Assembly: GCA_041651035.1 (NCBI GenBank)
Contig: JBAZKC010000003.1
Span: 69,153 to 133,152 of the forward strand
DNA: 64,000 nt
Source: Candidatus Omnitrophota bacterium
GTDB taxonomy: Bacteria; Omnitrophota; Gorgyraeia; Gygaellales; Profunditerraquicolaceae
Direction: 5' to 3'
The notes under the pieces: generated by a model
What the model saw: the letters and a program-made list of their open reading frames with translations, nothing else
The model's database searches: none
What the model was told of the DNA's origin: nothing
Shown: positions 1 to 64,000 of the stretch, piece after piece
How the letters are laid out: the number at the start of each line of letters is the position of its first letter
How positions within the stretch are numbered: position 1 is the first letter of the stretch
Program-made: the position numbers and the translations under genes

Positions 1-380
1 GGAACCTAAAGATCAAGGATACGGCCAACAGGTTTAAGGTGAGTAATGACAGATTATTCACGGATGAAGATATTGACTCCGCGCAGCGCGGGATACTGGA
101 ATATCTGGGGTTGGGATCAATACTGGTTACTTTAGGCGAGCACGGTATGAAGTTGCTGGAGAAAAGCGGACGCCTGACCCATATACCGACGGTAGCCCAG
201 GAGGTTTTTGATGTTTCCGGAGCAGGCGATACAGTGATCGGTACTTTTACGTTAGGGCTTTCCTGCGGAGGAAGTTTGCTTGAGGCAGCGCATATCGCGA
301 ATTTTGCCGCCGGTATCGTGGTCGGAAAAGTAGGTACCGCTGTTACTACGCGTAAAGAATTACTGGAGAGGCTAGGTTAA
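1..380 (+). CDS. PfkB-family sugar kinase, C-terminal part (5' end lies outside window); likely D-glycero-beta-D-manno-heptose-7-phosphate kinase (HldE/RfaE domain I-like)
   Basis: Reading frame open from window edge. C-terminal PfkB signature DVSGAGDT with an anion-hole glycine-rich segment. Sits directly upstream of kdsB/kdsA, i.e. LPS context. Confidence 0.5.
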   Translation, partial: NLKIKDTANRFKVSNDRLFTDEDIDSAQRGILEYLGLGSILVTLGEHGMKLLEKSGRLTHIPTVAQEVFDVSGAGDTVIGTFTLGLSCGGSLLEAAHIANFAAGIVVGKVGTAVTTRKELLERLG

Positions 381-383
381 AAA

Positions 384-1124
384 ATGGATGTGATCGGAGT
401 TATTCCCGCGAGGTATTCTTCCAGCCGGTTTGAAGGCAAGGTCTTGGCGGATATTTTAGGCAAACCCATGATACAGCACGTCTGGGAACGGGCAAGACAG
501 GCGCTGCTTTTAGATGACCTGATCATCGCCTGCGACGATGAATGTGTCGCCGCTATCGCCAGAGAGTTTGGCGCTAAGGTCGTAGTAACCTCTAAGTCCC
601 ATACCTGCGGCACAGACAGGATCATTGAAGTAATAAACCCGTTAGACGTGAAGATCGTGATTAACATACAGGGTGATGAGCCGTTGATCCATCCTCTGAT
701 GATCGACACGGCCGCCCAGGCGCTGCTGGACGACAGCCGGATCTCCATGGCTACGGTCATGAAGAAGATAGAGACTTCACAAGAGTTGAATGACCCTAAT
801 GTGGTAAAGGTCGTGGTAGATAAGAATAATTTTGCCCTGTATTTTTCCCGGGCGCCGATCCCTCACCGGGCGCATGGTTCCGAGGTGGAATCGCCGGTTT
901 GGTATAAACATATCGGTTTATACGGCTACACCAAGGATTTCCTGTTCACCTATAAAAACCTGCCTGTTTCTAATTTAGAGAAGATAGAAAAGTTAGAACA
1001 GCTAAGGGTTTTGGAAGAAGGTTTCCGCATAAAGGTCATTGAGACGAAATTCGATACAGTGGGAGTGGATACCCCTGAGGACTTAGAGAAAGTAAAGCTC
1101 TGCCTAAAAAAAGATAAAATATAA
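384..1124 (+). CDS. kdsB: 3-deoxy-manno-octulosonate cytidylyltransferase (CMP-Kdo synthetase)
   Basis: N-terminus VIGVIPARYSSSRFEGKVL and IQGDEPL motif typical of KdsB. 246 aa. Confidence 0.9.
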   Translation: MDVIGVIPARYSSSRFEGKVLADILGKPMIQHVWERARQALLLDDLIIACDDECVAAIAREFGAKVVVTSKSHTCGTDRIIEVINPLDVKIVINIQGDEPLIHPLMIDTAAQALLDDSRISMATVMKKIETSQELNDPNVVKVVVDKNNFALYFSRAPIPHRAHGSEVESPVWYKHIGLYGYTKDFLFTYKNLPVSNLEKIEKLEQLRVLEEGFRIKVIETKFDTVGVDTPEDLEKVKLCLKKDKI

Positions 1125-1948
1125 TGAGACAGGTTGCCGTAAAGAATATTAAGATCGGAGACAGGAACCCCTTGGTATTAATTGCCGGCCCCTGCGTTAT
1201 TGAGTCAGAAACGCTATGCCTGGACACTGCCAAAAGGATAAAAGATATTGCCGTAAAGCACGGTTTTCCGTATATCTTCAAATCCAGTTTTGATAAAGCA
1301 AACCGGCTTTCCCGGGATTCTTTTCGCGGCCCGGGGATAAAAAAGGGCTTAGATATCCTGAATAAGGTAAAACAACAATTAAAAGTCCCCATATTAAGCG
1401 ATATACACTGCCGGAAAGATTTGCTTGAGGCAGCAGAAGTATTGGATGTGATCCAGATACCGGCATTATTAAGCCGCCAGACAGACATAGTAGTGGCCGC
1501 GGCTGAGTCAGGCAAAGTGATAAATATCAAGAAAGGGCAATTCTTAGCGCCCTGGGATATGCTGCCTATCATCAAGAAGATCGAATCCGCGGGCAACAGG
1601 TCCATTATTATTACCGAGCGCGGTGTTTCTTTCGGCTACAATAATTTAGTCTCTGATTTTAGAAGCCTGAAAATAATGCGCGAGTTTGGCTATCCGGTGG
1701 TCTATGACGCTACGCACAGTGTCCAGCTGCCCGGAGGCAGGGGAGGATCTTCCGGGGGCCAGCGGGAGTTTGTCGCCGGTTTGTCGCGTGCCGCGGTTGC
1801 CTTTGGCTGCGACGGGTTGTTCCTGGAAGTGCATATAAACCCCGATAAAGCGCTTTGTGACGGGCCGAATATGATCAACTTAAAGGATTTAGAGAAATTG
1901 ATCAAGCAGGTAAAGAAAATAAACGAAGCCGCGGATCATAAAGGTTGA
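1124..1948 (+). CDS. kdsA: 2-dehydro-3-deoxyphosphooctonate aldolase (Kdo8P synthase)
   Basis: LVLIAGPCVIESE ... SSFDKANRLS ... DATHSVQLPGG motifs. Start overlaps kdsB stop (TAATG). Confidence 0.9.
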   Translation: MRQVAVKNIKIGDRNPLVLIAGPCVIESETLCLDTAKRIKDIAVKHGFPYIFKSSFDKANRLSRDSFRGPGIKKGLDILNKVKQQLKVPILSDIHCRKDLLEAAEVLDVIQIPALLSRQTDIVVAAAESGKVINIKKGQFLAPWDMLPIIKKIESAGNRSIIITERGVSFGYNNLVSDFRSLKIMREFGYPVVYDATHSVQLPGGRGGSSGGQREFVAGLSRAAVAFGCDGLFLEVHINPDKALCDGPNMINLKDLEKLIKQVKKINEAADHKG

Positions 1949-1955
1949 AGCTAAA

Positions 1956-2924
1956 ATGAAAATAAATATTATCAAGAGGGCGAAAGAGGTTTTAGAGATA
2001 GAGGCCTGCGCGATCAAAGATCTGAAATCCAGGATAGGCGGGGATTTCAAGAAAGCCATAAACCTGGTTTTAAAAACAAAAGGCAGGGTGGTTGTAAGCG
2101 GTATGGGTAAGACCGGCATTATCGCCCAAAAACTTTCCGCGACCCTGTCTTCAACCGGCACACCGAGTTTATTCCTGCATACCGCTGAGGCAATACACGG
2201 GGACTTAGGGAAGGTTACATCCGATGACGTGGTGATAGCCATCTCTAACAGCGGTTCAACCGCGGAAATAAAACAGCTCTTGCCTTTGTTAAAGAAGATC
2301 GGTGCTAAGGTTATCGCGTTAACCGGTAATACTAAATCGACCCTCGCTAAATACAGCGACGCGGTCTTAGATGTATCGGTAAAAAAAGAGGCCTGCCCTC
2401 TGGGGTTGGCTCCTACCGCTTCTACCACGGCGACATTAGCCATGGCAGATGCCCTGGCAGTATGCCTTCTGGAGCTAAAGGGTTTCAAGGAAAGGGATTT
2501 TGCTTTTTTTCATCCGGGCGGCGCTCTGGGCAAACGCCTTCTTTTGAAGGTGGAAGATATTATGCGCAAAGGTCCAGCCAGCCCTATTGTTAATGAAGAG
2601 AAGAAGGTTTCCGAGGTTTTACTAAAGATCACCCAGGCCAGGGCGGGGTCAGCGGCCGTAGTGGATAAAAACGGAAAATTAAAAGGTATATTTACAGACG
2701 GCGACTTGCGCAGGCATCTGGGAATAGACGAAAATCTTCCCAGGCGCAGGATCAAGGAAGTAATGACCAGGAACCCCGCGTGCGTGGATAAAGAAATGCT
2801 GGCAGCTGAGGCTATGCGGATATTGCGTGAGAAGAAGATCGATGAAGTGCCGGTGGTGGATAAACACAGGCGGCCGGTAGGGTTATTGGATGTGCAGGAC
2901 CTTTTAAAAGCAGGATTGGTATAA
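1956..2924 (+). CDS. kdsD: arabinose-5-phosphate isomerase (SIS domain + tandem CBS)
   Basis: SIS motif VVVSGMGKTGIIAQKLSATLSSTGTPS, and C-terminal CBS pair. 322 aa. Confidence 0.85.
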   Translation: MKINIIKRAKEVLEIEACAIKDLKSRIGGDFKKAINLVLKTKGRVVVSGMGKTGIIAQKLSATLSSTGTPSLFLHTAEAIHGDLGKVTSDDVVIAISNSGSTAEIKQLLPLLKKIGAKVIALTGNTKSTLAKYSDAVLDVSVKKEACPLGLAPTASTTATLAMADALAVCLLELKGFKERDFAFFHPGGALGKRLLLKVEDIMRKGPASPIVNEEKKVSEVLLKITQARAGSAAVVDKNGKLKGIFTDGDLRRHLGIDENLPRRRIKEVMTRNPACVDKEMLAAEAMRILREKKIDEVPVVDKHRRPVGLLDVQDLLKAGLV

Positions 2925-2929
2925 TTCAA

Positions 2930-3472
2930 ATGTCAAATACCGCTATAAGTGAAGATATAAAAGAAAAAGCAAGAAAGATCAAACTGCTGTTGCTGGATGT
3001 AGACGGTGTTTTAACCGATGGCAGGATAATCTATGATTCCCGGGGGCGAGATATTAAATCCTTTGATGTCCACGACGGATTAGGAGTTTACGCCCTGCGT
3101 AAAGCGGGAATAAAGACGATCCTGATCACCGCTAAAGGTTCGCGGGCAATAATGCCGCGCGCGCGCGATATGCAGGTTGAAAAAGTATTCGCGGACGTCT
3201 TTCCGAAAACATCCGTATTAGACAGGATCATAAAAGAATACAAGGTGGATATTTCCGAGATATGTTTTGTAGGCGATGACTTAGTGGACCTGTGCGTTAT
3301 GAGGAAAGTAGGTTTTCCGGTGGCGGTATCCAACGCCAACCCGGAGATCAAGCAGGCAGCCTGCTATATAACTTTAAAAGAGGGCGGCCGCGGAGCGGTG
3401 CGCGAGATCTCCGAGCTTATCCTCAAGTCACAGGATAAATGGGGCCAGATCGTAAAGTTTTATGATACTTAA
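2930..3472 (+). CDS. kdsC: Kdo-8-phosphate phosphatase (HAD superfamily)
   Basis: LLLLDVDGVLTDGRIIY ... VGDDLVDL. 180 aa, canonical KdsC size. Confidence 0.85.
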   Translation: MSNTAISEDIKEKARKIKLLLLDVDGVLTDGRIIYDSRGRDIKSFDVHDGLGVYALRKAGIKTILITAKGSRAIMPRARDMQVEKVFADVFPKTSVLDRIIKEYKVDISEICFVGDDLVDLCVMRKVGFPVAVSNANPEIKQAACYITLKEGGRGAVREISELILKSQDKWGQIVKFYDT

Positions 3473-4367
3473 GAAGTTTATCCTGATCCCTGGTTTGATA
3501 TTTTTGGCGGCTTTCGGCTTGTGTTTTGCTGAAGAGAAAACCCAGGGAGAGTCAGACCAGCAGATCAATGAATTTTCACTTTCCGGTTACGGAGAGAAAG
3601 GCAAAAAGAGCTGGGACCTTTCAGGAAATTCCGCGGACATATTCACGGAAGTGGTAAAGCTTAAGAGTGTAACAGGCAATCTATACGGTAAAGAAGAGAA
3701 TATCAAGCTTACCGCCGACAATGGGGATTTTAATAAAGTAGACGGCAAGGTGCATTTAGAACAGAATGTCATAGTTACCACTTCCTCGGGCATGAAGTTG
3801 ACCACGGATTCATTGGATTGGGATAGAAAGGCCTCGTCTGTGGCTACCAAAGACCCCGTGAATATACAAAGAGATAATATGATCATTGACGGAGTAGGCG
3901 CTAAGGGCGAGCTTAATCTAAAAAAGGTAGCCCTGGAAAAAGACATCAGGTTAAATATCAAGCCGGAGGATCAAAATAAGCCTAAGGGCCAGGGCGTAAA
4001 AGAAAAGATGGTCATTACCTGCGACGGGCCCTTGGAAATAGATTACGAAAAGAATATCGCTGTTTTTAATAATAACGTTAAAGTTGAAAAGGCCGATTCT
4101 ATAATTTATAGCGACAGGATGGATGTTTATTTTATCGTCAAAGGAGCTAATAACGCGCCTTTCGGCGCCGGAGAGCAGGGGATGGCAGGCAGTAAGATCG
4201 ATAAGATAATCTCGCGCGGCAACGTTAAGATCGTACGGGGGGAGGATATTTCCTACAGCCAGGAGGCGGTTTATAACGCTTTGGACAGGAAGATCACCTT
4301 AAACGGAAGGCCTAAATTGGTCATATACTCAAGCGGAGAGTTTAAAGATGCGCCTCTTGGAAATTAA
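3462..4367 (+). CDS. LptC/LptA (OstA-N) family periplasmic LPS-transport protein; possibly a fused or extended LptC-LptA
   Basis: Signal/anchor N-terminus. 301 aa, which exceeds the usual ~180-190 aa of a single LptA/LptC. Position kdsD-kdsC-[this]-lptB mirrors E. coli kdsD-kdsC-lptC-lptA-lptB. Confidence 0.55.
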   Translation: MILKKFILIPGLIFLAAFGLCFAEEKTQGESDQQINEFSLSGYGEKGKKSWDLSGNSADIFTEVVKLKSVTGNLYGKEENIKLTADNGDFNKVDGKVHLEQNVIVTTSSGMKLTTDSLDWDRKASSVATKDPVNIQRDNMIIDGVGAKGELNLKKVALEKDIRLNIKPEDQNKPKGQGVKEKMVITCDGPLEIDYEKNIAVFNNNVKVEKADSIIYSDRMDVYFIVKGANNAPFGAGEQGMAGSKIDKIISRGNVKIVRGEDISYSQEAVYNALDRKITLNGRPKLVIYSSGEFKDAPLGN

Positions 4368-5070
4368 AGAACTAAGTAAGTCTTATGACGGCAGGCAGGT
4401 CGTTAAAGGCGTGGATATCATGGTGAAACGCGGAGAGATCGTCGGCCTTCTCGGGCCCAACGGAGCGGGTAAGACCACCACATTCTACATGATCGTGGGG
4501 GTTATTTCTCCCAACGCGGGTTCTATTGTTTTTGATAATAACGACATAACGGGCCTATCCATACACCAACGCGCCCGCTTTGGCATAGGCTATCTATCCC
4601 AGGACCCGTCGATATTCCGGAAGCTTACCGTGGAAGACAACATAATGGCAATTTTAGAGACGCTGCCCATAAACAAAGCTGAAAGAAAACGCAGGCTGGG
4701 ATCGCTGCTTGAGGAATTAGGGATCGCCCATCTTGCTAAAAACAAATCGTATACATTGTCCGGCGGCGAAAGAAGGCGCCTGGAGATCACGCGGGCGCTG
4801 GTTACAAATCCGTCTTTTATACTTTTGGATGAGCCATTTTCAGGCATAGACCCTATTGTGGTAAATGAAGCGCAGGAGATCATCAGGGAATTAAAAGCGA
4901 AAGGCTTAGGCATCCTGCTTACGGACCATAACGTAAGGGAGACACTCTCCATCACGGACAGGGCTTATTTGATCGCCGAAGGAAAGATCCTTATTTCCGG
5001 CACAGCTGATGAGTTAATCAACAATGCCCAGGCGCGCCAGGTGTACCTGGGAGAGAAGTTTAAAATGTGA
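4348..5070 (+). CDS. lptB: LPS export ABC transporter ATP-binding protein
   Basis: Walker A GPNGAGKTT, signature LSGGERRRLEI, Walker B ILLDEP. 240 aa. Confidence 0.9.
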   Translation: MRLLEIKELSKSYDGRQVVKGVDIMVKRGEIVGLLGPNGAGKTTTFYMIVGVISPNAGSIVFDNNDITGLSIHQRARFGIGYLSQDPSIFRKLTVEDNIMAILETLPINKAERKRRLGSLLEELGIAHLAKNKSYTLSGGERRRLEITRALVTNPSFILLDEPFSGIDPIVVNEAQEIIRELKAKGLGILLTDHNVRETLSITDRAYLIAEGKILISGTADELINNAQARQVYLGEKFKM

Positions 5071-5118
5071 GAACACGGCGCGCGCGGATAGATCCGCCAG
5101 GGCCGGCGTTTAAAAAGA

Positions 5119-5997
5119 ATGAAAACAGAGGTCAAAAAGTTAGACAGCACAAAGAGAGAGATCAATATCGAAGTAATCGGCGAGGTTGTAAAGAATAAAT
5201 TCGAAGATGTCTTTACCAGGATCGCCAAAGAGGCCAAGGTCCCGGGATTCCGTCCAGGCCACGCCCCGCGGGATGTTTTAGAAAAGCATTTTTCCTCTTC
5301 CGCTCATGAGCAGGTGCTTAAAGAATTGGTGCCGGATATCTACGGCGAGGCAATTAAGAAAGAAGGGCTTGAGGTCATAGAGCTGCCGCAGATCTCCGAC
5401 GTAAGGCTGGACAGGGTGAAGCTTACGTTTAAGGCGGTTGTAGAGGTAAGCCCGGAGATAACTGTTAAGGGCTATAAAAAGCAAAAAGTGAGCTATAAAT
5501 ATATTACGGTTACTCCCGAGGAAATAAAGCGCAATATTGATTCGTTAAAAGGATCCAGGAAGGCAGAGGCGATAGACGATAGCTTTGCTAAGGGTTTAGG
5601 CTATCCGGATCTGTCGGAATTGGAAAAGGCTCTGGAGAGGCAGATTTTTCTGCAGAAAGAGAGCCAGCAGAGGCAGAATATAGAGAATGAGCTTGTGCAA
5701 AATATAACCAAGGACCTGGATTTTAAGCTGCCGCAGTCGCTGGTTAACCGGCAGCTGGAGGAATTGTTAAGGCATACTAAGGTTGACCTGGCTTTAAAGG
5801 GCGTTCCCCGGGAAAAACTGGAAGAACAAGAAAAGGAACTGGTTAAGAATTTAGAACCGGAGGCAAGAAAACAGGTTAAGGTCTACCTTGTCTTAGCGGA
5901 GATAGCGAAAAAAGAAAATATACCATTAGATGATAATATGCCGGCGCGTGTGATAGAACTCTTGTTAAAAGAAGCGGACTGGCAGAAAGCAGCATAG
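5119..5997 (+). CDS. tig: trigger factor (short form, apparently lacking the PPIase domain)
   Basis: N-terminal ribosome-binding signature [14 protein letters not shown]. Gene order tig-clpP. Only 292 aa versus ~430 aa typical. Confidence 0.7.
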
Positions 5998-6025
5998 TTA
6001 TTATTTTGAAAAAGGAGGTAGAAGA

Positions 6026-6646
6026 ATGAATGAGAAATCGCAGCTTTTAGTACCTATGGTTATTGAGCAGACCTCAAGAGGCTATGAACGCGCCTATGAT
6101 ATTTATTCCCGTCTCTTAAAAGACCGTATAATATTCATCGGCACCTCCATTGATGATTATGTGGCTAACCTGTTGATCGCCCAGATGCTGTTTTTACAGA
6201 TGGAAGACGTAAATAAAGATATAAATATTTATATTAATTCCCCCGGAGGCTCGGTAACCGCGGGGCTGGCGATATACGATACCATGCAGTTCGTAAAATG
6301 CGACGTAGCGACTTATTGCGTAGGCCAGGCCTCCAGTATGGGCGCGGTGCTTTTAGCCGCGGGGACAAAAGGCAAGCGCCACACGCTGCCTAATTCACGG
6401 ATCATGATCCATCAGCCCTGGGGAGGGTTCCAGGGGACAGCAGAGGATATATCCCGGCATGCTAAAGAGATCCTGAAGATGCGGGACAAGATCAACGAGA
6501 TATTATCAACTCATACAGGTAAGCCCTTAGATAAGATCCAAAAAGACACGGACAGGGATTATTTTATGTCAGCCCAGGAAGCAAAGGAATACGGGCTTAT
6601 TGACGAGGTGATCCTTCCCGGAACCAAGAAGGAGCAAAAAAAATGA
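6026..6646 (+). CDS. clpP: ATP-dependent Clp protease proteolytic subunit
   Basis: Catalytic-region motifs GQASSMGA and MIHQP. 206 aa. Confidence 0.95.
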
Positions 6647-7779
6647 GAAAGAATTATTTATTAACCCCGGGGCCTACCCCTCTGCCGCCTGAGGTTTGTG
6701 AAGCGATGGCGCGGCCGATAATCCATCACCGCACGCCGCAATTCCAGGCGGTATTAAAAGAGGCTGTGGAAGGCTTAAAATACGTGTTTCAGACCAATAA
6801 CGACATTTTTATATTAACTTCTTCCGGAACCGGCGCGATGGAAGCGGCGGTAATAAACTTTTTATCTTCCGGTGATACAGCGTTGACAGTTGAAACAGGC
6901 AAGTTCGGCGAAAGGTGGACGGAAATTTGCAAGGCTTATGGTATCAATACGGAAGTCATGAAAGTAGAATGGGGTAAGGCAGTCTTGCCTTCGGAAATAG
7001 AAAAGAAGCTGAATGCCAACCCTGCCATAAAAGCGGTATTCGTTACCTTATGCGAAACTTCAACAGGCGTGGTAAATGATATTGAAGGTATAGGCAAAAT
7101 CGTAAAGAACACCGGAGCGATATTAGTCGTAGATGCCATCAGCGGCTTAGGAGCCATTGATTTAAATTCGGACGGCTGGTTTTGCGATGTGGTAGTATCC
7201 GGTTCACAAAAAGGCCTTATGCTTCCTCCCGGGTTAGGCTTTATTTCAGTAAGCCCTAAGGCATGGAAATCAGCAGAAAGTGCCAAATGCCCAAAATATT
7301 ATTTTGATCTAAGGAAAGCAAAAAAAGCGTTTGATAAAACCGATACGCCTTTTACTCCCGCGATATCATTGGTTATCGCGCTTAACGAAGCTTTAAAGAT
7401 GATAAAACAGGACGGGCTGGAGAATGTATTCCTGCGCCATAAAAAGATGGCGGATGCCACCAGGCAGGCGATGGCAGCGTTGGGATTAGAATTATTCGCG
7501 CCTACGGCGGCTTCAGACGTGGTGACTGCGGTTTGCGCCCCGGGAGGGATAGACGGAGAAAAACTGGTTAAGACTATGCGGGATACTTATGGGGTGACTA
7601 TAGCCGGCGGCCAGGACGAGTTAAAAGGCAAGATATTCAGAATAGCCCATATGGGATATATCGAAGAGTTTGATATTATCATGGGTATTTCATGTTTAGA
7701 AAAGGTGCTGTATCAGATGGGGTATAAGTTTAATCTGGGAGCCGGCGTAAAACAGGCGGAAGCGGTTTTTTTAAAATAA
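6643..7779 (+). CDS. class V aminotransferase (serine-pyruvate/phosphoserine aminotransferase family)
   Basis: [10 protein letters not shown]-terminus and PLP-lysine region SGSQKGL. Adjacent to serA, so probably the phosphoserine aminotransferase step. Confidence 0.75.
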
Positions 7780-7809
7780 GCGGGGTATGTCCGAATTCAA
7801 GGAGCCAAG

Positions 7810-9396
7810 ATGATAAAAATACTAGTCAGTGATCCTTTATCGCAAGAAGGGCTGGATATTTTAAATGAGGTCAAAGAGTTTAAGGTGGATGTAAAGACCG
7901 ATTTAAAACCGGATGCCCTTAAAAGTATAATTAAAGATTACGATGCCCTGGTGGTAAGAAGCGCTACTAAGGTAAGTAAGGATATAATCAACGCGGCTGA
8001 CAGGTTAAAGGTGATCGGCCGGGCGGGAGTAGGGTTGGATAATGTCGATCTGGACGCGGCTACGCAAAAAGGCATTATCGTAATGAATACTCCCACGGGA
8101 AATACCATTTCTACGGCGGAGCATACTATGAGCATGATCCTGTCGCTTTCCAGGAATATCCCGCAGGCTGACGTTTCTACCAAGAAAGGCGAATGGAAAC
8201 GTTCCAAATTCATGGGTGTTGAACTCTACGGTAAGACGCTGGGCATAGTGGGCTTAGGCAGGATAGGCTCAGAGGTGGCAAAAAGGTCTTTATCGTTCGG
8301 AATGAAGATCTTAGCGTTTGATCCCTATTTATCGCGCGAGGTCGCCCAGACCCTGGGGATAGAAGTAGTGGAATTAAAAGAACTCCTGGAGCGTTCCGAT
8401 TATATCACCGTCCATACTCCTCTTGGTGAAGATACGAGGCACATGATCTCAAAAGCCGAATTTGATATTATGAAAAAGGGCGTGCGTATAATTAATTGCG
8501 CCCGCGGCGGGATAATTGATGAACAGGCGCTTATAAACGCGGTTAAAGAAGGCAAGGTCGCTGCGGCCGCCCTGGATGTTTTTGAGAAAGAGCCTTTATC
8601 GCCAGACAGCGAGCTCTTGAAATTAGATAATATTATTACCACTCCCCATTTAGGCGCTTCCACAGAAGAGGCGCAGGTTAATGTGGCTATTGAGGTAGCC
8701 GAAATAGTGCGCGACGCGCTCTTAAAAAGAGGCGTGCGTAATGCCGCCAACTATCCTTGCCTGGAAGCCGAGGTTTGCAAGGTCCTGGAGCCGTATATAA
8801 ATTTGTCAGAAAAACTGGGAGGATTTTCAGCGCAATTAGTTGAGGGGAGGTTTCAGGAACTAAATATAAATTATAGCGGAGAAATAACCGCTTATGATTT
8901 AAGCCCTTTGACCATGGCTTTAGTCAAGGGATTGTTGGCGCCAATATTGAAAGAGACGGTGAATTTCGTTAATGCCGTAGCCTTAGCTAAAGAGCGGGGC
9001 ATAATGATCAGAGAATCCAAGTCTTCTAAAGAGGCGGAGTTCGTGAATTTGGTACAATTAGAAATTAAGACCGATAAAGAAACCAAGGCGATCTCCGGGA
9101 CGCTGTCTTCAAATAAGCAGCCCCGGATAGTCAAGGTGGATGATTATTACGTGGAATTGTCGCCCCTGGGCGATATGATATTCATACAGAATTGGGATAA
9201 GCCCGGCATCATCGGTAATTTAGGCACGTTTTTGGGCAAACACAATATCAATATCGCGGCAATGACGTTCGGCCGGGAAAAGCCGGGAGGAAAGGCCATC
9301 AGCGTGTTAAACGTCGACAGCGCTGTTTCCATTGGTATATTGGATGAGATAAAGAAAATAGATAATATCTTGTTAGCAAGGAGCATAAGACTATGA
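7810..9396 (+). CDS. serA: D-3-phosphoglycerate dehydrogenase with C-terminal ACT domain
   Basis: NAD-binding GIVGLGRIGSEVA and catalytic RGGIIDE..AL. 528 aa including ASB/ACT regulatory domains. Confidence 0.9.
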   Translation: MIKILVSDPLSQEGLDILNEVKEFKVDVKTDLKPDALKSIIKDYDALVVRSATKVSKDIINAADRLKVIGRAGVGLDNVDLDAATQKGIIVMNTPTGNTISTAEHTMSMILSLSRNIPQADVSTKKGEWKRSKFMGVELYGKTLGIVGLGRIGSEVAKRSLSFGMKILAFDPYLSREVAQTLGIEVVELKELLERSDYITVHTPLGEDTRHMISKAEFDIMKKGVRIINCARGGIIDEQALINAVKEGKVAAAALDVFEKEPLSPDSELLKLDNIITTPHLGASTEEAQVNVAIEVAEIVRDALLKRGVRNAANYPCLEAEVCKVLEPYINLSEKLGGFSAQLVEGRFQELNINYSGEITAYDLSPLTMALVKGLLAPILKETVNFVNAVALAKERGIMIRESKSSKEAEFVNLVQLEIKTDKETKAISGTLSSNKQPRIVKVDDYYVELSPLGDMIFIQNWDKPGIIGNLGTFLGKHNINIAAMTFGREKPGGKAISVLNVDSAVSIGILDEIKKIDNILLARSIRL

Positions 9397-10226
9397 TCAG
9401 GAAATCCTTCTGTTTATTGTTTGCCGCCGGGATTATTTTTACCGGCCTGGCCTGCGCTAAAACAAATAAGGCCAGCCTTTTGGTTATCAGCCCCAAGGAC
9501 TGCCTAACCTGTAATACCGAAACGGTGGTTAACTTCTTAAAAAGGCAGTTTACGGATTTGAAAGTTTCCTATCTTTATTATCCTGACAGAAGGTCAGAGA
9601 AGCTGATCAAGAAACTGGGCATATCGGCTTTACCAGCTTATCTTTTAGGTAAACAGGCCAAAAGAGAAGCTAATTTCGGCAGCCTGAAAAGAAACCTGGA
9701 GATAAAAGGCGGGTTCTATATGTTGAAACCTCAATTCAGCGGGTTTTCTTATCTTGCCAATAGAAATAAAATAAAGGGTAAATTGGACCTGTTCATAAGT
9801 TTATACAGCAAGAATACCGGCGGGATATTGGAGGCGGTAAGAGAATTCAATCCTACCGTGCATTTTCTGGCAGTGGAGCAGGGGGATGGTTTTGACGCGG
9901 CAAAGGGAGAAAAAGAAGTAGAAGAATGCCTGCGGGCGGTATGCGTTCAGAAATATTATCCTAAAACCTTCCCGGATTATATCAGCTGCAGGGCGGGAAA
10001 TATTAATTCGCCGCGGTACGAACGCTGCCTGCCAAAAGCAGACGCGCAAAAAATAAAAAAATGCGCCTTAGGCAGCCAAGGGTATACTCTTTTAAAAGAA
10101 AATATAATCCTTAACAAAGAGCTTCAGGTTATGTTCGGCCCCGTGTATCTTTTGGATAACCAGGAGGTATTTAGTTCAAACGGCGTGCCGGCAAAAGAGG
10201 AATTAAGAAAGATAATAAAGAGGTGA
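9393..10226 (+). CDS. hypothetical secreted protein; possible thioredoxin-like CxxC protein
   Basis: Signal peptide MIRKSFCLLFAAGIIFTGLACA. CLTC motif near N-terminus of mature protein, several further Cys. No family recognised. Confidence 0.5.
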   Translation: MIRKSFCLLFAAGIIFTGLACAKTNKASLLVISPKDCLTCNTETVVNFLKRQFTDLKVSYLYYPDRRSEKLIKKLGISALPAYLLGKQAKREANFGSLKRNLEIKGGFYMLKPQFSGFSYLANRNKIKGKLDLFISLYSKNTGGILEAVREFNPTVHFLAVEQGDGFDAAKGEKEVEECLRAVCVQKYYPKTFPDYISCRAGNINSPRYERCLPKADAQKIKKCALGSQGYTLLKENIILNKELQVMFGPVYLLDNQEVFSSNGVPAKEELRKIIKR

Positions 10227-10229
10227 TAT

Positions 10230-11468
10230 ATGGATGCTAAACCCAAGATCTATATAATTGATGTGACTAACCGCGACGGAGTGCAGACTTCCCGCATCTG
10301 CCTTTCCAAACTGCAGAAGACGATGATAAACCTGTATTTAGATGAGCTGGGGGTATTCCAGTCAGAGTTCGGCTTTCCCGTTACGCGCCATGAGACAAAT
10401 TATTTAAACGCTAATCTGGAATTGGCCAAGAAGGAGGCATTCCATTCTCTAAGATTAGAAGGATGGGTGAGGGCGACAAGAGACGATGTAAAGGCGGCTT
10501 TCCGGTTAGTGCCGCATATAAAACACCTGAACTTGTCTATTTCTACCTCGGACCAGATGATCCTGCATAAATTTAAAGGAAAGCTTGACCATGAGTCGGT
10601 GATAAAAGAAATGAGAGAAGCAGCAGGAGAGGCGATCAGATCCGGAGCCGAATCCATCGGCGTAAACGCCGAGGATGCTTCGCGGACCAGGATGGATTAT
10701 CTGATTGAATTCGCTTTAGCGGCAAAAGAGGCAGGCGCCCACAGGATCCGCTATTGCGATACGTTAGGCTGCGATACGCCTTTTTCTATTTATGAAAGGA
10801 TAAAGCTTCTGGCGGAAGCGACCTCTATGCCTATAGAGATACATTGCCATAATGACTTGGGTCTGGTAGTGGCAAATTCCATTGCCGGGGCAAAAGCCGC
10901 CTGTGATTCAGGAGTAGATGCCTACATAAATACCTGTGTTAACGGCATGGGTGAGCGGGCGGGGAATGCCGATCTGGTTTCGGTGATCTTGAGCCTTAAA
11001 TACGGCAACGGCATGCAGGAATACGCTCTTAGCGAAAAGATCAATTTAAAGGCGGCCTGGAAGATCTGCAAATACGCCTCGTATGCTTTTGGCGTGCCGA
11101 TACCCATAAACCAGCCGGGCGTAGGGGCTAATGCCTTCGCGCATGAATCAGGTATTCATGCCGATGGAGCCTTAAAAGACAGGCGTAACTATGAACTTTA
11201 TGATTTTGAGGAATTAGGGCGGGGAGAGCCGGAGATCATTGAGACCGGACGCAAGATTACCGCGGGTGAATATTCAGGGATCAAGGGTTTTAGGAATGTA
11301 TATGAAAAATTAGAAGTGGAATTCAGCGACAACAAAGAGGCAACAGAAGTCCTGGAATTGGTCAGATACGCCAATGTCCATAACCAGAAGCCGTTAGTAG
11401 ACGATGAGTTGAAATTCATCGCCAAGTATCCGGATATCGCGCGCAAGATATTTACCATGACACCATAA
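10230..11468 (+). CDS. HMGL-like 2-isopropylmalate/homocitrate/citramalate synthase family protein (no LeuA C-terminal regulatory domain)
   Basis: DVTNRDGVQ and HCHNDLGLVVANSIAGAKAA motifs of the DRE-TIM aldolase family. 412 aa. Confidence 0.75.
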   Translation: MDAKPKIYIIDVTNRDGVQTSRICLSKLQKTMINLYLDELGVFQSEFGFPVTRHETNYLNANLELAKKEAFHSLRLEGWVRATRDDVKAAFRLVPHIKHLNLSISTSDQMILHKFKGKLDHESVIKEMREAAGEAIRSGAESIGVNAEDASRTRMDYLIEFALAAKEAGAHRIRYCDTLGCDTPFSIYERIKLLAEATSMPIEIHCHNDLGLVVANSIAGAKAACDSGVDAYINTCVNGMGERAGNADLVSVILSLKYGNGMQEYALSEKINLKAAWKICKYASYAFGVPIPINQPGVGANAFAHESGIHADGALKDRRNYELYDFEELGRGEPEIIETGRKITAGEYSGIKGFRNVYEKLEVEFSDNKEATEVLELVRYANVHNQKPLVDDELKFIAKYPDIARKIFTMTP

Positions 11469-12752
<1,284 letters not shown>

Positions 12753-12780
12753 AGACAGGGCTTATTGTCCGAATTAACCC

Positions 12781-12809
12781 TTGACTAGAATTAAGGCTTA
12801 TGTTATAGT
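12781..12809 (+). promoter_or_regulatory. sigma70-like promoter (TTGACT-17 nt-TATAGT) for the OmpA-like operon
   Basis: TTGACT at 12781-12786, 17-nt spacer, TATAGT at 12804-12809. Located ~30 nt upstream of the 12837 start and its AGGAGAGG SD. Confidence 0.5.
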
Positions 12810-12836
12810 TACAATTCAGAAAAGGAGAGGTGAATT

Positions 12837-13496
12837 ATGAAAACCAAATTGTTAAAAACAGTATTAATAGTACTTACCAGCGTTTCATTAGCCGGATGCA
12901 CGTTTATCTTTCAGGGGGGCAGGCGTTCGGATGCCCGGAAGATCCAGGAGTTATCCGCGCAGTTAGACGAATTAGCCAATACGAAGAAGCTTCTTGAGGA
13001 TAAACTTGGGCAGGAGATCCAGGATAAGCAGGTAAAACTGCAGATGATGGAGAAGGGCCTGGTTATTACCGTAGTAGGCGACCTTTTATTTGATTCAGGC
13101 AAATCCAAGATAAGGCATGAAGCATATCCTGTGTTGGATAAAGTAGCGCAGGTATTGCAGGAAAATGTGCCGCAGTTAAAAGTGGGAATAGAGGGCCATA
13201 CTGATAATCAGCCCATCAGGCATTCCGGATGGAAATCGAACTGGGAATTATCTACATCCCGCGCCTTAAGCGTCCTGCATTATCTGGTTAATGAAAAAGG
13301 GGTATCGCCTGACCGTTTATCGGCGATAGGTTATGGTGAGTATCATCCGGTTGCCGGAAATGATACGAAAGACGGCCGCCAGTTGAACCGCAGAGTTGAA
13401 ATTGTGATCCTGCCGCAAGTTACAAAAATAAAGGACATGAAAACAGAAGCAGTAAAAGAAGTGGCTCTTAAGGAACCGGCAGAGAATCTTAAATAA
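12837..13496 (+). CDS. OmpA/MotB-family lipoprotein (peptidoglycan-associated)
   Basis: Lipobox LAGC. C-terminal OmpA-like domain with GHTDNQPI ... NRRVEIVI. Confidence 0.85.
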   Translation: MKTKLLKTVLIVLTSVSLAGCTFIFQGGRRSDARKIQELSAQLDELANTKKLLEDKLGQEIQDKQVKLQMMEKGLVITVVGDLLFDSGKSKIRHEAYPVLDKVAQVLQENVPQLKVGIEGHTDNQPIRHSGWKSNWELSTSRALSVLHYLVNEKGVSPDRLSAIGYGEYHPVAGNDTKDGRQLNRRVEIVILPQVTKIKDMKTEAVKEVALKEPAENLK

Positions 13497-13524
13497 GTCA
13501 AGATAAACAAGGGGTTTTTACTCT

Positions 13525-13893
13525 ATGGATGAGACCATTAAAAACAGGATTATTTTAATATTAGCTATATTGACCGCGATATTCTTTATCGCTACGGTGA
13601 ATTCCTGCACTAACGCGTCGCGCCAGAAATACGCGCGCGATAAAGAAATGTCCACCAGGCTGGACTTAGAAGAGAAGATGGGCAAGTTCACGCAGGAAAA
13701 AACCGCCTTAGAGGCGGCATTAGCGGAAGAAAAAGCCGCCCATCAGGCTACGAAAAAAGCCTTGGTGCAGGAGCAATTAGTGAACCAGAGCGTGAAAGAA
13801 GAACTTCATAAGGTGACTAAGCTAAAAGAAGCCCTGGAGGAAGACCTTAAAGAGGCGTTAGTCCAGAGCAAGTCAGCGAAATCTAGAAAATGA
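13525..13893 (+). CDS. hypothetical membrane-anchored coiled-coil protein
   Basis: One N-terminal TM helix (IILILAILTAIFFIATV), then an E/K/A-rich heptad-like region. Co-operonic with the OmpA-like gene. Confidence 0.45.
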   Translation: MDETIKNRIILILAILTAIFFIATVNSCTNASRQKYARDKEMSTRLDLEEKMGKFTQEKTALEAALAEEKAAHQATKKALVQEQLVNQSVKEELHKVTKLKEALEEDLKEALVQSKSAKSRK

Positions 13894-13931
13894 AATAGGG
13901 AGGGGCGGGGAAAGAACGGCTTTTTTGTTCT

Positions 13932-13962
13932 AAAAAAGGGGATATAATCATCCCCTTTTTTA
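13932..13962. terminator. intrinsic terminator hairpin flanked by A-run and T-run (potentially bidirectional)
   Basis: AAAAAA-GGGGATATAATCATCCCC-TTTTTT. Perfect 6-bp G/C-rich stem at 13938-13955, U-tract 13956-13961. Confidence 0.6.
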
Positions 13963-13998
13963 TTCAGCTTGCCTTACAGCAGGAGAGGGAGGTAAACC

Positions 13999-15000
13999 AT
14001 GGCGGTATTACGTAAAGCAAAAAAGAAGTTGAAGAAAATAACGCAAAAAAAGAAAGCCATAAGGAAGAAAGAACAAAAACCTGCCCGAAAGGATGCTGTT
14101 ACAGAAATCGAAACAGGCGTTCTGGGCGCTCAGGAAGCAGCTATCGGGCAGACAAAGTTTTCTCATCCGGAAGCAGCCCGTCCGCGCAGGGAACTACCCG
14201 CCGATCTGCCTTACCGTTATGACCAGGACAGAATAGTGTTACAGGTCCGCGATCCCTGGTGGATACATACCTATTGGGAGGTCAGGGGCGCGACATTAGA
14301 AAAGTTAAGGAATGATCTCAAGGATGAATTCCCCCGGGCAAAATACGTCCTGCGTGTTTACGATGTCAGCCAGATTATTTTTAACGGCAGCAATGCCCAC
14401 AGGTTCTTTGATATACAGATAAATGAATCCGCGAGTAACTGGTATATTAATACCAGGGGCCCGGGAAGGTCCTGGTGCGTAGACTTAGGTTTACTATTGC
14501 CTGGGGGCAGATTCATTACCATAGCGCGTTCGAATATAGTGGAAACGCCTTCAGAAGGCCCGTCCTGGATCACCGATGAGGAGTGGATGATCCCGGAAGA
14601 GATGTTCGCCCGGCTTTACGGCATGGGTTTCGGGCTGGGGCAAAGTTCTCCGGTCGGCAAGGCCTGGCAGGAAAGAGTAAAAAGAGAACTTTTCTCAGGG
14701 GTATTGTCTTCTCCAGGGATCACTTCTGTGACCAGCCCCGCAAAAAAGATGCCCAAAGGAAAGAAATTCTGGATGGTAGTAGATTGTGAATTGATAGTTT
14801 ACGGCGCTACGGAATCCGATGCTAAAGTTACTGTCCAGGGCAGAGAAATAAAATTAAGGCCGGACGGGACTTTTACTTTAAGGTTCGCGCTGCCGGACGG
14901 TAAACAGGTTATACCGGTAAAAGCGGCATCTTGCGATAATGTGGAAGAACGCACCATTACTCCTATTATAAATAGAGAAACTCAAATCCGTAACCCCTGA
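13999..15000 (+). CDS. DUF4912-like protein of the kind found next to GH57 glycogen branching enzymes
   Basis: Basic K-rich N-terminus, then ELPADLPYRYDQDRIVLQVRDPWWIHTYWEV. Located immediately upstream of the GH57 gene. Confidence 0.5.
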   Translation: MAVLRKAKKKLKKITQKKKAIRKKEQKPARKDAVTEIETGVLGAQEAAIGQTKFSHPEAARPRRELPADLPYRYDQDRIVLQVRDPWWIHTYWEVRGATLEKLRNDLKDEFPRAKYVLRVYDVSQIIFNGSNAHRFFDIQINESASNWYINTRGPGRSWCVDLGLLLPGGRFITIARSNIVETPSEGPSWITDEEWMIPEEMFARLYGMGFGLGQSSPVGKAWQERVKRELFSGVLSSPGITSVTSPAKKMPKGKKFWMVVDCELIVYGATESDAKVTVQGREIKLRPDGTFTLRFALPDGKQVIPVKAASCDNVEERTITPIINRETQIRNP

Positions 15001-15005
15001 TAAAA

Positions 15006-16586
15006 ATGCACAAAGGATATCTCTGTATAGTGCTGCACGGCCATCTTCCTTTTGTCAGGCATCCTGAGCATGAAGATTTCTTAGAGGAGGGCTGGCTCTA
15101 TGAGGCGATAACCGAAACGTATATCCCCTTGATATCGCTCTTTGAAAAATTAGTAGAGGATAAAATAGATTTCCGGATGACTTTGACCCTAAGCCCGACG
15201 CTCGTTTCCATGCTTTGTGATCCGTTACTTCAGGAGCGGTATTTAAAACACATAAACAAGCTTATTGAGTTAGCGCATAAGGAAATAGAGCGGACGAATT
15301 GGCAGCCTGATTTCCAGAAGCTGGCTATTATGTATTTAAGCCAGTTTTCTAAAGCGCGGGATAGCTTCGAGAAATATAACCGTAATCTCGCCTCTGCCTT
15401 TAAGGTTTTTCAGGACTTGGGTAAATTAGAGATCATTACCTGCGCGGCAACTCATGGATATTTGCCGCTTATGGATGTCTCTAGGGCATCGGTAAGAGCG
15501 CAGATCAAAGTGGCAGCCAGCCATTATGAAAGCGTATTCGGCAGGCGCCCCCGCGGGATATGGCTGCCGGAATGCGGCTACCATCCCGGCCACGACGAGA
15601 TACTGAAAGAGGCAGGGATACGTTATTTCTTTACTGATGCCCATGGGGTATTGCATGGCACTCCGCGGCCAAAATACGGCGTATTCGCTCCGGTTTACTG
15701 CCGCGGGACGGGTGTAGCCTGTTTTAGCAGGGACCTGGAATCATCCAAGCAGGTTTGGTCTTCTATCGAAGGCTATCCGGGAGATTATAATTACCGCGAA
15801 TTCTACCGGGACGCGGGTTTTGACCTGGAATACGATTATATAAGGCCATATATACATCCTGACGGGATAAGGGTAAATACGGGGATAAAATATTACCGTA
15901 TCACCGGAGCAGGGGACCATAAAGAGCCTTATGTGCCTGGCTGGGCGAGAGAGAAGTGCGCCGAGCAGGCGGGGAATTTCATGTTTAACCGCCAGAAACA
16001 GATAGAGCATCTTTTTGGCTTAATGGGGAAGAAACCCATAATCATTTCTCCGTATGACGCGGAATTATTCGGCCACTGGTGGTTTGAAGGGCCGCTCTGG
16101 CTGGATTTTCTTTTCAGGAAGATCGCCTGTGACCAGGATGAAATACGCCTGATCACTCCGTCGGAATACCTGGCGGAGAATCCGCGTAACCAGGTGATCA
16201 GCCCGTCTTTATCCAGCTGGGGATTAAAGGGCTATAGCGAGATGTGGCTGCAGGGCTCAAATGACTGGATTTACCGGCACTTACACTTGGCGTCAGAGAG
16301 AATGACCGAGTTGGTAAAGAACGCCTCTGATCCTAACGGCTTATCCCGGAGGGCGTTAAACCAGGCGCTGCGGGAATTACTTTTGGCCCAGAGTTCCGAT
16401 TGGGCGTTTATTATGGGCACAGGTACGCATACCAGTTACGCGGTCCGCCGCACAAAAGATCACCTCTTAAGGTTCGGCCGTCTATATGAAGATATAAAGT
16501 CAAACTCCATTGACGAAGATTGGCTGTCTGATATTGAATACAAGGATAATATATTCCCTAATATAGATTACCGGGTCCACCAGTAA
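15006..16586 (+). CDS. GH57-family 1,4-alpha-glucan branching enzyme
   Basis: N-terminus LCIVLHGHLPFVRHPEHEDFLEEGWLYEAITETYIPL typical of GH57. 526 aa. Confidence 0.8.
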   Translation: MHKGYLCIVLHGHLPFVRHPEHEDFLEEGWLYEAITETYIPLISLFEKLVEDKIDFRMTLTLSPTLVSMLCDPLLQERYLKHINKLIELAHKEIERTNWQPDFQKLAIMYLSQFSKARDSFEKYNRNLASAFKVFQDLGKLEIITCAATHGYLPLMDVSRASVRAQIKVAASHYESVFGRRPRGIWLPECGYHPGHDEILKEAGIRYFFTDAHGVLHGTPRPKYGVFAPVYCRGTGVACFSRDLESSKQVWSSIEGYPGDYNYREFYRDAGFDLEYDYIRPYIHPDGIRVNTGIKYYRITGAGDHKEPYVPGWAREKCAEQAGNFMFNRQKQIEHLFGLMGKKPIIISPYDAELFGHWWFEGPLWLDFLFRKIACDQDEIRLITPSEYLAENPRNQVISPSLSSWGLKGYSEMWLQGSNDWIYRHLHLASERMTELVKNASDPNGLSRRALNQALRELLLAQSSDWAFIMGTGTHTSYAVRRTKDHLLRFGRLYEDIKSNSIDEDWLSDIEYKDNIFPNIDYRVHQ

Positions 16587-16613
16587 CAGAGAGCTGTTTA
16601 CCGGTCGCAAATC

Positions 16614-17330
16614 ATGGTCGATAAAAATAATATCCCTAAGCATGTGGCGATAATCATGGATGGTAACGGCCGTTGGGCCAAAGAGCGGGGATTGTCCCGT
16701 ACCGCCGGCCACCGTAAAGGTATCGAAAGGGTCCAGGAGGTTATGGATGCTGCCAGGGAAATGGGTGTTGAGGTAGTAACATTATTTGCTTTTTCCGCGG
16801 AAAACTGGGGCCGGCCCCAAAAAGAGATCGATATGCTGATGCGTTCTTTGAATAATTTCCTGGACAAGCAAACCAAGAAATTAAACAGGGATAATATAAA
16901 GTTTAAGGCTATCGGGCAGGAAAAGCCTTTACCGGGCTATATACAGGATAAGATCAAGAAAGTAGAGCAAGCGACTAAGAATAACACGGGATTAACTATG
17001 GTCATGGCTTTAAATTACGGGGGAAGGCAGGAAATAGTGGCCGCGGCAAAAAGATTCGCGCATTCTGTGTTAAAGGGCGAGTCCGGTATAGATGACTTAG
17101 ACGCGGAAAGTTTTAGCCGTTATCTTTATACCGCCGGCTTACCAGACCCTGATTTGTTGATCCGCACCAGCGGAGAGATAAGGATAAGTAATTTTTTACT
17201 CTGGCAGCTTTCTTACGCGGAGCTGTATTTCCCTAAAAAGCATTGGCCGGATTTTAAACGCGAAGATTTCAGGAAAGCGGTCCGGGAATACCAAAAGAGG
17301 GAAAGAAGGTTCGGGGAGATCAAATGTTAA
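16614..17330 (+). CDS. uppS: undecaprenyl diphosphate synthase (cis-isoprenyl transferase)
   Basis: HVAIIMDGNGRWA and FSAENWGRP motifs. Confidence 0.95.
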   Translation: MVDKNNIPKHVAIIMDGNGRWAKERGLSRTAGHRKGIERVQEVMDAAREMGVEVVTLFAFSAENWGRPQKEIDMLMRSLNNFLDKQTKKLNRDNIKFKAIGQEKPLPGYIQDKIKKVEQATKNNTGLTMVMALNYGGRQEIVAAAKRFAHSVLKGESGIDDLDAESFSRYLYTAGLPDPDLLIRTSGEIRISNFLLWQLSYAELYFPKKHWPDFKREDFRKAVREYQKRERRFGEIKC

Positions 17331-18118
17331 AAAACAGGATAATCACTTCAACAATACTCATCGGAGTTATCGGAGGGGTTATATTTGTTGACTGGCTGTG
17401 CGGGTTATTAGTGGCTGCTTTTATTATCGCGGGTTTATACGAATTTTTCACCATGCTGGAGCGTAAAGGGATAAGCATATATAAATATGTCGGCATAGGC
17501 ATAGGCGCCATAATCCCTCTTTCTATAGTTTTCCGCTTTGAGCCTACCAGGAAATGGGAATTACTGTGTATTGTTCTAATATTACTATTCCTGATCATTA
17601 TGCAATTCAGGCGCCGCCAGAACAGCGGAGCTATAGTGGGGATCTCGACAACCATATTCGGCATAGTTTATGTTTCCTGGCTTCTTTCGTTTTTGATAAA
17701 GATAAGGTATCTTGAAGGAGGGCTGGGCCTGTTAGCTGCGGTATTGCTTATTACCAAATTAAGCGATATAGGCGCCTATCTTATAGGGATGCGTTTCGGG
17801 AAAACTCCTTTGATCCCCCGCATAAGCCCGAAGAAATCCGTGGAGGGTTCTATCGGGGGTCTGGTTTTCGGCGTATCAGGGTCCTTGGCGGCAAGTTCGT
17901 TCTTGCAGTTGTCATTTTTGCATACCATATCGCTGGGTATATGCTTAAGCGTTTTGGCTCAATTAGGGGATTTGTCCGAATCCTTGATGAAACGCGACTG
18001 CCAGGTAAAGGACTCCGGAAATATCTTCCCGGGTTTAGGCGGAGTTTTAGATACGATCGACAGCCTGCTCTTTACCGCTCCGGCATTTTATTTTTACATG
18101 GTACTTATTTTGAAATAA
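17324..18118 (+). CDS. cdsA: phosphatidate cytidylyltransferase
   Basis: Polytopic membrane protein with CTP_transf_1 signature SDIGAYLIGMRFGKTPLIPRISPKKSVEG. Confidence 0.9.
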   Translation: MLKNRIITSTILIGVIGGVIFVDWLCGLLVAAFIIAGLYEFFTMLERKGISIYKYVGIGIGAIIPLSIVFRFEPTRKWELLCIVLILLFLIIMQFRRRQNSGAIVGISTTIFGIVYVSWLLSFLIKIRYLEGGLGLLAAVLLITKLSDIGAYLIGMRFGKTPLIPRISPKKSVEGSIGGLVFGVSGSLAASSFLQLSFLHTISLGICLSVLAQLGDLSESLMKRDCQVKDSGNIFPGLGGVLDTIDSLLFTAPAFYFYMVLILK

Positions 18119-18302
18119 GTTATATGGCTCAAACTTACCCCGCCTCGTAAGATATGCCAAAATTCTCTTCGTTCCCTTTAAGGAACTCTGCTAATTTTGA
18201 CATATTCGGCGGGATAATTCGCAGACGCTTATTTAGCATCAAAGAGAGGCAGCTATAATTTACGTCGCTCCTTCGGAGTCTCCGTAAATTATCTGCTCAT
18301 TA
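18119..18302 (+). repeat. copy A of a repeated structured intergenic element (candidate cis-regulatory RNA/sRNA or MITE-like repeat)
   Basis: Shares with copy B (42539-42685) the motifs CTCGTAA, AAAATTCTCTT, a GTTCC/GGAAC hairpin and the 17-nt core TCGGCGGGATAATTCGC. Its long 3' hairpin arms (GCAG[CT]ATAATTTACG / CGTAAATTATCTGC) differ in sequence from B but stay complementary. Both copies end GCTCATTAA. Confidence 0.45.
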
Positions 18303-19457
18303 ATGAAACGCATTGCCATATTAGGTTCAACCGGTTCGATAGGCGTAAATGCTTTAAAAGTGATCAGGCATTTTCCCGACAGGTTTCAGGTCACAGGGCT
18401 AAGTACTAATTCCAGCATTGATATATTGTATGAGCAAATAAAAGAATTCCGCCCTTTGTTTGTCTGCGTCGGGGACGCAAAGGCGGGCAGGGAATTGAAG
18501 GGCAGGCTTAAACCCTCCACCAGGCTTTTAGTCGGAAAGGAAGGTTTGGAAGCCCTGGCCGCGGACGCAAAAGTTGATGAGGTCCTCTTGGCGATAAGCG
18601 GTTTTTGCGCGCTATCGCCTTTATTAAAGGCGATAGAATCCGGTAAGCAAGTCGCGCTGGCAAATAAAGAGGCATTAGTCGCGGCAGGGTCTATAGTAAT
18701 GAATAGGGCGGCTTCCCACAAAGTAAATATCATTCCTGTGGATAGCGAGCAATCAGCGATCTGGCAGTGCCTGGAAGGGGAGAGGCTAAGCGGGCTAAAG
18801 AAGATCTATCTTACCGCTTCAGGAGGGCCTTTTTGGCAGGCCCGGCGCCAAGACCTGAAAAGCGTTACCATAAAGAAGGTCTTGGATCATCCCAGGTGGA
18901 AAATGGGCAAGAAGATCAGCGTTGATTCCGCCAGCCTCATGAATAAAGGCTTAGAGCTTTTAGAGGCGATGTTTTTGTTTAATGTCGCAAGCGATAAAAT
19001 AGAGATAATTCTGCATCCGGAAGCCGTGGTTCATTCCATGGTGGAATTCATAGATGGATCTATATTGGCGCAATTGTCAGCTACCGATATGCGTATTCCC
19101 ATACAGTATGCTTTTTCCTATCCGGAGAGGCTGCCTAACGCCTCCAGTAGCATAGATTTTTGCAAATTGAGAAATTTGCATTTCCAAGCTCCGGACTTCA
19201 GGAAGTTCCCTTGTTTAGGCTTGGCTTACCGGGCCGCGGATGAACTGGGGACTATGCCAGCGGTTTTAAACGCCGCCAATGAAGTAAGCGTAGAAGCGTT
19301 TTTGAATAAGAAGATCAAGTTTGTTTCCATACCCAAAGTTATTGAAAAAGTCTTAGACAGCCACCGCAATAAGCTCGATCCTGATTTAAGCGATATATTG
19401 CATGCGGATGAATGGGCCAGACTTAAGGCCCATGACAATGTCAGGAGATTAAACTAA
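18303..19457 (+). CDS. dxr: 1-deoxy-D-xylulose 5-phosphate reductoisomerase
   Basis: IAILGSTGSIGVNAL N-terminus. 384 aa. No SD upstream; the start codon abuts element A. Confidence 0.95.
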   Translation: MKRIAILGSTGSIGVNALKVIRHFPDRFQVTGLSTNSSIDILYEQIKEFRPLFVCVGDAKAGRELKGRLKPSTRLLVGKEGLEALAADAKVDEVLLAISGFCALSPLLKAIESGKQVALANKEALVAAGSIVMNRAASHKVNIIPVDSEQSAIWQCLEGERLSGLKKIYLTASGGPFWQARRQDLKSVTIKKVLDHPRWKMGKKISVDSASLMNKGLELLEAMFLFNVASDKIEIILHPEAVVHSMVEFIDGSILAQLSATDMRIPIQYAFSYPERLPNASSSIDFCKLRNLHFQAPDFRKFPCLGLAYRAADELGTMPAVLNAANEVSVEAFLNKKIKFVSIPKVIEKVLDSHRNKLDPDLSDILHADEWARLKAHDNVRRLN

Positions 19458-19461
19458 ATAT

Positions 19462-20532
19462 ATGATCGCCCTTATTATTTTCATATTTATTCTAAGCGTA
19501 ATAATCATTATCCATGAGCTTGGGCATTTTATGGCAGCCAAGAAGACGGGAGTCCGTGTTGAACAATTTTCTCTGGGGTTCGGCCCGCGGTTGTTCAAAA
19601 AGAAAAAGCAGGATACGGAATACAGTATCAGCGCGATACCGCTGGGAGGGTTTGTGAAGTTCTCCGGAGATAACCCGGAAGAATACACGGGTAAAAGTTA
19701 CGAGTATCTTTCTAAATCTCCGGGCCAGCGCTTCCAGATAATATTCTTAGGGCCTTTCTTAAATTACGTATTGGGATTTTTATGTTTTTGGATAATATTC
19801 TTCGCGGGTTACCCTACGTTTACTACTAAAGTAGGGGGTTTGCTTGATGGTTTTGGAGCCAGGGAGGCAGGGTTACAAGTTGGCGATAAGATCACGGCCA
19901 TAGATGGAGAGAAGGTGGCTTTCTGGGAGGACCTGCAGAATATAATCCAGAGTAAAGAGCAGCCTTCTAAGGTGAAACTTTCTATCTTGCGTGATAATAA
20001 AGAATTTACAGTGGATGTCCAGATAAAAGAAAAAGAATCGGGCGGGCGCCCGGGGCATAAACGCAAAGTAGGCTTACTGGGCATAGCGCCTTCGGATGAG
20101 ATCGTGAAGGTAAGGCACGGGTTCTTTGAATCTTTCCTCCTGGGGATAAAGAAGACCTGGAGCCTGACAGCTTTAACTTATAAGTCATTATGGCATATGG
20201 TAACAGGAAAAATATCCATACGCGAATCAGTAACCGGGCCGTTGGGTATTTTTGATATAACGTCTAAAGCGGCAAGCTTAGGGATAATCGCGGTCTTGCA
20301 CCTGGTAGCGGTATTAAGCATAAGTTTAGGTATATTTAACCTGCTGCCTTTACCGGTATTAGACGGCGGGCATATTTTACTCTTAGGCATAGAAAAGATA
20401 AGAGGCAGGGCTTTGGGTATTAAAGCCGAACGCGTTATTACGCAGATAGGTGTTACGTTAATTGTATCTTTAGCGGTATTTGTGACTTATAATGATATCT
20501 TAAGGCTCTTTGGAGACAAGGTATTAAGATGA
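19462..20532 (+). CDS. rseP: RIP site-2 zinc metalloprotease
   Basis: HELGHF zinc motif, PDZ domain, C-terminal LDGG. 356 aa. Confidence 0.9.
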   Translation: MIALIIFIFILSVIIIIHELGHFMAAKKTGVRVEQFSLGFGPRLFKKKKQDTEYSISAIPLGGFVKFSGDNPEEYTGKSYEYLSKSPGQRFQIIFLGPFLNYVLGFLCFWIIFFAGYPTFTTKVGGLLDGFGAREAGLQVGDKITAIDGEKVAFWEDLQNIIQSKEQPSKVKLSILRDNKEFTVDVQIKEKESGGRPGHKRKVGLLGIAPSDEIVKVRHGFFESFLLGIKKTWSLTALTYKSLWHMVTGKISIRESVTGPLGIFDITSKAASLGIIAVLHLVAVLSISLGIFNLLPLPVLDGGHILLLGIEKIRGRALGIKAERVITQIGVTLIVSLAVFVTYNDILRLFGDKVLR

Positions 20533-21614
20533 AGAGGCGCAGGGCCAAAACTATAAGGATCGGCAATTGCCTTATTGGCGGGGATAACCCGGTCGCGATA
20601 CAGTCTATGACTAAGACTAAAACCAGCGATATCCAGAGGACAGTGAGGCAGATAAGGGAACTGGAGGCCGCCGGATGTGAGATAGTCAGGCTGGCTATAA
20701 AGGATGAGAAAGATGCCCAGGCCTTAAAGAGGATCAAGGAGAGAGCTAGCATTCCTTTAGTAGCGGATATACATTTTAATTGGCGCCTGGCATTGGCGGC
20801 AATAGATAGCGGCGCGGATAAGATAAGGCTTAATCCCGGTAATATTTATAAGAAGAAAGAGATCGGGGAAATATCCAGGGCGGCAAAGCTTAACAATATT
20901 CCCATAAGGGTAGGTATTAATTCCGGATCGCTTAGAGGCTCCGAGCCTAAGAATACAGGCTCAAGGACGCAGGCCGATAGAATGGTTAAAAGCGCTCTGG
21001 ATTATATAAAGATATTAGAGGGTTTTAAGTTCCGGGATATTGTTATTTCTTTAAAAGCGTCTAATATTATAGATACTATAGGCGCGTATCGCAAAATAGC
21101 CCGGCTTTGTGATTATCCTTTGCATTTAGGTGTTACTGCCACCGGTTCCCCATACGCGGGGACAATAAAATCCGCTATCGCTCTGGGGATTTTACTATCG
21201 GAAGGGATCGGAGATACAATAAGAGTATCCCTTACCGACGCGCCCGCGCGGGAAGTAACAGCCGCTAAAGCTGTTTTAGAATCGTTAGGATTACGTAAGT
21301 CCGGGCCGGAGATCATCAGTTGTCCGACTTGCGGGCGCTGTGAAGTAGATCTGGTGAGGGTAGTAAAAGAATTAGAAGGCAAATTGTCTGGTGTCCGTTA
21401 TCCGCTATCCGCTCATAGGCCGCTTAAAATAGCGGTGATGGGCTGCGTAGTCAACGGCCCCGGAGAAGCAAAAGAGGCGGACGCGGGGATCGCTTTTGGG
21501 AAAAAAGAAGGGCTGTTATTTAGAAATGGCCGGGCAATTAAGAAAGTGCCTTTTTCCGGCTGCGTGGCTGTTTTGTTAAAAGAGATAGAATTGTTAAACG
21601 CGAAGGATAATTAA
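20529..21614 (+). CDS. ispG: 4-hydroxy-3-methylbut-2-enyl diphosphate synthase
   Basis: GcpE motifs INPGN and CPTCGRC with the third [4Fe-4S] Cys. 361 aa. Confidence 0.95.
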   Translation: MKRRRAKTIRIGNCLIGGDNPVAIQSMTKTKTSDIQRTVRQIRELEAAGCEIVRLAIKDEKDAQALKRIKERASIPLVADIHFNWRLALAAIDSGADKIRLNPGNIYKKKEIGEISRAAKLNNIPIRVGINSGSLRGSEPKNTGSRTQADRMVKSALDYIKILEGFKFRDIVISLKASNIIDTIGAYRKIARLCDYPLHLGVTATGSPYAGTIKSAIALGILLSEGIGDTIRVSLTDAPAREVTAAKAVLESLGLRKSGPEIISCPTCGRCEVDLVRVVKELEGKLSGVRYPLSAHRPLKIAVMGCVVNGPGEAKEADAGIAFGKKEGLLFRNGRAIKKVPFSGCVAVLLKEIELLNAKDN

Positions 21615-21617
21615 GAG

Positions 21618-22868
21618 ATGCTTTGGTCAAAGAGTTTTATACCCACGTTAAGAGAAACGCCGCAGGAGGCAGAATCAACAAGCCATAAATTATTACTGCG
21701 CTCAGGGCTTGTCCGTATGCTTATGGCCGGGGCGTATTCGTATCTGCCGCTGGGGCTTAAGGTATTAAGCAATATCCAGAAAATAATACGCCAGGAAATG
21801 GATTCCTGCGGGGCGCAGGAATTATTGTTGCCGGCTTTGCATCCGATGGAATTATGGCAGAGGTCAGGCCGCGATAAAGATATCGCCGATGTGATGTTTA
21901 AATTTACCGACCGCAGGGGGAGGAATTTAAGCCTGGGCCCCACTCATGAAGAAGTTATTACCGATCTAGTCAGGAGCAATGTTTCTTCTTATAAACAGCT
22001 GCCTTTGGTTTTATACCAGATACAGACGAAGTTCCGCGACGAGATCCGCCCGCGTTTTGGGCTGGTCAGGGCATGCGAGTTCATTATGAAGGATGCCTAC
22101 AGTTTTGATAAAGATGAGGCGGGGTTGGATGAGAATTATAAAGCGATGTATGAAGCTTATAGAAAAGTATTTAAGAGATGCGGGTTAGAGATCATTGTAA
22201 CTCAGGCGGATCCCGGCGTGATGGGAGGAAATTTCTCGCATGAATATATGGCGCCTTCTGAAAACGGCGAAGACCTGGTTTTGTTATGCCCCAAATGCCA
22301 CTCGGCCGAGGCATTTAAGGAAGGTAAAAGCGATACCTGCGCTAAGTGCGGAGTTAAATTAAACAAGATCAATAATATTGAGGTAGGCCATATATTCAAG
22401 CTTGGCACAAAATACAGTTCGGTATTAGGCGCTAATTTCCTTGATTCTGACGGAAAACTTAAGCCTGTGATCATGGGTTGTTACGGGATAGGCGTATCTA
22501 GATTGATCCCGGTAATAATCGAGCAGAACAATGATAAAGACGGTATTATCTGGCCGAAAGAAATTGCCCCATACAAAGTTATTGTCTTGGCGCTGGACGC
22601 GACCGATAAGAATATCATGGGATCAGCGCTTGAGGTCTATCAAGAATTAGAACAGGCTGGCATCGATGTGCTTCTGGATGACCGTGATGAACGCGCGGGA
22701 GTTAAGTTTAAAGACGCTGATCTTTTAGGCATACCTCTACAGGTGATCATCGGCCGGCAATCGCAAAAAGATAATAACCTGGAATTAAAGATACGCCGGA
22801 GCCAGGAAAAGATCATTAAGCCCAGATCAGAGATCCGGGAAGCGATAGATGGGTTTATCAATGGATAG
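21618..22868 (+). CDS. proS: prolyl-tRNA synthetase (bacterial-type, short form without INS editing domain, with Cys4 insertion)
   Basis: Class II motifs, N-terminus SFIPTLRETPQEAE..HKLLLRSG. 416 aa. CPKCHS...CAKCG lies where the INS domain normally sits. Confidence 0.85.
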   Translation: MLWSKSFIPTLRETPQEAESTSHKLLLRSGLVRMLMAGAYSYLPLGLKVLSNIQKIIRQEMDSCGAQELLLPALHPMELWQRSGRDKDIADVMFKFTDRRGRNLSLGPTHEEVITDLVRSNVSSYKQLPLVLYQIQTKFRDEIRPRFGLVRACEFIMKDAYSFDKDEAGLDENYKAMYEAYRKVFKRCGLEIIVTQADPGVMGGNFSHEYMAPSENGEDLVLLCPKCHSAEAFKEGKSDTCAKCGVKLNKINNIEVGHIFKLGTKYSSVLGANFLDSDGKLKPVIMGCYGIGVSRLIPVIIEQNNDKDGIIWPKEIAPYKVIVLALDATDKNIMGSALEVYQELEQAGIDVLLDDRDERAGVKFKDADLLGIPLQVIIGRQSQKDNNLELKIRRSQEKIIKPRSEIREAIDGFING

Positions 22869-23319
22869 GCAGGAATTAGACGGGGAACTAAGAATTGTTA
22901 TAGAGGCTTTCCTTAAGGGCCAAAACCTGGATTTAGTGGATTTTGCCTGCAGGCAGGCGGGAAAAGATCTGATCCTGCATATCCTGGTAGATAGGCCGCA
23001 TGGCGGCATAACCATGGATGAGTGCGCCGGCCTTAATAAAGGGATCAGCAGGGCTTTGGATGAGAGAGGCATACCGCAGGAATATATCCTGGAAGTATCT
23101 TCTCCGGGGCTGGATAGGCCGTTAAAGACAAAGAACGATTTCTCCCGCTGCCTGAAGAGAGCCGCGAGGTTCTTTTTTAGTGATCCGGTAGACGGCAAGT
23201 TGGAATTGGAAGGAGTTATCGCGGCGGTTGATGATAGCTCGGTATATATTGACGCGGACGGCAAGGCCGTAGGAGTACCTTTGCCAAAGATCGTAAAGGC
23301 AAAACAAATAATAAATTAA
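22849..23319 (+). CDS. rimP: ribosome maturation factor RimP
   Basis: LEVSSPGLDRPLKT motif. Precedes nusA-infB. Confidence 0.85.
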   Translation: MGLSMDRQELDGELRIVIEAFLKGQNLDLVDFACRQAGKDLILHILVDRPHGGITMDECAGLNKGISRALDERGIPQEYILEVSSPGLDRPLKTKNDFSRCLKRAARFFFSDPVDGKLELEGVIAAVDDSSVYIDADGKAVGVPLPKIVKAKQIIN

Positions 23320-23340
23320 CACAAATAACTGGAGAGACAT

Positions 23341-24546
23341 ATGAGTCAAGAACTAATAAGCATAATAGAACAAATTGAAAGAGAAAAAGGGATAAAGAAA
23401 GAAGTCTTGATCGAGGCAATAGAGAGCGCCCTTTTAAGCGCTGCCAGGAAAGTAATAGATATCAAGCCCGATGAAGAGTTAAGGATAGAACTTGATACAG
23501 GCACAGGCAAGATCAAGGCCTTCAGGAATAACGAAGAAGTTACTTCCATGGATTTCGGCCGTATTGCCGCTTCCACGGCGAGGCAGGTAATAATACAAAA
23601 GATGCGCGAGGCGGAAAAAGACGTGGTGTTTGCTGAATTCCAGGGCAGGGTAGGCGAGATCGTAAGCGGGACGGTTTACAGGTTTGAAAAGGGCAATATT
23701 ATCATAGACCTTTTAGGTAAAGCCGAGGGCGTGCTCATTAAGCGCGAACAGAATCCCAGAGAGGAATTCAAGCAGGGCCAGCGGGTACGCGCGTATGTCC
23801 TGGATGTAAGAAAAGATGCTAAGGGGCCGCAGATCATTCTTTCCCGGGCGCATCCTAACCTGGTCAAAAAACTATTTGAGTTAGAGGTACCTGAGATATA
23901 TGAAGGCATTGTGGAAATAAAGTCTATTTCCCGCCAGGCGGGAGAGCGTACCAAGCTTGCTGTCTGGTCTAAAAATGAAAAAGTTGATTCTGTGGGGGCC
24001 TGCGTGGGCATGCGGGGTAACCGCGTAAGAAATGTGGTTAATGAATTACAGGGAGAGAAGATCGATATCGTGCGTTTTAACGAAGACATAAAAGAATATA
24101 TAAAAGCAGCACTTTCCCCTGCCCAGGTTTCCGAGATAAAGTTAGAGAAAGAATACCAGAAGGCAAAAGTTATCGTGGATGATGACCAGTTGTCGCTTGC
24201 CATTGGCAAGCACGGCCAGAATGTCAGGCTTGCTTCCAGGCTTATAGGCTGGGAATTGGATATACGCACAAAAACCACAGTCAGCGCGGAAGCCGAGAAA
24301 AAGGTTGAAGCCGCCGCCAAGGAAGCGGAAGTGCCTTTAGGGCAATTGACGGGAGTAGGAGAAAAAACCTTAGCTAACCTTACGGAAGCGGGGATAAAGA
24401 CCATCGGAGATATCTTAAAGGCCAAGCCGGAAGATTTAATGAAGGTAAAGGGCATTGGTGCTAAGAAAGCGGAAAAGTTAATCCAGGAAGCGAAAAAATT
24501 TAATAAACCTCAATCCCCTTCTTCGAAGGAACAGGGCTTAGCGTAA
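23341..24546 (+). CDS. nusA: transcription termination/antitermination factor NusA
   Basis: S1 and KH domains (VGACVGMRGNRVRNV, AIGKHGQNVRLASRL), C-terminal HhH. Confidence 0.95.
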   Translation: MSQELISIIEQIEREKGIKKEVLIEAIESALLSAARKVIDIKPDEELRIELDTGTGKIKAFRNNEEVTSMDFGRIAASTARQVIIQKMREAEKDVVFAEFQGRVGEIVSGTVYRFEKGNIIIDLLGKAEGVLIKREQNPREEFKQGQRVRAYVLDVRKDAKGPQIILSRAHPNLVKKLFELEVPEIYEGIVEIKSISRQAGERTKLAVWSKNEKVDSVGACVGMRGNRVRNVVNELQGEKIDIVRFNEDIKEYIKAALSPAQVSEIKLEKEYQKAKVIVDDDQLSLAIGKHGQNVRLASRLIGWELDIRTKTTVSAEAEKKVEAAAKEAEVPLGQLTGVGEKTLANLTEAGIKTIGDILKAKPEDLMKVKGIGAKKAEKLIQEAKKFNKPQSPSSKEQGLA

Positions 24547-24587
24547 TCCAAAGCGGGCCCCGGGGATAAATAGGAAAGAGCAGTATT

Positions 24588-26696
24588 ATGACAAAACTAA
24601 AAGAAAAATATACCGCGCATAAAAAAATAGCACAGGTTAAGCCGAAGGCAACAGCGCATAAGGCCGTTAAAATTAAACCGGCTGTCCCTAAGAAAGAGAA
24701 GCCCGCGCCCGCGGCTAAGAGCAAGAAAGCAATCTTGCCTAAGCGTAAGCCTTCTGTAAAGAAAGAAGCGGCTCCTGTTGTCGCGCCCGCGCCCGCTCCC
24801 GTAGTAGAGAAGCCTACGCAGGTTGTGCCTGTTTTGCTCCACAGGCAGGAACCTCCAAAGGCTAAAGAAAAAATAGAAGTTAAGGCTGCTCCTGTAGCAA
24901 CTCCCGTAGCTGTTCCTGTCGTTGTTCCTCCGGCAGTTCCGATGAAAGAACTGGAGTTAGAATTGCCCATTACTGTAAAAGACCTGGCAGTGAGATTACA
25001 GGATAAGCCGTCTATCGTTATAAAGACCCTTATGGGTATGGGGGTAATGGTAGGCATAAACCAGACATTAGAGGAGCCTGCCGTAATAAAACTTTGTGAT
25101 AAATACGGATACAGGATAAAAAAAGCGCTTAGCGAAGAAGAATTGGTTTTACACGCCCACAAAGAAACGGATGATCCTAAGGATTTAAAGCCGCGGTCTC
25201 CGGTAGTAACTTTCATGGGGCATGTTGACCACGGCAAGACTTCGTTGTTAGATGCGATAAGGAAAACTAAGGTCGCGGAAGCTGAGCAGGGCGGTATTAC
25301 CCAGCATATAGGGGCTTATAGAGTATCGTTGCCTCACGGAGAAATTACCTTTCTGGATACTCCCGGACATGAAGCATTTACCGCTATGCGGGCCCGCGGA
25401 GCCAGTATCACTGATCTGGTAGTCCTGGTCGTAGCCGCCGATGACGGGATTATGCCCCAGACCCAGGAAGCCATAGACCATGCCCTCGCCGCGGGAGTTT
25501 CAATAATCGTGGCTATGAATAAAATAGATAAACCTCAGGCAAACATCGACCGGGTGAAGAAACAACTCGCGGACCTTGGCCTTAAATCCGAAAACTGGGG
25601 CGGTAAGACTATTACCGTGCCGGTGTCAGCCAAAACAGGAGAAGGAATAGATGATCTGCTGGAGATGATACTTCTGGAAGCTCAAATGCTGGAATTAAAG
25701 AGTAATCCTGACAGGCTTGCCCGCGGAGTTGTTATAGAGGCGAAGATGGCCAAGGGAAGAGGGCCGGCAGTAACATTGCTTGTACAGAATGGCACGTTGC
25801 ACCTCAATGAGAATATAATCGTGGGTAAGTTCTACGGTAAGATAAGAGCGATGTTTAACGATAAGGGCCAATCTGTTACATCCGCCGGGCCGTCTTTTCC
25901 GGTTGAGGTCCTGGGGATTTCCGGTATACCGGAGGCAGGGGAGCCGTTCTTTGGTATTGAAGATGAAAAACAGGCTAAGGAATTAGCCGGGCTGCGCCTG
26001 GAGAAAGAGAGGCAGCAACAGGTCAAGTCGATAAAAAGGATAAGTCTGGAAGACCTGCATTCCCAGATAGCAGAGGGCAAGATAAAGGAATTAAAACTGA
26101 TCATCAAGGCGGATGTGCAGGGGTCTCTGGAGGCGATAAAAGAGATGTTAAGTAAACTCAATGTCTCCGAGATCAAGCTGGAGATCATACATACCGGCGT
26201 AGGCAGCATAAATTCATCCGACGCGATATTGGCAGTAGCGTCAAACGCGCTGATATTAGGGTTTAATGTTGCCGCGGATGAACGCGCTAAGGAATACGCC
26301 ATAAAAGAAGGCGTTGATATCAAGACTTACAATATTATTTATGAGTTGGCCAATGATATAAAAGCCGCGGTAGAGGGCATGCTTGAGCCAAAGATAAAAA
26401 AGATCTTTTTAGGCAGGGTCGAGGTAAGGAAGGTTTTCAAATTATCGCGGTCAGGCACAGTCGCGGGCTGCTTTGTGGTTAAGGGGAAGATCAACCGCAC
26501 GGGCCTGATCAATTTAGTAAGGAACGGCGCGGTGGTTTTTGAAGGGAAGCTTTCTTCGTTAAAGCGTTTTAAAGATGATGTGAGGGATGTCGCGGAAGGC
26601 TTTGAATGCGGCATAACCCTTTCAGGATTCGATGATTTGCATGAAGGCGATACCATTGAAGCTTATGATATAGAGAAGATAGCGCGCAAATTATAA
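24588..26696 (+). CDS. infB: translation initiation factor IF-2
   Basis: GTPase motifs [12 protein letters not shown] and [13 protein letters not shown]. Low-complexity A/P/V/K-rich N-terminus. 702 aa. Confidence 0.95.
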
Positions 26697-26721
26697 ACAC
26701 TTTAATTCTATCAGGCTAAAT

Positions 26722-27708
26722 ATGAAAAAACGTATATTAAGCGGGATGCGGCCGACAGGCAAGCTGCATCTTGGGCATCTTGTCGGGGCTCTGGATAACT
26801 GGGTAAAATTGCAGGATGAGTATGAGTGTTTCTTCATGGCCGCGGATTGGCACGCGCTTATGTCCGAATACGAGGACACCAGGGATCTAAAAGAAAATAT
26901 ACTCGATAATGTTATTGACTGGATCTCTTGCGGCGTCTCTCCGGATAAATCCACGATATTTATCCAGTCTCACGTAAAAGAACATTTGGAATTATACGCG
27001 GTATTTTCCATGATTACGCCTTTAGGGCTCCTGGAACGCTGCCCAACTTATAAAGAGCAGCTGCGTGAAGTAAAGAACCGGGACTTAAGCACATATGGGT
27101 TCCTGGGGTATCCGGTCCTGCAGGCAGCGGATATCCTGCTCTATAAAGCAGAGGCAGTGCCTGTAGGAGAAGACCAGCTTCCGCATTTGGAATTAACCAG
27201 GGAGATCGCCAGGAAATTTAACAATCTGTACTCCGCTAAAAAAGATTTCTTCCCCCAGGTCAAAGGGCTATTGACTAAGGCACACAGGCTCTTAGGGCTC
27301 GATGGCCGTAAGATGAGTAAGAGTTATGATAATTATATTGCTTTATCGGAGAAACCCGAAGATCTGCGCAAAAAAGTCTCCAGCATGTTTACTGATCCAT
27401 TAAGGATAAAATTTGCCGATCCCGGCCATCCGCAGGACTGTAATGTGCGGAACTATTACGCTGTGTTCGCCCCTGAGGAAAATAAGGAGTTGGATGAGGT
27501 CTGCCGTAAGTCTAAGATCGGCTGCACTGATTGTAAAAAAGAACTAGCCGAGAAGCTGATTAAGTTCCTGGCCCCGATACAGGAGAAAAGGGACGAATTG
27601 CTCAAAGATAAAAGCCGGATATTTGATATATTGGAGCACGGAGAGAAAAAAGCAAGAGCATCCGCGGTTGAGACTATGTCTTGCGTAAGGGAAATGCTTA
27701 ATTTATAA
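26722..27708 (+). CDS. trpS: tryptophanyl-tRNA synthetase
   Basis: HIGH-type motif TGKLHLGHL and KMSKS. Confidence 0.95.
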   Translation: MKKRILSGMRPTGKLHLGHLVGALDNWVKLQDEYECFFMAADWHALMSEYEDTRDLKENILDNVIDWISCGVSPDKSTIFIQSHVKEHLELYAVFSMITPLGLLERCPTYKEQLREVKNRDLSTYGFLGYPVLQAADILLYKAEAVPVGEDQLPHLELTREIARKFNNLYSAKKDFFPQVKGLLTKAHRLLGLDGRKMSKSYDNYIALSEKPEDLRKKVSSMFTDPLRIKFADPGHPQDCNVRNYYAVFAPEENKELDEVCRKSKIGCTDCKKELAEKLIKFLAPIQEKRDELLKDKSRIFDILEHGEKKARASAVETMSCVREMLNL

Positions 27709-27711
27709 ATA

Positions 27712-28473
27712 ATGAGCTATAAGATAAAACTGGAAATATTCGAAGGCCCACTTGACCTGCTGTTGTACCTGGTAAGGAAAGACCATCTTAATATTTATGA
27801 TATACCGGTATCCAAGGTAACGGAGCAGTATCTAGAGTATATTAATTTAATGCAGCTTTTGGATTTAAATATCGCCGGTGAATTCCTGGTAATGGCAGCT
27901 ACGCTTATGCAGATTAAATCCAAGATGCTCTTGCCCGCCGAGGAGGCAGCGGGAGGCGAGGAAGAGCAGGAAGACCCGCGCGCTGAGCTGGTAAAGCGCC
28001 TCCTGGAGTATGAGAAGTTTAAGAAAATAGCTGAAACCTTACAGCAGAAGGAAGCCAGCCAGCGGGAGGTATTCAAACGCCCGAAGGCCGAGATAGATAA
28101 AATCGCTTCAAATGAAAAAGAGGTATATTTTGAGGCGAGCATTTTTGACCTGATAAACGTTTTTTCGCAGGCCTTAAAAGATGTCCCCAAAGAGGTATTC
28201 TATGAGGTCGTGAAAGATGAATTTACTATCGAAGAGAAGATCCATGAGATACTGCATCTTTTGCTGGTTAAGCCGTCTGTGCAGATATCGGAGTTGTTTG
28301 GCAGGGCAAAACATAAAATAGAGATAATCGTCACATTCCTAGGGATATTGGAATTGATCAGAATGAAAGAGATTGTTTTCCGGCAGACAGAGTTATTCCA
28401 GGATATAGAGATCTTAAGGAATAAGGAAAATATCATACCATATGAGCGAAGAGATCAGACAGGCATTGCTTAA
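27712..28473 (+). CDS. scpA: segregation and condensation protein A
   Basis: N-terminus LEIFEGPLDLLLYLVRKDHLNIYDIPVSKVTEQYLEY. Confidence 0.8.
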   Translation: MSYKIKLEIFEGPLDLLLYLVRKDHLNIYDIPVSKVTEQYLEYINLMQLLDLNIAGEFLVMAATLMQIKSKMLLPAEEAAGGEEEQEDPRAELVKRLLEYEKFKKIAETLQQKEASQREVFKRPKAEIDKIASNEKEVYFEASIFDLINVFSQALKDVPKEVFYEVVKDEFTIEEKIHEILHLLLVKPSVQISELFGRAKHKIEIIVTFLGILELIRMKEIVFRQTELFQDIEILRNKENIIPYERRDQTGIA

Positions 28474-29488
28474 GGGCGCTCCCTTAATCAGCCAGGCTAA
28501 AGAGGCAGAAGAAGACGCGGTCCTGAATATTTCTTTACGGCCGAAGAAGCTGTCGGAATTTGTAGGGCACAAGGAGATACTGGATAATCTGAAAATCTCC
28601 ATGCAGGCGGCAAAACAGAGGAAGGAGCCTCTGGAGCATGTGCTTTTAAGCGGTCCTCCGGGGCTGGGCAAGACTTCCCTCTCGCATATTATCGCCCATG
28701 AAATGAATAGCAAGATCACTGCTACAAGCGGCCCGGCAATTGAAAGGGCGGGGGACTTAATCGGCATATTAACTAATCTGGAAAAAGGCGACATACTGTT
28801 TATTGACGAGATACACCGGCTTTCTAAGATAGTAGAGGAATTCCTTTATCCGGCGATGGAGAGCTTCCAGATAGATTTTGTAATAGATAAAGGCCCGTAC
28901 GCCAAGACCATAAAGTTCAATCTTAAGCCTTTTACTTTAGTCGGCGCTACTACCCGCTCCGGGCTCTTAACCGCGGCTTTAAGGGGCAGGTTCGGTATAT
29001 TCTACAATCTGGATTTTTATAAAGTTGAAGATCTGGCAAAGATCATAAAACATTCCGCGAAGATCCTGGGCGTGGATATTGATGAAGAGGCGGCATTGGA
29101 GATTGGAAGGCGGGCCCGGGGAACGCCGCGCGTAGCCAATAGATTATTGCGCAGGGTCAGGGACTATGCCCAGGTTCAGGAGATAAAAAAGGTAAATATT
29201 GAAATCGCCAGCAGGACGTTAGATGACCTGGGTATTGATAAGGCGGGCCTTGACGATCTAGACCGCAGGGTTTTAAAGTTGATTTTGGGAACTTATGGCG
29301 GCGGCCCTGTCGGCGTAGAGGCAGTAGCTGCCAGCCTTAACGAGGAAGTTGATACGATTGAAGACACGGTTGAGCCCTATTTACTCAAAGCGGGGTATCT
29401 TAAGCGGACTTCGCGGGGCAGGCTTGCCACAAAATTAACATTCGAGCACTTCGGCATAAAATACGAAAAACAAGAAGAGTTCTTGTAG
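28442..29488 (+). CDS. ruvB: Holliday junction branch-migration helicase RuvB
   Basis: LRPKKLSEFVGH, Walker A GPPGLGKTS, DEIHRL. 348 aa. Confidence 0.95.
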   Translation: MSEEIRQALLKGAPLISQAKEAEEDAVLNISLRPKKLSEFVGHKEILDNLKISMQAAKQRKEPLEHVLLSGPPGLGKTSLSHIIAHEMNSKITATSGPAIERAGDLIGILTNLEKGDILFIDEIHRLSKIVEEFLYPAMESFQIDFVIDKGPYAKTIKFNLKPFTLVGATTRSGLLTAALRGRFGIFYNLDFYKVEDLAKIIKHSAKILGVDIDEEAALEIGRRARGTPRVANRLLRRVRDYAQVQEIKKVNIEIASRTLDDLGIDKAGLDDLDRRVLKLILGTYGGGPVGVEAVAASLNEEVDTIEDTVEPYLLKAGYLKRTSRGRLATKLTFEHFGIKYEKQEEFL

Positions 29489-29537
29489 GGACACCCTTTT
29501 TGCCAATCGAGGGACACCCTTAGAGCCAATCGGGAGA
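29489..29537 (+). repeat. tandem direct repeat plus inverted repeat (hairpin) in ruvB-queH spacer
   Basis: GGGACACCCTT(TTTG)CCAATCGA / GGGACACCCTT(AGAG)CCAATCGG, followed by GAGAGTGTCCC, which pairs with the GGGACAC of the second copy. Confidence 0.45.
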
Positions 29538-30104
29538 GTGTCCCTTGCTAATATGAAACTATTATTACATACCTGCTGCGCGCCGTGCCTTATATATCCT
29601 CTAGAGCGTTTAAAAGATAAGGGCTTTGGAATAAGGGGATATTTCTACAATCCGAATATCCATCCTTTCAGCGAATATAAGAGCAGGAAACAGGCGGTAG
29701 CGGATTTTTCCCGTCCTCATAATTTAGAGGTTATTTATCCTGAATATAATCCGGTGGAATTCTTTCAGGCGGTGAATCTTAAGGAGGATAATCCCCAGAG
29801 ATGCCGCATATGCTGGTCTCTACGGCTTAAGAAGACAGCCGAAGCCGCGAAGGAAATGGGATATGGTTATTTTTCCACTACTCTTTTAGTAAGCCCTTAT
29901 CAGGACCAGGAACAACTAAAACAGATCGGATGTGATATCGCCCGGGAAGAAGGGGTAGTATTTTATTATGAAGATTTTCGCCCCGGCTTTAAAAAAGCGC
30001 ATGATGAAGCAAAGGCGAAGGGCATATACTGCCAGAAGTATTGCGGGTGCATTTATTCGGAGATAGAAAGATGCGGGAAACCGGGAAAGCGGCTGCTATA
30101 TTAA
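29538..30104 (+). CDS. queH: epoxyqueuosine reductase QueH (DUF208)
   Basis: HTCCAPC N-terminal motif and conserved Cys cluster CRICW ... CGC. Clustered with queA and tgt. Confidence 0.75.
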   Translation: MSLANMKLLLHTCCAPCLIYPLERLKDKGFGIRGYFYNPNIHPFSEYKSRKQAVADFSRPHNLEVIYPEYNPVEFFQAVNLKEDNPQRCRICWSLRLKKTAEAAKEMGYGYFSTTLLVSPYQDQEQLKQIGCDIAREEGVVFYYEDFRPGFKKAHDEAKAKGIYCQKYCGCIYSEIERCGKPGKRLLY

Positions 30105-31202
30105 CAAGTATTATTATTTCGGTGGTATTTATGCCGCAAGAGGCATGCTTAGCGCAGCCTCCGGGTAAATACATCCGCGTAGCGATAGCCCAGGACGCGG
30201 TATCCTTAAACCTTAAGGTGCCGGGTTATTATGAAATAGTTGATCCGGCCGCTGGAAGGACCCTATCCAGCGGTTATGGTTTAAAGACCACGGCGACTAC
30301 CCAAAAAAACGGCATTTTACTGGGTAAGGCGATCCCCAGCTTACCAAGGCTTTTTATAAAGACCGATGGAACAGGAGTGATCTTAGTTAACGGGCGCAGG
30401 TTCAGGGGCAGTATTGAACTGATAAAAAAGGACGACGCGAGGATCCTGGCAGTAAATTATATTGACCTGGAGAATTACATAAAAGGTATTTTATACCATG
30501 AGGTATCGCATTATTGGCCGATGGAGGCATTAGCGGCGCAGGCAATAGTAAGCCGTACTTACGCGGCCTATCAGATGCAGGAGAATAAGTCCAAAGATTA
30601 CGATGTCACCAGCGATATATATTCCCAGGTTTACGGCGGCAGGACCTCTGAGCGCAGCCGCACCACTGAAGCGGTTGATGCTACTTCAGGCCGCATACTT
30701 ACTTATAAAGATAAAATAATCCCCGCTTATTTTCATGCTGTCTGCGGCGGCCATACCGAAGACGCGTCTTTACTTTGGAACATAGATATGCCTCCTTTAA
30801 AAGGCCTGCCCTGTAATTTCTGCAAAGATTCGCCGCGTTTTAATTGGCATTATGTGCTGGCCTTAGAGGATATTGAGGACAGCCTGGCAGGAGCTGGTTT
30901 GAAGATAAACGGCATAAAAAATATAGTGGTATCAGGCCGGGATAAGTCCGGCCGCGTTACGGATTTAAACATGGTATCTGCGAAAAAGGATCTAAAGATC
31001 AGCGCTAAGGATTTTAGGAATATAGTCGGGCCTAATATTATTAAAAGCGCCAATTTTACCGTAAGCGTCATTAAAAATGACGCGGTATTCGAAGGTGTTG
31101 GCTGGGGCCATGGCGTGGGCCTGTGCCAATGGGGCGCTTACTTTATGTCAAAGCAGGGTTATCGCGCAGACGAGATACTTAAATATTATTACCCCGGGAC
31201 CG

Positions 31203-31225
<23 letters not shown>
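30071..31225 (+). CDS. SpoIID/LytB-domain protein (amidase enhancer-like), secreted
   Basis: SpoIID motifs AVCGGHTEDAS and GHGVGLCQWGA. Start placed at ATG 30071 (MRETGKAAAIL..., signal peptide) instead of 30041, which shrinks the overlap with queH. Confidence 0.75.
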
Positions 31226-33324
<2,099 letters not shown>

Positions 33325-33398
33325 TAGGTAGTAGATAGGGATTAGGGTTTTACCTACATACTACCTACTACCTACTACATACTACCTACTGTAATATT
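33325..33398. repeat. TACCTAC heptamer microsatellite with flanking inverted copy (imperfect long hairpin)
   Basis: GTAGGTAGTAGATAG ... TACCTACATACTACCTACTACCTACTACATACTACCTACT. At least 4 TACCTAC units. The 5' GTAGGTAGTAG is the reverse complement. Confidence 0.6.
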
Positions 33399-34103
33399 AT
33401 GCGTATCGATATTATTACAATATTCCCAAAGATGTTTAAGCCTGTGCTGAATGAGTCTATAGTAAAACGGGCGCAAAATAAAGGCAAGGTAGAATTCCGC
33501 GTCCATGACTTAAGGCGCTATTCCAGCGATAAGCATAAAAAGGTTGATGACCGCCCTTTCGGCGGAGGTTCCGGTATGGTGATGGGGCCTGGGCCTATAT
33601 TTAACGCGGTTAAGCATATTAAACGGCTTTCTTCCTCGGGCCGTCCGCGGGTGATCTTGCTCTGCCCCCAGGGCAGGAAATTAGACCAAAAAACAGTAAG
33701 AAGCCTGGCTAAACACAAACACCTGGTTTTAATATGCGGGCATTACGAAGGCGTAGACGAGAGAGTCAGGCGGCGCCTTGTGGATGAAGAGATATCTGTT
33801 GGCGATTATATCCTGACCGGAGGAGAATTGCCGGCAATGGTTTTGATCGACTCTATTACGCGGCTTATACCCGGAGTCCTGGGTGATAAAAATTCCTTGA
33901 ATTTTGAATCATTCGAAGGTAATCTATTAGAATACCCTCATTATACAAGGCCCGCGGATTTTAAGGGTATGCGCGTGCCGGAGGTTCTTTTATCCGGAGA
34001 CCATAAGAAAATAGAGGCCTGGAGAGCTAAGGAAGCTTTAAAGAGGACAAAACAAAGAAGACCGGATCTTCTACAACGTGGAAACGATAGAAAGGAGAAA
34101 TAA
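33399..34103 (+). CDS. trmD: tRNA (guanine37-N1)-methyltransferase
   Basis: Typical TrmD N-terminus [10 protein letters not shown] and GHYEGVDER motif. Confidence 0.95.
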
Positions 34104-34106
34104 ATA

Positions 34107-34463
34107 ATGGACAAGCTCAAGCTTATTGAACAGGAATATGCTAAAAAAGAGGTGCCGCAGTTTGGCGTGGGCGACACGGTAAAGGTTTTGGTCAGAATAC
34201 CCGAGAGCCCTGATAAAATACGCCTGCATCCTTTTGAAGGGGTGGTTATCGTAAAACAAGGCAGCGGGGTAAAGCAGAGTTTTACGGTGAGGAAAATTTC
34301 CTACGGTGAGGGTATCGAACGTGTCTTTCTTGTGTATTCGCCAAGCATTGAACGCATCGAAGTCATACGTTCGGGCAAGGTAAAGAAAGCCAAGCTTTAT
34401 TATTTAAGAGGCAAGGTTGGAAAGCAAGCTACAAAGATCGAGGCCAGGGAAGAAAAAGAATAA
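34107..34463 (+). CDS. rplS: 50S ribosomal protein L19
   Basis: 118 aa. FGVGDTVKV ... KQSFTVRKISYGEGIERVF. Confidence 0.95.
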   Translation: MDKLKLIEQEYAKKEVPQFGVGDTVKVLVRIPESPDKIRLHPFEGVVIVKQGSGVKQSFTVRKISYGEGIERVFLVYSPSIERIEVIRSGKVKKAKLYYLRGKVGKQATKIEAREEKE

Positions 34464-34468
34464 ATTCC

Positions 34469-35071
34469 GTGCTCTATTACGAGAAAAAGCTGAAGAAGAA
34501 AGGTTTTGACCTGATCATCGGAGTTGATGAGGCAGGCAGGGGGCCCTTGGCAGGGCCTGTGGTAGCGGCGGCAGTGGCATTAAATACCTACCTCTTTAAG
34601 AACCGCATAGATGACTCGAAGAAATTAACCTCCTTAAGCCGGGAGAAAGCGTTCCCGGAGATTATCGATAAATCTGAATTTGGCGTCGGCGTAGTAAATG
34701 AAAAAGTGATCGACCGCGTGAATATCCTGGAGGCTACGCGCATAGCCATGCGGCAGGCAATCGCCTCCCTGTTAGGTAAATTATCTCCTTCTAAAACCCG
34801 GCGCATACATGTTATTGTGGATGGTAATTTAACCCTGGATATCTCCTTGCCATATACCAGTATTATAAAAGGAGACGGCAAGTCCAAGAGTATCGCCTGC
34901 GCTTCCATCCTGGCTAAAGTCATCCGGGACCGGATCATGAAAGCATACGACAAACTATATCCGGAATACGGATTCATCAGGCATAAAGGCTACCCTACAA
35001 ATATGCACAGGGCAGTGTTAAAGAGGATAGGGCCGTCTCTGATCCATAGAAAAAGCTTTTGCGGTGTCTAA
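34469..35071 (+). CDS. rnhB: ribonuclease HII
   Basis: Active-site motif GVDEAGRGPLAGPVVAAAV. Confidence 0.9.
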   Translation: MLYYEKKLKKKGFDLIIGVDEAGRGPLAGPVVAAAVALNTYLFKNRIDDSKKLTSLSREKAFPEIIDKSEFGVGVVNEKVIDRVNILEATRIAMRQAIASLLGKLSPSKTRRIHVIVDGNLTLDISLPYTSIIKGDGKSKSIACASILAKVIRDRIMKAYDKLYPEYGFIRHKGYPTNMHRAVLKRIGPSLIHRKSFCGV

Positions 35072-35444
35072 ACAAAACCTGTATTTGGGTAAAACCGGAG
35101 AAGATCTGGCCGTGGGTTTCTTAAGAGAATCCGGTTATAAGATCATAGCCAGGAATTATAAGACCAGGTTAGGTGAAATAGATATTGTAGCCCGGGAAAA
35201 AGGCGTAGTGTGTTTTGTTGAGGTAAAGACCCGAAGTTCTGATAGGTTTGGGCTTCCCCAGGAAGCGGTTTTAAGAAGCAAGCAGAGGCAGATCTCTAAA
35301 GCGGCGCTTGAATTCCTTAAAAATAATGATCTATTAGGCCAGAGCGCTAGATTTGATGTTGTCTCTGTGGTGTTGGCAGCAGAAGGGCAAAAAATAGATC
35401 TGATCAGGAATGCCTTTGAATTAGACAGGAGTTTTACTTATTAA
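35064..35444 (+). CDS. YraN-family (UPF0102) endonuclease
   Basis: GEDLAVGFLRESGYKIIARNYKTRLGEIDIVA ... CFVEVKTR. Confidence 0.75.
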   Translation: MSKQNLYLGKTGEDLAVGFLRESGYKIIARNYKTRLGEIDIVAREKGVVCFVEVKTRSSDRFGLPQEAVLRSKQRQISKAALEFLKNNDLLGQSARFDVVSVVLAAEGQKIDLIRNAFELDRSFTY

Positions 35445-35448
35445 AAAG

Positions 35449-37143
35449 ATGCTTACAGATATAGAAATAGCCCAAAAGGCAAAAAGAGAACCTATAGAGG
35501 ATATCGCCGGGAAATTAAAGATAAGCAAGAAATATCTTATTCCTTACGGCCGGCATATCGCTAAGATAGATTTAGGTATCTTAGAAGAAATTAAGGCTAA
35601 ACCCCAGGGGAAATATATTCTCGTTACAGCGATCACGCCTACGCCATTAGGAGAAGGTAAGACTGTAACTACTATAGGGCTTTCTATGGCTTTGAATAAA
35701 CTGGGAAAACTGGCTTCCACATGTATCCGGCAGCCTTCTTTAGGCCCTGTATTCGGCATCAAAGGCGGTGCCGCGGGAGGCGGGTATTCCCAGGTTCTGC
35801 CCATGGAAGATTTTAATTTGCATTTTACAGGCGATGTGCATGCCGTAGGTATCGCCCATAATTTGACCGCCGCGTTCCTGGATAACGCTATATTTAAAGG
35901 CAACCGGTTGGATATCTACCCTGATACTATTACCTGGCGCAGGGTCGTGGACGTAAGCGACAGGTTTTTAAGAAATGTGCGCGTTGGTTTAGGCACTAAA
36001 GATGACGGGATCCCCCGCGATACGGGCTTTGATATTACAGTGGCTTCCGAGATCATGGCTATACTTGCTTTAAGCGATAATTTAAAAGACCTGCGCCAGC
36101 GTTTGGGCAGGATTGTCCTGGCTTATACTGTTGACGGCAGGCCAGTCAGTGCCGAGGACATAAAAGTAGCCGGCAGCATGAGCGCGCTTTTAAAAGACGC
36201 TATCAAGCCGAACCTGATACAGACTATTGAAAATACTCCTTGTTTTGTGCACGCGGGGCCTTTTGCTAATATCGCCCACGGGAATAATTCTATATTGGCG
36301 GATAGGATCGCCTTGGCCTTATCCGAGTATGTGGTTACCGAAGCCGGATTCGGGGCTGATTGCGGCGCGGAGAAATTTTTTGATATTAAATGCCGCGCGA
36401 GCGGACTGGTCCCTGACGCGGCGGTAATTGTTTGTTCTATCCGGGCCTTAAAGGCACATAGCGGAAAATTCCGGATAGTTGCCGGTAAACCCCTGGATGA
36501 AGGGCTCATGAAAGAAAACATCCCGGCGATACAGGAAGGCCTGTGTAATTTAGCCAAGCAGATCGAAAATGTTAAGATCTTCGGTGTGCCTGTGGTAGTC
36601 GCGGTCAATGCTTTTAGCACCGATACCGGAAAAGAAATTGAATTCGTTAAGAAGGCGGCCCTGGAATTAGGCGCGGACGGCTGCGAAATAAGTGAAGTCT
36701 GGAAGAAGGGGTCAGAAGGCGGGTTGGATCTAGCCCGGGCAGTAATAAAAGCCGCCGCCTTACCCAAGAAATTTAAATTCCTTTATCCTTTGGATATGGC
36801 TATAAAAGATAAGATCAGGATCATTGCCGCTAAGATATATGGCGCCGCGGATGTAGAATATTCGGATCTGGCTGATGCCAAAATCAAGAAATACACCCAG
36901 ATGGGCTGGGATAAATTGCCTATTTGTATGGCTAAAACGCACCTGTCTCTGTCGCATGACCCCAACTTTAAGGGCCGGCCAAGAGATTTTGTCCTGCCTG
37001 TCAGGGATGTACGCGCCTCTATCGGCGCGGGATTCCTGTATCCGCTTTGCGGGGAAATGAAAACCATGCCGGGCCTGCCCACGCATCCTGTGGGAGAAGG
37101 TATTGACATTGACGGGCAAGGGGAGATCACAGGATTATCATGA
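35449..37143 (+). CDS. fhs: formate--tetrahydrofolate ligase
   Basis: LTDIEIAQ N-terminus, PTPLGEGKTVTTIGL, EAGFGADCGAEKF. 564 aa. Confidence 0.95.
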   Translation: MLTDIEIAQKAKREPIEDIAGKLKISKKYLIPYGRHIAKIDLGILEEIKAKPQGKYILVTAITPTPLGEGKTVTTIGLSMALNKLGKLASTCIRQPSLGPVFGIKGGAAGGGYSQVLPMEDFNLHFTGDVHAVGIAHNLTAAFLDNAIFKGNRLDIYPDTITWRRVVDVSDRFLRNVRVGLGTKDDGIPRDTGFDITVASEIMAILALSDNLKDLRQRLGRIVLAYTVDGRPVSAEDIKVAGSMSALLKDAIKPNLIQTIENTPCFVHAGPFANIAHGNNSILADRIALALSEYVVTEAGFGADCGAEKFFDIKCRASGLVPDAAVIVCSIRALKAHSGKFRIVAGKPLDEGLMKENIPAIQEGLCNLAKQIENVKIFGVPVVVAVNAFSTDTGKEIEFVKKAALELGADGCEISEVWKKGSEGGLDLARAVIKAAALPKKFKFLYPLDMAIKDKIRIIAAKIYGAADVEYSDLADAKIKKYTQMGWDKLPICMAKTHLSLSHDPNFKGRPRDFVLPVRDVRASIGAGFLYPLCGEMKTMPGLPTHPVGEGIDIDGQGEITGLS

Positions 37144-37703
37144 AATATAAAGACGGATCTTTAAAAAAATACCTGGATGACCTGTCAGCAAAGCTTCCCG
37201 CTCCGGGAGGCGGTTCAGCCGCGGCCCTGGGCGCGGCCTTGGGGGCATCTTTGATCAGTATGGTGGTCAATTTTACTTTAGGTAAGCCCCGTTATGCCAA
37301 ATATGAGAAAGAGTTAAAGAATATATTGGAGAAGTCAGAGAAATTAAGAAGCGAGTTTTTAAATTTAGTGGATATGGATGTCGTAGTTTATAAAAGCAAA
37401 AATATGAGAGGCTGCCTGGATATCCCTATTATGGTGGCCCGCCTCTGTTTTGAAGGGATAAAATTATGCCCCGTATTGATAAAAAAGGGGAATGAGGGAT
37501 TAATAAGCGATGTGGCAGTAGCGGCCGCGCTTTTAGAATCAGCCCTGGCTTCGGCGTATTTTAACGTGGAAATAAATTTAAAATGCCTGGGAGATAAAAA
37601 ACTGTCCCGAAGCGTAAGGAAAGAATTAGCGCGGAAGCTGGCCTTGGCCGGTAAAATGAGGCAAAAGACGGAGGAGAGAGTTGGCAAAATTATTAGAGGG
37701 TAA
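37140..37703 (+). CDS. fchA: methenyltetrahydrofolate cyclohydrolase / formiminotransferase-cyclodeaminase-family protein
   Basis: LPAPGGGSAAALGAALGASL cyclodeaminase-domain signature. 187 aa. Confidence 0.7.
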   Translation: MKYKDGSLKKYLDDLSAKLPAPGGGSAAALGAALGASLISMVVNFTLGKPRYAKYEKELKNILEKSEKLRSEFLNLVDMDVVVYKSKNMRGCLDIPIMVARLCFEGIKLCPVLIKKGNEGLISDVAVAAALLESALASAYFNVEINLKCLGDKKLSRSVRKELARKLALAGKMRQKTEERVGKIIRG

Positions 37704-38577
37704 GCCTGTCGCGCGGAATTTACAGGAGAAGATAAGGCTTGAGGTCTTGTCCTTTAAGAAAAAATTAATCCTGGCAAATATCCAGGTGGGCGATAATCCG
37801 GACGCCAGCGCCTACGGGGAATCACAGCGGAGGGCCGCGGAAAAATTAGGCATAGGCTACCGCCTGGAAAGATTAGGCCAGGATACCTCTGAGGAATCTT
37901 TAATAGAGCTTATTCAAAAATTAAGCTTAGATGGTTCTGTAACCGGCATAATTATCCAATTGCCGCTGCCTTCCCAGTTAGATTATAAAAGAATAAGCCA
38001 GTTTATTTCTCCGGAGAAAGATGTGGAAGGCGTGCATCCGGTTAATATAGGCAGGCTGCTGTTAGGAGAATCTGTTCCGCTTGCCAATGAAGGTAAAGGT
38101 GGCCGGGCCGTTGGCGGATTATCTTTGATGCCTTGTACACCCGCGGCAGTTATGGAGCTGTTAAAAGAAACAGGTATAGACCTTCATGGCAAGGAAGCCG
38201 TGGTAGTAGGCCGCAGCCAGATCGTAGGCAAGCCTTTGGCAATGATGTTGCTGGCTAAATCAGCCACAGTTACGATCTGCCATGGCGGGACATCTAAAGC
38301 TAAGAAGTTAGAAGAGCATATAAAGCGTGCTGAAGTTTTAATCGCGGCAGTAGGCAAGCCCGGCTTTATAAAAGGAAAATGGATCAAAAAAGGCGCCGTG
38401 GTGATAGATGTGGGTATAAACTACTTGGGAGATAAAATTGTAGGTGATGTGGAGTTTGAGGCAGCAGAAAAGCGCGCTTCCTGGATCACTCCTGTTCCCG
38501 GAGGAGTAGGGCCCTTGACAGTAACAATGCTGATGCGTAATTTAGTTACGGCGGCAAAATTACAGGGGCTGTCATGA
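37681..38577 (+). CDS. folD: bifunctional 5,10-methylene-THF dehydrogenase/5,10-methenyl-THF cyclohydrolase
   Basis: MAKLLEGKPVA N-terminus, VVVGRSQIVGKP, PVPGGVGP. Confidence 0.9.
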   Translation: MAKLLEGKPVARNLQEKIRLEVLSFKKKLILANIQVGDNPDASAYGESQRRAAEKLGIGYRLERLGQDTSEESLIELIQKLSLDGSVTGIIIQLPLPSQLDYKRISQFISPEKDVEGVHPVNIGRLLLGESVPLANEGKGGRAVGGLSLMPCTPAAVMELLKETGIDLHGKEAVVVGRSQIVGKPLAMMLLAKSATVTICHGGTSKAKKLEEHIKRAEVLIAAVGKPGFIKGKWIKKGAVVIDVGINYLGDKIVGDVEFEAAEKRASWITPVPGGVGPLTVTMLMRNLVTAAKLQGLS

Positions 38578-39443
38578 CTTTTAAAGAGAAGCTGCAATCA
38601 GGGAAATTCTTGGTTACTTCAGAGATCGGCCCGCCCAAAGGAATAGAAACCAAGGCAATATTGGAGAATGCCGAACTTATCCGCGGCAGGGTTGACGCGA
38701 TGAATGTTACTGACCTGCAGAGTTCAATGCTGCGGTTAGGTTCTTTGGCGGTATGCGCGCTCTTAAAACAAAAAGGTTTTGAGCCGATATTACAGGTTAC
38801 CTGCCGTGACAGGAACCGCCTCGCGCTGCAATCCGATATATTGTCAGCGGCATCCCTGGGGATAGGAAACCTGCTTATCTTAACCGGAGACCATCCCGCG
38901 CTAGGAGACCATCCTGAAGCAAAGCCGGTGTTTGACCTGGATTCAGTGCAGCTTTTACAGGCCGCGCGGAAACTTCAGGAAGGTTCTGACATGAATGGCA
39001 ATAAATTAGAGGGGGCTTCGCCAAAATTCTGCATGGGGGCGGTAATTAACCCCGGCGCAGACCCCATAGAGCCGCAGATAATTAAAATGGAAAAGAAGAT
39101 TGCTGCCGGCGCTGAGTTTTTCCAGACGCAGCCGGTCTATGATATAAAGGCCTTTCTAGGTTTCTTAAATAAGATAAAACACTTGAAAACCGTTATATTA
39201 GCGGGGGTGGTTATTCTAAAGTCCGCCGATATGGCAAGGTATATGAATAAAAATATCCCGGGAGTATTCGTGCCCGATAACCTGATAAAAGAAATGGAAG
39301 AGGCCAAAAACAGGACGGAGAAATCAATAGAGATCGCCGCCCGGCTGATAAAAGAGTTAAAAGGTGCCTGTCAGGGTGTCCATATTATGCCCATCGGCCA
39401 GGATAAAATTCTTCCTCGCCTCCTGGATGCCTCCGGACTATAA
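38574..39443 (+). CDS. metF: 5,10-methylenetetrahydrofolate reductase (short acetogen-type MetF)
   Basis: TSEIGPPKG ... ILQVTCRDRNR ... LILTGDHP motifs. 289 aa. Confidence 0.8.
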   Translation: MTFKEKLQSGKFLVTSEIGPPKGIETKAILENAELIRGRVDAMNVTDLQSSMLRLGSLAVCALLKQKGFEPILQVTCRDRNRLALQSDILSAASLGIGNLLILTGDHPALGDHPEAKPVFDLDSVQLLQAARKLQEGSDMNGNKLEGASPKFCMGAVINPGADPIEPQIIKMEKKIAAGAEFFQTQPVYDIKAFLGFLNKIKHLKTVILAGVVILKSADMARYMNKNIPGVFVPDNLIKEMEEAKNRTEKSIEIAARLIKELKGACQGVHIMPIGQDKILPRLLDASGL

Positions 39444-39445
39444 CA

Positions 39446-42400
39446 ATGGCTAAAATACTTATCATTGGTAATTCCGCGGCGGGTTTTTCCACCTGCGAAA
39501 ATCTGCTTAAGGGATCTCCTGCCCAGGAAATAACCGTTATCTCTAAAGAAGAATATCCGGCGTATAAAAGGTACTTGCTTGCCGATTATTTAAGCGGATC
39601 GGTAAAGGATGATGAGCTTTTTTTATGCGGCGCGGATTATTATAAGAAAAATAATATAAATTTCCTGCCCGGATCAGAGGTGGAGAGGCTAGATACCAGG
39701 AAACAGAGGATAATTTTAAAAGGCAATACTAAGATCAATTATGATTATCTGGTTATTGCCTCAGGCTCAGTGATCAAACTTCCTGATATACCCGGTAAGG
39801 CCAAAGACGGAGTAGTGGCTTTTTATACGCTAAAAGACGCAAAGCTGGTTAAAGATAAATTGATGCTCGCTCAGACTGTATGTGTTATAGGACAGGATGA
39901 GGCGGCTTTAAAGATCGCTGAGGCAGCCGCGCTAAGAGGTAAAGAGGTCAAGATCGTCGCTTACGCGGATTTTGTTTATCATGGCCAGAATGACAAAATA
40001 GAGTTAATTTCCGGAGCGCAGCCGCAGGAATTTATAGGAGAAGGAGCTTTGCAGGCGTTGAAATTAAGCAGCGGTAAGGTTATCGGGACTAACCTGGTAT
40101 TAGTAGCCGGAGGCCGCATCCCTTCGACAGGTTTCTTAAAAGAGTCAGATATAAAAACCGATCAGGGTTATATTATAGTAGATGATAATATGCGCACGAA
40201 CCTTAAAAACGTGTTTGCCTGCGGCAGCGTTTGTAAAAAAGAAGGTTCTCCGGCAGCAGAAAAGACCTGGGAAGAATCTGTTCGTGAGGGAACTTTGGCC
40301 AGCCGGCATTTGATCAATCTGCTGGAAGGAAAAAGCGAAGGTGCTATGTCATTAGATGATTTAATTCAGCTTGCCGCTACAGGCAGGCAGGCAATATTAA
40401 AAGCCGCCCAAGATGCCGTAGAGGCGGCGATAAAAGAGAAAGGCGCCAGCCATAACATAGGATTTCCGGAAACTAATTATTATCTGCCTTTGATAAACGC
40501 GTTATTAAAATTAGAGGTCAAAGATTTAGGCGGATGCCTGGAGTCTTTAAAACAGATCAAGGACTTAGGCGATAATAAAGCAGCTCCTGGCAGCCTCAAC
40601 GTCGATTCTTTAGGCGGCCTGCTTAACCAGGGATTAGCAACTCTTCTTTGCGAAGAGATCTTAGCGGCGCTTAAATATTCAAATAAAGAGCATCCGCGGG
40701 AGAATTATGCCGGATTCCTGCCGGATACATTATTAAGGTCGCTGGGTATCCAGCTTGTAGATGGCAGGATAGCCGGTATTGCCGTAATATTAGGCGCGGC
40801 TCCTGATGAAGATTCGGCAGTGCGCCTGATAAGGGATTTCCAAAGCAGGAGCATCGTGAGTATCCTGGCGGGGAATATAGACGGCAGGAGCCTGAAGAAG
40901 CAGTTAGAGAGCAAAAATATAGAAATAGGTTTGGATAATTATATAGTGGCTTTAGGCGAAGATTACCTATCCGCGATTTACGCGGTCAACTGGGCGGTAA
41001 GGGCGCCGTTAATGTATGGCGGGATAAAAAGCGGGCAGTGGGGAGACATTCTCAAATACACCCGGCAGAAAGTCCCCGCGTTTGTCCTGCTCCTGGGGCA
41101 TGTAGACGAGGTTTTAGCGGCTACGGGCCTGGGGGCTTTAGCCATGGGTTTTCCTATTATTACAGATTTAGATATTCCCCAGCTGGGCAAGATCGATACT
41201 ACTTTATTTGAAGCCCTGGTCACGGAAAAGGATTATACGAAACTGGCGGCAAAATGCATAGAGATAAGAGGGCTTAAGGTAAAGATCACCCGCGTTCCCG
41301 TGCCGGTACCTTACGCGGCGGCATTTGAAGGCGAGCGTGTCAGGAAAGAACAATTGCATGCTGAGTTCGGAGGAAAGAGCAGCACGGCTTTTGAATATTT
41401 GACTACTAAAGAAACCGGCGCGGTTGAAGACGGTAAGGTAGAATTGATAGGCCCGGATATAGATTGCCTTGAAAAAGGCAGTAAGTCTATGCCGCTGGCG
41501 ATAGTAGTTGAGGTAGCCGGACGCAAGATGCAAAAGGATTTTGAGCCTATCCTGGAACGCCAGATACACCGTTTTATGAATTACGCTATGGGCCTGATGC
41601 ATATCGGCCAGCGCGATATGAACTGGATCAGGATAAGTAAAGATGCCTTTAATAAGGGCTTCAGGCTAAAACATATCGGCGTGATACTGCACGCCATGTT
41701 ACATCAGGAATACGGCGCTATCGTGGACAAAGTGCAGGTCAGGCTTTATACGCGGCAAGCTGACCTGGAGGGATTATTAGCCGGAGTAAAGAAGGTTTAT
41801 GATGAGCGCGATGAACGCATAAGCGGCATGGTAGATGAGAGCGTGGATACGTTTTATTCGTGTTTATTATGCCAGTCATTTGCCCCTAATCACGTTTGCG
41901 TTGTTACGCCTGAACGCTTAGGATTATGCGGCGCGTATTCCTGGCTGGACGCGAAAGCCTCTTTTGAGATCACTCCTACAGGGCCGAATCAACCCATAAT
42001 AAAAGGCCCTATACGCGATGAGAGGTTGGGCCAGTGGGATAATATCAACGAATTCGTGGCACAGAAGTCCAATAAGACTGTTGAGAGTGTGAGCATGTAT
42101 TCACTAATGGTAGCTCCCCAGTCTTCCTGCGGTTGTTTTGAGTGTATCGTCGCGATAATCCCGGAGGCAAACGGGGTGATGGTTGTGCACCGCGATCATT
42201 CGGGCCAGACGCCATGCGGGATGACCTTTACCGCTTTAGCCGGATCGGTAGGCGGAGGGATCCAGACTCCGGGTTTCCTGGGTGTGGGCAAATTATATAT
42301 ATTAAGCAAGAAATTTATCTTGGCTGAGGGCGGCCTTAAACGCGTTGTCTGGATGCCTAAGGAATTAAAAGAGGCCCTAGGTGATAAATTGAAGAAACGG

Positions 42401-42532
42401 GCGGAAGAGCTGGGAAGCCCGGATCTGATTGATAAGATCGCGGACGAAACCATAGCTACGACAACAGAGGATTTGCTAAGGTTCCTGGAAAAAGTAAGCC
42501 ATCCCGCCCTGGGTATGGAACCGATAATGTAA
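39446..42532 (+). CDS. fusion protein: N-terminal FAD-type pyridine nucleotide-disulfide oxidoreductase-like domain (~300 aa) + full-length bacterial acetyl-CoA synthase (AcsB, CODH/ACS beta subunit, ~728 aa)
   Basis: N-terminus KILIIGNSAAG..YPAYKRYLL (FAD Rossmann, ferredoxin-reductase/NirB-like). C-terminal 728 aa carry AcsB motifs GFPETNYYLPLI, GRKMQKDFEPILERQIHRFMNY, A-cluster cysteines CLLCQSFAPNHVCVVTPERLGLCGAYSWLDAKASFEI and SSCGCFEC, and C-terminus IDKIADETIATT..HPALGMEPIM. Confidence 0.8.
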   Translation: MAKILIIGNSAAGFSTCENLLKGSPAQEITVISKEEYPAYKRYLLADYLSGSVKDDELFLCGADYYKKNNINFLPGSEVERLDTRKQRIILKGNTKINYDYLVIASGSVIKLPDIPGKAKDGVVAFYTLKDAKLVKDKLMLAQTVCVIGQDEAALKIAEAAALRGKEVKIVAYADFVYHGQNDKIELISGAQPQEFIGEGALQALKLSSGKVIGTNLVLVAGGRIPSTGFLKESDIKTDQGYIIVDDNMRTNLKNVFACGSVCKKEGSPAAEKTWEESVREGTLASRHLINLLEGKSEGAMSLDDLIQLAATGRQAILKAAQDAVEAAIKEKGASHNIGFPETNYYLPLINALLKLEVKDLGGCLESLKQIKDLGDNKAAPGSLNVDSLGGLLNQGLATLLCEEILAALKYSNKEHPRENYAGFLPDTLLRSLGIQLVDGRIAGIAVILGAAPDEDSAVRLIRDFQSRSIVSILAGNIDGRSLKKQLESKNIEIGLDNYIVALGEDYLSAIYAVNWAVRAPLMYGGIKSGQWGDILKYTRQKVPAFVLLLGHVDEVLAATGLGALAMGFPIITDLDIPQLGKIDTTLFEALVTEKDYTKLAAKCIEIRGLKVKITRVPVPVPYAAAFEGERVRKEQLHAEFGGKSSTAFEYLTTKETGAVEDGKVELIGPDIDCLEKGSKSMPLAIVVEVAGRKMQKDFEPILERQIHRFMNYAMGLMHIGQRDMNWIRISKDAFNKGFRLKHIGVILHAMLHQEYGAIVDKVQVRLYTRQADLEGLLAGVKKVYDERDERISGMVDESVDTFYSCLLCQSFAPNHVCVVTPERLGLCGAYSWLDAKASFEITPTGPNQPIIKGPIRDERLGQWDNINEFVAQKSNKTVESVSMYSLMVAPQSSCGCFECIVAIIPEANGVMVVHRDHSGQTPCGMTFTALAGSVGGGIQTPGFLGVGKLYILSKKFILAEGGLKRVVWMPKELKEALGDKLKKRAEELGSPDLIDKIADETIATTTEDLLRFLEKVSHPALGMEPIM

Positions 42533-42538
42533 TAGTAA

Positions 42539-42685
42539 GTTATGCGTTATCCCGTCTCGTAAAACACATAAAAATTCTCTTTAGTTTCCTTCGGAAACTT
42601 TGATAATTTTTATGTACTCGGCGGGATAATTCGCGCATATAACTTACGTTGCGCTTCGCACGAACGTAAGTTATGCGCTCATTAA
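42539..42685 (+). repeat. copy B of the repeated structured intergenic element
   Basis: Same motif order as copy A: CTCGTAA, AAAATTCTCTT, AGTTTCC-TTC-GGAAACT hairpin, core TCGGCGGGATAATTCGC (42618-42634). Long 3' hairpin CGCATATAACTTACGTT / AACGTAAGTTATGCG, ending GCTCATTAA. Its 5' boundary GTAAGTTATGCG is a 12/12 direct repeat of the hairpin's right arm. Confidence 0.45.
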
Positions 42686-42693
42686 ATTTTTCC

Positions 42694-42721
42694 TTGACGA
42701 AGCGCGTTTACAGTGTATAAT
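42694..42721 (+). promoter_or_regulatory. sigma70-like promoter with extended -10 (TTGACG-16 nt-TGTATAAT) for the TPR gene
   Basis: TTGACG at 42694-42699, TGTATAAT at 42714-42721, 13 nt before the 42735 start. Confidence 0.5.
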
Positions 42722-42734
42722 ATTTTCAAAACAA

Positions 42735-43538
42735 ATGCCTATTAATTCCTTCCCAGATAGCATAAGAAAAACAGCCATTACACTATTTGTTTTGGGTATT
42801 ACTTCTTTTCTTTACGCCGCGCCGCAGCAGCCGAGCTTGGATTTATCCCGTGATTATGGCTACCCTGACCTGCTTTCTCCACAGGAAGAAAGAGACCTGT
42901 CTAGATTGCAGAAAGAGGCAAGGCTGTATAGGGCTCAGGGGCTGGAATTACAGCATCTGGGTAACATTGATGACGCGTTTACCCTATATCAAAAAGCCGT
43001 AGAGTTGGATCCTTCGTATGCCATAGCTTTTAACGATCTGGGTGTAATATACGAGGCAAGAGGAGCGCTTGAGCAGGCAGAGGAGTGTTATCTAAAGGCC
43101 ATAAATATCGAGCCGGATTATATGAGCGCCTATACGAATCTGGCATTGCTATACGAGAACAAGCGCGATCTTGGCAAGGCTGCCGTTTATTGGCAGAAAA
43201 GGGCGGAGTTAGGTTTACCTAATGATCCCTGGACACAGAAGGCAGAGAAGCGCCTGGAAGACATAAAACTTACTTTATCAAATGATCCTTCCACTGGAAA
43301 TGCCCAGGAACGGGAGGTCATAGAATTATTAAGAGATGTGGCGACGCAGAAGTCCGCTGCCAGGCAGGATGATAAAGGGCTCTCCCGTAACCACTTTGAT
43401 AAAGCAAAAAGGAGTTATCTTAAGGGTGATTACGCGACAGCCATAAAAGAAGCGTTAGATGCCCAGCAGTTGGATCCTTCTAATCGCCAGATCGAAGATT
43501 TTATTGATAAGACCCGGACAAGGGCCTTATCAAAATAA
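42735..43538 (+). CDS. secreted tetratricopeptide-repeat protein
   Basis: Signal peptide. At least 4 TPR units (AFTLYQKAVELDPSYAIAFNDLGVIY..., AEECYLKAINIEPDYMSAYTNLALLY...). Confidence 0.75.
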   Translation: MPINSFPDSIRKTAITLFVLGITSFLYAAPQQPSLDLSRDYGYPDLLSPQEERDLSRLQKEARLYRAQGLELQHLGNIDDAFTLYQKAVELDPSYAIAFNDLGVIYEARGALEQAEECYLKAINIEPDYMSAYTNLALLYENKRDLGKAAVYWQKRAELGLPNDPWTQKAEKRLEDIKLTLSNDPSTGNAQEREVIELLRDVATQKSAARQDDKGLSRNHFDKAKRSYLKGDYATAIKEALDAQQLDPSNRQIEDFIDKTRTRALSK

Positions 43539-43591
43539 GCGAAAGCCACAGGATTTAGCCCTACCATAATTGAAATTCCTAATGTTATTTA

Positions 43592-46126
43592 ATGGGTAAG
43601 AAAATATTGTATCTGATCGATGCCACGGCTTTTTGTTACCGTGCATTTTACGCGCTTCCTAAGTTTTCCACGTCTTTAGGGCAGCCCACAAATGCCGTAT
43701 ATGGATTTTTAAATATTTTAAACAAGATCTTAAAAGAGAAGAAGCCCGAATATTTAGCTGTATGTTTTGATGTCTCCAGGGATACTTTCAGGCAAAAGAA
43801 ATTCGCGGAATACAAGATACAAAGGCCTCCGATGCCCGATGAGCTTTCCAGCCAGATACCCTTGATCAAGCAGATAATCTCAGCTTACAGGATCCCCATA
43901 TTCCAGAAAGAGGGGTTTGAGGCAGACGATATTATCGCTACCATGGCCAGGAAAGCTAAAGAAAAAGGGGTATCTGTGGTCATAGTAAGCTCGGATAAAG
44001 ATATATTGCAGTTAGTAGATGACGATACGTTAGTATTCAGCCCGCATAAAGATGAAGGCGTAGTCTATGACCGCAAAAAGGTATTAGAGCGTTTTGGCGT
44101 CGGCCCGGAAAGAATAACCGATATCATGGCATTAATGGGGGACGCGGTGGATAATATCCCAGGAGTGCCGGGGATCGGAGAGAAAACCGCCCTGCGGTTG
44201 ATCAGCGATTACGGTTCGCTGGAGTCATTATTAAGCAATGTTGATAAGGTAAAGCAGGAAAAACTAAAAAAAGCGATCCGGGATAATACTATTCAGATAA
44301 ATTTGAGCAAAGACCTGGTGGTGTTAAATAAAAATGTGGATGTGGATTTTAACCTGAATGAATTAAAGCCCGTTGAGCCGGATCTTGGAGAGCTGGTCAG
44401 GTTATTTAAACAGTTAGAGTTTAAGCGCTTCTTAAATGAATTACCCCAGGAGGAACATAGCCTGGAGAATAAAGAGTTAACTGAATTGGAAGATCAGGAA
44501 CTAAAAGGCATGATGGGCCAGTGTGAGGAATTGGCCTTATATGGCTCGGTTCCGCAAGACCTGGTGTTTTACGCGAAGGATAAGTTCTTTAAGGTAAATG
44601 GGCCAGGCGAGAACCTGAAAAACATATTACAGGATCCCGGGGTAAAGAAGATAGGCCATAACCTTAAGAAAATAAAAACATCTCTGGCGAAAGAGGGTAT
44701 CGGCCTTAAGGGATTATATTTTGATACTATGATCGCCGCCTACCTGCTTAACCCCTCCAAGCCGGAATACGGCTTAGAGGATATAGCATGGGATTATTTG
44801 GATATCTCCACGGGCGAGGTTATCGGTAATCAGAGAGCTGTAGAATTAATAATACAATTGCGGCCGAAATTAGAAAAAGAACTGCGGGAAAAATCGCTAT
44901 CCAGCCTTTTTACCGGCCTGGAAATGCCGCTGGTTGAGGTATTGGCGGAAATGGAAATAAACGGCATAAAGTTGGACTTAAAGATAATAAAGGAACTTTC
45001 CAGAGACATAGAGAAAAGGCTGATAAAATTAATTGAAGATATTTACGATATGAGCGGAACCCAATTCAATATAAATTCTCCGAAACAATTAAGGGAGATC
45101 CTGTTTGAGAAGTTAAAGCTGCCGGTGGTCAAGAAAAGTAAGACCGGCCCATCTACAGATGAAGAGGTGTTAAGGAGCCTGGCGGATAAACATAAATTAC
45201 CCGCGCTGCTGTTAGAATACCGCCAGTTAATGAAATTAAAAACTACCTATGTGGATACTTTCCCCGGATTGGTAGACAAACAGACAGACAGGATACATAC
45301 TTCTTTTAACCAGACAGGGACAGGGACCGGAAGGCTTAGTTCCAGTAATCCTAACTTGCAGAATATCCCCATAAAAACAGAGATCGGGAAGAACTTAAGG
45401 CGGGCGATAATCTCTTCGGGGCCGGATAATTATCTTTTATCCTGTGATTATTCGCAGATAGAATTAAGGATCCTGGCTCATCTGTCTAAAGACGAGAGCC
45501 TGATCTTGGCTTTTAAGAAAGACAATGATATCCATCGTTTAACCGCCAGTTTAATCTACGGTTTGCCTGAGCCGGACATCACCGATACAATGCGGGAGAC
45601 CGCCAAGAGAGTTAATTTCGGTATAGTCTACGGCCTCACCTCGTACGGATTAAGCCGCGACTTAGGAATATATGTTGACCAGGCCCAGGGGTTTATTGAC
45701 GCCTATTTCTTAAGGTATCCTAAGGTAAAAGAATATATCCAGGAGCAGATATCCAAAGCCCAGAAAGACGGTTTTGTAACTACTCTACTGGGAAGAAGGA
45801 GATATATTCCGGAGATCAGTAATAAAAATCAGGGTATGCGGCAGTTTGCCGAGCGCCAGGCGGTGAATACTCCTATACAGGGCTCGGCTTCCGACTTGAT
45901 AAAATTAGCGATGGTTAAGATACACGAACAGATATATGCAGGGAAGTTACGGGCGAAGATGATACTCCAGATCCACGACGAATTAGTATTTGATGTAAGC
46001 AAGCAGGAGTTGGCGGGATTAGCGCGGTTAGTTAAAGACAGGATGGAAAATGTGTTAGAACTGGATGTCCCTGTCAAGGTAGATATGAAGTTCGGCCTTA
46101 ATTGGCTGGAGTTATCATCCTATTGA
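43592..46126 (+). CDS. polA: DNA polymerase I
   Basis: 5'-3' exonuclease N-terminus ILYLIDATAFCYRAFYAL. Pol A motifs DYSQIELRILAHLS, RRxAKxxNFGIxYG, QIHDELVF. 844 aa. Confidence 0.95.
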   Translation: MGKKILYLIDATAFCYRAFYALPKFSTSLGQPTNAVYGFLNILNKILKEKKPEYLAVCFDVSRDTFRQKKFAEYKIQRPPMPDELSSQIPLIKQIISAYRIPIFQKEGFEADDIIATMARKAKEKGVSVVIVSSDKDILQLVDDDTLVFSPHKDEGVVYDRKKVLERFGVGPERITDIMALMGDAVDNIPGVPGIGEKTALRLISDYGSLESLLSNVDKVKQEKLKKAIRDNTIQINLSKDLVVLNKNVDVDFNLNELKPVEPDLGELVRLFKQLEFKRFLNELPQEEHSLENKELTELEDQELKGMMGQCEELALYGSVPQDLVFYAKDKFFKVNGPGENLKNILQDPGVKKIGHNLKKIKTSLAKEGIGLKGLYFDTMIAAYLLNPSKPEYGLEDIAWDYLDISTGEVIGNQRAVELIIQLRPKLEKELREKSLSSLFTGLEMPLVEVLAEMEINGIKLDLKIIKELSRDIEKRLIKLIEDIYDMSGTQFNINSPKQLREILFEKLKLPVVKKSKTGPSTDEEVLRSLADKHKLPALLLEYRQLMKLKTTYVDTFPGLVDKQTDRIHTSFNQTGTGTGRLSSSNPNLQNIPIKTEIGKNLRRAIISSGPDNYLLSCDYSQIELRILAHLSKDESLILAFKKDNDIHRLTASLIYGLPEPDITDTMRETAKRVNFGIVYGLTSYGLSRDLGIYVDQAQGFIDAYFLRYPKVKEYIQEQISKAQKDGFVTTLLGRRRYIPEISNKNQGMRQFAERQAVNTPIQGSASDLIKLAMVKIHEQIYAGKLRAKMILQIHDELVFDVSKQELAGLARLVKDRMENVLELDVPVKVDMKFGLNWLELSSY

Positions 46127-46200
46127 TCTTTATTTAAGCTTAATCAATTGCTCCTGGCATCCTCGTAGGATGCGAAAAGGGGCTCATCTAAGGAGGTAGA

Positions 46201-47595
46201 ATGAAGATTCTTTTAGCCGCATCTGAGATTGTGCCTTTTGCCAAGACCGGAGGCTTAGCAGACGTAGCAGGGGCCTTACCCTTAGCATTGGAAGACTTAG
46301 GGCATGAGGTAATCGTAGCTGTCCCTAAATATAAGGTTATCCAGTCTTTTAAAGGACAGGAGCAGATCAAAAAAACGAAGTCCGGTATCCCCTACTATAT
46401 TATCGGAAGCAATATTAAGGTATATTTTATCGAGAATGACCAATATTTTAACCGCGACGGCTTATACGGCGATAAGGCCGGAGACTTCGCGGATAATTTA
46501 GACAGGTTCTCTTATTATTGCGATGCCGCGTTAAAGTTATTGAAAGAAATAAAATTCAAGCCGGATATTGTCCACGTGCATGATTGGCAGGCGTCGCTGA
46601 TCCCGGTATATTTAAAAACCCGCTACGCCAATGACGATTTTTATAAGGGTATAAAGACAATATTGACTATACATAATATTGGTTACCAGGGCTTGTTCGC
46701 CCGCGAGGAATTCTCCAAGCTGGGCTTAGACTGGAGCCTGTTTAACATAGAAGGTTTTGAGTTTTACGGCAAGATAAATATCTTAAAGGCCGGTATGGAA
46801 TTTTGCGATTATATAAATACGGTAAGCCCCACATACAGCAAAGAAATACAGACAGAAGAATTCGGTTTCGGACTGGAGGGGGTTTTAAATAAACGCCGCG
46901 ACTGCGTCTTTGGTATATTAAACGGGCTGGATTATTCTATCTGGAATTCCCGGGATGATAAATTCATCGTGAAGAATTATTCCCTTGAGGATATCCAGAA
47001 TAAATATAAGAATAAAGAAGACCTGCAGGCATTTTGCAAACTCCCGGTAAAGATGGATATTCCGGTCTTTGGTATTGTATCCAGGTTAGCCGAGCAGAAA
47101 GGGTTTGACATATTAGCCGAAGCCATAGATACCATATGTAAAATGGGCTTACAATTGGTGATCTTAGGCACGGGCGACCAGAAATATCATAAGATCCTGG
47201 AAGATATCGTAAAAAAATACCCCAAGGTGATCTCTCTGCACTTAAAATTCGACGATTCTTTGGCGCATAAGATATACGCGGGTTCGGACATATTCCTTAT
47301 GCCTTCTAAATATGAGCCTTGCGGTTTAGGCCAATTGATCAGCCTTAAATACGGCACGATCCCATTGGTATTTAAGACCGGAGGCTTAGCCGACACGGTA
47401 AATAATGACAACGGGTTTATATTCGACCGTTACAGCAGCGATGAGTTGGTCAAGACCATGAAGACGGCGATCGCGGCGTTTAAGGACAAGAAAAAATGGC
47501 GCGCGTTAGTGGTGGCCGCGATGAAATGCAATTATTCCTGGGAAGGCTCAGCTAAGAAATACGTGCAGTTGTATGAAAAGGCGAAAGCAAAATAA
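46201..47595 (+). CDS. glgA: glycogen synthase (ADP-glucose type, GT5)
   Basis: N-terminus MKILLAASEIVPFAKTGGLADVAGALPLAL. 464 aa. Confidence 0.9.
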   Translation: MKILLAASEIVPFAKTGGLADVAGALPLALEDLGHEVIVAVPKYKVIQSFKGQEQIKKTKSGIPYYIIGSNIKVYFIENDQYFNRDGLYGDKAGDFADNLDRFSYYCDAALKLLKEIKFKPDIVHVHDWQASLIPVYLKTRYANDDFYKGIKTILTIHNIGYQGLFAREEFSKLGLDWSLFNIEGFEFYGKINILKAGMEFCDYINTVSPTYSKEIQTEEFGFGLEGVLNKRRDCVFGILNGLDYSIWNSRDDKFIVKNYSLEDIQNKYKNKEDLQAFCKLPVKMDIPVFGIVSRLAEQKGFDILAEAIDTICKMGLQLVILGTGDQKYHKILEDIVKKYPKVISLHLKFDDSLAHKIYAGSDIFLMPSKYEPCGLGQLISLKYGTIPLVFKTGGLADTVNNDNGFIFDRYSSDELVKTMKTAIAAFKDKKKWRALVVAAMKCNYSWEGSAKKYVQLYEKAKAK

Positions 47596-48223
47596 AAAAC
47601 AGATTATCCTGGGGCTTACCGGCAGTTTTGGCAGCGGTAAGACCACGGTTGCCGGTATGTTTAGGTCTCTGGGCGCCTATATCATAGACGCCGACAGCCT
47701 GGCGCATGGCTGCTTAAAGCCGGGAGGGCCAGGTTATAAAAAAATAATCAACGCGTTCGGCAAGGGTATCCTTTGCGGGAATAAAACCATTGACCGTAAG
47801 CAATTAGCCAGGGTGGTATTCAATAACAGGCCCCTGTTATTGAAACTAAACGGTATCATACATCCGCAGGTTATCAGAGCCATAGGGAATAAAATAAGAT
47901 CCCTAAAGGCAGGGGTTATCGTTTTAGATGCCCCTCTTTTGTTTGAGGCCGGTTTAAATAAGGCCGTAGATAAAATAATCGTAGTAAAAACAAACAGGAA
48001 AGAACAAGTCAAAAGGATCTATAGCAAGGGTTTATTTACTAAGGCGGATATTTTAAAACGTATCAAATCCCAGATTCCCCTGGCGCGAAAATCGCGTTTA
48101 GCGGATTTTATAATAGACAATAATGGTACGATACAGGAAACCAGGAAACAAGCAGCAGATATTTGGAAATCTCTTGCGGCCGTAAAGCGGGTAGGCGGCT
48201 TCCGGGGATCAATCCGCCCCTGA
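47573..48223 (+). CDS. coaE: dephospho-CoA kinase
   Basis: ILGLTGSFGSGKTTVA P-loop and IIDADSLAH. Confidence 0.85.
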   Translation: MKRRKQNKKQIILGLTGSFGSGKTTVAGMFRSLGAYIIDADSLAHGCLKPGGPGYKKIINAFGKGILCGNKTIDRKQLARVVFNNRPLLLKLNGIIHPQVIRAIGNKIRSLKAGVIVLDAPLLFEAGLNKAVDKIIVVKTNRKEQVKRIYSKGLFTKADILKRIKSQIPLARKSRLADFIIDNNGTIQETRKQAADIWKSLAAVKRVGGFRGSIRP

Positions 48224-48252
48224 TCTTTAGCGGGCTCATTTAGGAGGATGAC

Positions 48253-49509
48253 GTGGAAAAGTTAGACATCGGTAAATTAAAAGAAATGAAGATCACGGAG
48301 TTAAACAAATTAGCCAAGGAATTAAATACCAACGGGGTAAGCGGGCTGAAGAAGCAGGATCTGATCTTCAGGATACTGCAAGCCCAGGCGGAAAGGGAAG
48401 GGCTTATGTTCGGGGAGGGCGTTTTAGAGATACTGCCTGAGGGGTTCGGTTTCTTGCGCAGCCCGAATTACAATTACCTGCCCTGCCCGGATGATATTTA
48501 TATTTCTCCATCGCAAATAAGGAAGTTTGATCTAAGGACGGGAGATACCGTAAGCGGCCAGATCCGTCCGCCCAAAGAAGGGGAGAAATATTTCGCCCTG
48601 CTTAAGGTCGAGGCGGTAAATTTTGAGAATCCCGAGGACGTAAAAGAGAAAGTGCTCTTTGATAATCTTACCCCCATATATCCAAACGGCCCGTTTATTT
48701 TAGAGACGAAGCCGGAAGAGATGTCCATGCGGGTGATGAGCCTGCTTACTCCTATAGGAAAGGGCCAGCGCGGCCTTATTGTCGCCCAGCCTTACAGCGG
48801 CAAAACAGTACTGCTGCAGAAGATCGCCAATGCCATAACCGGCAATAACCCCGACGTAGTATTGATCGTGCTTTTGATAGATGAACGCCCGGAAGAGGTT
48901 ACCGATATGCAGAGGAATGTTAAGGGTGAAGTAATATCATCTACATTCGACGAAGCTCCGGAAAGGCACGTGCAGGTAGCAGAAATTGTCCTGGAAAAAG
49001 CAAAGAGGCTTGTGGAGCACAAGAGGGATGTGGTGGTCCTTCTGGATAGTATAACCCGGCTGGCGCGCGCGTATAATTCAGTAATGCCTCACAGCGGCAA
49101 GGTATTATCCGGAGGCATAGATTCAAACGCGTTACAAAAGCCAAAGCGGTTTTTCGGCGCTGCCCGAGCGGTAGAGGAAGGCGGCAGCCTCACCATAATC
49201 GCCACGGCACTGGTGGAAACCGGCAGCCGCATGGATGATGTAATATTCGAAGAATTCAAAGGCACGGGTAATATGGAATTGCAGCTTGACAGGAATCTAT
49301 TCCAGCGCAGGATCTATCCGGCTATAGATATCAAGCGTTCCAATACCCGCCATGAAGAATTGCTGGTAAAACCGGATCAGCTGCAGAGGATCTGGATATT
49401 AAGGAAGGTATTGAATGAACTAAGTAACGTGGAGGCAATGGAGCTTTTGATTGACAAATTGTCCAAGACAAAGAATAATGATGAGTTCTTAAATAGCATG
49501 AATCAATAA
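48253..49509 (+). CDS. rho: transcription termination factor Rho (GTG start)
   Basis: N-terminal domain [16 protein letters not shown], cold-shock-like RNA-binding GFGFLR, ATPase region. 418 aa. Confidence 0.95.
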
Positions 49510-49526
49510 ACTACAGGAGGATAAAA

Positions 49527-49727
49527 ATGAAAGACAAGATTCATCCTAATTATAAAGAAAGCACGATTGTCTGCGCCTGCGGCGAGACAATACATACCCG
49601 TTCTACCAAACCGAGTATCCGGGTGGAAATATGTTCAAAGTGCCATCCGTTTTTCACGGGTAAGCAGAAATTCGTGGATTCTGCCGGGCGCGTGGATAAG
49701 TTTATGAAGAAATACGCTAAGAAATAA
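49527..49727 (+). CDS. rpmE: 50S ribosomal protein L31 (zinc-binding type)
   Basis: 66 aa. CxCG ... CSKCH zinc ribbon, [10 protein letters not shown]-terminus. Confidence 0.9.
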
Positions 49728-49761
49728 AAACCCCTAACAGGGCCAGCGGCGCTGGCACTTT

Positions 49762-50847
49762 ATGAAAAAAATGTTTGAACAACTGCAGAAGTTAGAGACG
49801 CGTTATGAGGAATTAGAACACCTCCTGGCCTCCTACGAGAGCGTTTCCGATAAGGAAGAGTATAATAAAAACGCCAAGGAGCTGTCCAGCCTTAAGGAAC
49901 CTGTATCTTTGTTCCGGGAATACAAAAACGTATCTAAAGAAACAAGCGACCTGGAGGCTGTGCTGAAAGAAAAGCACGATAAAGAATTCATAGAATTAGC
50001 CAAACAGGAGCTTAGGGAACTGGAAACCAAAAGGCAGGATCTAGAGCAGAGGCTGAAAGTTATTTTAGCAGGCGAGGATGAGGACGCGGGCAGGGACATA
50101 ATCGTAGAAGTAAGGCAGGGGACAGGAGGCGATGAGGCGGGATTATTTGTTGCCGACCTTTACCGTATGTATGCCAAATACGCCGTAAGCAAAGGATGGG
50201 ATGTGGAATTGATGTTTTCGAGCCCAACAGAGGCCGGAGGTTTTAAAGAAGCGGTTTTTAGCGTTAAAGGGAAAGATGCCTGCAGGAGGCTTAAGTTTGA
50301 AAGCGGGGTGCACCGCGTCCAGCGGGTCCCGGAGACAGAGGCGCAGGGCCGTATCCATACCTCGACAGCTACGGTAGCGGTATTAATAGAGCCTGAAGAA
50401 GTTGACCTGGTCATCGAGCCAAAGGATTTAAGAATAGATACCTATAGGTCATCGGGGCCCGGCGGCCAGCATATGCAGAAGACTGATTCCGCCGTCAGGA
50501 TCACGCATATCCCTACCGGCGTGGTAGTCGCCTGCCAGGATGAACGCTCGCAGACAAAGAATAAGAACAAGGCATTGAGGATCCTGCGCGCCAGGCTGCT
50601 TGATGCCAAGAAGATAGAAGACTCCAGAAAACTTTCGCAGGAAAGGAAGAGCCAGATAGGCTCAGGAGACCGCAGCGAGAAGATCCGCACTTATAACTTT
50701 CCCGACCGCAGGGTAACAGACCACCGTATAAATTTTACATCACATAGATTAGAGGGGATACTTGAAGGCGATATGGATGAACTTTCAGACGCCCTGTTAA
50801 AAGCGGATCAAGAAAAGAAAGAGGAGCAGCCAAGTGAACGAGGCTGA
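49762..50847 (+). CDS. prfA: peptide chain release factor 1
   Basis: GGQ motif SGPGGQHMQKTDSAVRITHIPTG. 361 aa. Confidence 0.9.
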   Translation: MKKMFEQLQKLETRYEELEHLLASYESVSDKEEYNKNAKELSSLKEPVSLFREYKNVSKETSDLEAVLKEKHDKEFIELAKQELRELETKRQDLEQRLKVILAGEDEDAGRDIIVEVRQGTGGDEAGLFVADLYRMYAKYAVSKGWDVELMFSSPTEAGGFKEAVFSVKGKDACRRLKFESGVHRVQRVPETEAQGRIHTSTATVAVLIEPEEVDLVIEPKDLRIDTYRSSGPGGQHMQKTDSAVRITHIPTGVVVACQDERSQTKNKNKALRILRARLLDAKKIEDSRKLSQERKSQIGSGDRSEKIRTYNFPDRRVTDHRINFTSHRLEGILEGDMDELSDALLKADQEKKEEQPSERG

Positions 50848-51649
50848 GCTTCTATTTACTGAAGTATTAAATTGCGATAGGCTGTCTTTATTCTTAAACA
50901 AAGGGTCTTGTTTAGATAAAGATAAGTCAGCTTATATAGCTTCGGTCTTAAAAAGAAGGTCCGCGGGCGAACCGATCCAATACATTTTGGGCAAGGCAGA
51001 ATTTATGGGGCTGGAGTTTAAAGTAAATAAAGATACGCTCATACCGCGTCCTGAAACGGAGATCTTAGTTGAAGAAACTTTAGAAGCCGCCCGAGAGTTC
51101 TTAATGCCCCCGAGGGATCGCGGATTGAATATGCTGGATATGGGGACAGGCTCCGGTTGTATTGCTGTATCCCTGGCTAAGCTTATGCCCAAAGTAAAGA
51201 TAGATGCCGTGGATATATCGGAAAAAGCGTTAAAGACAGCCGGAGAAAACGCCAGGTCAAACAGCGTTATTGAAAATATCAAGTTTATTCAGAGTGACCT
51301 GTTTACGAATCGCAGATTACGGTTTATGAATTACGATATGATCATAAGCAACCCTCCATATGTGGCTACCGCCGAAATTGGTGATCTACAGCCGGAGATA
51401 AAGCATGAACCGGTTATTTCTTTAGACGGAGGTAAAAGAGGGTTAGACTTTTATCGCAGGATAATAGCAGAAGCGCCGGATTACTTAAAGGATGGCGGGT
51501 TCCTGATCATGGAGATGGGATTTAAACAAAAGGACAGTATAAAAGAAATTTTCCAAAAATCCGGATATTTTGAGATAATAAGGATTGCTAAGGATTATAA
51601 TAATATAGACAGGGTAATAACCGCAAGAATTATAAATAGAAATGGATAA
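50834..51649 (+). CDS. prmC: release factor glutamine N5-methyltransferase
   Basis: SAM motif LDMGTGSGCIA and NPPY (IISNPPYV). Confidence 0.9.
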   Translation: MNEAELLFTEVLNCDRLSLFLNKGSCLDKDKSAYIASVLKRRSAGEPIQYILGKAEFMGLEFKVNKDTLIPRPETEILVEETLEAAREFLMPPRDRGLNMLDMGTGSGCIAVSLAKLMPKVKIDAVDISEKALKTAGENARSNSVIENIKFIQSDLFTNRRLRFMNYDMIISNPPYVATAEIGDLQPEIKHEPVISLDGGKRGLDFYRRIIAEAPDYLKDGGFLIMEMGFKQKDSIKEIFQKSGYFEIIRIAKDYNNIDRVITARIINRNG

Positions 51650-52907
51650 GCTGATTATTGAAGGCGGGATAAAACTTAAAGGCGAGGTAACAGTTTCGGG
51701 CGCTAAGAACGCGGTATTGCCGATACTGGCGGCGACATTATTGACTGATGATGCCTGTATAATTAAAGGTGTGCCCAACCTGCGCGATACCAATACCATG
51801 CTTAAGATCTTGCGTTCGTTGGGCAAGAACGCGGATATGGAGAAAGGCGTAGCAGTAGTCTCATCAGGAACCAGGAACATAAATCACATCGCTGACTATA
51901 AGCTTGTCTCTACGATGCGCGCCTCTTTCTGTGTTTTAGGCCCGTTAATAGGTAAACTCAGGAAAGCAAAGGTCTCTTTGCCGGGAGGATGTATTATAGG
52001 TGTCAGGCCCGTAGACCTGCATATCAAAGGCCTGGAAGCCCTGGGCGTGGATATTGATATAGAGGCCGGTTATGTAGTAGCAAAAGCGGATAAGCTTAAA
52101 GGCGCGTATATGTATTTAGGCGGTGTTTACGGTTCATCGGTCCTGGCTACGGATAACGTGATGATGGCAGCGGTATTAGCCAAGGGCAAGACCATAATAG
52201 AATCCGCGGCTTGCGAACCTGAGGTCCAGGACTTGGCGGAATTCCTGATAAAAATGGGCGCTAAGATCAAAGGCCACGGCACGCCGGTCATAGAAATTGA
52301 AGGCGTAAAGCACCTGCATGGAGCGACTCATACCATAATCCCCGACAGGATAGAGGCAGGCACATTAATGATAGCCGCTTTGATCACCCGCGGCGATATC
52401 CTCATAAAGAACATTCTGCCCCAGCACCTGGGAGCGGTAATTGATAAATTGCAAGAAGCAGGCGCCTGTATAACCAGGACAGATACATCCATGCGGGTGC
52501 GTTATAAGAAGCAGCTTAAGCCCGTCAATATTACTACGCTTCCTTATCCGGGTTTTCCCACGGATATGCAGGCGCAGATCATGGGTTTAATGAGCGTAAC
52601 TGGCGGTATAAGCGTGATTAACGAAAAGATCTATCCCGACAGGTTCATGCATGTGGCTGAACTCAACCGTATGGGCGCGCATATCCAGCGGGAAGGGCCT
52701 CATGCTATTATAGAAGGCGTAAAAAGTTTATCCGGAGCTCCGGTTATGGCCTCAGACCTGCGCGCATCCGCTTGCCTGGTCTTAGCAGGGCTGGCTTCAA
52801 GCGGTAAGACTTCGATATCCAGGATTTACCACTTAGAGCGGGGATATGAGAACATCGGAGAGAAGTTAGAAAAGTTAGGTGCCAGGATCGGGAGAGAAAG
52901 AGAATGA
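51642..52907 (+). CDS. murA: UDP-N-acetylglucosamine 1-carboxyvinyltransferase
   Basis: [23 protein letters not shown]-terminus, active-site C in [15 protein letters not shown]. 421 aa. Confidence 0.95.
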
Positions 52908-53467
52908 TCTTGATGATCGATAATTACGATTCATTTACCTATAACCTCGTCCAGTATTTAGGGCTGCTGGGAGCGGATGTTAAGGTATTCAGGAACGATA
53001 AAATAACCATAGGACGGATCAAGGAATTAAGGCCGAAGAAGATTGTTATTTCTCCGGGTCCGGGCAGGCCGGAGAACGCGGGTGTTTCCTGCCAGGTAAT
53101 AAGAGAATTCGCCGGCAATATCCCCATATTGGGTGTTTGCCTCGGCCATCAGGCAATAGGGTTTGTTTACGGCGGGCGTATCATCATAGCAAAAAAACTT
53201 ATGCACGGAAAAACCTCCTTTATTTATCATAATCACAAAGAGATATTTAAAGGCATACCGGATCCTTTTGAAGCTACGCGTTACCATTCTCTCCTGGTAG
53301 ATAAAAAGAGCCTGCCGGATTGCCTAGAGATAACCGCCTGGACAAAAGAGCGGGAGATAATGGGATTGAAACACAAGAAATATCCTTTATGGGGGGTGCA
53401 GTTCCATCCGGAGTCTATCCTGACTAAGTCAGGAAAAGATATATTAAATAATTTTCTAAAGCAATGA
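52904..53467 (+). CDS. trpG: anthranilate/aminodeoxychorismate synthase glutamine amidotransferase component
   Basis: Class I GATase motifs [11 protein letters not shown] and GVQFHPES. Confidence 0.85.
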
Positions 53468-54474
53468 TATTGGAAGCAACGAAAATATTATCAAAAGGCG
53501 GTGATTTAACCGCTTCCGTAATGGAAGCGGTCATGGAAGAGATAATGACGGGTAAGGCGGGCACGCCCCAGATCGTTTCATTCTTAAGCAACCTGAATGC
53601 CCGGGGTGAGACACCGGAAGAATTAGCCGCGGCTGTCCAGGTTATGCGCCGATACGCCACCAGGATACGCACGAAACACAAGGTTGTATTGGATACCTGC
53701 GGGACAGGCGGAGATAAGAAGCACACATTTAATATTTCTACAGCGGCGGCTTTTGTGGCCAGCGGAGCCGGTGTAGCGGTAGCTAAACACGGCAATCGTT
53801 CTGTGTCCAGTAAGTCGGGCAGCGCGGATGTCATGGATGCCCTGGGTATAAATATTAATATGGATAAAGAGCGGCTCGAGGCCTGCCTGGATGATCTTGG
53901 TATCGCTTTTTTATTCGCGCAGAATCTGCATCCGGCAATGAAATACGCCATGGAGGCAAGAAAAACAATAGGCGCTAAGACCATTTTTAATTTCTTGGGC
54001 CCCTTAAATAACCCCGCCAACGCGACGCACCAATTAGTGGGAGTCTATGACAGCGCCTGGGCGCGTAATTTGGCATACACGCTTAAGGACTTAGGGACAA
54101 AACACGCCCTAGTCGTCTGCGGCAGGGATAATTTAGACGAGATAACTACTACGGACTTAACCGATGTTTTTGAAGTACGCGGTAAGAAAGTAGATAAAGA
54201 TACCATAGACTACGCGGCGCTTGGTTTTGCTAAAGCTTGCCCTGAAGATTTAACAGGAGGCGACGCCTCTGCTAATGCCGGGATCATAACCGATATCTTA
54301 AAAGGAAGGCCCGGGCCTAAGAGGGATATTGTAGTGTTAAACGCCGCCGCGGCTATTTATACGGCGGATAAAGCCGGTTCCCTGAAAGAAGGGATCAAAT
54401 TAGCAATTGATTCCATAGATTCCAGGAAAGCGTTAGAGAAACTGGAGTTATTAAGAGACTACTCCCATAGATGA
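53464..54474 (+). CDS. trpD: anthranilate phosphoribosyltransferase
   Basis: [35 protein letters not shown] motifs. Confidence 0.9.
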
Positions 54475-55259
54475 CAAAGCCTGACGTACTAAAAGAGATT
54501 ATCGTTAAGAAGAAAGAGAAGATCCTTCTGGCAAAACAGAATCTTTCCGAAGAAGGCTTAAAAACAAAGATACAGGCTTTGCCGCCCGCCCGGCCTTTTA
54601 TCGAAGCCATAACTAAGCCCCGCCAAATATCCCTTATTGCTGAGATAAAGAAGATGTCTCCTTCCCGCGGGCTGATACGCCAGGATTTTAACCTGCAGGA
54701 TATCGCCAAGGTTTATCAGGAGGCAGGAGTTCAAGCGGTTTCGGTATTGACCGAAGAGGATTATTTTGGAGGCAGTATTTCCTATCTAGAAGAGGTTAAG
54801 GCTTTGGTAGAGGCGCCTTTGTTAAGGAAAGATTTTATCTTAGAGCCTTATCAGGTTTATGAATCCAGGGCTTATGGGGCAGACGCCATACTTTTGATCG
54901 CGGATCTGCTTACTAAAGATAAGTTAACAGAATTAATGCGGATAGCTGAGAGTCTAGGGCTTGATTACCTGGTTGAGGTCCATGATGAAAAAGAATTAAA
55001 GAAGGTTTTGAATTTAGGAGTGCAATTTATAGGCATAAATAATCGTAACTTACGCACCTTAGAGGTAGACTTTAAGGTTACAGAAAAACTTTTTCCTTTG
55101 ATCCCCAAGGATAAGATCGTAGTTGTAGAGAGCGGGATTAAAAGCTATCAGGACATCTTGTTCTTGAAAATACTGGGGGTCCAGGCGGTTTTAGTCGGCC
55201 AGGTGTTTATGGAAGCCCAAGATATAAAGAAGAAGATCGAAGAGATAATGGGATGGTGA
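54471..55259 (+). CDS. trpC: indole-3-glycerol phosphate synthase
   Basis: IAEIKKMSPSRG and LVEVHDEKEL, NNRNLRTLEVD motifs. Confidence 0.9.
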   Translation: MTKPDVLKEIIVKKKEKILLAKQNLSEEGLKTKIQALPPARPFIEAITKPRQISLIAEIKKMSPSRGLIRQDFNLQDIAKVYQEAGVQAVSVLTEEDYFGGSISYLEEVKALVEAPLLRKDFILEPYQVYESRAYGADAILLIADLLTKDKLTELMRIAESLGLDYLVEVHDEKELKKVLNLGVQFIGINNRNLRTLEVDFKVTEKLFPLIPKDKIVVVESGIKSYQDILFLKILGVQAVLVGQVFMEAQDIKKKIEEIMGW

Positions 55260-55883
55260 GTGGCAAAAGTAAAAATATGCGGGATAACTAATTCAGAAGA
55301 CGCGAAAGCCTCGGTGGATGCCGGATGCGACGCGCTCGGATTTGTTTTCTATAAGAAGAGCCCGCGTTATATTGCCCCGGTTAAGGCCAGAGGCATAATC
55401 AGGCAGTTGGGCCGGCGGGTCATAAAAATAGGCGTATTCTTTAACGCGCGTGAAAAAACGATCAGGCGCGCCGTTAAATTATGCGGCCTGGATATGCTGC
55501 AGTTCCATGGTAGAGAATCTCCGGAATTTTGCGCCAGGTTTGACGGCTGTAAAATAATTAAGGTATTCAGAATAAAAGGCTCGGCAGCTCCGGAAAATTT
55601 ATCAAGATATAAAACATCCGCCTATTTATTTGATACGTTTGTAAAGTCTAAAGCGGGCGGGACCGGCAGGAAGTTCGATTGGAAGTTATTAAGCCGGATA
55701 AATAATAAAATCAGCTGTCCGGTATTTTTATCAGGCGGCCTCAACGAAAAGAATGTCCGGGAAGCTGTAAGATCCGCGCGGCCGGACTGGGTAGATGCTT
55801 CTAGTTCTTTGGAAATAAAACCTGGGAAAAAGGACCCGAAGAAGGTCAGAGAGTTTATCAAGGCGGCAGGAGAGAGGGCGTAA
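55260..55883 (+). CDS. trpF: phosphoribosylanthranilate isomerase (GTG start)
   Basis: [13 protein letters not shown] ... [12 protein letters not shown] ... LSGGLN. Confidence 0.85.
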
Positions 55884-55885
55884 AA

Positions 55886-56230
55886 ATGAAGAAATGCCCA
55901 TATTGCGCGGAAAATATACAGGACGACGCCATAAAATGCAGGTTTTGTAACGAGTTCCTTAAAAAGAGATGGCAGAAAAGCTGTTTCTTTAATTGTTTTA
56001 TCGTATTTATCATAGTATTCATATTGGCAGTATTATTTATATACCTTAGCTTGGCGGCATTTAAATTCGCTTTTCATAAGATATTTTTCGTTGAACCTCA
56101 TTTTTCGCAGCATTACCTGTCTTTTACCGGCTACGGCATAGAAGGGGCATTAAAAGAATTCGGCGAGGTTTTCAGGGCGCTTTGGGAAAGAACTCTGGAT
56201 TTTCTTCAGGGTAGCCCCCCGGAATTATAG
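55886..56230 (+). CDS. small zinc-ribbon membrane protein inserted in the trp operon
   Basis: [22 protein letters not shown] (CxxC-x11-CxxC), then one TM helix [17 protein letters not shown]. 114 aa. Sits between trpF and trpB. Confidence 0.5.
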
Positions 56231-56254
56231 CAGGAAATTTTTTAGGAGAGAGAT

Positions 56255-57436
56255 ATGTTACCGGATAAATCAGGGCATTTTAATGGTTTTGGCGGGAGGT
56301 TTGTTCCCGAGACGCTGATCTTTGCCTTAGATGAGTTAGAGAAGGAATACCTTAAGGCAAAGCGCGACAAAAGGTTCATCCGGCAGCTCGCGTATTATTT
56401 TAAAGAATATGCCGGCCGGCCCACTCCATTATACCTTGCCAAGAATTTAAGCAGGCATTTAGGTATAAATAAAATATACCTGAAAAGAGAGGATCTGCTC
56501 CATACTGGAGCGCATAAAATAAATAATACCCTTGGCCAGGTGCTGCTTGCGCTTAGAATGAAGAAGCCGCGTATTATCGCTGAGACAGGAGCAGGCCAGC
56601 ATGGGGTAGCTACCGCTACAGTCGCGGCATTGTTTGGCCTTAAGTGTGATATCTATATGGGTACAGAAGATATCGAGAGGCAGAAATTAAACGTCTTTCG
56701 GATGAAGCTATTAGGTGCCCGCGTGATTCCGGTTAAAAGCGGGTCTAAGACCTTAAAAGACGCTATGACAGAGGCGCTAAGAGACTGGGTGACCAATGTG
56801 CGCACAACACATTATATTATCGGCAGTGTCGCCGGGCCGCATCCTTATCCTATGATGGTGCGCGATTTCCAATCGGTGATCGGCAAGGAAGCAAGAAAGC
56901 AGATCTTAGAAAAAGAGAAAAGGCTTCCGGATTATCTGGTTGCCTGCGTAGGCGGCGGCAGTAATGCCATGGGATTGTTCCATCCATTTTTCAAAGACAA
57001 GAAGGTAAAATTCATCGGCGTAGAAGCAGCAGGCCTGGGGCTTGCTTCAGGTAAGCACGCCGCTACCTTGATAGGCGGAATGCCTGGAGTCCTTCACGGC
57101 TCAAAATCCATGGTCCTGGAGGATAAATTCGGGCAGATCAAGATCGCCCACTCTATCGCTGCCGGCTTAGATTATCCCGGGGTAGGCCCGGAGCACGCTT
57201 ATTATAAAAAAATAGGCAGGGCAGCTTACGCGGCAGTTAATGACAAAGAAGCATTGGAAGGTTTTAAATTACTCTCCGAGACAGAGGGGATAATCCCCGC
57301 CCTTGAACCAGCGCACGCTATTTTCTATTTAAAGGCATTGTCCGCTAAAATAAACAGGAATTCTCTTGTTATAGTAAATCTGTCCGGAAGGGGAGATAAG
57401 GATACCTACGCGGTCGCGGAGAGATTAAACTTGTAA
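56255..57436 (+). CDS. trpB: tryptophan synthase beta chain
   Basis: [15 protein letters not shown]-lysine region [17 protein letters not shown]. Confidence 0.95.
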
Positions 57437-57456
57437 AATACCCAAGAGGTCTTCAA

Positions 57457-58242
57457 ATGAATAGAATTGACAAAAAGTTTAAAGAGTTAAAGGCGGGGAA
57501 CAGAAAGGCATTCATCGCTTTTATCACTGCCGGATACCCTGATCTTAAGACTACAGGAAAACTGGTATTGGAATTTGCTAAAATAGGCGTGGATATCGTG
57601 GAATTAGGAGTGCCTTTTTCCGATCCTCTGGCTGACGGGCCGGTAATTCAGGAATCATCCCAGCAAGCGCTGAAGAAAAATACCCGTTTGTCCGGCATAT
57701 TAAGCCTGGTAAAAAGAGTCCGTAAGGTTACGGATATGCCAATATGCCTCATGTCGTATTACAATCCCATATTTTGTTTTGGCGAAGAAAGATTTATCAG
57801 TAAGGCAAGAGAGTCCGGAGTTGACGGCGTGATCATTCCGGACCTTCCTCCTGAAGAAGGCCGGGCGTTTATTAAAAGTGCTAATATCGCCGGGCTTGAT
57901 GTGGTATGTTTTATTTCTCCTACGAGCAGCCTTAAGCGTATCAAATTTATATCCAGAGTCTCCGGAGGATTCATCTACTATGTTTCCTTAACCGGTGTTA
58001 CCGGTGCGCGCAGGAGCTTGCCGCAAGGCCTTATTAAGAAAATAAAGGAAGTAAAAAAATATACGCGTAAACCTGTATGCGTGGGGTTTGGGGTGTCTAA
58101 TCAGGCGCAGGTAAAACAGATATCTAAATTCGCCGACGGCGTGATCCTGGGAAGCGCTATCGTTAGAAATATCAAAGATAATCTCGGCAGCCCGGATTTA
58201 GTTAAAAAGGTAAGCGCTTTTGTGAGGAGCTTAAAAACATGA
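57457..58242 (+). CDS. trpA: tryptophan synthase alpha chain
   Basis: AFIAFITAGYPD ... ELGVPFSDPLADGPVIQ motifs. Confidence 0.9.
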   Translation: MNRIDKKFKELKAGNRKAFIAFITAGYPDLKTTGKLVLEFAKIGVDIVELGVPFSDPLADGPVIQESSQQALKKNTRLSGILSLVKRVRKVTDMPICLMSYYNPIFCFGEERFISKARESGVDGVIIPDLPPEEGRAFIKSANIAGLDVVCFISPTSSLKRIKFISRVSGGFIYYVSLTGVTGARRSLPQGLIKKIKEVKKYTRKPVCVGFGVSNQAQVKQISKFADGVILGSAIVRNIKDNLGSPDLVKKVSAFVRSLKT

Positions 58243-59516
58243 TCCAGCAATACAAAAATACAATATTAGATAACGGATTAAAGATCATTGCCCATGATAT
58301 GCCGGACAGGCTGTCTTTGGCTCTGGGTATCTGGATAAAAGCCGGCGGCAGATACGAGTCGGATAAAGTTAAAGGTATCTCACATTTTTTAGAGCATCTG
58401 CTCTTTAAGGGCACCAAAAAATACTCCTGCCGTAAGCTAAAAGAATCTATCGAGGGCTTAGGAGGAGCCTTAAACGGTTTTACCAGCGAAGAGTTGACTT
58501 GTTATCTGGTAAAAATACCCGCTTCTCACTGGGAATTGGCGTCGGATGTCTTATCAGATATGGTGATAAACCCCTCTTTGCCCGGTTCCGAGGTAGAAAA
58601 AGAAAAGGCGGTGATCTTGGAAGAGATAAAGATGTATAGGGACCAGCCCGCCAGCTATGTGTATGAATTACTGGATGAACTTCTATGGCCCGGGCAGCCC
58701 CTGGGAGCGCCTATAATAGGGACAGCCGGCTCCGTTACTAAATTAACGAGGCAAGATCTAAGTTCATTTAAACAGGAATATTATACTCCGGGAAATATAG
58801 TAATCAGCGCGGCGGGCAGGTTGGATTTTGATAAGCTGGTTAAGAAAACAGCGAAGTGTTTTTCGGGACAGAGAAAACAGGGGATAAACACCTTTTCCAA
58901 AGTTAAGGAAGAACAGGCTGTTCCTCAGCTTAAGGTTTTTCATAAAGATACGGAACAAACCCACATGGCCTTGGGTTTTCACGCTTTTAAGCGGGGCCAT
59001 CCTTTAAGGCACGCTTTGGGTATACTGCATGTGATATTGGGCGCTAATATGTCCAGCCGGCTTTTTGAAGAGTTGAGAGAGAAAAGAGGCATGGCCTATG
59101 AGATCGGCACAATGGTTAAGCGTTATCAGGATACAGGTGCTTTCATAGTACATGCCGGTATTGATAACCGTAAGGCGCCCGAGGCAATAAAATTGATCTT
59201 AAAAGAACTGCAAAAATGTAAATATGAACCGGTAACCACCGACGCCTTTAAGCGCGCGAAGGAATTTTACATAGGCCAGCTTATGCTCGCCCTGGAAGAT
59301 ACTTTAGACCATATGCTTTGGATAGGAGAAACAACGGCTGCCCTGGATAAGGCCTATTCCCTTGAAGACATAATTAAAGAGGTGAACAGAATAAAGAGAG
59401 AAGACGTCAAAGAAGTTGCTAAACGCGTATTCAAGAAAGAAAACCTGAATCTGGCGCTTATCGGGCCGCTGGAAAACAGCGAAGAACAGGTATGCAGACA
59501 ACTCGTCATGGAGTAA
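58239..59516 (+). CDS. M16-family zinc peptidase (insulinase-like)
   Basis: Inverted zinc motif HFLEHLLFKGT (HxxEH). 425 aa. Confidence 0.85.
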   Translation: MIQQYKNTILDNGLKIIAHDMPDRLSLALGIWIKAGGRYESDKVKGISHFLEHLLFKGTKKYSCRKLKESIEGLGGALNGFTSEELTCYLVKIPASHWELASDVLSDMVINPSLPGSEVEKEKAVILEEIKMYRDQPASYVYELLDELLWPGQPLGAPIIGTAGSVTKLTRQDLSSFKQEYYTPGNIVISAAGRLDFDKLVKKTAKCFSGQRKQGINTFSKVKEEQAVPQLKVFHKDTEQTHMALGFHAFKRGHPLRHALGILHVILGANMSSRLFEELREKRGMAYEIGTMVKRYQDTGAFIVHAGIDNRKAPEAIKLILKELQKCKYEPVTTDAFKRAKEFYIGQLMLALEDTLDHMLWIGETTAALDKAYSLEDIIKEVNRIKREDVKEVAKRVFKKENLNLALIGPLENSEEQVCRQLVME

Positions 59517-59520
59517 TAGA

Positions 59521-60540
59521 ATGGAACAAATATTGTCTCTTCCCCAAATAATATTTATATTGATTCTTATGATTTTTTCATTCTTTTTTTCTGTTTCAGA
59601 GACATCAATTATCAGTTTAAGCAGGATACGCCTGCGCCATATGCTATCTAAGGGCATAAAACGCGCCCAGCATATCCAGCGATTAGTCGATAACCTGGAC
59701 AAATTTATTGTAGCTATTTTAGTAGGGAATAATCTTGTGAATATCGCTATGTCCGCTATTATTACGGCGATATTTGTCCGTGTATTCGGCTTTGACTGGG
59801 GTGTACTTATAGCGACATTAGTAACTACAATATTGGTGCTTATTTTATGCGAGATCATCCCTAAGATATTAGCCATAAAACATACGGAAAAATTTGCCTT
59901 ATTTGCCGCGCCTTTAATGGAATTGTTTATTAAGATATTCCGTCCCGTTATCAGCATATTCATGTGGATAGGCAATTTTATTTTGAAGATGTTCGGAATA
60001 AAATATTCTAAAAAATCGCCTTTAATAACCGAGGAAGAATTACGTCTGATGATAGAAGTGGGAAAAGAAGAAGGCGTGGTAAGCGATGAAGAAAGGAAGA
60101 TGCTGCATCGCATCTTTGAGTTCGGCGATACGCGCTTAAGCGATGTGATGATACCAAAAGAAAAGATCGTCTCCGTCAGCATCAATATTTCTCCCGAAGA
60201 GTTATTAAATATCTTCGTGGAAGAAGGGCATGCCCGGCTTCCGGTATATGAAGGAGCCGTGGATAATATCATAGGGATCATCTATGCCAGGGACCTGCTG
60301 TATATACTAAGGGACAAAGGCTTGTTTATGCTGCAGGATCTGGTGCGCGAAGCGTATTATGTTCCCCCTAAGATGAAGGTGAATGATCTTTTAAGGACTT
60401 TTCAGGCGGATAAGATCCAGATCGCGATCGTAGTCGATGAACACAAGAAAACCTTAGGCTTGTTAACGCTGGAAGACTTGATCGAAGAGATAGTCGGCGA
60501 GATCGAGGATAAACATAACAGCAAGCGCCATGCCAAATAG
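59521..60540 (+). CDS. CNNM/HlyC-CorC family transporter (DUF21 + CBS pair + CorC_HlyC)
   Basis: N-terminal DUF21 TM domain FFFSVSETSIISLSRIRLRHM, CBS pair, C-terminal LEDLIEEIVGEIEDKH. Confidence 0.85.
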   Translation: MEQILSLPQIIFILILMIFSFFFSVSETSIISLSRIRLRHMLSKGIKRAQHIQRLVDNLDKFIVAILVGNNLVNIAMSAIITAIFVRVFGFDWGVLIATLVTTILVLILCEIIPKILAIKHTEKFALFAAPLMELFIKIFRPVISIFMWIGNFILKMFGIKYSKKSPLITEEELRLMIEVGKEEGVVSDEERKMLHRIFEFGDTRLSDVMIPKEKIVSVSINISPEELLNIFVEEGHARLPVYEGAVDNIIGIIYARDLLYILRDKGLFMLQDLVREAYYVPPKMKVNDLLRTFQADKIQIAIVVDEHKKTLGLLTLEDLIEEIVGEIEDKHNSKRHAK

Positions 60541-60591
60541 GATCCCGGCGCAAATAAACATAAGGGACGGTTTGAAAATTATATGAATATA

Positions 60592-60620
60592 TTGACAGCC
60601 GGATTAACCTATGTTAATAT
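60592..60620 (+). promoter_or_regulatory. near-consensus sigma70 promoter (TTGACA-17 nt-TAATAT)
   Basis: TTGACA at 60592-60597, 17-nt spacer, TAATAT at 60615-60620. Located ~60 nt upstream of the small ORF start and its AAAGGAGG SD. Confidence 0.55.
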
Positions 60621-60680
60621 AAACGAACGTATAAAACGGGCTCCATAACCCCAAGCATTTATTTAAAAAGGAGGATACAA

Positions 60681-60830
60681 ATGGCGGAAACCGGATATTG
60701 CGTAAAGTGTAAGAGCAAGAAAGAAATGAAGGACGAACAGAAGGTCACCATGAAAAACAAGCGCTTGGCCGTAAAGGGTAAGTGTACTTGCTGCGGCACG
60801 GGCATGTATAAGATCTTAGGAAAGAAATAG
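60681..60830 (+). CDS. 49-aa zinc-ribbon small protein (DUF5679-like), absent from the >=60-aa ORF track
   Basis: MAETGYCVKCKSKKEMKDEQKVTMKNKRLAVKGKCTCCGTGMYKILGKK. CxxC ... CxCC pattern, strong SD AAAGGAGG 7 nt upstream, own promoter. Confidence 0.55.
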   Translation: MAETGYCVKCKSKKEMKDEQKVTMKNKRLAVKGKCTCCGTGMYKILGKK

Positions 60831-60936
60831 TATTTTCTTCGCAGGAGGGAGATCTCCAATAGACTCAAAACAGACGGCACTGCGTATTGCCGCGGTTGCT
60901 AAAGCCAAAAAAGCTCAAAAAGTAATTATTCTTGAT

Positions 60937-61263
60937 ATGCGCAAGGTTTCCGGCTTCTGCGATTATTTTGTTATCGCCAGCGCGTTGTCATTGAGGCAGG
61001 TGAATGCCATAGCCTCAGGCATACAAGAAGACCTGTCCCGCCCTTCATCAGGGCATAAAGAAATGCCGGATGAAAGGCGGGATATAGATAAAATAAGATG
61101 CCTCTCGAAGGTTTCCCCCACCGATGAATCAGGATGGGTGGTTTTAGATTACGCCTCTGTTGTGGCCCATATATTTTACAAACCGATGAGAGAATTTTAT
61201 TCTTTAGAGCGTTTATGGGGTGATGCCAAGAGAGTCAGTATTCCCAGAGGCGCTAGAAAATAA
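60937..61263 (+). CDS. rsfS: ribosomal silencing factor RsfS (Iojap family); true start probably upstream at a non-ATG codon
   Basis: DYFVIASALSLRQVNAIASGIQEDL core. The conserved N-terminal segment (TALRIAAVAKAKKAQKVIILD) is encoded in-frame upstream of the first ATG, after a GGAGGGAG SD at 60844-60851. Confidence 0.75.
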   Translation: MRKVSGFCDYFVIASALSLRQVNAIASGIQEDLSRPSSGHKEMPDERRDIDKIRCLSKVSPTDESGWVVLDYASVVAHIFYKPMREFYSLERLWGDAKRVSIPRGARK

Positions 61264-61333
61264 TTCCCCACCCGACTATCCCTTTCTGAGTTTTTTCTTT
61301 AAACAGGTTATAAATCAAGGAGACGGTGTTAAG

Positions 61334-62992
61334 GTGAAGGATAACATTCAAGACTTGCTGGTTATGGCGATAAAAGATTCGTTAAAAGGCCTTAATCTGG
61401 ATAAGCCTTATAATGAAGAATTATATCTGGATTTTCCGGCTGACTGCCGGTTTGGTGATTTTTCCAGTAACATCGCCTTAAAGATAAGCAAGCTGGTTAA
61501 GAAGGCTCCGCTTGAGGCCGCTAAGGATATCGTAGAAATCATAAGGCAGAACTTAGAGGAAGGCCCTGCTAAAGATTACATAAAAGAAGTCAGGATCGAA
61601 GGCGCGGGATTCATAAATTTCTATTTAAATGATACGTATTTTTATGAGGAGCTCAAAGATGTACTTAGAAGAGGAAGGGCGGCTCTCCGTAAAGACCTCG
61701 GTAAGGGAAAACGGGTTTTAGTAGAGTTCGTGAGCGCTAACCCCACAGGGCCCCTGTCAGTCGCCCATGCCAGGCAGGCAGCAGTAGGCGACAGCCTGGC
61801 GAATATATTGGATTACCTGGGATTTAAGGTTAAGAGGGAATATTATCTTAACGATGAGGGCAACCAGATAAATATACTGGGTAAATCCGTGGCATTAAGG
61901 CGCAGGGAATTAAGCGGAGAGAATGTGGAATTTCCCGGAGAATATTATCAGGGAGATTATATTTATGATATAGCAAAGCAGTCCCTGGCCGCAAAGCGCT
62001 GGGGATTTTCCAGAAAGATCCAGGAAAAAGACCTCTCAGAGTTCGCAGCAAACTGTATATTGAATATAATCGAGAAAGAGCTGGATGATTTCGGGATAAA
62101 GTTTGATTGTTGGTATTCTCAAAAAGCCTTAAGGAAGAGCGGTAAGATCGATAAGGCGCTGGATTCTTTAAAGAAAAGAGGATTCCTCTATGAGCAAGAA
62201 GGAGCGTTATGGTTTAAATCTACCTCGCTGGGTGATGATAAGGACCGGGTATTAATAAAAAGCGACGGCTCTTATACGTACCTGGCACCCGATGTAGCTT
62301 ACCACCGGGAAAAATACAAGAGGGGTTTTGAGTGGTTGATAAACCTTTGGGGGCCGGACCACCACGGTTATATAAACAGGATAAGAGCAGCGGTCCAGGC
62401 ATTGGATAATTCCGCCGATTCTTTATCGGTAGTCATCGTGCAATTAGCGACCATATTTAAGAACGGCAAGTCCATAGAAATGTCTACCCGCAAAGGACAG
62501 TATATAACCCTAAGAGAGGTGCTCGATGAGGTAGGAAAGGATGCTTCCAGGTTTTTTTTCCTGATGCGCCGCACCTCAAGCCACTTGGATTTTGATTTGG
62601 ATATCGCCAAGAAGCAAACACCGGAAAACCCCGTATATTATGTGCAGTATGCCCATGCCAGGATCTGTAGTATTTTGCAAAACAGCCCGGTAAAAATAAG
62701 CAGCAATACGGATTTGTCAGCGCTAAAGGAAAAGGAAGAGCTGGCCCTGATAAAGAAAACATTGCAATTCCCGGACACATTAAATATTTGCTTAAACACG
62801 CTTGATCCGTATATGTTAACAGTGTATTTGCAGGAGCTTTCAGAGAGTTTCCATAGATTCTATGACCGGCACCGCGTGTTAGGCCAGGGTGATTCATTAA
62901 CTAAAGCCCGGCTTGCCCTTATCCAAGCAACAAAAACAGTTATTTCAACGGGCCTGGAGTTATTAGGCGTATCCAGCCCGGCTAAGATGTGA
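61334..62992 (+). CDS. argS: arginyl-tRNA synthetase
   Basis: HIGH-like SANPTGPLSVAHAR and class I body. Start set at the GTG of VKDNIQDLL (a conserved N-terminus) rather than the upstream in-frame ATG 61220, which overlaps rsfS. Confidence 0.85.
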   Translation: MKDNIQDLLVMAIKDSLKGLNLDKPYNEELYLDFPADCRFGDFSSNIALKISKLVKKAPLEAAKDIVEIIRQNLEEGPAKDYIKEVRIEGAGFINFYLNDTYFYEELKDVLRRGRAALRKDLGKGKRVLVEFVSANPTGPLSVAHARQAAVGDSLANILDYLGFKVKREYYLNDEGNQINILGKSVALRRRELSGENVEFPGEYYQGDYIYDIAKQSLAAKRWGFSRKIQEKDLSEFAANCILNIIEKELDDFGIKFDCWYSQKALRKSGKIDKALDSLKKRGFLYEQEGALWFKSTSLGDDKDRVLIKSDGSYTYLAPDVAYHREKYKRGFEWLINLWGPDHHGYINRIRAAVQALDNSADSLSVVIVQLATIFKNGKSIEMSTRKGQYITLREVLDEVGKDASRFFFLMRRTSSHLDFDLDIAKKQTPENPVYYVQYAHARICSILQNSPVKISSNTDLSALKEKEELALIKKTLQFPDTLNICLNTLDPYMLTVYLQELSESFHRFYDRHRVLGQGDSLTKARLALIQATKTVISTGLELLGVSSPAKM

Positions 62993-63002
62993 TCGCCCTC
63001 AA

Positions 63003-63040
63003 ACAACTTACGTTCACTCGCACTCCGTAAAGCATACATT
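63003..63040 (+). repeat. truncated third copy of the 3' hairpin module of the repeated element
   Basis: AACTTACGTTCACTCGCACTCCGTAAAG. ACTTACG pairs with CGTAAAG at one mismatch, and the inner CTCGCACTCCG resembles copy A's CGCTCCTTCGGAGTCTCCG. Confidence 0.3.
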
Positions 63041-63048
63041 CGTTTAAA

Positions 63049-64000
63049 ATGAACAGCCATAAGATATTAAAGATCCCCACCCCTAATGCCGCGCTTTCGG
63101 ATAAATTAAGCAAGGAGCTCGGCATATCCGGTGTCCTGTCCCAGATATTGATAAACCGCGGCTTAAGCAGTATTGATGAGGCGGATAAATTCTTAAACGT
63201 AAGCTCAGGGCACTTCCTGGATCCTTATTCTTTTTCGGATATGCGTAAAGCTGTAGACCGGCTTAAGAAAGCGGCCAGGGATAAGGAAAGGGTAATGGTT
63301 TTTGGTGATTACGATGTGGATGGCATAACCGCGCTTACCCTGTTAAAATCCACGCTTATGGAAATGGGCGTGGATACAGTGCATTACCTGCCGCACAGGA
63401 TCAAAGAAGGCTATGGACTTACTAAAGACATCCCGCGCCTTGCCGCAAGCAAAGATGTAAAACTTTTGATTACCGTTGATTGCGGGACGAGCAATCATAA
63501 AGAGATAGCAGAACTCAAACGCCACAATATCGATACGATTGTAACCGACCATCATGAACCCGCGCAGGCTGACCTGCCCCCCGCCCTATGCATTATTAAC
63601 CCTAAACTAAAGAATTCAGGTTATAAATACAGGGATCTGGCTGGTGTGGGCGTGGCTTATAAATTCTGCCAGGCAGTCACAGGCTCGAAGCTGCTTGAAG
63701 ACTTAGACCTGGTTTCATTAGGCACTATCGCTGATAGTGTCCCGCTTACAGGCGAGAACCGCCTTATAGCTAAAGAAGGGTTATCGCGGCTTTCGCGGAC
63801 AAAAAAAGAAGGCTTAAAAGCCTTAATAGAGAATGCCGGCATGAAAGGCCGTAAGTTTAATTCTACGTATGTTAGTTTTATATTGGCCCCCCGCATTAAT
63901 GCCAGTGGGCGCATGGACTCAGCAGAAACTTCTTTGAATCTGCTGATGAGCCGGGAGAGAAAAGAAGCGGATGAGCTGGTTAAGGTCTTAGAGGCGCATA
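63049..64000 (+). CDS. recJ: single-stranded-DNA-specific exonuclease RecJ (N-terminal part; continues beyond window)
   Basis: DHH motifs VFGDYDVDGITA and DHH (TDHHEP). Confidence 0.85.
   Translation, partial: MNSHKILKIPTPNAALSDKLSKELGISGVLSQILINRGLSSIDEADKFLNVSSGHFLDPYSFSDMRKAVDRLKKAARDKERVMVFGDYDVDGITALTLLKSTLMEMGVDTVHYLPHRIKEGYGLTKDIPRLAASKDVKLLITVDCGTSNHKEIAELKRHNIDTIVTDHHEPAQADLPPALCIINPKLKNSGYKYRDLAGVGVAYKFCQAVTGSKLLEDLDLVSLGTIADSVPLTGENRLIAKEGLSRLSRTKKEGLKALIENAGMKGRKFNSTYVSFILAPRINASGRMDSAETSLNLLMSRERKEADELVKVLEAH

Follow-up and report, generated by a model that had tools for sequence, protein, structure and literature searches.

Copies A and B, two structured intergenic repeats in the 64,000-nt stretch of DNA analysed here (the window, which comes from a Candidatus Omnitrophota MAG), are probably members of an Omnitrophota family of mobile, mosaic, palindromic repeats that resemble MITEs and REPINs. 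The family is mobile. Its elements insert into intergenic DNA at or beside a TAA that is typically the upstream gene's stop codon, and therefore fill the stop-to-start gaps of tightly packed operons; once inserted, copies decay where they stand. In the subtype to which A and B belong, the left-end hairpin has been lost and the central hairpin is distinctive.

Copies A and B in the window

On the + strand of the window the gene order around copy A is uppS-cdsA-dxr-rseP, with 184 nt between cdsA and dxr. This spacer (18119-18302) is bounded by the cdsA stop and the dxr ATG, as had been stated (the cdsA ORF ends at 18118, the ATG starts at 18303), and it contains no GGAGG-type Shine-Dalgarno sequence (SD) 5' of the ATG. 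Copy B is flanked by a fused ACS/CODH gene, whose stop is at 42532, and a TPR gene that starts at 42735. The sequence-only reading had noticed that the two loci share, in the same order, CTCGTAA, AAAATTCTCTT, a small hairpin, the 17-mer TCGGCGGGATAATTCGC, a terminal hairpin and GCTCATTAA, and we confirm this; the shared blocks are absent elsewhere in the window and their agreement is far above that of shuffled sequence. The 17-mer had been placed at 18216-18232, a slip of 10 nt; it occupies 18206-18222 in A and 42618-42634 in B. The apical GTTCC/GGAAC hairpin is confined to A and B. At each locus, either strand folds far better than its shuffled counterparts.

In what follows, hp0, hp1 and hp2 are the left-end, central and terminal hairpins of the family, and R1 is the covariance model of linker, hp2 and tail. 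The parts of the two copies are:

18116-18302, + strand: copy A, whole inserted element, without counterpart in syntenic relatives; R1 match at 18249-18303
18119-18137, + strand: 5' tail of copy A, GTTATATGGCTCAAACTTA, which aligns with ...CATAAGTTATTTGGCTGAACTTACCCC of full-length copies, e.g. L132
18139-18213, + strand: hp1 of copy A (subtype I), supported by folding; about 20 further copies have the same architecture with other stem sequences
18214-18220, + strand: conserved linker (A)TAATTC of copy A, 5' of hp2; its AATTC is conserved across the family
18221-18296, + strand: hp2 of copy A, from folding, family comparison and R1; subfamily relatives in L116, L031 and L037
42536-42685, + strand: copy B, whole element, TAA-GTTATGCG ... 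GCGCTCAT-TAA; R1 match of 69 bits, element missing from L137 and L139
42547-42629, + strand: hp1 of copy B
42630-42632, + strand: linker of copy B
42633-42678, + strand: hp2 of copy B, GCGC-AT-ATAACTTACG ... CGTAAGTTAT-GCGC

Copy A includes the present cdsA stop, the TAA at 18116-18118, and ends in ...GCTCATTA, its last TAA (18301-18303) overlapping the dxr ATG. Its hp1 has an outer CCCGCC/GGCGGG stem, a UCGUAA internal loop, an inner AAAAUU/AAUUUU stem and the apical GTTCC/GGAAC hairpin; its hp2 has a GCAG/CTGC bottom stem, an upper stem ATAATTTACG/CGTAAATTAT and an inner CTCC-TTC-GGAG. The terminal hairpins of A and B do pair with compensatory differences around a 2-nt bulge on the 5' side, as had been proposed. 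For A, one correction is needed: family comparison places the bottom strand at the GCAG of 18221-18224, which adjoins AATTC, not at the second GCAG (18249-18252), and identifies 18225-18254 as an inserted side arm.

The 5' boundary of the element does repeat the right arm of the terminal hairpin, in B as the exact 12-mer GTAAGTTATGCG (42535-42546 and 42666-42677). The switch that had been read into this repeat did not survive comparison with other copies. The 5' tail of A is a remnant, made up of the right arm of hp0 and a CGAACTTA-type linker, and the corresponding strand is lacking in other subtype-I copies, namely those of L129, L133, L022, L036 and others, and copy C. The last of these is found in relative L009, between two genes that a gap of 4 nt separates in the window genome.

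The gene upstream of B deserves a separate remark. Window positions 39446-42532 form one ORF of 1028 aa that combines a pyridine-nucleotide-disulphide oxidoreductase domain with the ACS/CODH beta subunit, and its counterpart in L137 and L139 is two adjacent genes of 421 and 726 aa.

Distribution and anatomy of the family

A scan of metagenome contigs with the motif common to A, B and C (TTACG-N8-30-CGTAANTTNTNNGCTCATT) returned at least 120 loci and at least 126 copies, so the element is indeed a repeated one. The elements are non-coding and about 145-275 nt in size (144-273 nt among the copies listed). The copies listed are flanked by unrelated core housekeeping genes, including ruvA, guaA/B, ftsA, greA, pfk, accC, rplV, topA, murD, nusG, hisF/H, aroC, rpsH, fabF and tpiA, and among the matches listed all flanking proteins that carry organism names are from Candidatus Omnitrophota. 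The family is Omnitrophota-specific, or at least very abundant there. Literature searches found no description of repeats in Omnitrophota.

Several other identities were considered and discarded. The covariance models of Rfam 15 gave no match to A and B (gathering score and E<=10) or to typical copies, which agrees with the earlier failure to recognise a known RNA class and rules out riboswitches, ribozymes, HEARO, tRNA-like structures and all other Rfam 15 families. Integron attC sites were rejected on inspection, as the R'/R'' cores are unmatched and the neighbours are core genes. A scan of a genome collection with AAATTCTCTT...CGGCGGGATAA gave only 6 matches, from unrelated taxa, none of which is recognised by the family model. 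A phage origin was set aside because only one contig of a viral collection has the hp2 motif; that match (L136, IMGVR_UViG_3300044628_000420, positions 2261-2309) may be a misbinned Omnitrophota fragment or a repeat-carrying phage.

Full-length elements (median 191 nt) have the layout TAA-GTGAGG(A/G)C-hp0-CGAACTTA-hp1-TTAATTCGC-hp2-GCTCAT(T)-TAA. Because R1 also matches the opposite strand immediately upstream of most copies, these elements are large imperfect palindromes. In each half a short tail (left, TAA-GTGAGG; right, GCTCAT(T)-TAA) is joined to a conserved hairpin with a bulge, hp0 or hp2, and to a linker, CGAACTTA or TTAATTCGC; between the halves lies the variable, exchangeable hp1. 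Left end and reverse complement of the right end are 70% identical (shuffled controls, 57%). Full-length copies have terminal inverted repeats; the A/B subtype lacks the left arm.

Nearly all of the matches listed show an hp1 ending in ...GGGAT(T)AATTCGC, then the bulged hp2, then TCATT. The bottom stem of hp2 is 4 bp long and falls into four classes (GCGC, GCAG, GCCC and GCAC); above it is a 2-nt 5' bulge, replaced by an extra side hairpin in about one third of the copies listed, and an upper stem of 10 bp, AYAAYTTACG/CGTAARTTRT. The two upper-stem pairs that the search pattern left free covary almost perfectly and are paired in 123 and 124 of the 126 copies listed, with C-G/U-A/G-C and U-A/C-G in use. 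In alignment A3, 99.3% of positions expected to pair do so, a value that none of 500 shuffles equalled. AATTC directly precedes the bottom stem in 96 of the 111 listed copies with a matching bottom-stem strand (126 copies listed in all), and it is invariant in A3.

The central hairpin occurs in several recurrent types, which are freely combined with the stem classes of hp2, giving a mosaic. A, B, C and about 20 others form a subtype with a distinctive hp1 and no left hairpin; this hp1 has an outer YCCCnnC/GnnGGGR stem, a UCGUAA-like internal loop and an AAAUU/AAUUU inner stem. RNAalifold gave no consensus for subtype-I hp1 from a MAFFT alignment, in which the subfamilies are out of register, and the architecture stated here is that of the per-sequence folds, which are all alike.

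Some loci contain more than one module. In L027 (3512-3746) two family members stand in direct tandem, 147 nt apart, and L045 carries a tandem pair of hp2 modules, so hp2 is able to duplicate by itself. Upstream of ruvA, the related contigs L023, L025 and L074 carry elements with similar hp0 and different hp1 and hp2 classes, which suggests module exchange or repeated insertion at this site.

Filled sites, empty sites and decay

In the closest syntenic relatives (dxr 76-78% identical, gene order kept over 20 kb), the cdsA and dxr frames share 4 bp, ATGA (...TTTTGAAATGAAACGC). Three related lineages have no cdsA-dxr spacer at all, and empty sites for A are found in L009-L015. They read AAATGAAAC, without TAA, so that the element itself may carry the TAA; the window sequence is ...TTTTGAAA-TAAGTTATATGG...CTGCTCATTAA-TGAAACGC. 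Given the ATGA overlap of the relatives, the inserted DNA supplies a new cdsA stop and recreates the dxr ATG at its 3' edge. The cdsA-dxr spacer is thus an insertion and no conserved leader.

Empty sites for B occur in L137 and L139, with ACS-to-TPR spacers of 25 and 60 nt (...TAA-TTTTCCTTGACG; window: ...TAA-GTTATGCG...GCTCAT-TAA-ATTTTTCCTTGACG). Presence/absence polymorphism at orthologous sites was also observed at the site of C and at L061, L058, L129 and the coaE-rho junction. The three best comparisons of filled and empty sites (A, B and L061) fit a duplication of TAA, and they also fit elements that end in TAAs of their own without duplication. Insertions at unrelated sites, with terminal inverted repeats, had been named by the sequence-only reading as the outcome that would speak for a MITE and against its structured RNA, and such insertions are what we find.

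The boundaries are closely tied to stop codons. Of 25 full-length left ends, 24 have TAA immediately before GTGAGG, and 13 of these TAAs close a long ORF in frame; most copies listed also have TAA after GCTCAT(T), and tandem elements in L062 have one TAA in common. An ORF on the same strand starts within 80 nt downstream in 92 of the 126 copies listed. The start distances among the copies listed are bimodal, with about 45 between -2 and +7 nt and about 35 at 10-22 nt, where an SD separates element and start, a pattern accounted for by insertion at the stop codons of operons with overlapping or abutting genes (such as cdsA/dxr and clpP/next gene). Gene-sense orientation prevails among the copies listed, both relative to downstream genes (77 vs 21) and to upstream genes (60 vs 18). 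Since 51 of the 55 long ORFs of the window are on one strand and only 25 of the 55 have an SD-like motif, neither the orientation bias nor the missing SD of dxr is a specific argument for an RNA function.

Apart from A and B, the window contains three decayed copies:

12745-12779, + strand: left-end remnant (TAAAGTAAAGACAGGGCTTATTGTCCGAATTAACC), orthologous to a full element in L106
48170-48243, + strand: mini-copy at the coaE-rho junction (...GGGGATCAATCCGCCC..GGGCTCATTT, followed by the rho SD), with a weak R1 match at 48203-48244
62993-63049, + strand: hp2-only copy that fills a spacer, its right arm unpaired, orthologous to a full subtype-I element in L133

The coaE-rho site is empty in L137 and L139, where coaE overlaps rho, and has a full element in L138. 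At its 3' end the coaE frame of the window (47573-48223) runs into the decayed copy; in relatives coaE and rho overlap by 13 nt. The three relics show that there is no strong purifying selection on individual copies, even directly 5' of genes.

No partner gene was recovered in the roughly 0.9 Mb covered. A weak tblastn search of about 0.9 Mb of element loci with approximate Y1 queries gave no match to a transposase, and pairs of element ends 0.3-3 kb apart in the same roughly 0.9 Mb, examined as candidate autonomous copies, enclose only ordinary genes.

Relative L013 has unrelated palindromic intergenic repeats (8371-8500 and 6684-6791, e.g. GATACATGACACTTGACAC...GTGTCAAGTATC and TAACTGGTAACTCGTAA...TTACCAGTTACGAGTTA) in spacers that are short in the window genome, which suggests several repeat families in the clade of the window genome. 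Near polA, L138 (350-1555) and L139 (506-963) have HicAB and RelB/ParE toxin-antitoxin pairs that are absent from the corresponding part of the window.

Mobile DNA, possible RNA roles and relation to known repeats

The sequence-only reading took the differences between A and B as selection on RNA structure. That the hairpins are kept through compensatory changes is borne out; the covariation is not RNA-specific. Sense and antisense strands fold equally well, with no energy asymmetry, and the 1x1 stem mismatches of the family comprise 25 G.T and 34 A.C, with no bias of G·U over A·C. Because there is neither a G·U bias nor a strand asymmetry, the stem covariation is strong yet does not point to RNA specifically.

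A cis-acting structured RNA, acting as leader or switch for dxr and for the gene downstream of B through competition of the terminal hairpin's right arm with the 5' strand for pairing to the left arm, is very unlikely. The alternative pairing exists in A and B in copy-specific form, in B through the exact 12-mer, and the element abuts the SD-less dxr ATG. Against this, the spacer is missing in all close relatives, where dxr is expressed from the ATGA overlap, the 5' strand is not part of the other subtype-I copies, the downstream genes are functionally unrelated, Rfam gives no match, and the gene after B has a strong promoter of its own (TTGACG-16-TATAAT) 3' of the element. Together, these points essentially exclude that dxr has a dedicated leader or switch. 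No sigma-70-like promoter and no intrinsic terminator lies within A or B, so that a promoter or terminator cassette is ruled out too. That the similarity of A and B is due to chance or to an assembly artefact has a negligible probability: nothing beyond the metagenomic origin of the contig speaks for it, the same sequence is also present in independent ENA and Logan assemblies, and there are hundreds of related copies in many samples.

We regard a mobile element domesticated as an RNA module as unlikely. It would serve as intercistronic punctuation, either as a processing or stabilising hairpin or as a folded spacer that joins stop and start, so that downstream genes without an SD, dxr among them, could still be translated. 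The gene-sense bias is consistent with such a role, as is the start codon 1-7 nt after GCTCATT in about one third of the copies listed, too close for an SD to fit; the element is tolerated directly 5' of essential genes, and on inspection of the sequence the tails UAA-G-UGAG and CUCA-UUA could pair and close a four-way junction. However, there is no excess of G.U and no strand asymmetry, and copies decay freely, with stems broken directly 5' of genes in the three relics of the window. Start codons so close are to be expected where elements insert at the stops of genes that overlap or abut the next gene of their operon, an SD-like motif is present in only about half of the long window ORFs anyway, and an insertion bias linked to replication would give the same orientation signal where ORFs lie so largely on one strand. 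A co-opted, secondary RNA role is possible but unsupported.

For the family as mobile repeats, we suggest that the hairpins may be kept as recognition sites of a putative mobilising enzyme, which would read them either as inverted repeats or as folded single-stranded DNA. The elements would be co-transcribed passively with their operons, and gene-sense copies may be better tolerated, or preferentially made by a replication-coupled mechanism. Simple two-ended cut-and-paste does not explain why the A/B subtype is present at many sites without a left inverted repeat, and the gene-sense bias together with start codons no more than 7 nt away (about 45 of the 126 copies listed) would also fit a selected RNA-level role. 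A bolder combination of the two ideas is a phylum-wide element that seeks stop codons and is mobilised as folded single-stranded DNA hairpins by a putative HUH-type or other enzyme, its gene-sense copies being co-opted as intercistronic RNA modules that replace translational coupling by SD-less initiation 1-7 nt past the terminal hairpin in essential operons; we consider this improbable.

REP, REPIN and BIME sequences of Proteobacteria are mobilised by RAYT, a Y1 HUH transposase. Like them, the Omnitrophota units are short, abundant, extragenic and imperfectly palindromic, have conserved flanking bases, sit just past stop codons in operons, show compensatory stem changes and leave decaying singlets; they form inverted doublets that fold into one long hairpin, as REPINs do (here hp0 plus hp2), and combine modules in a mosaic, as BIMEs do. 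Unlike REPs and REPINs, they have no GTAG/CGTC tag, their flanks being AATTC and TCATT, or GTGAGG. They are also longer (hairpins of about 45 nt that carry a side arm or a 2-nt bulge), enclose an exchangeable central hairpin, have TAA at both boundaries and belong to a different phylum, and a RAYT gene was not found in the weak tblastn search of about 0.9 Mb.

Neisserial Correia elements, ERIC/IRU and the pneumococcal RUP and BOX are MITEs with TA or TNA target duplication that are co-transcribed with operons. They resemble the present family in size (100-250 nt), terminal inverted repeats, a short A/T-rich flanking repeat, intergenic location including sites within operons, foldback of the whole element and modular variants (BOX A/B/C). 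There is no sequence similarity, however, and in Omnitrophota the inverted repeats themselves hold conserved bulged hairpins and the element is strongly tied to the upstream stop codon. The palindrome-associated elements (PATEs) derived from IS200/IS605 share subterminal imperfect hairpins with extrahelical bases, insertion beside a short fixed sequence, possibly without duplication, and an orientation bias, as expected from single-strand, replication-coupled transposition. In contrast to PATEs, the end hairpins in Omnitrophota are mutually inverted rather than in the same orientation on one strand, no TnpA/TnpB was found near the copies, and the usual target of 4-5 nt is longer than TAA, the target presumed here.

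The family accounts for many of the "structured" intergenic spacers in Omnitrophota MAGs, and it is a caution that hairpin covariation between repeat copies is no proof of a regulatory RNA. In practical terms, the hp2 motif and R1 provide a marker for repeat masking, for insertion polymorphism at the strain level and possibly for the binning of Omnitrophota contigs. For the biology of this uncultured phylum, whose members are often ultra-small, the finding means that compact operons tolerate structured insertions of about 150-250 nt exactly between the stop and start of essential genes, and it raises the question of how downstream genes such as dxr are translated after the loss of ATGA coupling.

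Follow-up and report, generated by a model that had tools for sequence, protein, structure and literature searches.

A partial Wood-Ljungdahl locus of Candidatus Omnitrophota with acetyl-CoA synthase fused to a degenerate, probably non-catalytic derivative of a CODH-linked flavoprotein

Omnitrophota that possess a Wood-Ljungdahl gene set without Fdh, AcsA, and CooS/F but with AcsB-E are known, according to the part of the study by Seymour et al. (2023, PMC10066038) considered here. The locus analyzed below resembles the partial pathway of the Velamenicoccus archaeovorus type in the same part of that study, with Fhs, FolD, MetF, and AcsB and without formate dehydrogenase, AcsA, and CooS/F. The CooS-CooF-FNOR gene cluster is also already known (Geelhoed 2016, PMC4703632; Inoue 2019, PMC6344411), and the "FNOR type" and "WLP type" contexts are kept separate in the literature. 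Clostridial and other acetogenic clusters show the order fhs-fchA-folD-metV-metF-lpdA-...-acsDCEB. Dehalococcoides mccartyi reportedly lacks MetF, has an incomplete Wood-Ljungdahl pathway, and obtains its methyl-THF from acetyl-CoA cleavage.

The window, a stretch of 64,000 nucleotides of contig JBAZKC010000003.1 from a Candidatus Omnitrophota MAG, contains five same-strand, tightly spaced genes encoding Fhs, FchA, FolD, MetF, and a 1028-aa fusion of a Pyr_redox_2 domain with a full-length bacterial AcsB. The features of the region are as follows:

34107-34463, forward strand: rplS (Pfam)
34469-35071, forward strand: rnhB (Pfam)
35064-35444, forward strand: yraN/UPF0102 (Pfam)
35449-37143, forward strand: fhs, formate--tetrahydrofolate ligase, 564 aa (PF01268 FTHFS, 847 bits)
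37140-37703, forward strand: fchA-like methenyl-THF cyclohydrolase, 187 aa (PF04961 FTCD_C, 154 bits, above the Pfam cut-off)
37681-38577, forward strand: folD, methylene-THF dehydrogenase/cyclohydrolase, 298 aa, TTG start (PF00763 and PF02882, both THF_DHG_CYH domains, above cut-offs)
38574-39443, forward strand: metF, methylene-THF reductase, 289 aa, without metV (PF02219, 108 bits)
39446-42532, forward strand: FNOR-AcsB fusion ORF, 1028 aa (Pfam and NCBIfam)
39446-40345, forward strand: degenerate FNOR domain, residues 1-300 (Pfam, FNOR homology, motif comparison)
40346-40348, forward strand: Met301, ancestral AcsB start codon, in frame, with GAAGG upstream (sequence)
40346-42532, forward strand: AcsB, residues 301-1028, with the N-terminal CODH-docking domain (Pfam, NCBIfam)
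42533-42734, forward strand: structured intergenic spacer ending the block (nested hairpins, MFE -62.5 kcal/mol, z = -5.9)

An earlier note on this DNA had described fhs, fchA, folD, and metF as consecutive and followed by an ACS fusion. Pfam and NCBIfam searches confirm the gene identities and the tight, co-directional order, and the ligase, the cyclohydrolase and dehydrogenase, and the reductase of a Wood-Ljungdahl methyl-branch set are all found. Fhs scores 806 bits against NF010030, above the cut-off of 652, and the FchA-like protein scores 146 bits against the NCBIfam FchA model, under the equivalog cut-off of 275. Because every NCBIfam equivalog score of FolD and the FchA-like protein falls under its cut-off, both are judged from these profiles to be divergent family members. 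The claimed overlaps are found at fhs/fchA (ATGA), at fchA/folD (23 nt, with GGAGGAG preceding the TTG start), and at folD/metF (ATGA), but metF and the fusion are separated by a 2-nt gap between the TAA stop and the ATG. An fchA/folD overlap of ~20 nt is found again in most relatives. The overlapping junctions are consistent with a single operon, and co-transcription of the block is plausible. Tight packing is already seen upstream of fhs, with the yraN stop 4 nt before the fhs ATG and rplS-rnhB-yraN spaced as tightly; these three housekeeping genes are part of the same conserved block as fhs, and the transcription unit may start 5' of fhs.

For comparison, the best 80 GTDB species-level loci were used, no two of which come from the same assembly; the window species is absent from the GTDB representative genomes scanned, the best hit showing 70-77% identity. 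Gene order is colinear in 80/80 loci, reading rplS-rnhB-yraN-(fhs)-fchA-folD-metF-X-acsB-TPR-polA, with all hits on one strand. The rplS-rnhB-yraN order is present in 50-53 of the 80, fhs occupies its window position in 17 of 53 relatives with an intact yraN-fchA junction, and metF is present and conserved in 70, the other loci being contig ends or loci in which metF was not detected. Since all 80 relatives are colinear, gene order identifies the locus as the ancestral acsB locus in a phylum-typical arrangement, neither a genome-specific oddity nor a duplicated paralogue. That it holds a secondary or paralogous acsB, with the work done by a conventional acs operon of CODH, CFeSP, MeTr, and AcsB at another genomic site, is quite improbable. 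The inspected span is about 79 kb of one contig, and CooS/F is encoded by some Omnitrophota in the part of the literature considered, which would leave room for such an operon, or for a separate cooS or metV; against a second operon, the metF-acsB-TPR-polA position recurs without a single non-colinear case, indicating orthology, the best loci all come from different assemblies, and acsB is under strong purifying selection with every A-cluster ligand invariant. Surveys, in the portions used here, moreover give one AcsB-E set and report neither AcsA nor CooS/F for 24 species; these include Profunditerraquicolaceae, the family of one of the relatives (L060, UBA6233), given as CODH-less in the part of PMC10066038 considered.

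The absence of MetV/Hdr/MvhD and of CODH, CFeSP, and methyltransferase, noted earlier for the window, holds over a wider span: the recorded gene calls of the window plus 10 kb past each end, on one contig (contig positions 61063-140195, ~79 kb), include no cooS, acsCDE, cooC, metV, hdr/mvhD, or rnf. Among the recurrent folD-polA ORFs of the 80 relatives, none encodes CFeSP (AcsC/AcsD), AcsE, or a maturation ATPase, and a CODH subunit (AcsA/CooS) is found beside acsB only in a 12-locus cooS clade, not in the window. The locus shares with the clostridial and acetogenic clusters the fhs-fchA-folD-metF order, a separate FchA, and an acsB in the same direction, whereas metV, rnfC2, hdr/mvhD, acsA, acsC, acsD, acsE, and cooC are missing from the window.

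Contrary to the description of MetF as short, its 289 aa are an ordinary size, and PF02219 is covered end to end (model positions 2-286 of 287, 108 bits with the cut-off at 24). Among NCBIfam models, the protein best fits the MTHFR half of the bifunctional YitJ-type enzyme (244 bits), and the canonical TIGR00676 model gives only 68 bits, with its cut-off at 294. In the alignment with the nearest solved structure, Thermus MTHFR, the Glu, Asp, and Gln of the catalytic motifs EFFPPK, RGD, and TQ are aligned and kept. None of the genes marking the MetVF types II-IV of PMC8760232 (metV, rnfC2, hdrCBA-mvhD) occurs in the ~79 kb around metF, whose context is formally the type I (MetF-only) arrangement of that scheme. 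Within 10 kb, none of the 80 species has a MetV or an alternative MTHFR partner; genes inserted between folD and acsB encode DMT_6, DUF975, and a tRNA methyltransferase-like protein and none of the MetV/Rnf/Hdr type. A partner-less MetF poses an energetic question for pathway annotation in Omnitrophota.

The position X between metF and acsB holds a graded series of genes. In 12 relatives, X is an intact FAD/NAD(P) oxidoreductase (FNOR) of ~420 aa, with cooF upstream in 10 of them and cooS also in 8; for the other two (L075, L079), the contig ends or a motif is unmatched. Eight loci show 2.4-2.9 kb between metF and the FNOR gene, holding cooS (635 aa, TIGR01702, 680 bits) and cooF (145 aa, Fer4_11). 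These triplets between metF and acsB join the two literature contexts in one place: a CODH connected with a CooF/FNOR module of the NAD(P) type beside AcsB and MetF, a combination outside current CODH context classifications. The closest matches of the intact FNOR are PadH and, as its best solved relative, the FAD subunit of the AOR complex from Aromatoleum (8c0z_E, E = 1.4e-58, full length). In 32 relatives, X is a stand-alone FNOR homologue of ~290 aa, and metF lies within 36 nt or less of the FNOR-like gene in 28 of these 32 CODH-less loci. The window and two relatives show a form of ~295 aa fused in frame to AcsB, and in 29 relatives only a 115-141-aa remnant, homologous to residues 112-219, is fused to AcsB, the FAD-binding half being gone. 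Stand-alone, fused, or truncated, an FNOR derivative is found in at least 63 of the 80 species. A neighbor-joining, midpoint-rooted AcsB tree separates a cooS-bearing from a CODH-less clade and places the fusions of the window and of L006 in separate subclades; because this tree has no outgroup, the polarity (loss rather than gain of cooS-cooF) is drawn chiefly from the lost motifs and domains.

The Pyr_redox_2 match spans residues 3-269 of the fusion. The domain and the intact FNOR of locus L071, which is linked to cooS/cooF, are 36% identical (E = 7e-61), and the domain scores 187 bits with the Omnitrophota FNOR, compared to 93 bits with the best PDB protein. Among NCBIfam models, PadH gives 115 bits and NirB 111 (PadH/NirB/CoADR range, 95-115). 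An origin from LpdA, which the clostridial metF-lpdA order could suggest, was rejected, as dihydrolipoyl dehydrogenase models reach about 35-38 bits; in this the Pyr_redox_2 gene 3' of metF differs from its clostridial counterpart. The motif comparison, which included an alignment with the solved flavoenzyme 1XHC, shows that the window domain has lost the NAD(P)H-binding GxGxxG (GGGLIG to GQDEAA), the redox cysteine pair (YCRCL to YKRYL), the FAD GD motif (AGD to CGS), and the C-terminal domain of ~115 aa. All CODH-less lineages lack these four elements. The motifs YCRCL, GGGL[IV]G, and [AG]GD are present in 12/12 FNORs of ~420 aa, and none of them occurs in the 34 short or fused forms, whose NAD domain carries a 14-residue deletion, most short forms no longer matching PF00070 (NAD-binding Pyr_redox). 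No cooS or cooF lies within 10 kb of any of these 34. The window domain is homologous to the FNOR of the Omnitrophota triplets at the same genomic position but differs from the CooS-CooF-FNOR cluster in lacking cooS and cooF, in its lost motifs and C-terminal domain, and in its fusion to AcsB. Since the homology is clear while neither cooS nor cooF is adjacent, and the diagnostic motifs are likewise missing, the domain appears to be an FNOR-family derivative that is no longer a functional member.

The relic is under purifying selection, with dN/dS values of 0.08-0.22 compared to 0.04-0.08 for AcsB and MetF and 0.06 for the intact FNOR. A decaying pseudogene was rejected on these values and on intact ORFs in 44 of 46 species. 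Because of this selection, the domain is read as a retained, probably non-catalytic partner of AcsB. The N-terminal GxSxxG motif, the acidic residue that follows β-2, and the A[ST]G motif are all still present, and because of these features and the selection, the relic may retain some FAD binding. An argument that GNSAAG in place of GxGxxG marks a dead FAD site was discarded, as the intact cooS-linked FNORs have the same motif. The AlphaFold2 (AF2) model of the domain reaches a pLDDT of about 90, and the predicted fold resembles, with an rmsd of about 3 Å, those of ferredoxin reductases, CoADR, and AorC. The predicted fold thus matches the FAD subunits of the AorC/PadH type (PDB 8C0Z chain E), but by sequence the domain aligns only to residues 2-174 of that chain and lacks its NAD(P)H motif and C-terminal domain.

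With a probability of roughly 70%, the block is the usual partial Wood-Ljungdahl locus of Omnitrophota, and its fused domain is the degenerate, probably non-catalytic FNOR of a lost CODH module. The direction of evolution would be as follows. The ancestral order metF-cooS-cooF-FNOR-acsB would have placed a CODH with its CooF/FNOR electron module beside the synthase, and cooS and cooF would have been lost in the window lineage. The FNOR would then have shed its C-terminal domain along with the NAD(P)H site, the redox cysteines, and the FAD GD motif, while staying beside acsB under purifying selection. Loss of the stop codon between relic and acsB would finally have yielded a single protein with the old AcsB start methionine inside. 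The most likely present role of the domain would be that of a non-catalytic AcsB partner or scaffold, a pseudo-enzyme.

The earlier note had proposed that a flavin domain on AcsB may point to an unusual way of routing electrons in the methyl branch, a proposal which does not agree with an FNOR orthologue missing its NAD(P)H motif, cysteines, GD motif, and C-terminal domain. A working flavin module which supplies electrons to AcsB or MetF, replaces partners of the MetV/Hdr/Rnf type, or activates the A-cluster is improbable, and the domain is unlikely to feed electrons from NAD(P)H into MetF or the methyl branch. Such a module would fit the constant position of the gene directly between metF and acsB, the selection acting on it, the first Rossmann motif shared with intact FNORs, the high-confidence predicted fold, and the lack of an MTHFR partner within 10 kb in all 80 species. 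However, the catalytic elements are gone together with 14 residues of the NAD domain in 34/34 short and fused forms, PF00070 is missed by most short forms, the 29 truncated fusions keep the pseudo-NAD subdomain only, and the adjacency to metF is accounted for by the deletion of cooS-cooF.

The AcsB part of the fusion is a full-length bacterial AcsB: Pfam spans are CODH_A_N 323-411, CdhC 619-772, and ACS_CODH_B_C 785-1028, and CODH_ACS_al_bet (NF040764) is matched with 1000 bits (cut-off 800). The A-cluster ligands C806, C809, C818, C828, and C895-G896-C897 are intact, the cysteines being invariant across 41 homologues, and in a Foldseek comparison, identity to the solved ACS structures from C. 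autoethanogenum, C. hydrogenoformans, and M. thermoacetica is 42-46%. Met301 aligns with the start methionine of stand-alone AcsB genes, and a methionine occupies the junction position in 7/8 fused forms and in the 4 truncated fusions displayed. AF2 modeling of the full fusion (pTM 0.43) gave no confident packing between the domain and AcsB, the single domains being plausible. A miscalled stop joining what are two genes in the real genome, as in most relatives, is very improbable. The exact protein is found on one contig only, the proteins most similar to the domain (61%) stand alone, and the old start methionine and the SD-like GAAGG are kept at the junction, all of which would fit an assembly or sequencing artefact. 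The same in-frame architecture is nevertheless seen in other independent assemblies (protein hits P0002-P0006, P0009, P0015 and loci L006, L061; at least nine entries, L006 being the contig of P0005), a truncated remnant is permanently fused in 29 species, and the reading of the domain would not change even if the fusion were false.

A further reading, tentative and rather unlikely, makes the degenerate FNOR an accessory subunit that a CODH-independent acetyl-CoA synthase cannot do without, replacing, after the loss of CooS and CooF, a role of CODH by a structural or electron-delivery function. It could stabilize or gate the AcsB N-terminal domain and CO channel, or deliver a low-potential electron via residual flavin for A-cluster activation. 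If true, this would add a novel type of partner for ACS and a way of running the enzyme without CODH, in bacteria that are ultra-small and possibly predatory. Under the preferred reading of a non-catalytic relic, its retention in dozens of species poses the testable question of what a pseudo-flavoprotein does for AcsB where CODH is missing.

As for the physiology of the locus, Fhs, FchA, FolD, and MetF would convert formate to methyl-THF, with the A-cluster subunit AcsB encoded next; CFeSP and methyltransferase would have to be encoded at other genomic sites, as reported for the phylum. Without CODH, the carbonyl carbon would come from free CO, or the enzyme would work in the cleavage/exchange direction. 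Either is possible, as in Dehalococcoides, whose AcsB also lacks a CODH; of the combination of AcsB without CODH and without MetF, only the missing CODH is found here, and because MetF is present and conserved, the cleavage rationale of that system is not applicable to the window.

CODH-less, Fdh-less Omnitrophota sets are thus already published, and the FNOR relic and its AcsB fusion appear to be undescribed: the part of PMC10066038 considered describes neither the locus architecture nor the acsB-adjacent FNOR-derived gene nor the fusion, and a non-exhaustive literature search found no description of an FNOR-AcsB fusion or an ACS-linked pseudo-flavoprotein. A tempting misreading is removed, in that the "flavin domain on ACS" is a decayed piece of a CODH module and probably not a new electron-routing device. 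The relatives display a series of CODH loss beside acetyl-CoA synthase, from intact cooS-cooF-FNOR-acsB through stand-alone and fused relics to a 120-aa stub, and the locus is a reliable marker for pathway annotation in Omnitrophota.

The spacer downstream of acsB shows no conservation among relatives, and an Rfam search of the whole window and this spacer found no family. Promoter and terminator scans gave counts no higher than shuffles and no convincing promoter 5' of fhs. A single strong sigma-70-like site was found in the region, at 42694-42721 (TTGACG-16-TATAAT), matching at 11 of 12 positions.

ORF calling finds five co-directional ORFs at 35449-42532, whose products are identified by Pfam and NCBIfam models as Fhs, an FchA-like cyclohydrolase, FolD, MetF, and a 1028-aa fusion protein. 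The features at the two ends of this block are as follows.

35449-37143, + strand: fhs
39446-42532, + strand: fusion gene (Pyr_redox_2 plus AcsB), 1028 aa
Residues 3-269 of the 1028-aa protein: Pyr_redox_2 domain (Pfam)
Residues ~306-1028 of the same protein: complete bacterial AcsB (CODH_A_N, CdhC, and ACS_CODH_B_C; NCBIfam CODH_ACS_al_bet, 1000 bits)

The ORFs, their identities, and their junctions confirm the five-gene block of the earlier note, which had described consecutive genes with overlapping junctions starting at fhs. The fhs/fchA and folD/metF junctions are ATGA overlaps, and fchA and folD overlap by 23 nt, with GGAGGAG preceding the TTG start of folD. The metF/fusion junction, however, is a tight spacer of 2 nt without overlap. 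The tight run from fhs to the fusion gene holds, but the packing already begins upstream, as fhs follows yraN after a gap of 4 nt and rplS-rnhB-yraN are equally tight. Encoded here are the steps that activate formate and reduce it to methyl-THF, together with an A-cluster synthase with the full ligand set. Met301 (40346-40348), the old start methionine of AcsB, is still present within the fusion, with GAAGG upstream of it.

MetF had been taken as short; at 289 aa it covers the whole Pfam MTHFR model and is therefore not short. The enzyme diverges from canonical MetF (TIGR00676, 68 bits versus a cutoff of 294), and among NCBIfam models the one that comes closest is the MTHFR half of YitJ-type bifunctional proteins (244 bits). 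Its top solved relative is the Thermus MTHFR, with which the catalytic-motif Glu, Asp, and Gln residues align. Oppinger et al. (PMC8760232) define type I as MetF alone, and their types II to IV require MetV. The gene context of the window corresponds to type I, MetV being absent from the window and its relatives.

An identical copy of the fusion protein is encoded on contig ERZ27247363:k141_2957867 (ENA; 199,744 bp), which belongs to a Candidatus Omnitrophota MAG. Gene calls with Pfam labels across positions 61063-140195 of this contig contain housekeeping genes only (LPS and cell envelope, isoprenoid synthesis, translation factors, queuosine, the trp operon, rho, prfA, polA, and others). The lack of partner genes reported earlier extends to this whole interval, in which no CODH, CFeSP, methyltransferase, CooC, MetV, Hdr/MvhD, or Rnf gene was called. 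The methyl-branch gene order resembles that of clostridial clusters, in contrast to which the window lacks metV and all other acs genes.

For comparison, one genome per GTDB species was scanned, yielding 80 loci, nearly all labelled Omnitrophota, in which the gene order was read by tblastn with the proteins of the window as queries. The common order is rplS-rnhB-yraN-(fhs)-fchA-folD-(variable small insert)-metF-X-acsB-TPR-polA, where X denotes whatever stands between metF and acsB. All 80 loci are colinear, with all hits on the same strand, which identifies the acsB of the window as the orthologous ancestral copy and argues against the duplicated paralogue that the earlier note had considered as a refutation. 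The variable member of the block is fhs: of the 53 loci in which the yraN-fchA junction is intact, 17 have it between these two genes, so in many relatives it must be encoded at another site or be missing. Inserts between folD and metF (in L008, L010, L012, L016, L019, L030, and L031, among others) are of three kinds: 16 relatives have a 109-aa DMT_6 (DUF486) membrane protein, 7 a DUF975 protein, and 4 a tRNA-U5-methyltransferase-like gene. No insert gene occurs at this position in the window, and none of the inserts in the 80 relatives is MetV.

Element X occurs in four states. [quoted passage not shown] This FNOR features a Cys pair in YCRCL, GGGL[IV]G as its NAD(P)H motif, [AG]GD as its FAD motif, and a C-terminal domain of ~115 aa. 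Among solved structures it is closest to 8c0z_E (1.4e-58), the FAD subunit of the aldehyde oxidoreductase complex from Aromatoleum, and its top NCBIfam model is PadH; LpdA as the identity of the Pyr_redox_2 gene after metF was ruled out by comparison of NCBIfam models. In the second state (32 loci), X stands alone as a protein of mostly about 290-305 aa; of the 30 such loci in which metF is also seen, 27 have the start of X at most 36 nt from the metF stop. All four FNOR features are missing from this protein, and cooS and cooF are absent within 10 kb. In the third state, AcsB carries the ~295-aa form as an in-frame fusion, as in the window, L006, L061, and seven further metagenome proteins. 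Its motifs are as degenerate as those of the stand-alone form, the window reading YKRYLL, GQDEAA, and CGS. In the fourth state (29 loci), all that remains on AcsB is an N-terminal extension of 115-141 aa, which corresponds by homology to the former NAD subdomain (residues 112-219 of the window protein; 39% identity, E = 2e-9). Motifs and cooF co-vary completely: intact motifs are present in 12/12 long forms, with cooF upstream where the contig reaches; 0/34 short or fused forms have either. A pseudo-NAD subdomain attached to or adjoining AcsB is common to all states, including the 120-aa stubs.

Over 300 residues, the window domain is 36% identical to an intact FNOR from Omnitrophota (E = 7e-61, 187 bits). 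Its top match in the PDB is the flavoenzyme 1XHC (93 bits), and comparison with this structure reveals the same substitutions in the NAD and GD motifs. The domain is most similar to stand-alone proteins (61%), compared to 44-47% identity with other fused forms, indicating that the fusion arose more than once. In a neighbor-joining tree of AcsB, midpoint rooted and thus in effect unrooted, the cooS-bearing clade stands apart from the CODH-less clade, and the fusions of the window and L006 fall into different subclades. Three other Omnitrophota AcsB homologues (P0039, P0114, and P0115; 1256-1389 aa) have intein/LAGLIDADG domains (PF14528 and PF14890) inserted in the synthase.

The degenerate FNOR is retained. 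A dead relic is ruled out by an intact ORF in 44 of 46 species and by dN/dS values of 0.08-0.22, compared to 0.04-0.08 for AcsB and MetF and 0.06 for intact FNORs; the relic is under purifying selection, relaxed about 2- to 4-fold. The relic is frameshifted in L016 (6776-7592) and N-terminally truncated or divergent in L044 (10001-10774), which represents either single-lineage decay or assembly errors. The AF2 model of the domain (pLDDT about 90) shows a two-Rossmann fold matching ferredoxin reductases and CoADR at about 3 A rmsd. Intact and degenerate forms share the same N-terminal dinucleotide motif, GNSAAG, which thus gives no evidence of decay; judged from sequence, the relic may retain residual FAD binding. 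The unusual electron routing for the methyl branch, suggested earlier in view of the flavin domain of the ACS, is made unlikely by the loss of the NAD(P)H, Cys-pair, and GD motifs and of the C-terminal domain. We infer that the N-terminal domain is no entry point for NAD(P)H and that the relic survives as a putative noncatalytic partner of AcsB. The AF2 model of the full fusion (pTM 0.43) gives no confident interdomain arrangement.

The first state of X is the known CooS-CooF-FNOR module (PMC4703632 and PMC6344411), here placed between metF and acsB. Published classifications of CODH contexts keep FNOR-module and acetyl-CoA-synthase contexts separate; the position of the triplet in one Omnitrophota clade places a CODH, together with the NAD(P)-type electron module to which it is wired, directly beside AcsB. 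The intact triplet lies between metF and acsB in L070, L071, L074, L077, L080, L082, L083, and L084, at about 7500-11270 in locus coordinates. The literature searched contains no description of the metF-cooS-cooF-FNOR-acsB arrangement, of a conserved degenerate FNOR adjoining AcsB, or of repeated FNOR-AcsB fusion. The locus is of moderate interest to specialists in CODH/ACS and of little interest as an electron-routing novelty.

No CODH gene is present at the window locus. A CODH-less pathway in Omnitrophota is already known from the study by Seymour et al. (PMC10066038), which describes members with Fhs, FolD, MetF, and AcsB-E and without formate dehydrogenase, AcsA, and CooS/F. Those authors propose formate and CO as substrates, and the families listed there include that of UBA6233 (L060, with a stand-alone relic). 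In the organism of the window, CFeSP and the methyltransferase would be encoded elsewhere in the genome. The carbonyl group would derive from free CO, or the enzyme would work in the cleavage/exchange direction.

The 202-nt spacer after acsB (42533-42734) contains two nested sets of long inverted repeats that fold into strong hairpins (MFE of -62.5 kcal/mol, z = -5.9), with no Rfam match and no conservation among relatives. It ends with TTGACG-16-TATAAT (42694-42721; 11/12 matches), the sole good sigma-70-like site of the region. The ~79 kb covering window positions 1-64000 and contig positions 61063-140195 has nearly all of its genes on the + strand and a GC skew that is positive throughout; rpmB is the sole opposite-strand gene in annotated stretches. 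A compact aromatic/tryptophan block at 51642-57436 of the window has the order aroA-like EPSP synthase, trpG, trpD, trpC, trpF, an unannotated 114-aa ORF, trpB, and trpA.

Follow-up and report, generated by a model that had tools for sequence, protein, structure and literature searches.

An Omnitrophota acetyl-CoA synthase fused to an FNOR remnant, probably through reductive evolution of a CODH-bearing operon

In a 64,000-nucleotide stretch of a Candidatus Omnitrophota contig (the window), a single gene was found to join an FNOR-derived flavoprotein-fold domain to acetyl-CoA synthase (AcsB). This gene probably arose from a cooS-cooF-FNOR-acsB operon by reductive evolution and would now encode a CODH-independent ACS carrying a dead-reductase accessory domain. 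FNOR, an FAD-dependent NAD(P) oxidoreductase, is a recognised CODH-associated protein (COG1251; Whitham 2015, Geelhoed 2016, reviewed in PMC6344411). The window domain shares with the FNOR of cooS-cooF-FNOR clusters its fold, the GNSAAG motif and the position directly upstream of acsB, but has no NAD(P)H motif, no GD-motif Asp, no ~120-aa Rubredoxin_C domain and no cooS/cooF neighbours, and is covalently joined to AcsB.

The fusion ORF and its two parts

The ORF at 39446-42532 (+) is translated without an internal stop (Table 1) and is 100% identical to P0001, a Candidatus Omnitrophota MAG protein. Pfam searches placed Pyr_redox_2 at residues 3-269 (E 1.3e-38), CODH_A_N at 323-411, CdhC at 619-772 and ACS_CODH_B_C at 785-1028. 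The NCBIfam model CODH_ACS_al_bet (NF040764) scored 999.6 bits over residues 312-1028, covering profile positions 2-705 of 705, with a curated cut-off of 800 bits. The AcsB part aligned with chain residues 3 to 708 of C. autoethanogenum AcsB (6YTT) at 751 bits and with Moorella 1OAO at 674 bits. Its motifs lie at residues 339-350 (GFPETNYYLPLI), 806-828 (CLLCQSFAPNHVCVVTPERLGLC) and 894-900 (SCGCFEC), and the A-cluster ligands, namely the four cubane cysteines and the Cys-Gly-Cys, are invariant across 14 relatives (alignment A1). With these ligands and all three domains in place, the AcsB moiety of the fusion is intact. The original prediction of one fused ORF ending in a complete AcsB with an intact active site thus holds: the 1028-aa translation is unbroken, the same Pfam architecture occurs in other assemblies, the motifs that it quoted are found at their places, and the CdhC/ACS and Pyr_redox_2 profiles both match. 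The three domains and A-cluster ligands are as in bacterial AcsB (1OAO, 6YTT and the monomeric Carboxydothermus hydrogenoformans ACS 1RU3), whereas the window protein adds the 300-aa N-terminal flavoprotein-fold domain and its gene has no adjacent CODH gene.

Table 1 Features of the fusion gene and its upstream neighbours (positions in the window)
Feature	Position	Strand	Basis or remark
fhs, fchA, folD, metF, methyl-branch genes directly upstream	35449..39443	+	metF stop 2 nt before fusion ATG
FNOR remnant plus AcsB, single ORF of 1028 aa plus stop	39446..42532	+	ATG start; Pfam/NCBIfam
FNOR-derived two-dinucleotide-binding-domain flavoprotein fold, without C-terminal domain	39446..40345	+	residues 1-300; Pyr_redox_2, AF2, Foldseek
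GNSAAG, residues 8-13, FAD dinucleotide-binding motif (G-N-S-x-x-G/A, the form specific to FNOR)	39467..39484	+	
Former NAD(P)H-binding subdomain, residues about 112-245	39779..40180	+	sole part kept in ~850-aa truncated fusions
VCVIGQDEAAL, residues 145-155, dead NAD(P)H GxGxxG site	39878..39910	+	Cys146 conserved
ACGSV, residues 258-262, FAD GD motif, Asp replaced by Ser	40217..40231	+	
Fusion junction, with the ancestral start codon of acsB at Met301 (40346-40348)	40325..40348	+	SD-like GAAGGTG 4 nt upstream
Complete bacterial acetyl-CoA synthase (AcsB), all three domains	40346..42529	+	residues 301-1028; Pfam, NF040764, structure-chain matches
Cys806, 809, 818, 828 (AcsB 506, 509, 518, 528), A-cluster [4Fe-4S] cubane ligands	41861..41929	+	
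Cys895-Gly896-Cys897 (AcsB 595-597), Ni-Ni site	42125..42145	+	

The N-terminal domain was modelled by AF2 with a pLDDT of 96.3, and its Foldseek matches, with TMq values of 0.85-0.90, were ferredoxin, rubredoxin and CoA-disulfide reductases. Residues 1-300 were matched best, in sequence and structure, by NADH:rubredoxin and ferredoxin reductases and by FAD subunits of multi-subunit oxidoreductases (P. furiosus 1XHC, C. acetobutylicum 3KLJ, TodA 3EF6/4EMI, putidaredoxin reductase 1Q1R, AorC 8C0Z_E and PadH). All of these proteins possess the NAD-domain GxGxxG, the GD-motif Asp and a C-terminal domain, whereas all three are missing from the window domain. Its nearest full-length relatives are the FNORs of Omnitrophota cooS-cooF-FNOR-acsB loci, at 35-38% identity. 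At the NAD(P)H site, intact FNORs carry GGGLIG and an acidic strand end (VVEL), whereas G[QEDN]xxx[CSA] and VKIIS take their places in the remnant family; the window reads VCVIGQDEAAL and VKIVA, with both GxGxxG and the ribose-binding acidic residue missing, and the second Rossmann motif is therefore degenerate, as predicted. The GD-motif position is Asp in 6/6 intact FNORs and Ser in 86/115 remnants (80/107 stand-alone, 6/8 fused), the rest having mainly Ala, Asn, Thr or Gly. Rubredoxin_C (PF18267) is absent from the window protein, in which the flavoprotein domain ends at about residue 295 and is followed by AcsB. Because the NAD(P)H motif, the ribose acid, the GD-motif Asp and Rubredoxin_C have all been lost, an NAD(P)H-driven reductase is not expected.

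The FAD side is better preserved. GNSAAG is invariant or nearly so across the remnant family, in which Glu35, the acidic residue ending beta-2, is also kept, and G8, N9, S10, G13, E35, A105, G107 and G260 are nearly invariant in the full-length remnants, the window included; flavin may therefore still bind, making a redox role possible. We considered GNSAAG as a sign of decay and rejected this, since intact FNORs have the same form. We infer that the domain no longer oxidises NAD(P)H and persists as an accessory domain, either non-catalytic or, at most, flavin-only.

The locus and the history of the fusion

Downstream of the fusion lie a gene for a TPR protein and polA, and the operon contains no metV-like gene. 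In phmmer searches of all window ORFs of at least 70 aa in six frames (E <= 1e-3), no CooS, CooF, CooC, AcsC, AcsD, AcsE or RACo was found, and the sole match of the CODH/ACS reference set was that of FNOR to the fusion itself. The 10 kb of contig on each side of the window hold housekeeping genes only, with no CODH/ACS partner genes. The predicted lack of CODH, CFeSP, MeTr and CooC genes nearby was accordingly confirmed for the window and these flanks, about 84 kb of one contig. An AcsC metagenome scan gave no link among the matches listed.

The order cooS-cooF-FNOR(419-450 aa)-acsB was present at further loci, all from Omnitrophota (L005, L023-L025, L027, L028, L030, L033 and L087), with the same flanks: trmD-rplS-rnhB-fhs-fchA-folD-metF upstream and TPR-polA-coaE-rho downstream. 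MAGs of Elusimicrobia, Endomicrobia and Spirochaetota, and one labelled Clostridia, share this order; being found in several phyla, it is taken as ancestral. In a tree without support values, the loci lacking CODH group as a single clade, and the CODH-bearing Omnitrophota loci make up its sister clade. Taken across loci, gene order and alignments indicate that the ancestor of this Omnitrophota clade carried metF-(cooC)-cooS-cooF-FNOR-acsB-TPR-polA, and that cooC, cooS and cooF were deleted from the locus in the window's clade. FNOR (420 aa) has shrunk to ~300 aa, losing the NAD(P)H site and the C-terminal partner-docking domain, while the remnant kept its place next to acsB, immediately upstream, its stop codon overlapping the acsB start. 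A small change of frame then fused both ORFs at the old acsB start codon in the lineage of the window.

A newly recruited reductase was rejected as an explanation, the N-domain being an in-situ remnant in the position that FNOR occupies in the ancestral locus. The original prediction saw a reductase module attached to ACS in an unfamiliar arrangement, and this reading has to be recast, as homologous loci carry FNOR upstream of acsB. It had also weighed an ordinary AcsB-associated domain against its own claim. In part this is what was found, the N-domain being in this phylum an ordinary acsB neighbour and usually a separate gene; the fusion in the window is real all the same. We regard as very improbable that the module is a partner of MetF, serving methylene-THF reductase as an electron-transfer subunit in place of MetV or Hdr, with its fusion to AcsB incidental. 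Its start 2 nt downstream of metF and the lack of a metV-like gene would fit such a role, but cooC-cooS-cooF stand between metF and FNOR in the ancestral arrangement, so that the present adjacency is a by-product of deletion; furthermore, the NAD(P)H site is dead, and all fusions found join AcsB and none MetF.

The remnant occurs in three forms. As a separate gene it was found at 11 species loci and in at least 107 protein clusters. The full fusion is represented by the window, by L009, which is a GTDB species representative, and by about 8 clusters. The commonest form is a truncated fusion of ~850 aa, accounting for 62 among the best 120 AcsB matches; it begins at the equivalent of residue ~112, keeping the middle subdomain, with both FAD-binding halves gone. 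In current annotation, the ~300-aa remnants are called "nitrite reductase large subunit" or "FAD-dependent oxidoreductase" despite having no nucleotide site, and the ~850-aa and ~1028-aa proteins are called plain AcsB.

In split relatives, the end of the remnant ORF and the start of acsB share 20 nt in different frames, and a 1-nt error would therefore suffice to fuse the two ORFs. P0001 is moreover a singleton cluster from one contig. That a sequencing or assembly indel merged adjacent genes is nevertheless improbable in the extreme: the same Pfam architecture is found, at 58-68% identity, in seven further clusters (1014-1030 aa) whose assemblies and sources are independent and which include L009, the truncated fusion is the majority form, and the junction has no long homopolymer.

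Conservation of the remnant and of the AcsB docking domain

Non-synonymous evolution of the N-domain is ~2.5-3.3x faster than that of AcsB and MetF, and identity between relatives is 46-52% for the N-domain as against 60-80% for the neighbouring genes. Many fusions also retain the old acsB Met and the SD-like motif. These features would suit a functionless vestige, kept for promoter-proximal translation signals of acsB, a reading that we consider quite improbable in view of three observations. First, dN/dS in the truncated extension is 0.07 and 0.14, the AcsB of the same pairs giving 0.066 and 0.039. Second, 47 positions are at least 90% conserved over 115 remnant sequences, including charged residues that are new relative to FNOR; K120, K166, K169, E186, E195, E199, K206 and K211 are invariant in all three remnant forms and absent from FNOR. 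Third, the internal Met and SD have both been lost in the L019-L021 subclade, where AcsB is therefore made only as a fusion. The remnant is functional rather than junk, given purifying selection, the new invariant Lys and Glu residues and an AF2 pLDDT of 96.

The AcsB part carries a corresponding signal. Comparing the CODH-bearing and CODH-less groups by type-II site analysis, in which two clades and hence a single branch are compared, we found 20 sites conserved within and differing between the groups, all at AcsB residues 6-283, and none at residues 301-728. Relative to CODH-associated AcsB proteins, the docking domain of the window's clade thus bears 20 clade-specific substitutions, and the drop in conservation is confined to this CODH-docking domain. 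AcsB appears to have adapted to the loss of CODH by remodelling of its docking domain. With the remnant under purifying selection and the docking domain remodelled, the remnant is most likely not a working reductase but an accessory domain that does without NAD(P)H and belongs to a CODH-independent ACS.

Supply of electrons to the A-cluster by the reductase module, as originally suggested, is contradicted by the lost motifs where NAD(P)H-driven activity is meant, while the FAD-side motifs are kept. The N-module could in principle be an active flavoprotein that passes electrons straight to the A-cluster, reductively activating Ni in place of CODH/ferredoxin. GNSAAG, Glu35, ASG and Gly260 hardly vary among the ~300-aa forms and are common to intact FNORs, the fold is predicted at very high confidence, covalent fusion implies proximity to AcsB, and the family-specific Lys-rich surface could dock an acidic ferredoxin. 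Several points make this unlikely, however: there is no pyridine-nucleotide site, the GD-motif Asp that binds the FAD ribitol is lost family-wide, the partner-docking C-terminal domain is gone, and flavin redox potentials are far higher than the Ni2+/Ni+ couple. In addition, both FAD-binding halves are deleted in the commonest relatives (the 62 truncated fusions noted above) and what is left is still under strong purifying selection; the conserved function of the remnant is therefore not FAD-dependent.

For the accessory domain that we favour, the likeliest role would be to stabilise or cover the AcsB N-terminal face that once docked on CODH, or to offer a new charged surface for docking. For the full-length fusion, AF2 gave a poor model (pTM 0.52, C-terminal domain pLDDT < 50) with an uninformative interface. 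The fusion protein probably acts as a CODH-independent acetyl-CoA synthase, with acetyl-CoA on one side of the reaction and, on the other, CoA, the methyl group of a corrinoid Fe-S protein and free CO. The corrinoid protein would be encoded elsewhere in the genome, the methyl group would be linked to the adjacent fhs-fchA-folD-metF, and the FNOR-derived domain would be physically associated with AcsB. More tentatively, the FNOR remnant may have been neofunctionalised after CODH loss and become a new subunit or domain dedicated to a CODH-free ACS. In that role it could close off the face that once docked CODH, together with the open end of the CO tunnel, or its Lys- and Glu-rich new surface could dock ferredoxin or the corrinoid protein.

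Relation to known systems and significance

CODH-less AcsB in Omnitrophota is already published: 24 species without AcsA and CooS/F yet with AcsB-E are described by Seymour et al. 2023 (PMC10066038), where use of free CO via AcsB-E is proposed for the Velamenicoccus-type partial Wood-Ljungdahl pathway. The window locus resembles this pathway in phylum, in its methyl-branch genes and in having AcsB without adjacent AcsA or CooS/F. A CODH-independent role for the ACS, which the original prediction raised, is thus plausible, though not new for Omnitrophota. The passages covered of PMC10066038 and its supplement make no mention of an FNOR remnant or AcsB fusion. In the literature we found no account of the FNOR relic, of its fusion to AcsB or of a cooS-cooF-FNOR-acsB operon.

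Dehalococcoides mccartyi has, like the window locus, AcsB without CODH, and its AcsB is not known to bear a flavoprotein-derived extension. For this CODH-less ACS, cleavage of acetyl-CoA for C1 units with release of CO has been proposed (Zhuang et al. 2014, as cited in PMC9324843), and its methyl branch is described there as truncated to Fhs and FolD; the window, by comparison, has metF directly upstream of the fusion.

In several phyla, the cooS-cooF-FNOR-acsB operon ties CODH/ACS to a module on the NAD(P)H side, and this one syntenic locus offers, across species, a natural stepwise dissection of ACS after CODH removal. At this locus, the catalytic domains are unchanged, the docking domain appears remodelled, and a former electron-transfer subunit has been kept, reshaped and repeatedly fused to ACS. 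If neofunctionalisation is true, Omnitrophota would run a distinct two-part ACS, made up of remnant and AcsB, with free CO taken up or released by it, and the recurrence of gene fusion would be the sign of a physical complex that is obligate. How ACS works without CODH is a question common to Dehalococcoides and other carriers of CODH-less ACS, for which the fusion protein is a candidate model of ACS stabilisation, CO gating and reductive activation without CODH.

Domains, active site and surroundings of the fused gene

Translation of the gene yielded one open reading frame of 1028 codons with an ATG start and no internal stop codon, and profile searches with Pfam and NCBIfam matched Pyr_redox_2 over the N-terminal part and AcsB over the C-terminal part. 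The single, uninterrupted reductase-AcsB fusion claimed in the original prediction was thereby borne out, and the motifs quoted in it were found where it had placed them. The AcsB part (residues 301-1028) aligned end to end with the solved structures from C. autoethanogenum (6YTT, 751 bits) and Moorella (1OAO, 674 bits), with a numbering offset at the AcsB N-terminus (query residue 21 corresponds to chain residue 36). The A-cluster ligands are all in place and showed no variation among the aligned relatives, and the catalytic apparatus of AcsB is intact.

Features of the fused gene and its protein
Feature	Nucleotides	Residues	Remark
Fused gene	39446-42532 (+)		one ORF
Pyr_redox_2		3-269	Pfam, E 1.3e-38
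CODH_A_N		323-411	Pfam
CdhC		619-772	Pfam
ACS_CODH_B_C		785-1028	Pfam
Bacterial AcsB equivalog		312-1028	NCBIfam, 999.6 bits (cut-off 800)
A-cluster ligands		Cys806, 809, 818, 828; Cys895-Gly896-Cys897	506, 509, 518, 528 and 595-597 in AcsB numbering
Fusion junction	40325-40348	Met301	Met301 retained, weaker GAAGGTG
Cys146	39881-39883	146	within 'TVC'
Cys259	40220-40222	259	in place of the usual Ala ahead of the former GD motif

The fused gene ends a run of trmD, rplS, rnhB, UPF0102, fhs, fchA, folD and metF, with 2 nt between the metF stop codon and its ATG, and is followed by a gene for a TPR protein, polA, glgA, coaE, rho, prfA, prmC and aroA. All six-frame ORFs in the window with a length of 70 aa or more were searched by phmmer with CooS, CooF, CooC and the flavin reductase FNOR from locus L005 of an Omnitrophota MAG, and with AcsC, RACo, AcsD and AcsE from a second reference locus, L034 (Pfam-confirmed). 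FNOR matched only the fusion, and the other seven proteins had no match in the window. The 10 kb beyond the window on each side, taken from the 199,744-bp contig k141_2957867 of a Candidatus Omnitrophota MAG (ENA assembly ERZ27247363), hold only LPS, tryptophan, ArgS, RecJ and AddAB genes, so that the predicted absence of a CODH partner holds for about 84 kb. Among the best 120 CooS relatives listed, none lay on a contig equal in length to a known CODH-less contig, which is a weak negative, and none of the large CODH-less contigs was among the 600 stretches listed for a metagenome scan with an AcsC alignment. In the scan of GTDB species representatives, the best match to the window was 75%, and the MAG of the window is not itself one of these representatives.

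Origin of the N-domain and recurrence of the fusion

The next-closest relatives of residues 1-300 (the N-domain) are enzymes of 419-450 aa with additional Pyr_redox (PF00070) and Rubredoxin_C (PF18267) domains, the best being protein cluster P0233. Its gene lies in L005, in the order tgt-trmD-rplS-rnhB-fhs-fchA-folD-metF-cooC-cooS-cooF-FNOR(419 aa)-acsB(727 aa)-TPR-polA-coaE-rho. This is the same syntenic locus as that of the window, from which cooC, cooS and cooF are missing, and this gene context, read from sequence, is decisive in assigning the N-domain to a decayed FNOR. FNOR is the published name of the FAD-dependent NAD(P) oxidoreductase of cooS-cooF-FNOR clusters (PMC6344411; PMC11338639), for which no biochemistry had been reported as of a 2019 review (PMC6344411). 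The window N-domain is 35-38% identical to the FNORs of Omnitrophota loci with the intact order, 24-32% to those of other phyla and 33% to a non-CODH paralogue.

An AcsB alignment used to scan the GTDB species representatives gave 80 loci, which were annotated against L005 and L034 and fell into four states. State A, cooS-cooF-FNOR(420-450 aa)-acsB, comprised about 10 Omnitrophota loci together with loci in Elusimicrobia, Endomicrobia and Spirochaetota MAGs and in one MAG labelled Clostridia; a further state-A locus, L087, was found separately on a 1.19-Mb Omnitrophota contig. State B, metF-remnant(286-302 aa)-acsB, was represented by 11 loci, state C, the full fusion, by the window and locus L009, and state D, a truncated fusion, by 11-12 loci. 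The flanking genes are constant across states A-D. In a neighbour-joining tree of AcsB, built without support values, a single clade comprised states B, C and D, with the Omnitrophota clade of state A as its sister. The full fusions of the window and L009 fell apart in this tree, which suggests that fusion to AcsB arose more than once.

The order cooS-cooF-FNOR-acsB recurred in L005, L023-L025, L027, L030, L033, L034, L037, L053, L064, L085 and L087, that is, in Omnitrophota, Elusimicrobia, Endomicrobia, Spirochaetota and the MAG labelled Clostridia, with the NAD(P)H-side module directly before ACS. This recurrent order suggests that CODH/ACS may be wired to NAD(P)H via CooF and FNOR. CooS of these loci is very strongly conserved, its best 120 clusters (P0241-P0360; cf. 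L023:6329-8233) all being 85-100% identical, against only 60-78% for the adjacent AcsB over comparable genomes. The gene fhs is missing at all truncated-fusion loci with a covered upstream flank and at several split loci (rnhB-fchA-folD-metF-acsB; L004, L007, L010-L012 and L015-L021), and is retained in the window and in CODH-bearing loci; erosion of the methyl branch seems to accompany that of the carbonyl branch.

The best 120 AcsB relatives were all 56-100% identical, and the named ones were labelled Omnitrophota, with one Patescibacteria group. Of these, 47 had the canonical length of about 727 aa, 62 were about 845-870 aa long, 8 were full fusions (1014-1030 aa) that share the Pfam architecture of the window protein, and 3 were intein-bearing forms. 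The last (clusters P0039, P0114 and P0115; 1256-1389 aa, with PF14528 and PF14890) are Omnitrophota-like, and P0039 shares a contig with the stand-alone remnant P0145. The N-terminus of the class of about 850 aa, 'MxNLPQIPGxxKKGV', corresponds to residue ~112 of the window protein, and only the middle (formerly NAD-binding) subdomain of the flavoprotein fold is retained; the end of metF lies 19 nt from the gene, and nothing is therefore hidden upstream. In the locus of P0033, an AcsB of canonical length, a separate 287-aa Pyr_redox_2 gene sits between metF and acsB, and the remnant stop codon and the acsB ATG overlap by 20 nt in different frames. A search with residues 1-300 retrieved at least 107 clusters of stand-alone remnants of about 300 aa (41-61% identical), many of them on the same contig as a 727-aa AcsB, and an exhaustive HMMER search gave about 55 representative remnant clusters at the 50% identity level. 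The arrangement, which the original prediction did not recognise, is thus a real fusion, to be read from these comparisons as a variant of a very common remnant-acsB gene pair. With eight fused clusters of independent origin, and a species-representative genome that also carries the fusion, an assembly artefact is unlikely.

Assembly ERZ27247363 contains both the fused gene of the window (L001, on k141_2957867) and a split remnant and acsB (L003, on k141_3108270) from a second Omnitrophota population; the latter contig is also present as a 579-kb JGI contig. Loci L008, L011, L022 and L056 are titled 'bacterium', 'uncultured Planctomycetales' or 'Deltaproteobacteria', yet they show Omnitrophota-type synteny with remnant-acsB, and these labels are probably wrong or outdated.

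Met301 of the window protein is the old acsB start codon, which indicates that a small frame change merged two translationally coupled genes. The ancestral acsB Met is retained with GGAG 4-15 nt upstream in 8 of 13 fused genes (L004, L007, L009 and L011-L015). At those junctions, K-G-E is encoded as AAR GGA GAR, with Gly always GGA, against a background of 6.7% of codons. Retention of the start Met and the SD-like motif raises the possibility that canonical-length AcsB may also be made from fusion genes by internal initiation. The SD-like motif is missing in the subclade of L017 and L019-L021; L019-L021 also lack the internal Met, and AcsB there exists only as a fusion.

Decay and constraint in the remnant and in AcsB

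Comparison with intact FNORs (cf. the 1XHC and 3KLJ alignments) revealed a consistent pattern of loss across the remnant family. The NAD(P)H motif GxGxxG has changed from GGGLIG to G[QEDN]xxx[CSA] (VCVIGQDEAAL in the window), confirming the degenerate second Rossmann motif of the original prediction. The acidic residue ending the next strand (VVEL to VKIIS), about 14 residues of the former NAD subdomain, the Asp of the second FAD motif (AAGD to ACG[SAN]) and the entire C-terminal domain have also been lost. The NAD(P)H site is accordingly predicted to be dead, and the CooF-docking domain is gone. The motif GNSAAG was considered as a sign of decay and rejected, because intact FNORs carry it identically. 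Gly8, Asn9, Ser10, Gly13, Glu35, Ala105, Gly107 and Gly260 are near-invariant in the forms of about 300 aa, so that proteins of states B and C may still bind ADP or a flavin. Cys146 is conserved in 90 of 107 split, 8 of 8 fused and 10 of 10 truncated forms, and Cys259 in 104 of 107; no metal-binding pattern was evident for these two residues.

AF2 modelled residues 1-300 well (pLDDT 96.3, pTM 0.92), and the model superposed on ferredoxin, rubredoxin and CoA-disulfide reductases and on AorC with TMq of 0.85-0.90, TMt being lower because the targets have an extra C-terminal domain. The full-length fusion model (pTM 0.52, A-cluster domain pLDDT <50) was uninformative on remnant-AcsB contact.

In the two pairs with unsaturated dS, dN/dS of the extension in the truncated class was 0.07 and 0.14, compared with 0.066 and 0.039 for AcsB. 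For full-length remnants, dN exceeded that of AcsB or MetF by a factor of about 2.5-3.3, where relative dN alone is usable since all pairs were saturated (dS >1.3); their identity to relatives was 46-52% versus 60-80% for neighbouring genes. By these substitution rates, the remnant is shown to be under purifying selection. A pure vestige is contradicted both by the dN/dS values and by L019-L021, where AcsB is fusion-only. Eight charged residues of the middle subdomain (K120, K166, K169, E186, E195, E199, K206 and K211) are invariant in states B, C and D and unconserved in FNOR, which points to a putative newly conserved surface.

Clade-specific AcsB sites were defined as those at least 85% conserved in state A and in states B-D and differing between the two groups. 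All 20 such sites lie in the CODH-docking domain at the N-terminus (residues 6-283), and residues 301-728 contain none; the chance of such clustering under uniformity is about 6e-9, the two clades compared representing one branch of the tree. AcsB conservation is lower by about 0.1 in the docking domain only. AcsB thus appears to have adapted, with its docking domain remodelled.

Proposed role of the fused protein

Both the FNOR module and the occurrence of AcsB without CODH in Omnitrophota are known from earlier work. In the portions of the literature searched, no description was found of cooS-cooF-FNOR-acsB as an ancestral operon, of a conserved relic of FNOR, of the repeated fusion of this relic to AcsB or of the remodelling of the AcsB docking domain alongside it; a 2026 bioRxiv preprint on Omnitrophota held nothing further on the Wood-Ljungdahl pathway.

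The original prediction held that the reductase could feed electrons to the A-cluster. An active electron-input reductase is disfavoured, as the nucleotide site, the GD Asp and the C-terminal domain are missing and state D exists. Neither half of the FAD domain is left in state D, which means that whatever function all forms share cannot be flavin chemistry; for the proteins of states B and C, among them the window protein, an extra flavin-dependent role is possible. A role as MetF partner is likewise disfavoured, because the ancestral gene order shows that adjacency to metF arose only as a by-product of deletion. The finding itself is real, more structured than first supposed and mechanistically less exotic.

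We propose instead that the FNOR-derived domain would serve as an accessory that does not use NAD(P)H and is bound at the N-terminal end of AcsB, and that the protein would act as a CODH-independent ACS, exchanging acetyl-CoA with CoA, free CO and a methyl group carried by a corrinoid protein, in a reaction coupled to the folate genes next to it. It may run from CO and a formate-derived methyl group to acetyl-CoA, as proposed for Velamenicoccus-type Omnitrophota by Seymour et al. (PMC10066038), or may yield C1 units by cleavage of acetyl-CoA, as proposed for Dehalococcoides (Zhuang 2014, via PMC9324843).

Follow-up and report, generated by a model that had tools for sequence, protein, structure and literature searches.

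The region described here lies in the window, by which we mean the whole 64,000-nucleotide stretch of DNA analysed, between the gene for acetyl-CoA synthase (ACS), whose stop codon is at 42530-42532, and the TPR and polA genes. The sequence that we call copy B spans 42533-42685, and a second copy, copy A, occupies 18119-18302 on the + strand at the cdsA/dxr junction. The original prediction had taken the two as one element with the same motifs in the same order, and this is borne out: copies A and B have in common a two-hairpin architecture, an invariant 17-mer core and the tail GCTCATTA, and a covariance model finds both. All of the described motifs are present in copy B, namely CTCGTAA (42556-42562), AAAATTCTCTT (42571-42581), the apex hairpin AGTTTCC/GGAAACT (42583-42599), the core TCGGCGGGATAATTCGC (42618-42634), the terminal hairpin with its 2-nt bulge (42633-42678) and the tail GCTCATTAA (42677-42685). 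The window contains the core at two positions only, 18206 and 42618, a count that 0 of 100 shuffles reach. The copies are 77% identical; copy B had been said to lack about 30 nt, and what is missing is a 28-nt linker insert plus a further 8 nt on the 5' side, both present in copy A. The 12-nt GTAAGTTATGCG is repeated exactly, as had been reported, at 42535-42546 and 42666-42677, the latter one base away from the position first given (42665-42676). Its first copy begins 3 nt past the ACS stop and, contrary to what had been proposed, does not overlap the ACS frame. The features of the three places in the window that concern us are as follows.

42533..42549, + strand: extra 5' segment of copy B, TAGTAAGTTATGCGTTA, holding a 12-nt copy of the right arm of hairpin 2 (42535-42546)
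42550..42684, + strand: canonical body of copy B, 135 nt from TCCC to CTCATTA, defined by the L149/L232 polymorphism and flank conservation profiles
42546..42630, + strand: hairpin 1 of copy B, from the fold and family covariation
42546-42556 pairing with 42620-42630, + strand: P1 of hairpin 1, from the fold
Between P1 and P2, + strand: internal loop of hairpin 1, carrying CUCGUAA, from the fold
42566-42579 pairing with 42602-42615, + strand: P2 of hairpin 1, with the apex at 42583-42599, from the fold
42618..42634, + strand: invariant core TCGGCGGGATAATTCGC, comprising the 3' strand of P1 and the 5' strand of the base of hairpin 2
42633..42678, + strand: hairpin 2 of copy B, left arm GCGCATATAACTTACG and right arm CGTAAGTTATGCGC, from the fold and covariation
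42677..42685, + strand: conserved tail GCTCATTAA, the last base of the element being the A of ATTA at 42684
42694..42721, + strand: sigma-70-type promoter of the TPR/polA genes, TTGACG-16-TATAAT, 11/12 positions, outside the element
18119..18302, + strand: copy A, 184 nt inserted at the cdsA/dxr stop-start overlap, canonical body 18138-18302
48164..48242, + strand: copy C, what remains of a decayed copy between coaE and rho, GGGGATCAATCCGC ... GGGCTCATTTA, then an SD

Folded as RNA, copy B forms two adjacent hairpin domains (-55.6 kcal/mol, z = -8.3) and copy A adopts the same fold (z = -3.7). Within the core region only 0-1 nt separates the helix of hairpin 1 from that of hairpin 2, and since the helices abut, the 5' and 3' ends of the element are brought together. 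The family model extends hairpin 2 by pairing UAAU (42627-42630) with AUUA (42681-42684) across a UC/UC internal loop. The original prediction also let the 5' repeat pair, alternatively, with hairpin 2 through its left arm; this pairing is rejected: it costs 5.8 kcal/mol in copy B (-49.8 versus -55.6 kcal/mol), is far worse in copy A and is absent from most copies of the family. The element has no coding capacity, and neither a check of copy B for direct and inverted repeats nor the flank profiles revealed terminal inverted repeats. A covariance model search of the window returned copies A and B as the only intact copies (copy B matching at 42545-42686 with 115.9 bits, E = 2e-25); the window also holds the decayed remnant at 48164-48242. 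Elsewhere in the window, a solitary hairpin at 61035-61087 (GTCCCGCC...GGCGGGATA) resembles P1 of the element and is not continued by the ATTCG of the core, hairpin 2 or the tail; it lies within a 108-aa ORF call (60937-61263), gives weak model matches on both strands (E ~0.1-1) and could be a solo left half or a chance likeness.

No match to Rfam was obtained for the window or for the copy B region at gathering or at permissive/E-value thresholds. Searching with the 17-mer identified genuine copies in nine Omnitrophota MAG loci and in four contigs of 'bacterium DP16D_bin.15', besides ~100 chance or coding matches, and the consensus of 14 copies has 37 pairs, 19 of which show double-sided changes. 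Further copies were gathered by scanning metagenomes for the core, a gap and the tail and then by covariance model searches, as the original prediction had suggested, which brought in ~180 from Omnitrophota MAGs, Smithella-type contigs and a phage structural module. For 128 distinct copies the paired fraction of cells is 94.1% and falls to 32-49% on sliding the partners, and double-sided compensatory changes occur at 35 of the 37 base pairs; these figures lean towards the model, to which the alignment was fitted, and the margin is large. In helices 1 and 2, 17 of 19 pairs change on both sides, and in helices 3 and 4 all 18 pairs covary, with the UAAU/AUUA base passing from A-U to G-C in 15 copies. 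The consensus consists of P1 (CCCGCC/GGCGGG), an internal loop with CUC(G/A)UAA and a variable P2, followed after 0-1 nt by a second long hairpin based on UAAU/AUUA, the UC/UC loop and a G-C pair, and then the tail CUCAUUA; at the DNA level the core GGGATAATTCG and the tail CTCATTA are invariant.

Two forms of the element can be distinguished. The long one, 112-210 nt, has P2 and comes from Omnitrophota-type contigs; the short one, ~75-90 nt, has hairpin 1 reduced to a stem-loop, and one of its hosts is a Smithella sp. The family thus spans two bacterial phyla and a phage, and diverged copies number in the tens per genome. Its pattern occurs in 21 IMG/VR contigs. One of these, L223 (= L261/L262), is a phage structural module encoding a capsid protein (PF25209) and a large lectin-like protein, in which six short copies fill the intergenic spacers; five of the six are antisense to the genes, the TAA stops of the genes are supplied by the element tail, and one 5' end contributes to the next SD. 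Neither copy B nor the short variant had a BLAST match in annotated collections of phages and plasmids, and nothing relevant emerged from a literature search on repeats of Omnitrophota, Smithella or Syntrophus. The family is previously unnamed and apparently undescribed.

Comparison with relatives of the window genome, a Candidatus Omnitrophota MAG, the nearest of which in the collections have 66-78% protein identity (best 68% for ACS and 78% for Dxr), revealed precise empty sites for copies A and B, of the kind that the original prediction had proposed to look for; these come from such distant relatives and not from close strains. Five contigs with the gene order MTHFR-ACS-TPR-polA (ACS 66-68% identical) have an ACS-TPR spacer of only 28-61 nt, and in the closest syntenic relatives this spacer reads TAA(A)CATTTTTCTTGACG-N17-TATAAT, which is the promoter found after copy B in the window. 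The TPR promoter had been predicted correctly, as had its consequence that copy B sits on the ACS side: the promoter follows the ACS stop directly in relatives that lack the element, and copy B, placed between that stop and a pre-existing promoter, belongs to the ACS transcript. At the copy A locus, four contigs (Dxr 69-78% identical) carry the cdsA/dxr overlap ATGA, ...TTGAAATGAAACGC, exactly at the position of copy A, where the window reads ...TTGAAATAAGTTAT...GCTCATTAATGAAACGC, an insertion of 184 nt whose junction is ambiguous by 3 nt (AAT). The ends of copy A re-create a TAA stop and an ATG start, and dxr in the window starts directly after the copy A tail with no SD. Judged from these comparisons of sequence, both window copies are insertions. 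As observations on the same locus, the promoter ATTTTTC(C)TTGACG-N16/17-TATAAT (window 42686-42734) is conserved directly past the ACS stop in L238-L240, and no terminator separates the ACS and TPR/polA units; the ACS of the window lineage (39446-42532) is a protein of ~1028 aa in which a PF07992 pyridine-nucleotide-disulfide-oxidoreductase domain is fused to the CdhC/ACS domains, and some of the homologues among P0039, P0114 and P0115 have intein/LAGLIDADG domains (PF14890, PF14528) instead.

The ortholog of copy C in L241/L242 is an intact copy lying between coaE and rho, and both carry the rare GGGATCAAT variant of the core; in L238 the site is empty and the two genes overlap. The fold of copy C is no better than that of shuffled sequences (z = +1.4). 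Taken together, the comparisons at copies A and B and at coaE-rho lead to the conclusion that the distribution is patchy and lineage-specific and that a dead copy loses its structure. Copy C was missed by the covariance model, and the coaE frame appears to run into it as far as a TGA in the former hairpin 2.

The exact ends of the element were obtained from an all-against-all comparison of loci, which yielded a single case of presence and absence between near-identical sequences. The flanks of L149 and L232 show 99.2-99.9% identity along 0.7 and 1.8 kb, and a difference of exactly 79 nt separates the two, the inserted segment being TCCCTGCC...GGCTCACTA (TCCC...CTCACTA) and the empty site ...GCAGCTCG|AAGCGTAAG.... 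The junction has zero ambiguity, no target duplication and no shared crossover core; the ends of the element are thus the T of TCCC, the first base of hairpin 1, and the A of CTCA(T/C)TA, with which the flank conservation profiles agree. These ends fall inside the boundaries originally drawn for copy B. This junction argues against DDE-type duplication and against conservative recombination of the overlap type. The target was itself the inside of hairpin 2 of an oppositely oriented copy, and of 49 loci in this subfamily ~29 have YTYG as left flank and 22 have AAGCGT as right flank, a preference which indicates that insertion is site-selective. Left flanks in the Omnitrophota subfamily are diverse, mostly NNTA or NNTG.

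Other junctions could be reconstructed at greater divergence. In L046, compared with L123/L132, two fused copies lie at GCAAAT^GAAAAAAG with the ambiguity AAAT, the flanking proteins being ~50% identical; in L120, compared with L155 (84% identical), a reverse-oriented divergent copy lies at a TAG stop with the ambiguity CTA. Three of the four reconstructed junctions therefore carry a 3-4 nt ambiguity (AAT, AAAT, CTA), and a short TSD at these is possible. Both of the stop/start insertions are at AAAT^GA. Reconstruction gives two targets, AAAT^G where stop and start overlap and YTYG^AAGCGT. The octamer TAAGTTAT, which had been put forward as the preferred site, is absent from every empty site and is rejected as a target. 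No left-end guide segment was identified, and a test for covariation between core and left flank gave nothing; UAAU as a guide for the left flank was discarded by eye, the left flanks of the GATAGT/CACTA variant copies not changing in step.

Tandem, fused, truncated and nested copies are common (L046, L073, L096, L138, L186, L190, L228, L149), and clusters in alternating orientation, in the style of REP sequences, occur at L203 and L135. This bears on the 12-nt repeat of copy B, which had been read as a TIR/TSD-like boundary. The repeat segment is missing from all empty sites of relatives and from most copies, and is rejected as a TSD or TIR-like boundary; at least 8 nt of an element's own right arm is found upstream in only ~9 of 147 copies, mostly because a complete, tandem or truncated copy precedes. 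The 5' junction of copy B, GTTATGCG-TTA|TCCC, has the same form as the tandem junction GTTATGCTGT-TCA|TCCC of L046 and those of L011 and L073, and further analogous tandem junctions are found in L186 and L228. Copy A has a similar imperfect piece (TAAGTTATATGGCTCA versus TAAATTATCTGCTCA) in its extra 5' segment, 18119-18137, which resembles the right arm and the beginning of the tail. From this resemblance we infer that the 5' pieces of copies A and B are footprints of the 3' arm of an earlier or tandem copy.

With respect to genes, 36 long-form copies are co-oriented with the downstream gene and 10 opposed, and for the short form the numbers are 60 and 45, counts that take in a few duplicate contigs. 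In ~25 long copies GGAGG or ATG follows within 0-3 nt of the tail, and in many reverse-oriented copies the TTA of the tail is the TAA stop of a convergent gene; copies fill whole intercistronic spacers in either orientation, and three of them (copy B, L040 and L012) lie just upstream of a -35 box. Such adjacency to SD, start and stop would be expected if only insertions between stop and RBS survive, and it fits an RNA role too. Clustering of 667 ORFs from element-bearing loci gave only housekeeping families, with no recurrent gene beside the copies. There is likewise no recurrent transposase adjoining them, which marks the element as non-autonomous. These loci, ~1.1 Mb of element-bearing DNA, were searched by tblastn with three queries, IS200 TnpA, an environmental Y1 protein and the RAYT of E. 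coli, and with a pattern for the TnpB zinc ribbon; no Y1, RAYT or TnpB homologue was found. Two matches to the 17-mer do lie inside IS200-like Y1 transposase genes, in two unrelated genomes, of Acidobacteriota and Opitutales (L059 7914-7930, L061 1593-1609), where it encodes the conserved motif Y(I/L)GGIIR; we take these for chance loci, probably a coincidence of conserved peptide and codon choice, if a curious one in view of the mechanism proposed below.

In its behaviour the element comes closest to IS200/IS605 PATEs and to REP/BIME sequences, and in its placement in transcripts it is like ERIC-type repeats. The hallmarks of the IS200/IS605 group are the lack of a TSD, a scarless junction, subterminal palindromes and gene-less PATE derivatives (Meers 2023, PMC10055086). 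Like PATEs, the derivatives moved by the Y1 HUH transposase TnpA, the element has no gene and no TIR, a hairpin near each end on one strand (hairpin 1 at the 5' end, hairpin 2 7 nt from the 3' end), scarless presence and absence with no target duplication in L149/L232, a short left-flank motif specific to the subfamily with a conserved right-end motif, and tandem insertion beside existing copies. It differs from them in that no cognate TnpA/TnpB with the element's ends occurs in the element-bearing loci, in that its two hairpins are dissimilar with a single invariant core between them, and in the 3-4 nt ambiguity of some junctions; unlike IS608, hairpin 1 begins at the first base, with no left-end guide segment. 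With REP/BIME and REPIN sequences, whose RAYT is a Y1 HUH transposase present once per genome, it shares high-copy intergenic palindromes, compensatory stem changes and alternating-orientation clusters, and here too the gene for the enzyme would lie elsewhere in the genome, its product acting in trans. However, the element lacks the GTAG head and has no RAYT in its loci, its units contain two distinct hairpins and measure 75-210 nt against 20-40 nt, and its core and tail are conserved across phyla and in phage.

ERIC/IRU, YPAL and Correia-type repeats are ~100-150 nt long and lie in transcribed intergenic DNA by stop and start codons, with size variants that arise from internal insertions at fixed points; their ends meet on folding, and they can alter mRNA stability. 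Such a repeat is one long hairpin, bounded by terminal inverted repeats and a TA duplication. The element resembles them in size, intergenic position, internal-insertion size variants and meeting ends, but consists of two side-by-side hairpins with no TIR and with no duplication at the exact junction.

We consider that copy B is probably a non-autonomous mobile DNA element of ~135 nt, of a single-strand type that is HUH, IS200/IS605-PATE- or REP-like, belonging to a family of small gene-less two-hairpin elements. That it is mobile and non-autonomous, as the original prediction had allowed on a DNA-level reading, we hold with high confidence given the empty sites in relatives and the exact L149/L232 polymorphism; in the ssDNA/HUH mechanism our confidence is moderate to low. 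The family combines precise insertion and loss, site selectivity and tandem or nested pile-up with compensatory changes that preserve the helices, so that the alternative originally posed, in which compensatory changes would mean RNA and empty sites a MITE, does not divide the evidence: both are observed together. Copy B would have inserted between the ACS stop codon and the existing TPR/polA promoter, leaving at its 5' side 17 nt of an earlier copy. The element would move as single-stranded DNA, its two hairpins, core and tail forming the structure recognised by a trans-encoded HUH-type enzyme (IS200/IS605 TnpA- or RAYT-like) that would cut at the left flank and after ...ATTA and rejoin the ends scarlessly; selection for transposition competence in master copies would account for the covariation. 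This proposal is drawn from the scarless junctions, the hairpins at both ends on one strand, the left-flank motif of the subfamily and tandem insertion. Against it stand hairpin 1 starting at base 1, where the IS608 layout would need space for a left-end guide, the conservation of core and tail across phyla, unusual for REP-like repeats, the 3-4 nt junction ambiguities, and the enzyme search, which returned no Y1, RAYT or TnpB in ~1.1 Mb of element-bearing DNA. A further point is the mild asymmetry of G-U (121) over A-C (78), which is dominated by one subfamily and does not decide the functional strand. Copy B would be transcribed passively as the 3' end of the ACS operon mRNA, with an effect that is probably neutral or a passive gain in stability, and the joined ends plausibly let copies such as A sit in translationally coupled junctions without killing the downstream gene.

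The main rival to mobility as the explanation is a function of the RNA for the host: a cis-acting structured module, spread by duplication or transposition and then kept by selection locus by locus, which at operon junctions and in 5' or 3' UTRs would preserve translational coupling, block exonucleases or give a processing site. The strong covariation speaks for such a module, as do the excess of Omnitrophota-type copies co-oriented with the downstream gene, the ~25 copies set directly before GGAGG or ATG, the abutting helices that juxtapose an upstream stop with a downstream start, the SD-less dxr of the window and the core and tail sequence that can still be recognised in two distant lineages at the orthologous coaE-rho site. 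Yet copy B precedes a promoter and not an SD, the short variant and the phage copies lie in both orientations, the neighbours are unrelated housekeeping genes, the orthologous remnant copy C has lost the fold, and copies pile up nested and truncated; SD adjacency, moreover, is expected anyway if only stop-to-SD insertions survive. We regard this reading as rather unlikely, though it is to be taken seriously. Decidedly less easy to accept, and in our view doubtful, is a broader proposal in which the family is a cross-phylum, phage-borne class of ssDNA elements, its enzyme not yet linked, whose architecture has been selected as 'operon-compatible' and possibly doubles as an RNA device for coupling or stability. 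Coaxially abutting hairpins would then reunite the upstream stop with the downstream SD or start, and the re-creation of TAA stops and ATG starts by the element ends would open overlapping essential pairs like cdsA/dxr to colonization. A bolder version, in which the element RNA is precisely removed from the transcript, has no support.

A classical MITE, moved by a DDE transposase with a 3-4 bp target duplication at A/T-rich sites, could draw on the ambiguities AAT, AAAT and CTA at three reconstructed sites and on the TTA...TTA that flanks many copies; but terminal inverted repeats are lacking, the only junction between near-identical sequences shows no duplication, and the left flanking TTA pairs with the invariant core and varies (TTG, GTA, TCA), making this origin very improbable. 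An independent small RNA gene, equipped with a promoter and a terminator of its own, would suit a compact, stable and conserved intergenic structure, but is extremely hard to reconcile with a copy that begins 3 nt past the ACS stop, is preceded by no promoter and is followed by no terminator-like site, or with tens of diverged copies per genome that take up entire intercistronic spacers in either orientation. A site for conservative site-specific recombination, integron-attC-like or other, that marks the boundaries of gene cassettes would be an imperfect palindrome directly after stops and before the next SD, recognised by structure more than by sequence and with extrahelical bases; we find it scarcely credible here, the flanks being core genes in conserved synteny (cdsA-dxr, ACS-TPR-polA, coaE-rho), the R''/R' consensus (RYYYAAC/GTTRRRY) unmatched, integrase context absent and no shared crossover core present at the exact junction. 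Nor is copy B a riboswitch or other cis-regulatory RNA family, given the lack of an Rfam match, the unrelated neighbour genes and the two orientations, or an intrinsic terminator: a scan of 42300-42900 and 17900-18500 gave no terminator-like site, and the U run of copy B begins 10 nt beyond the stem.

Read as insertions, two odd intergenic structures of the window genome are explained and should not be annotated as riboswitches, sRNAs or terminators; copy B matters mainly as a new kind of genomic parasite and not as a regulator of ACS. The repeat family is now defined by exact ends and a covariance model, and is frequent in uncultivated Omnitrophota and syntrophic Smithella and found also in phage genomes, so that the model can serve in MAG annotation, strain typing and the spotting of assembly breaks. 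It raises the concrete question of which trans-acting enzyme recognises a core and tail common to two phyla, and provides a natural test case for the tolerance of structured insertions inside translationally coupled junctions of essential genes.

Two further arrangements were seen among the loci. In L190 (1887-2223) three short copies stand head-to-tail, repeating every 126 nt; a 41-nt hairpin module comes after each copy, and the first two have the tail altered to CTCATGA. In L245, a relative of the window genome, an unrelated insertion of ~110-124 nt with its own palindrome GATACATGACACTTGACAC...GTGTCAAGTATC (1375-1498) lies between a GH57 gene and uppS; it is absent from L243 and stands outside the family studied here.
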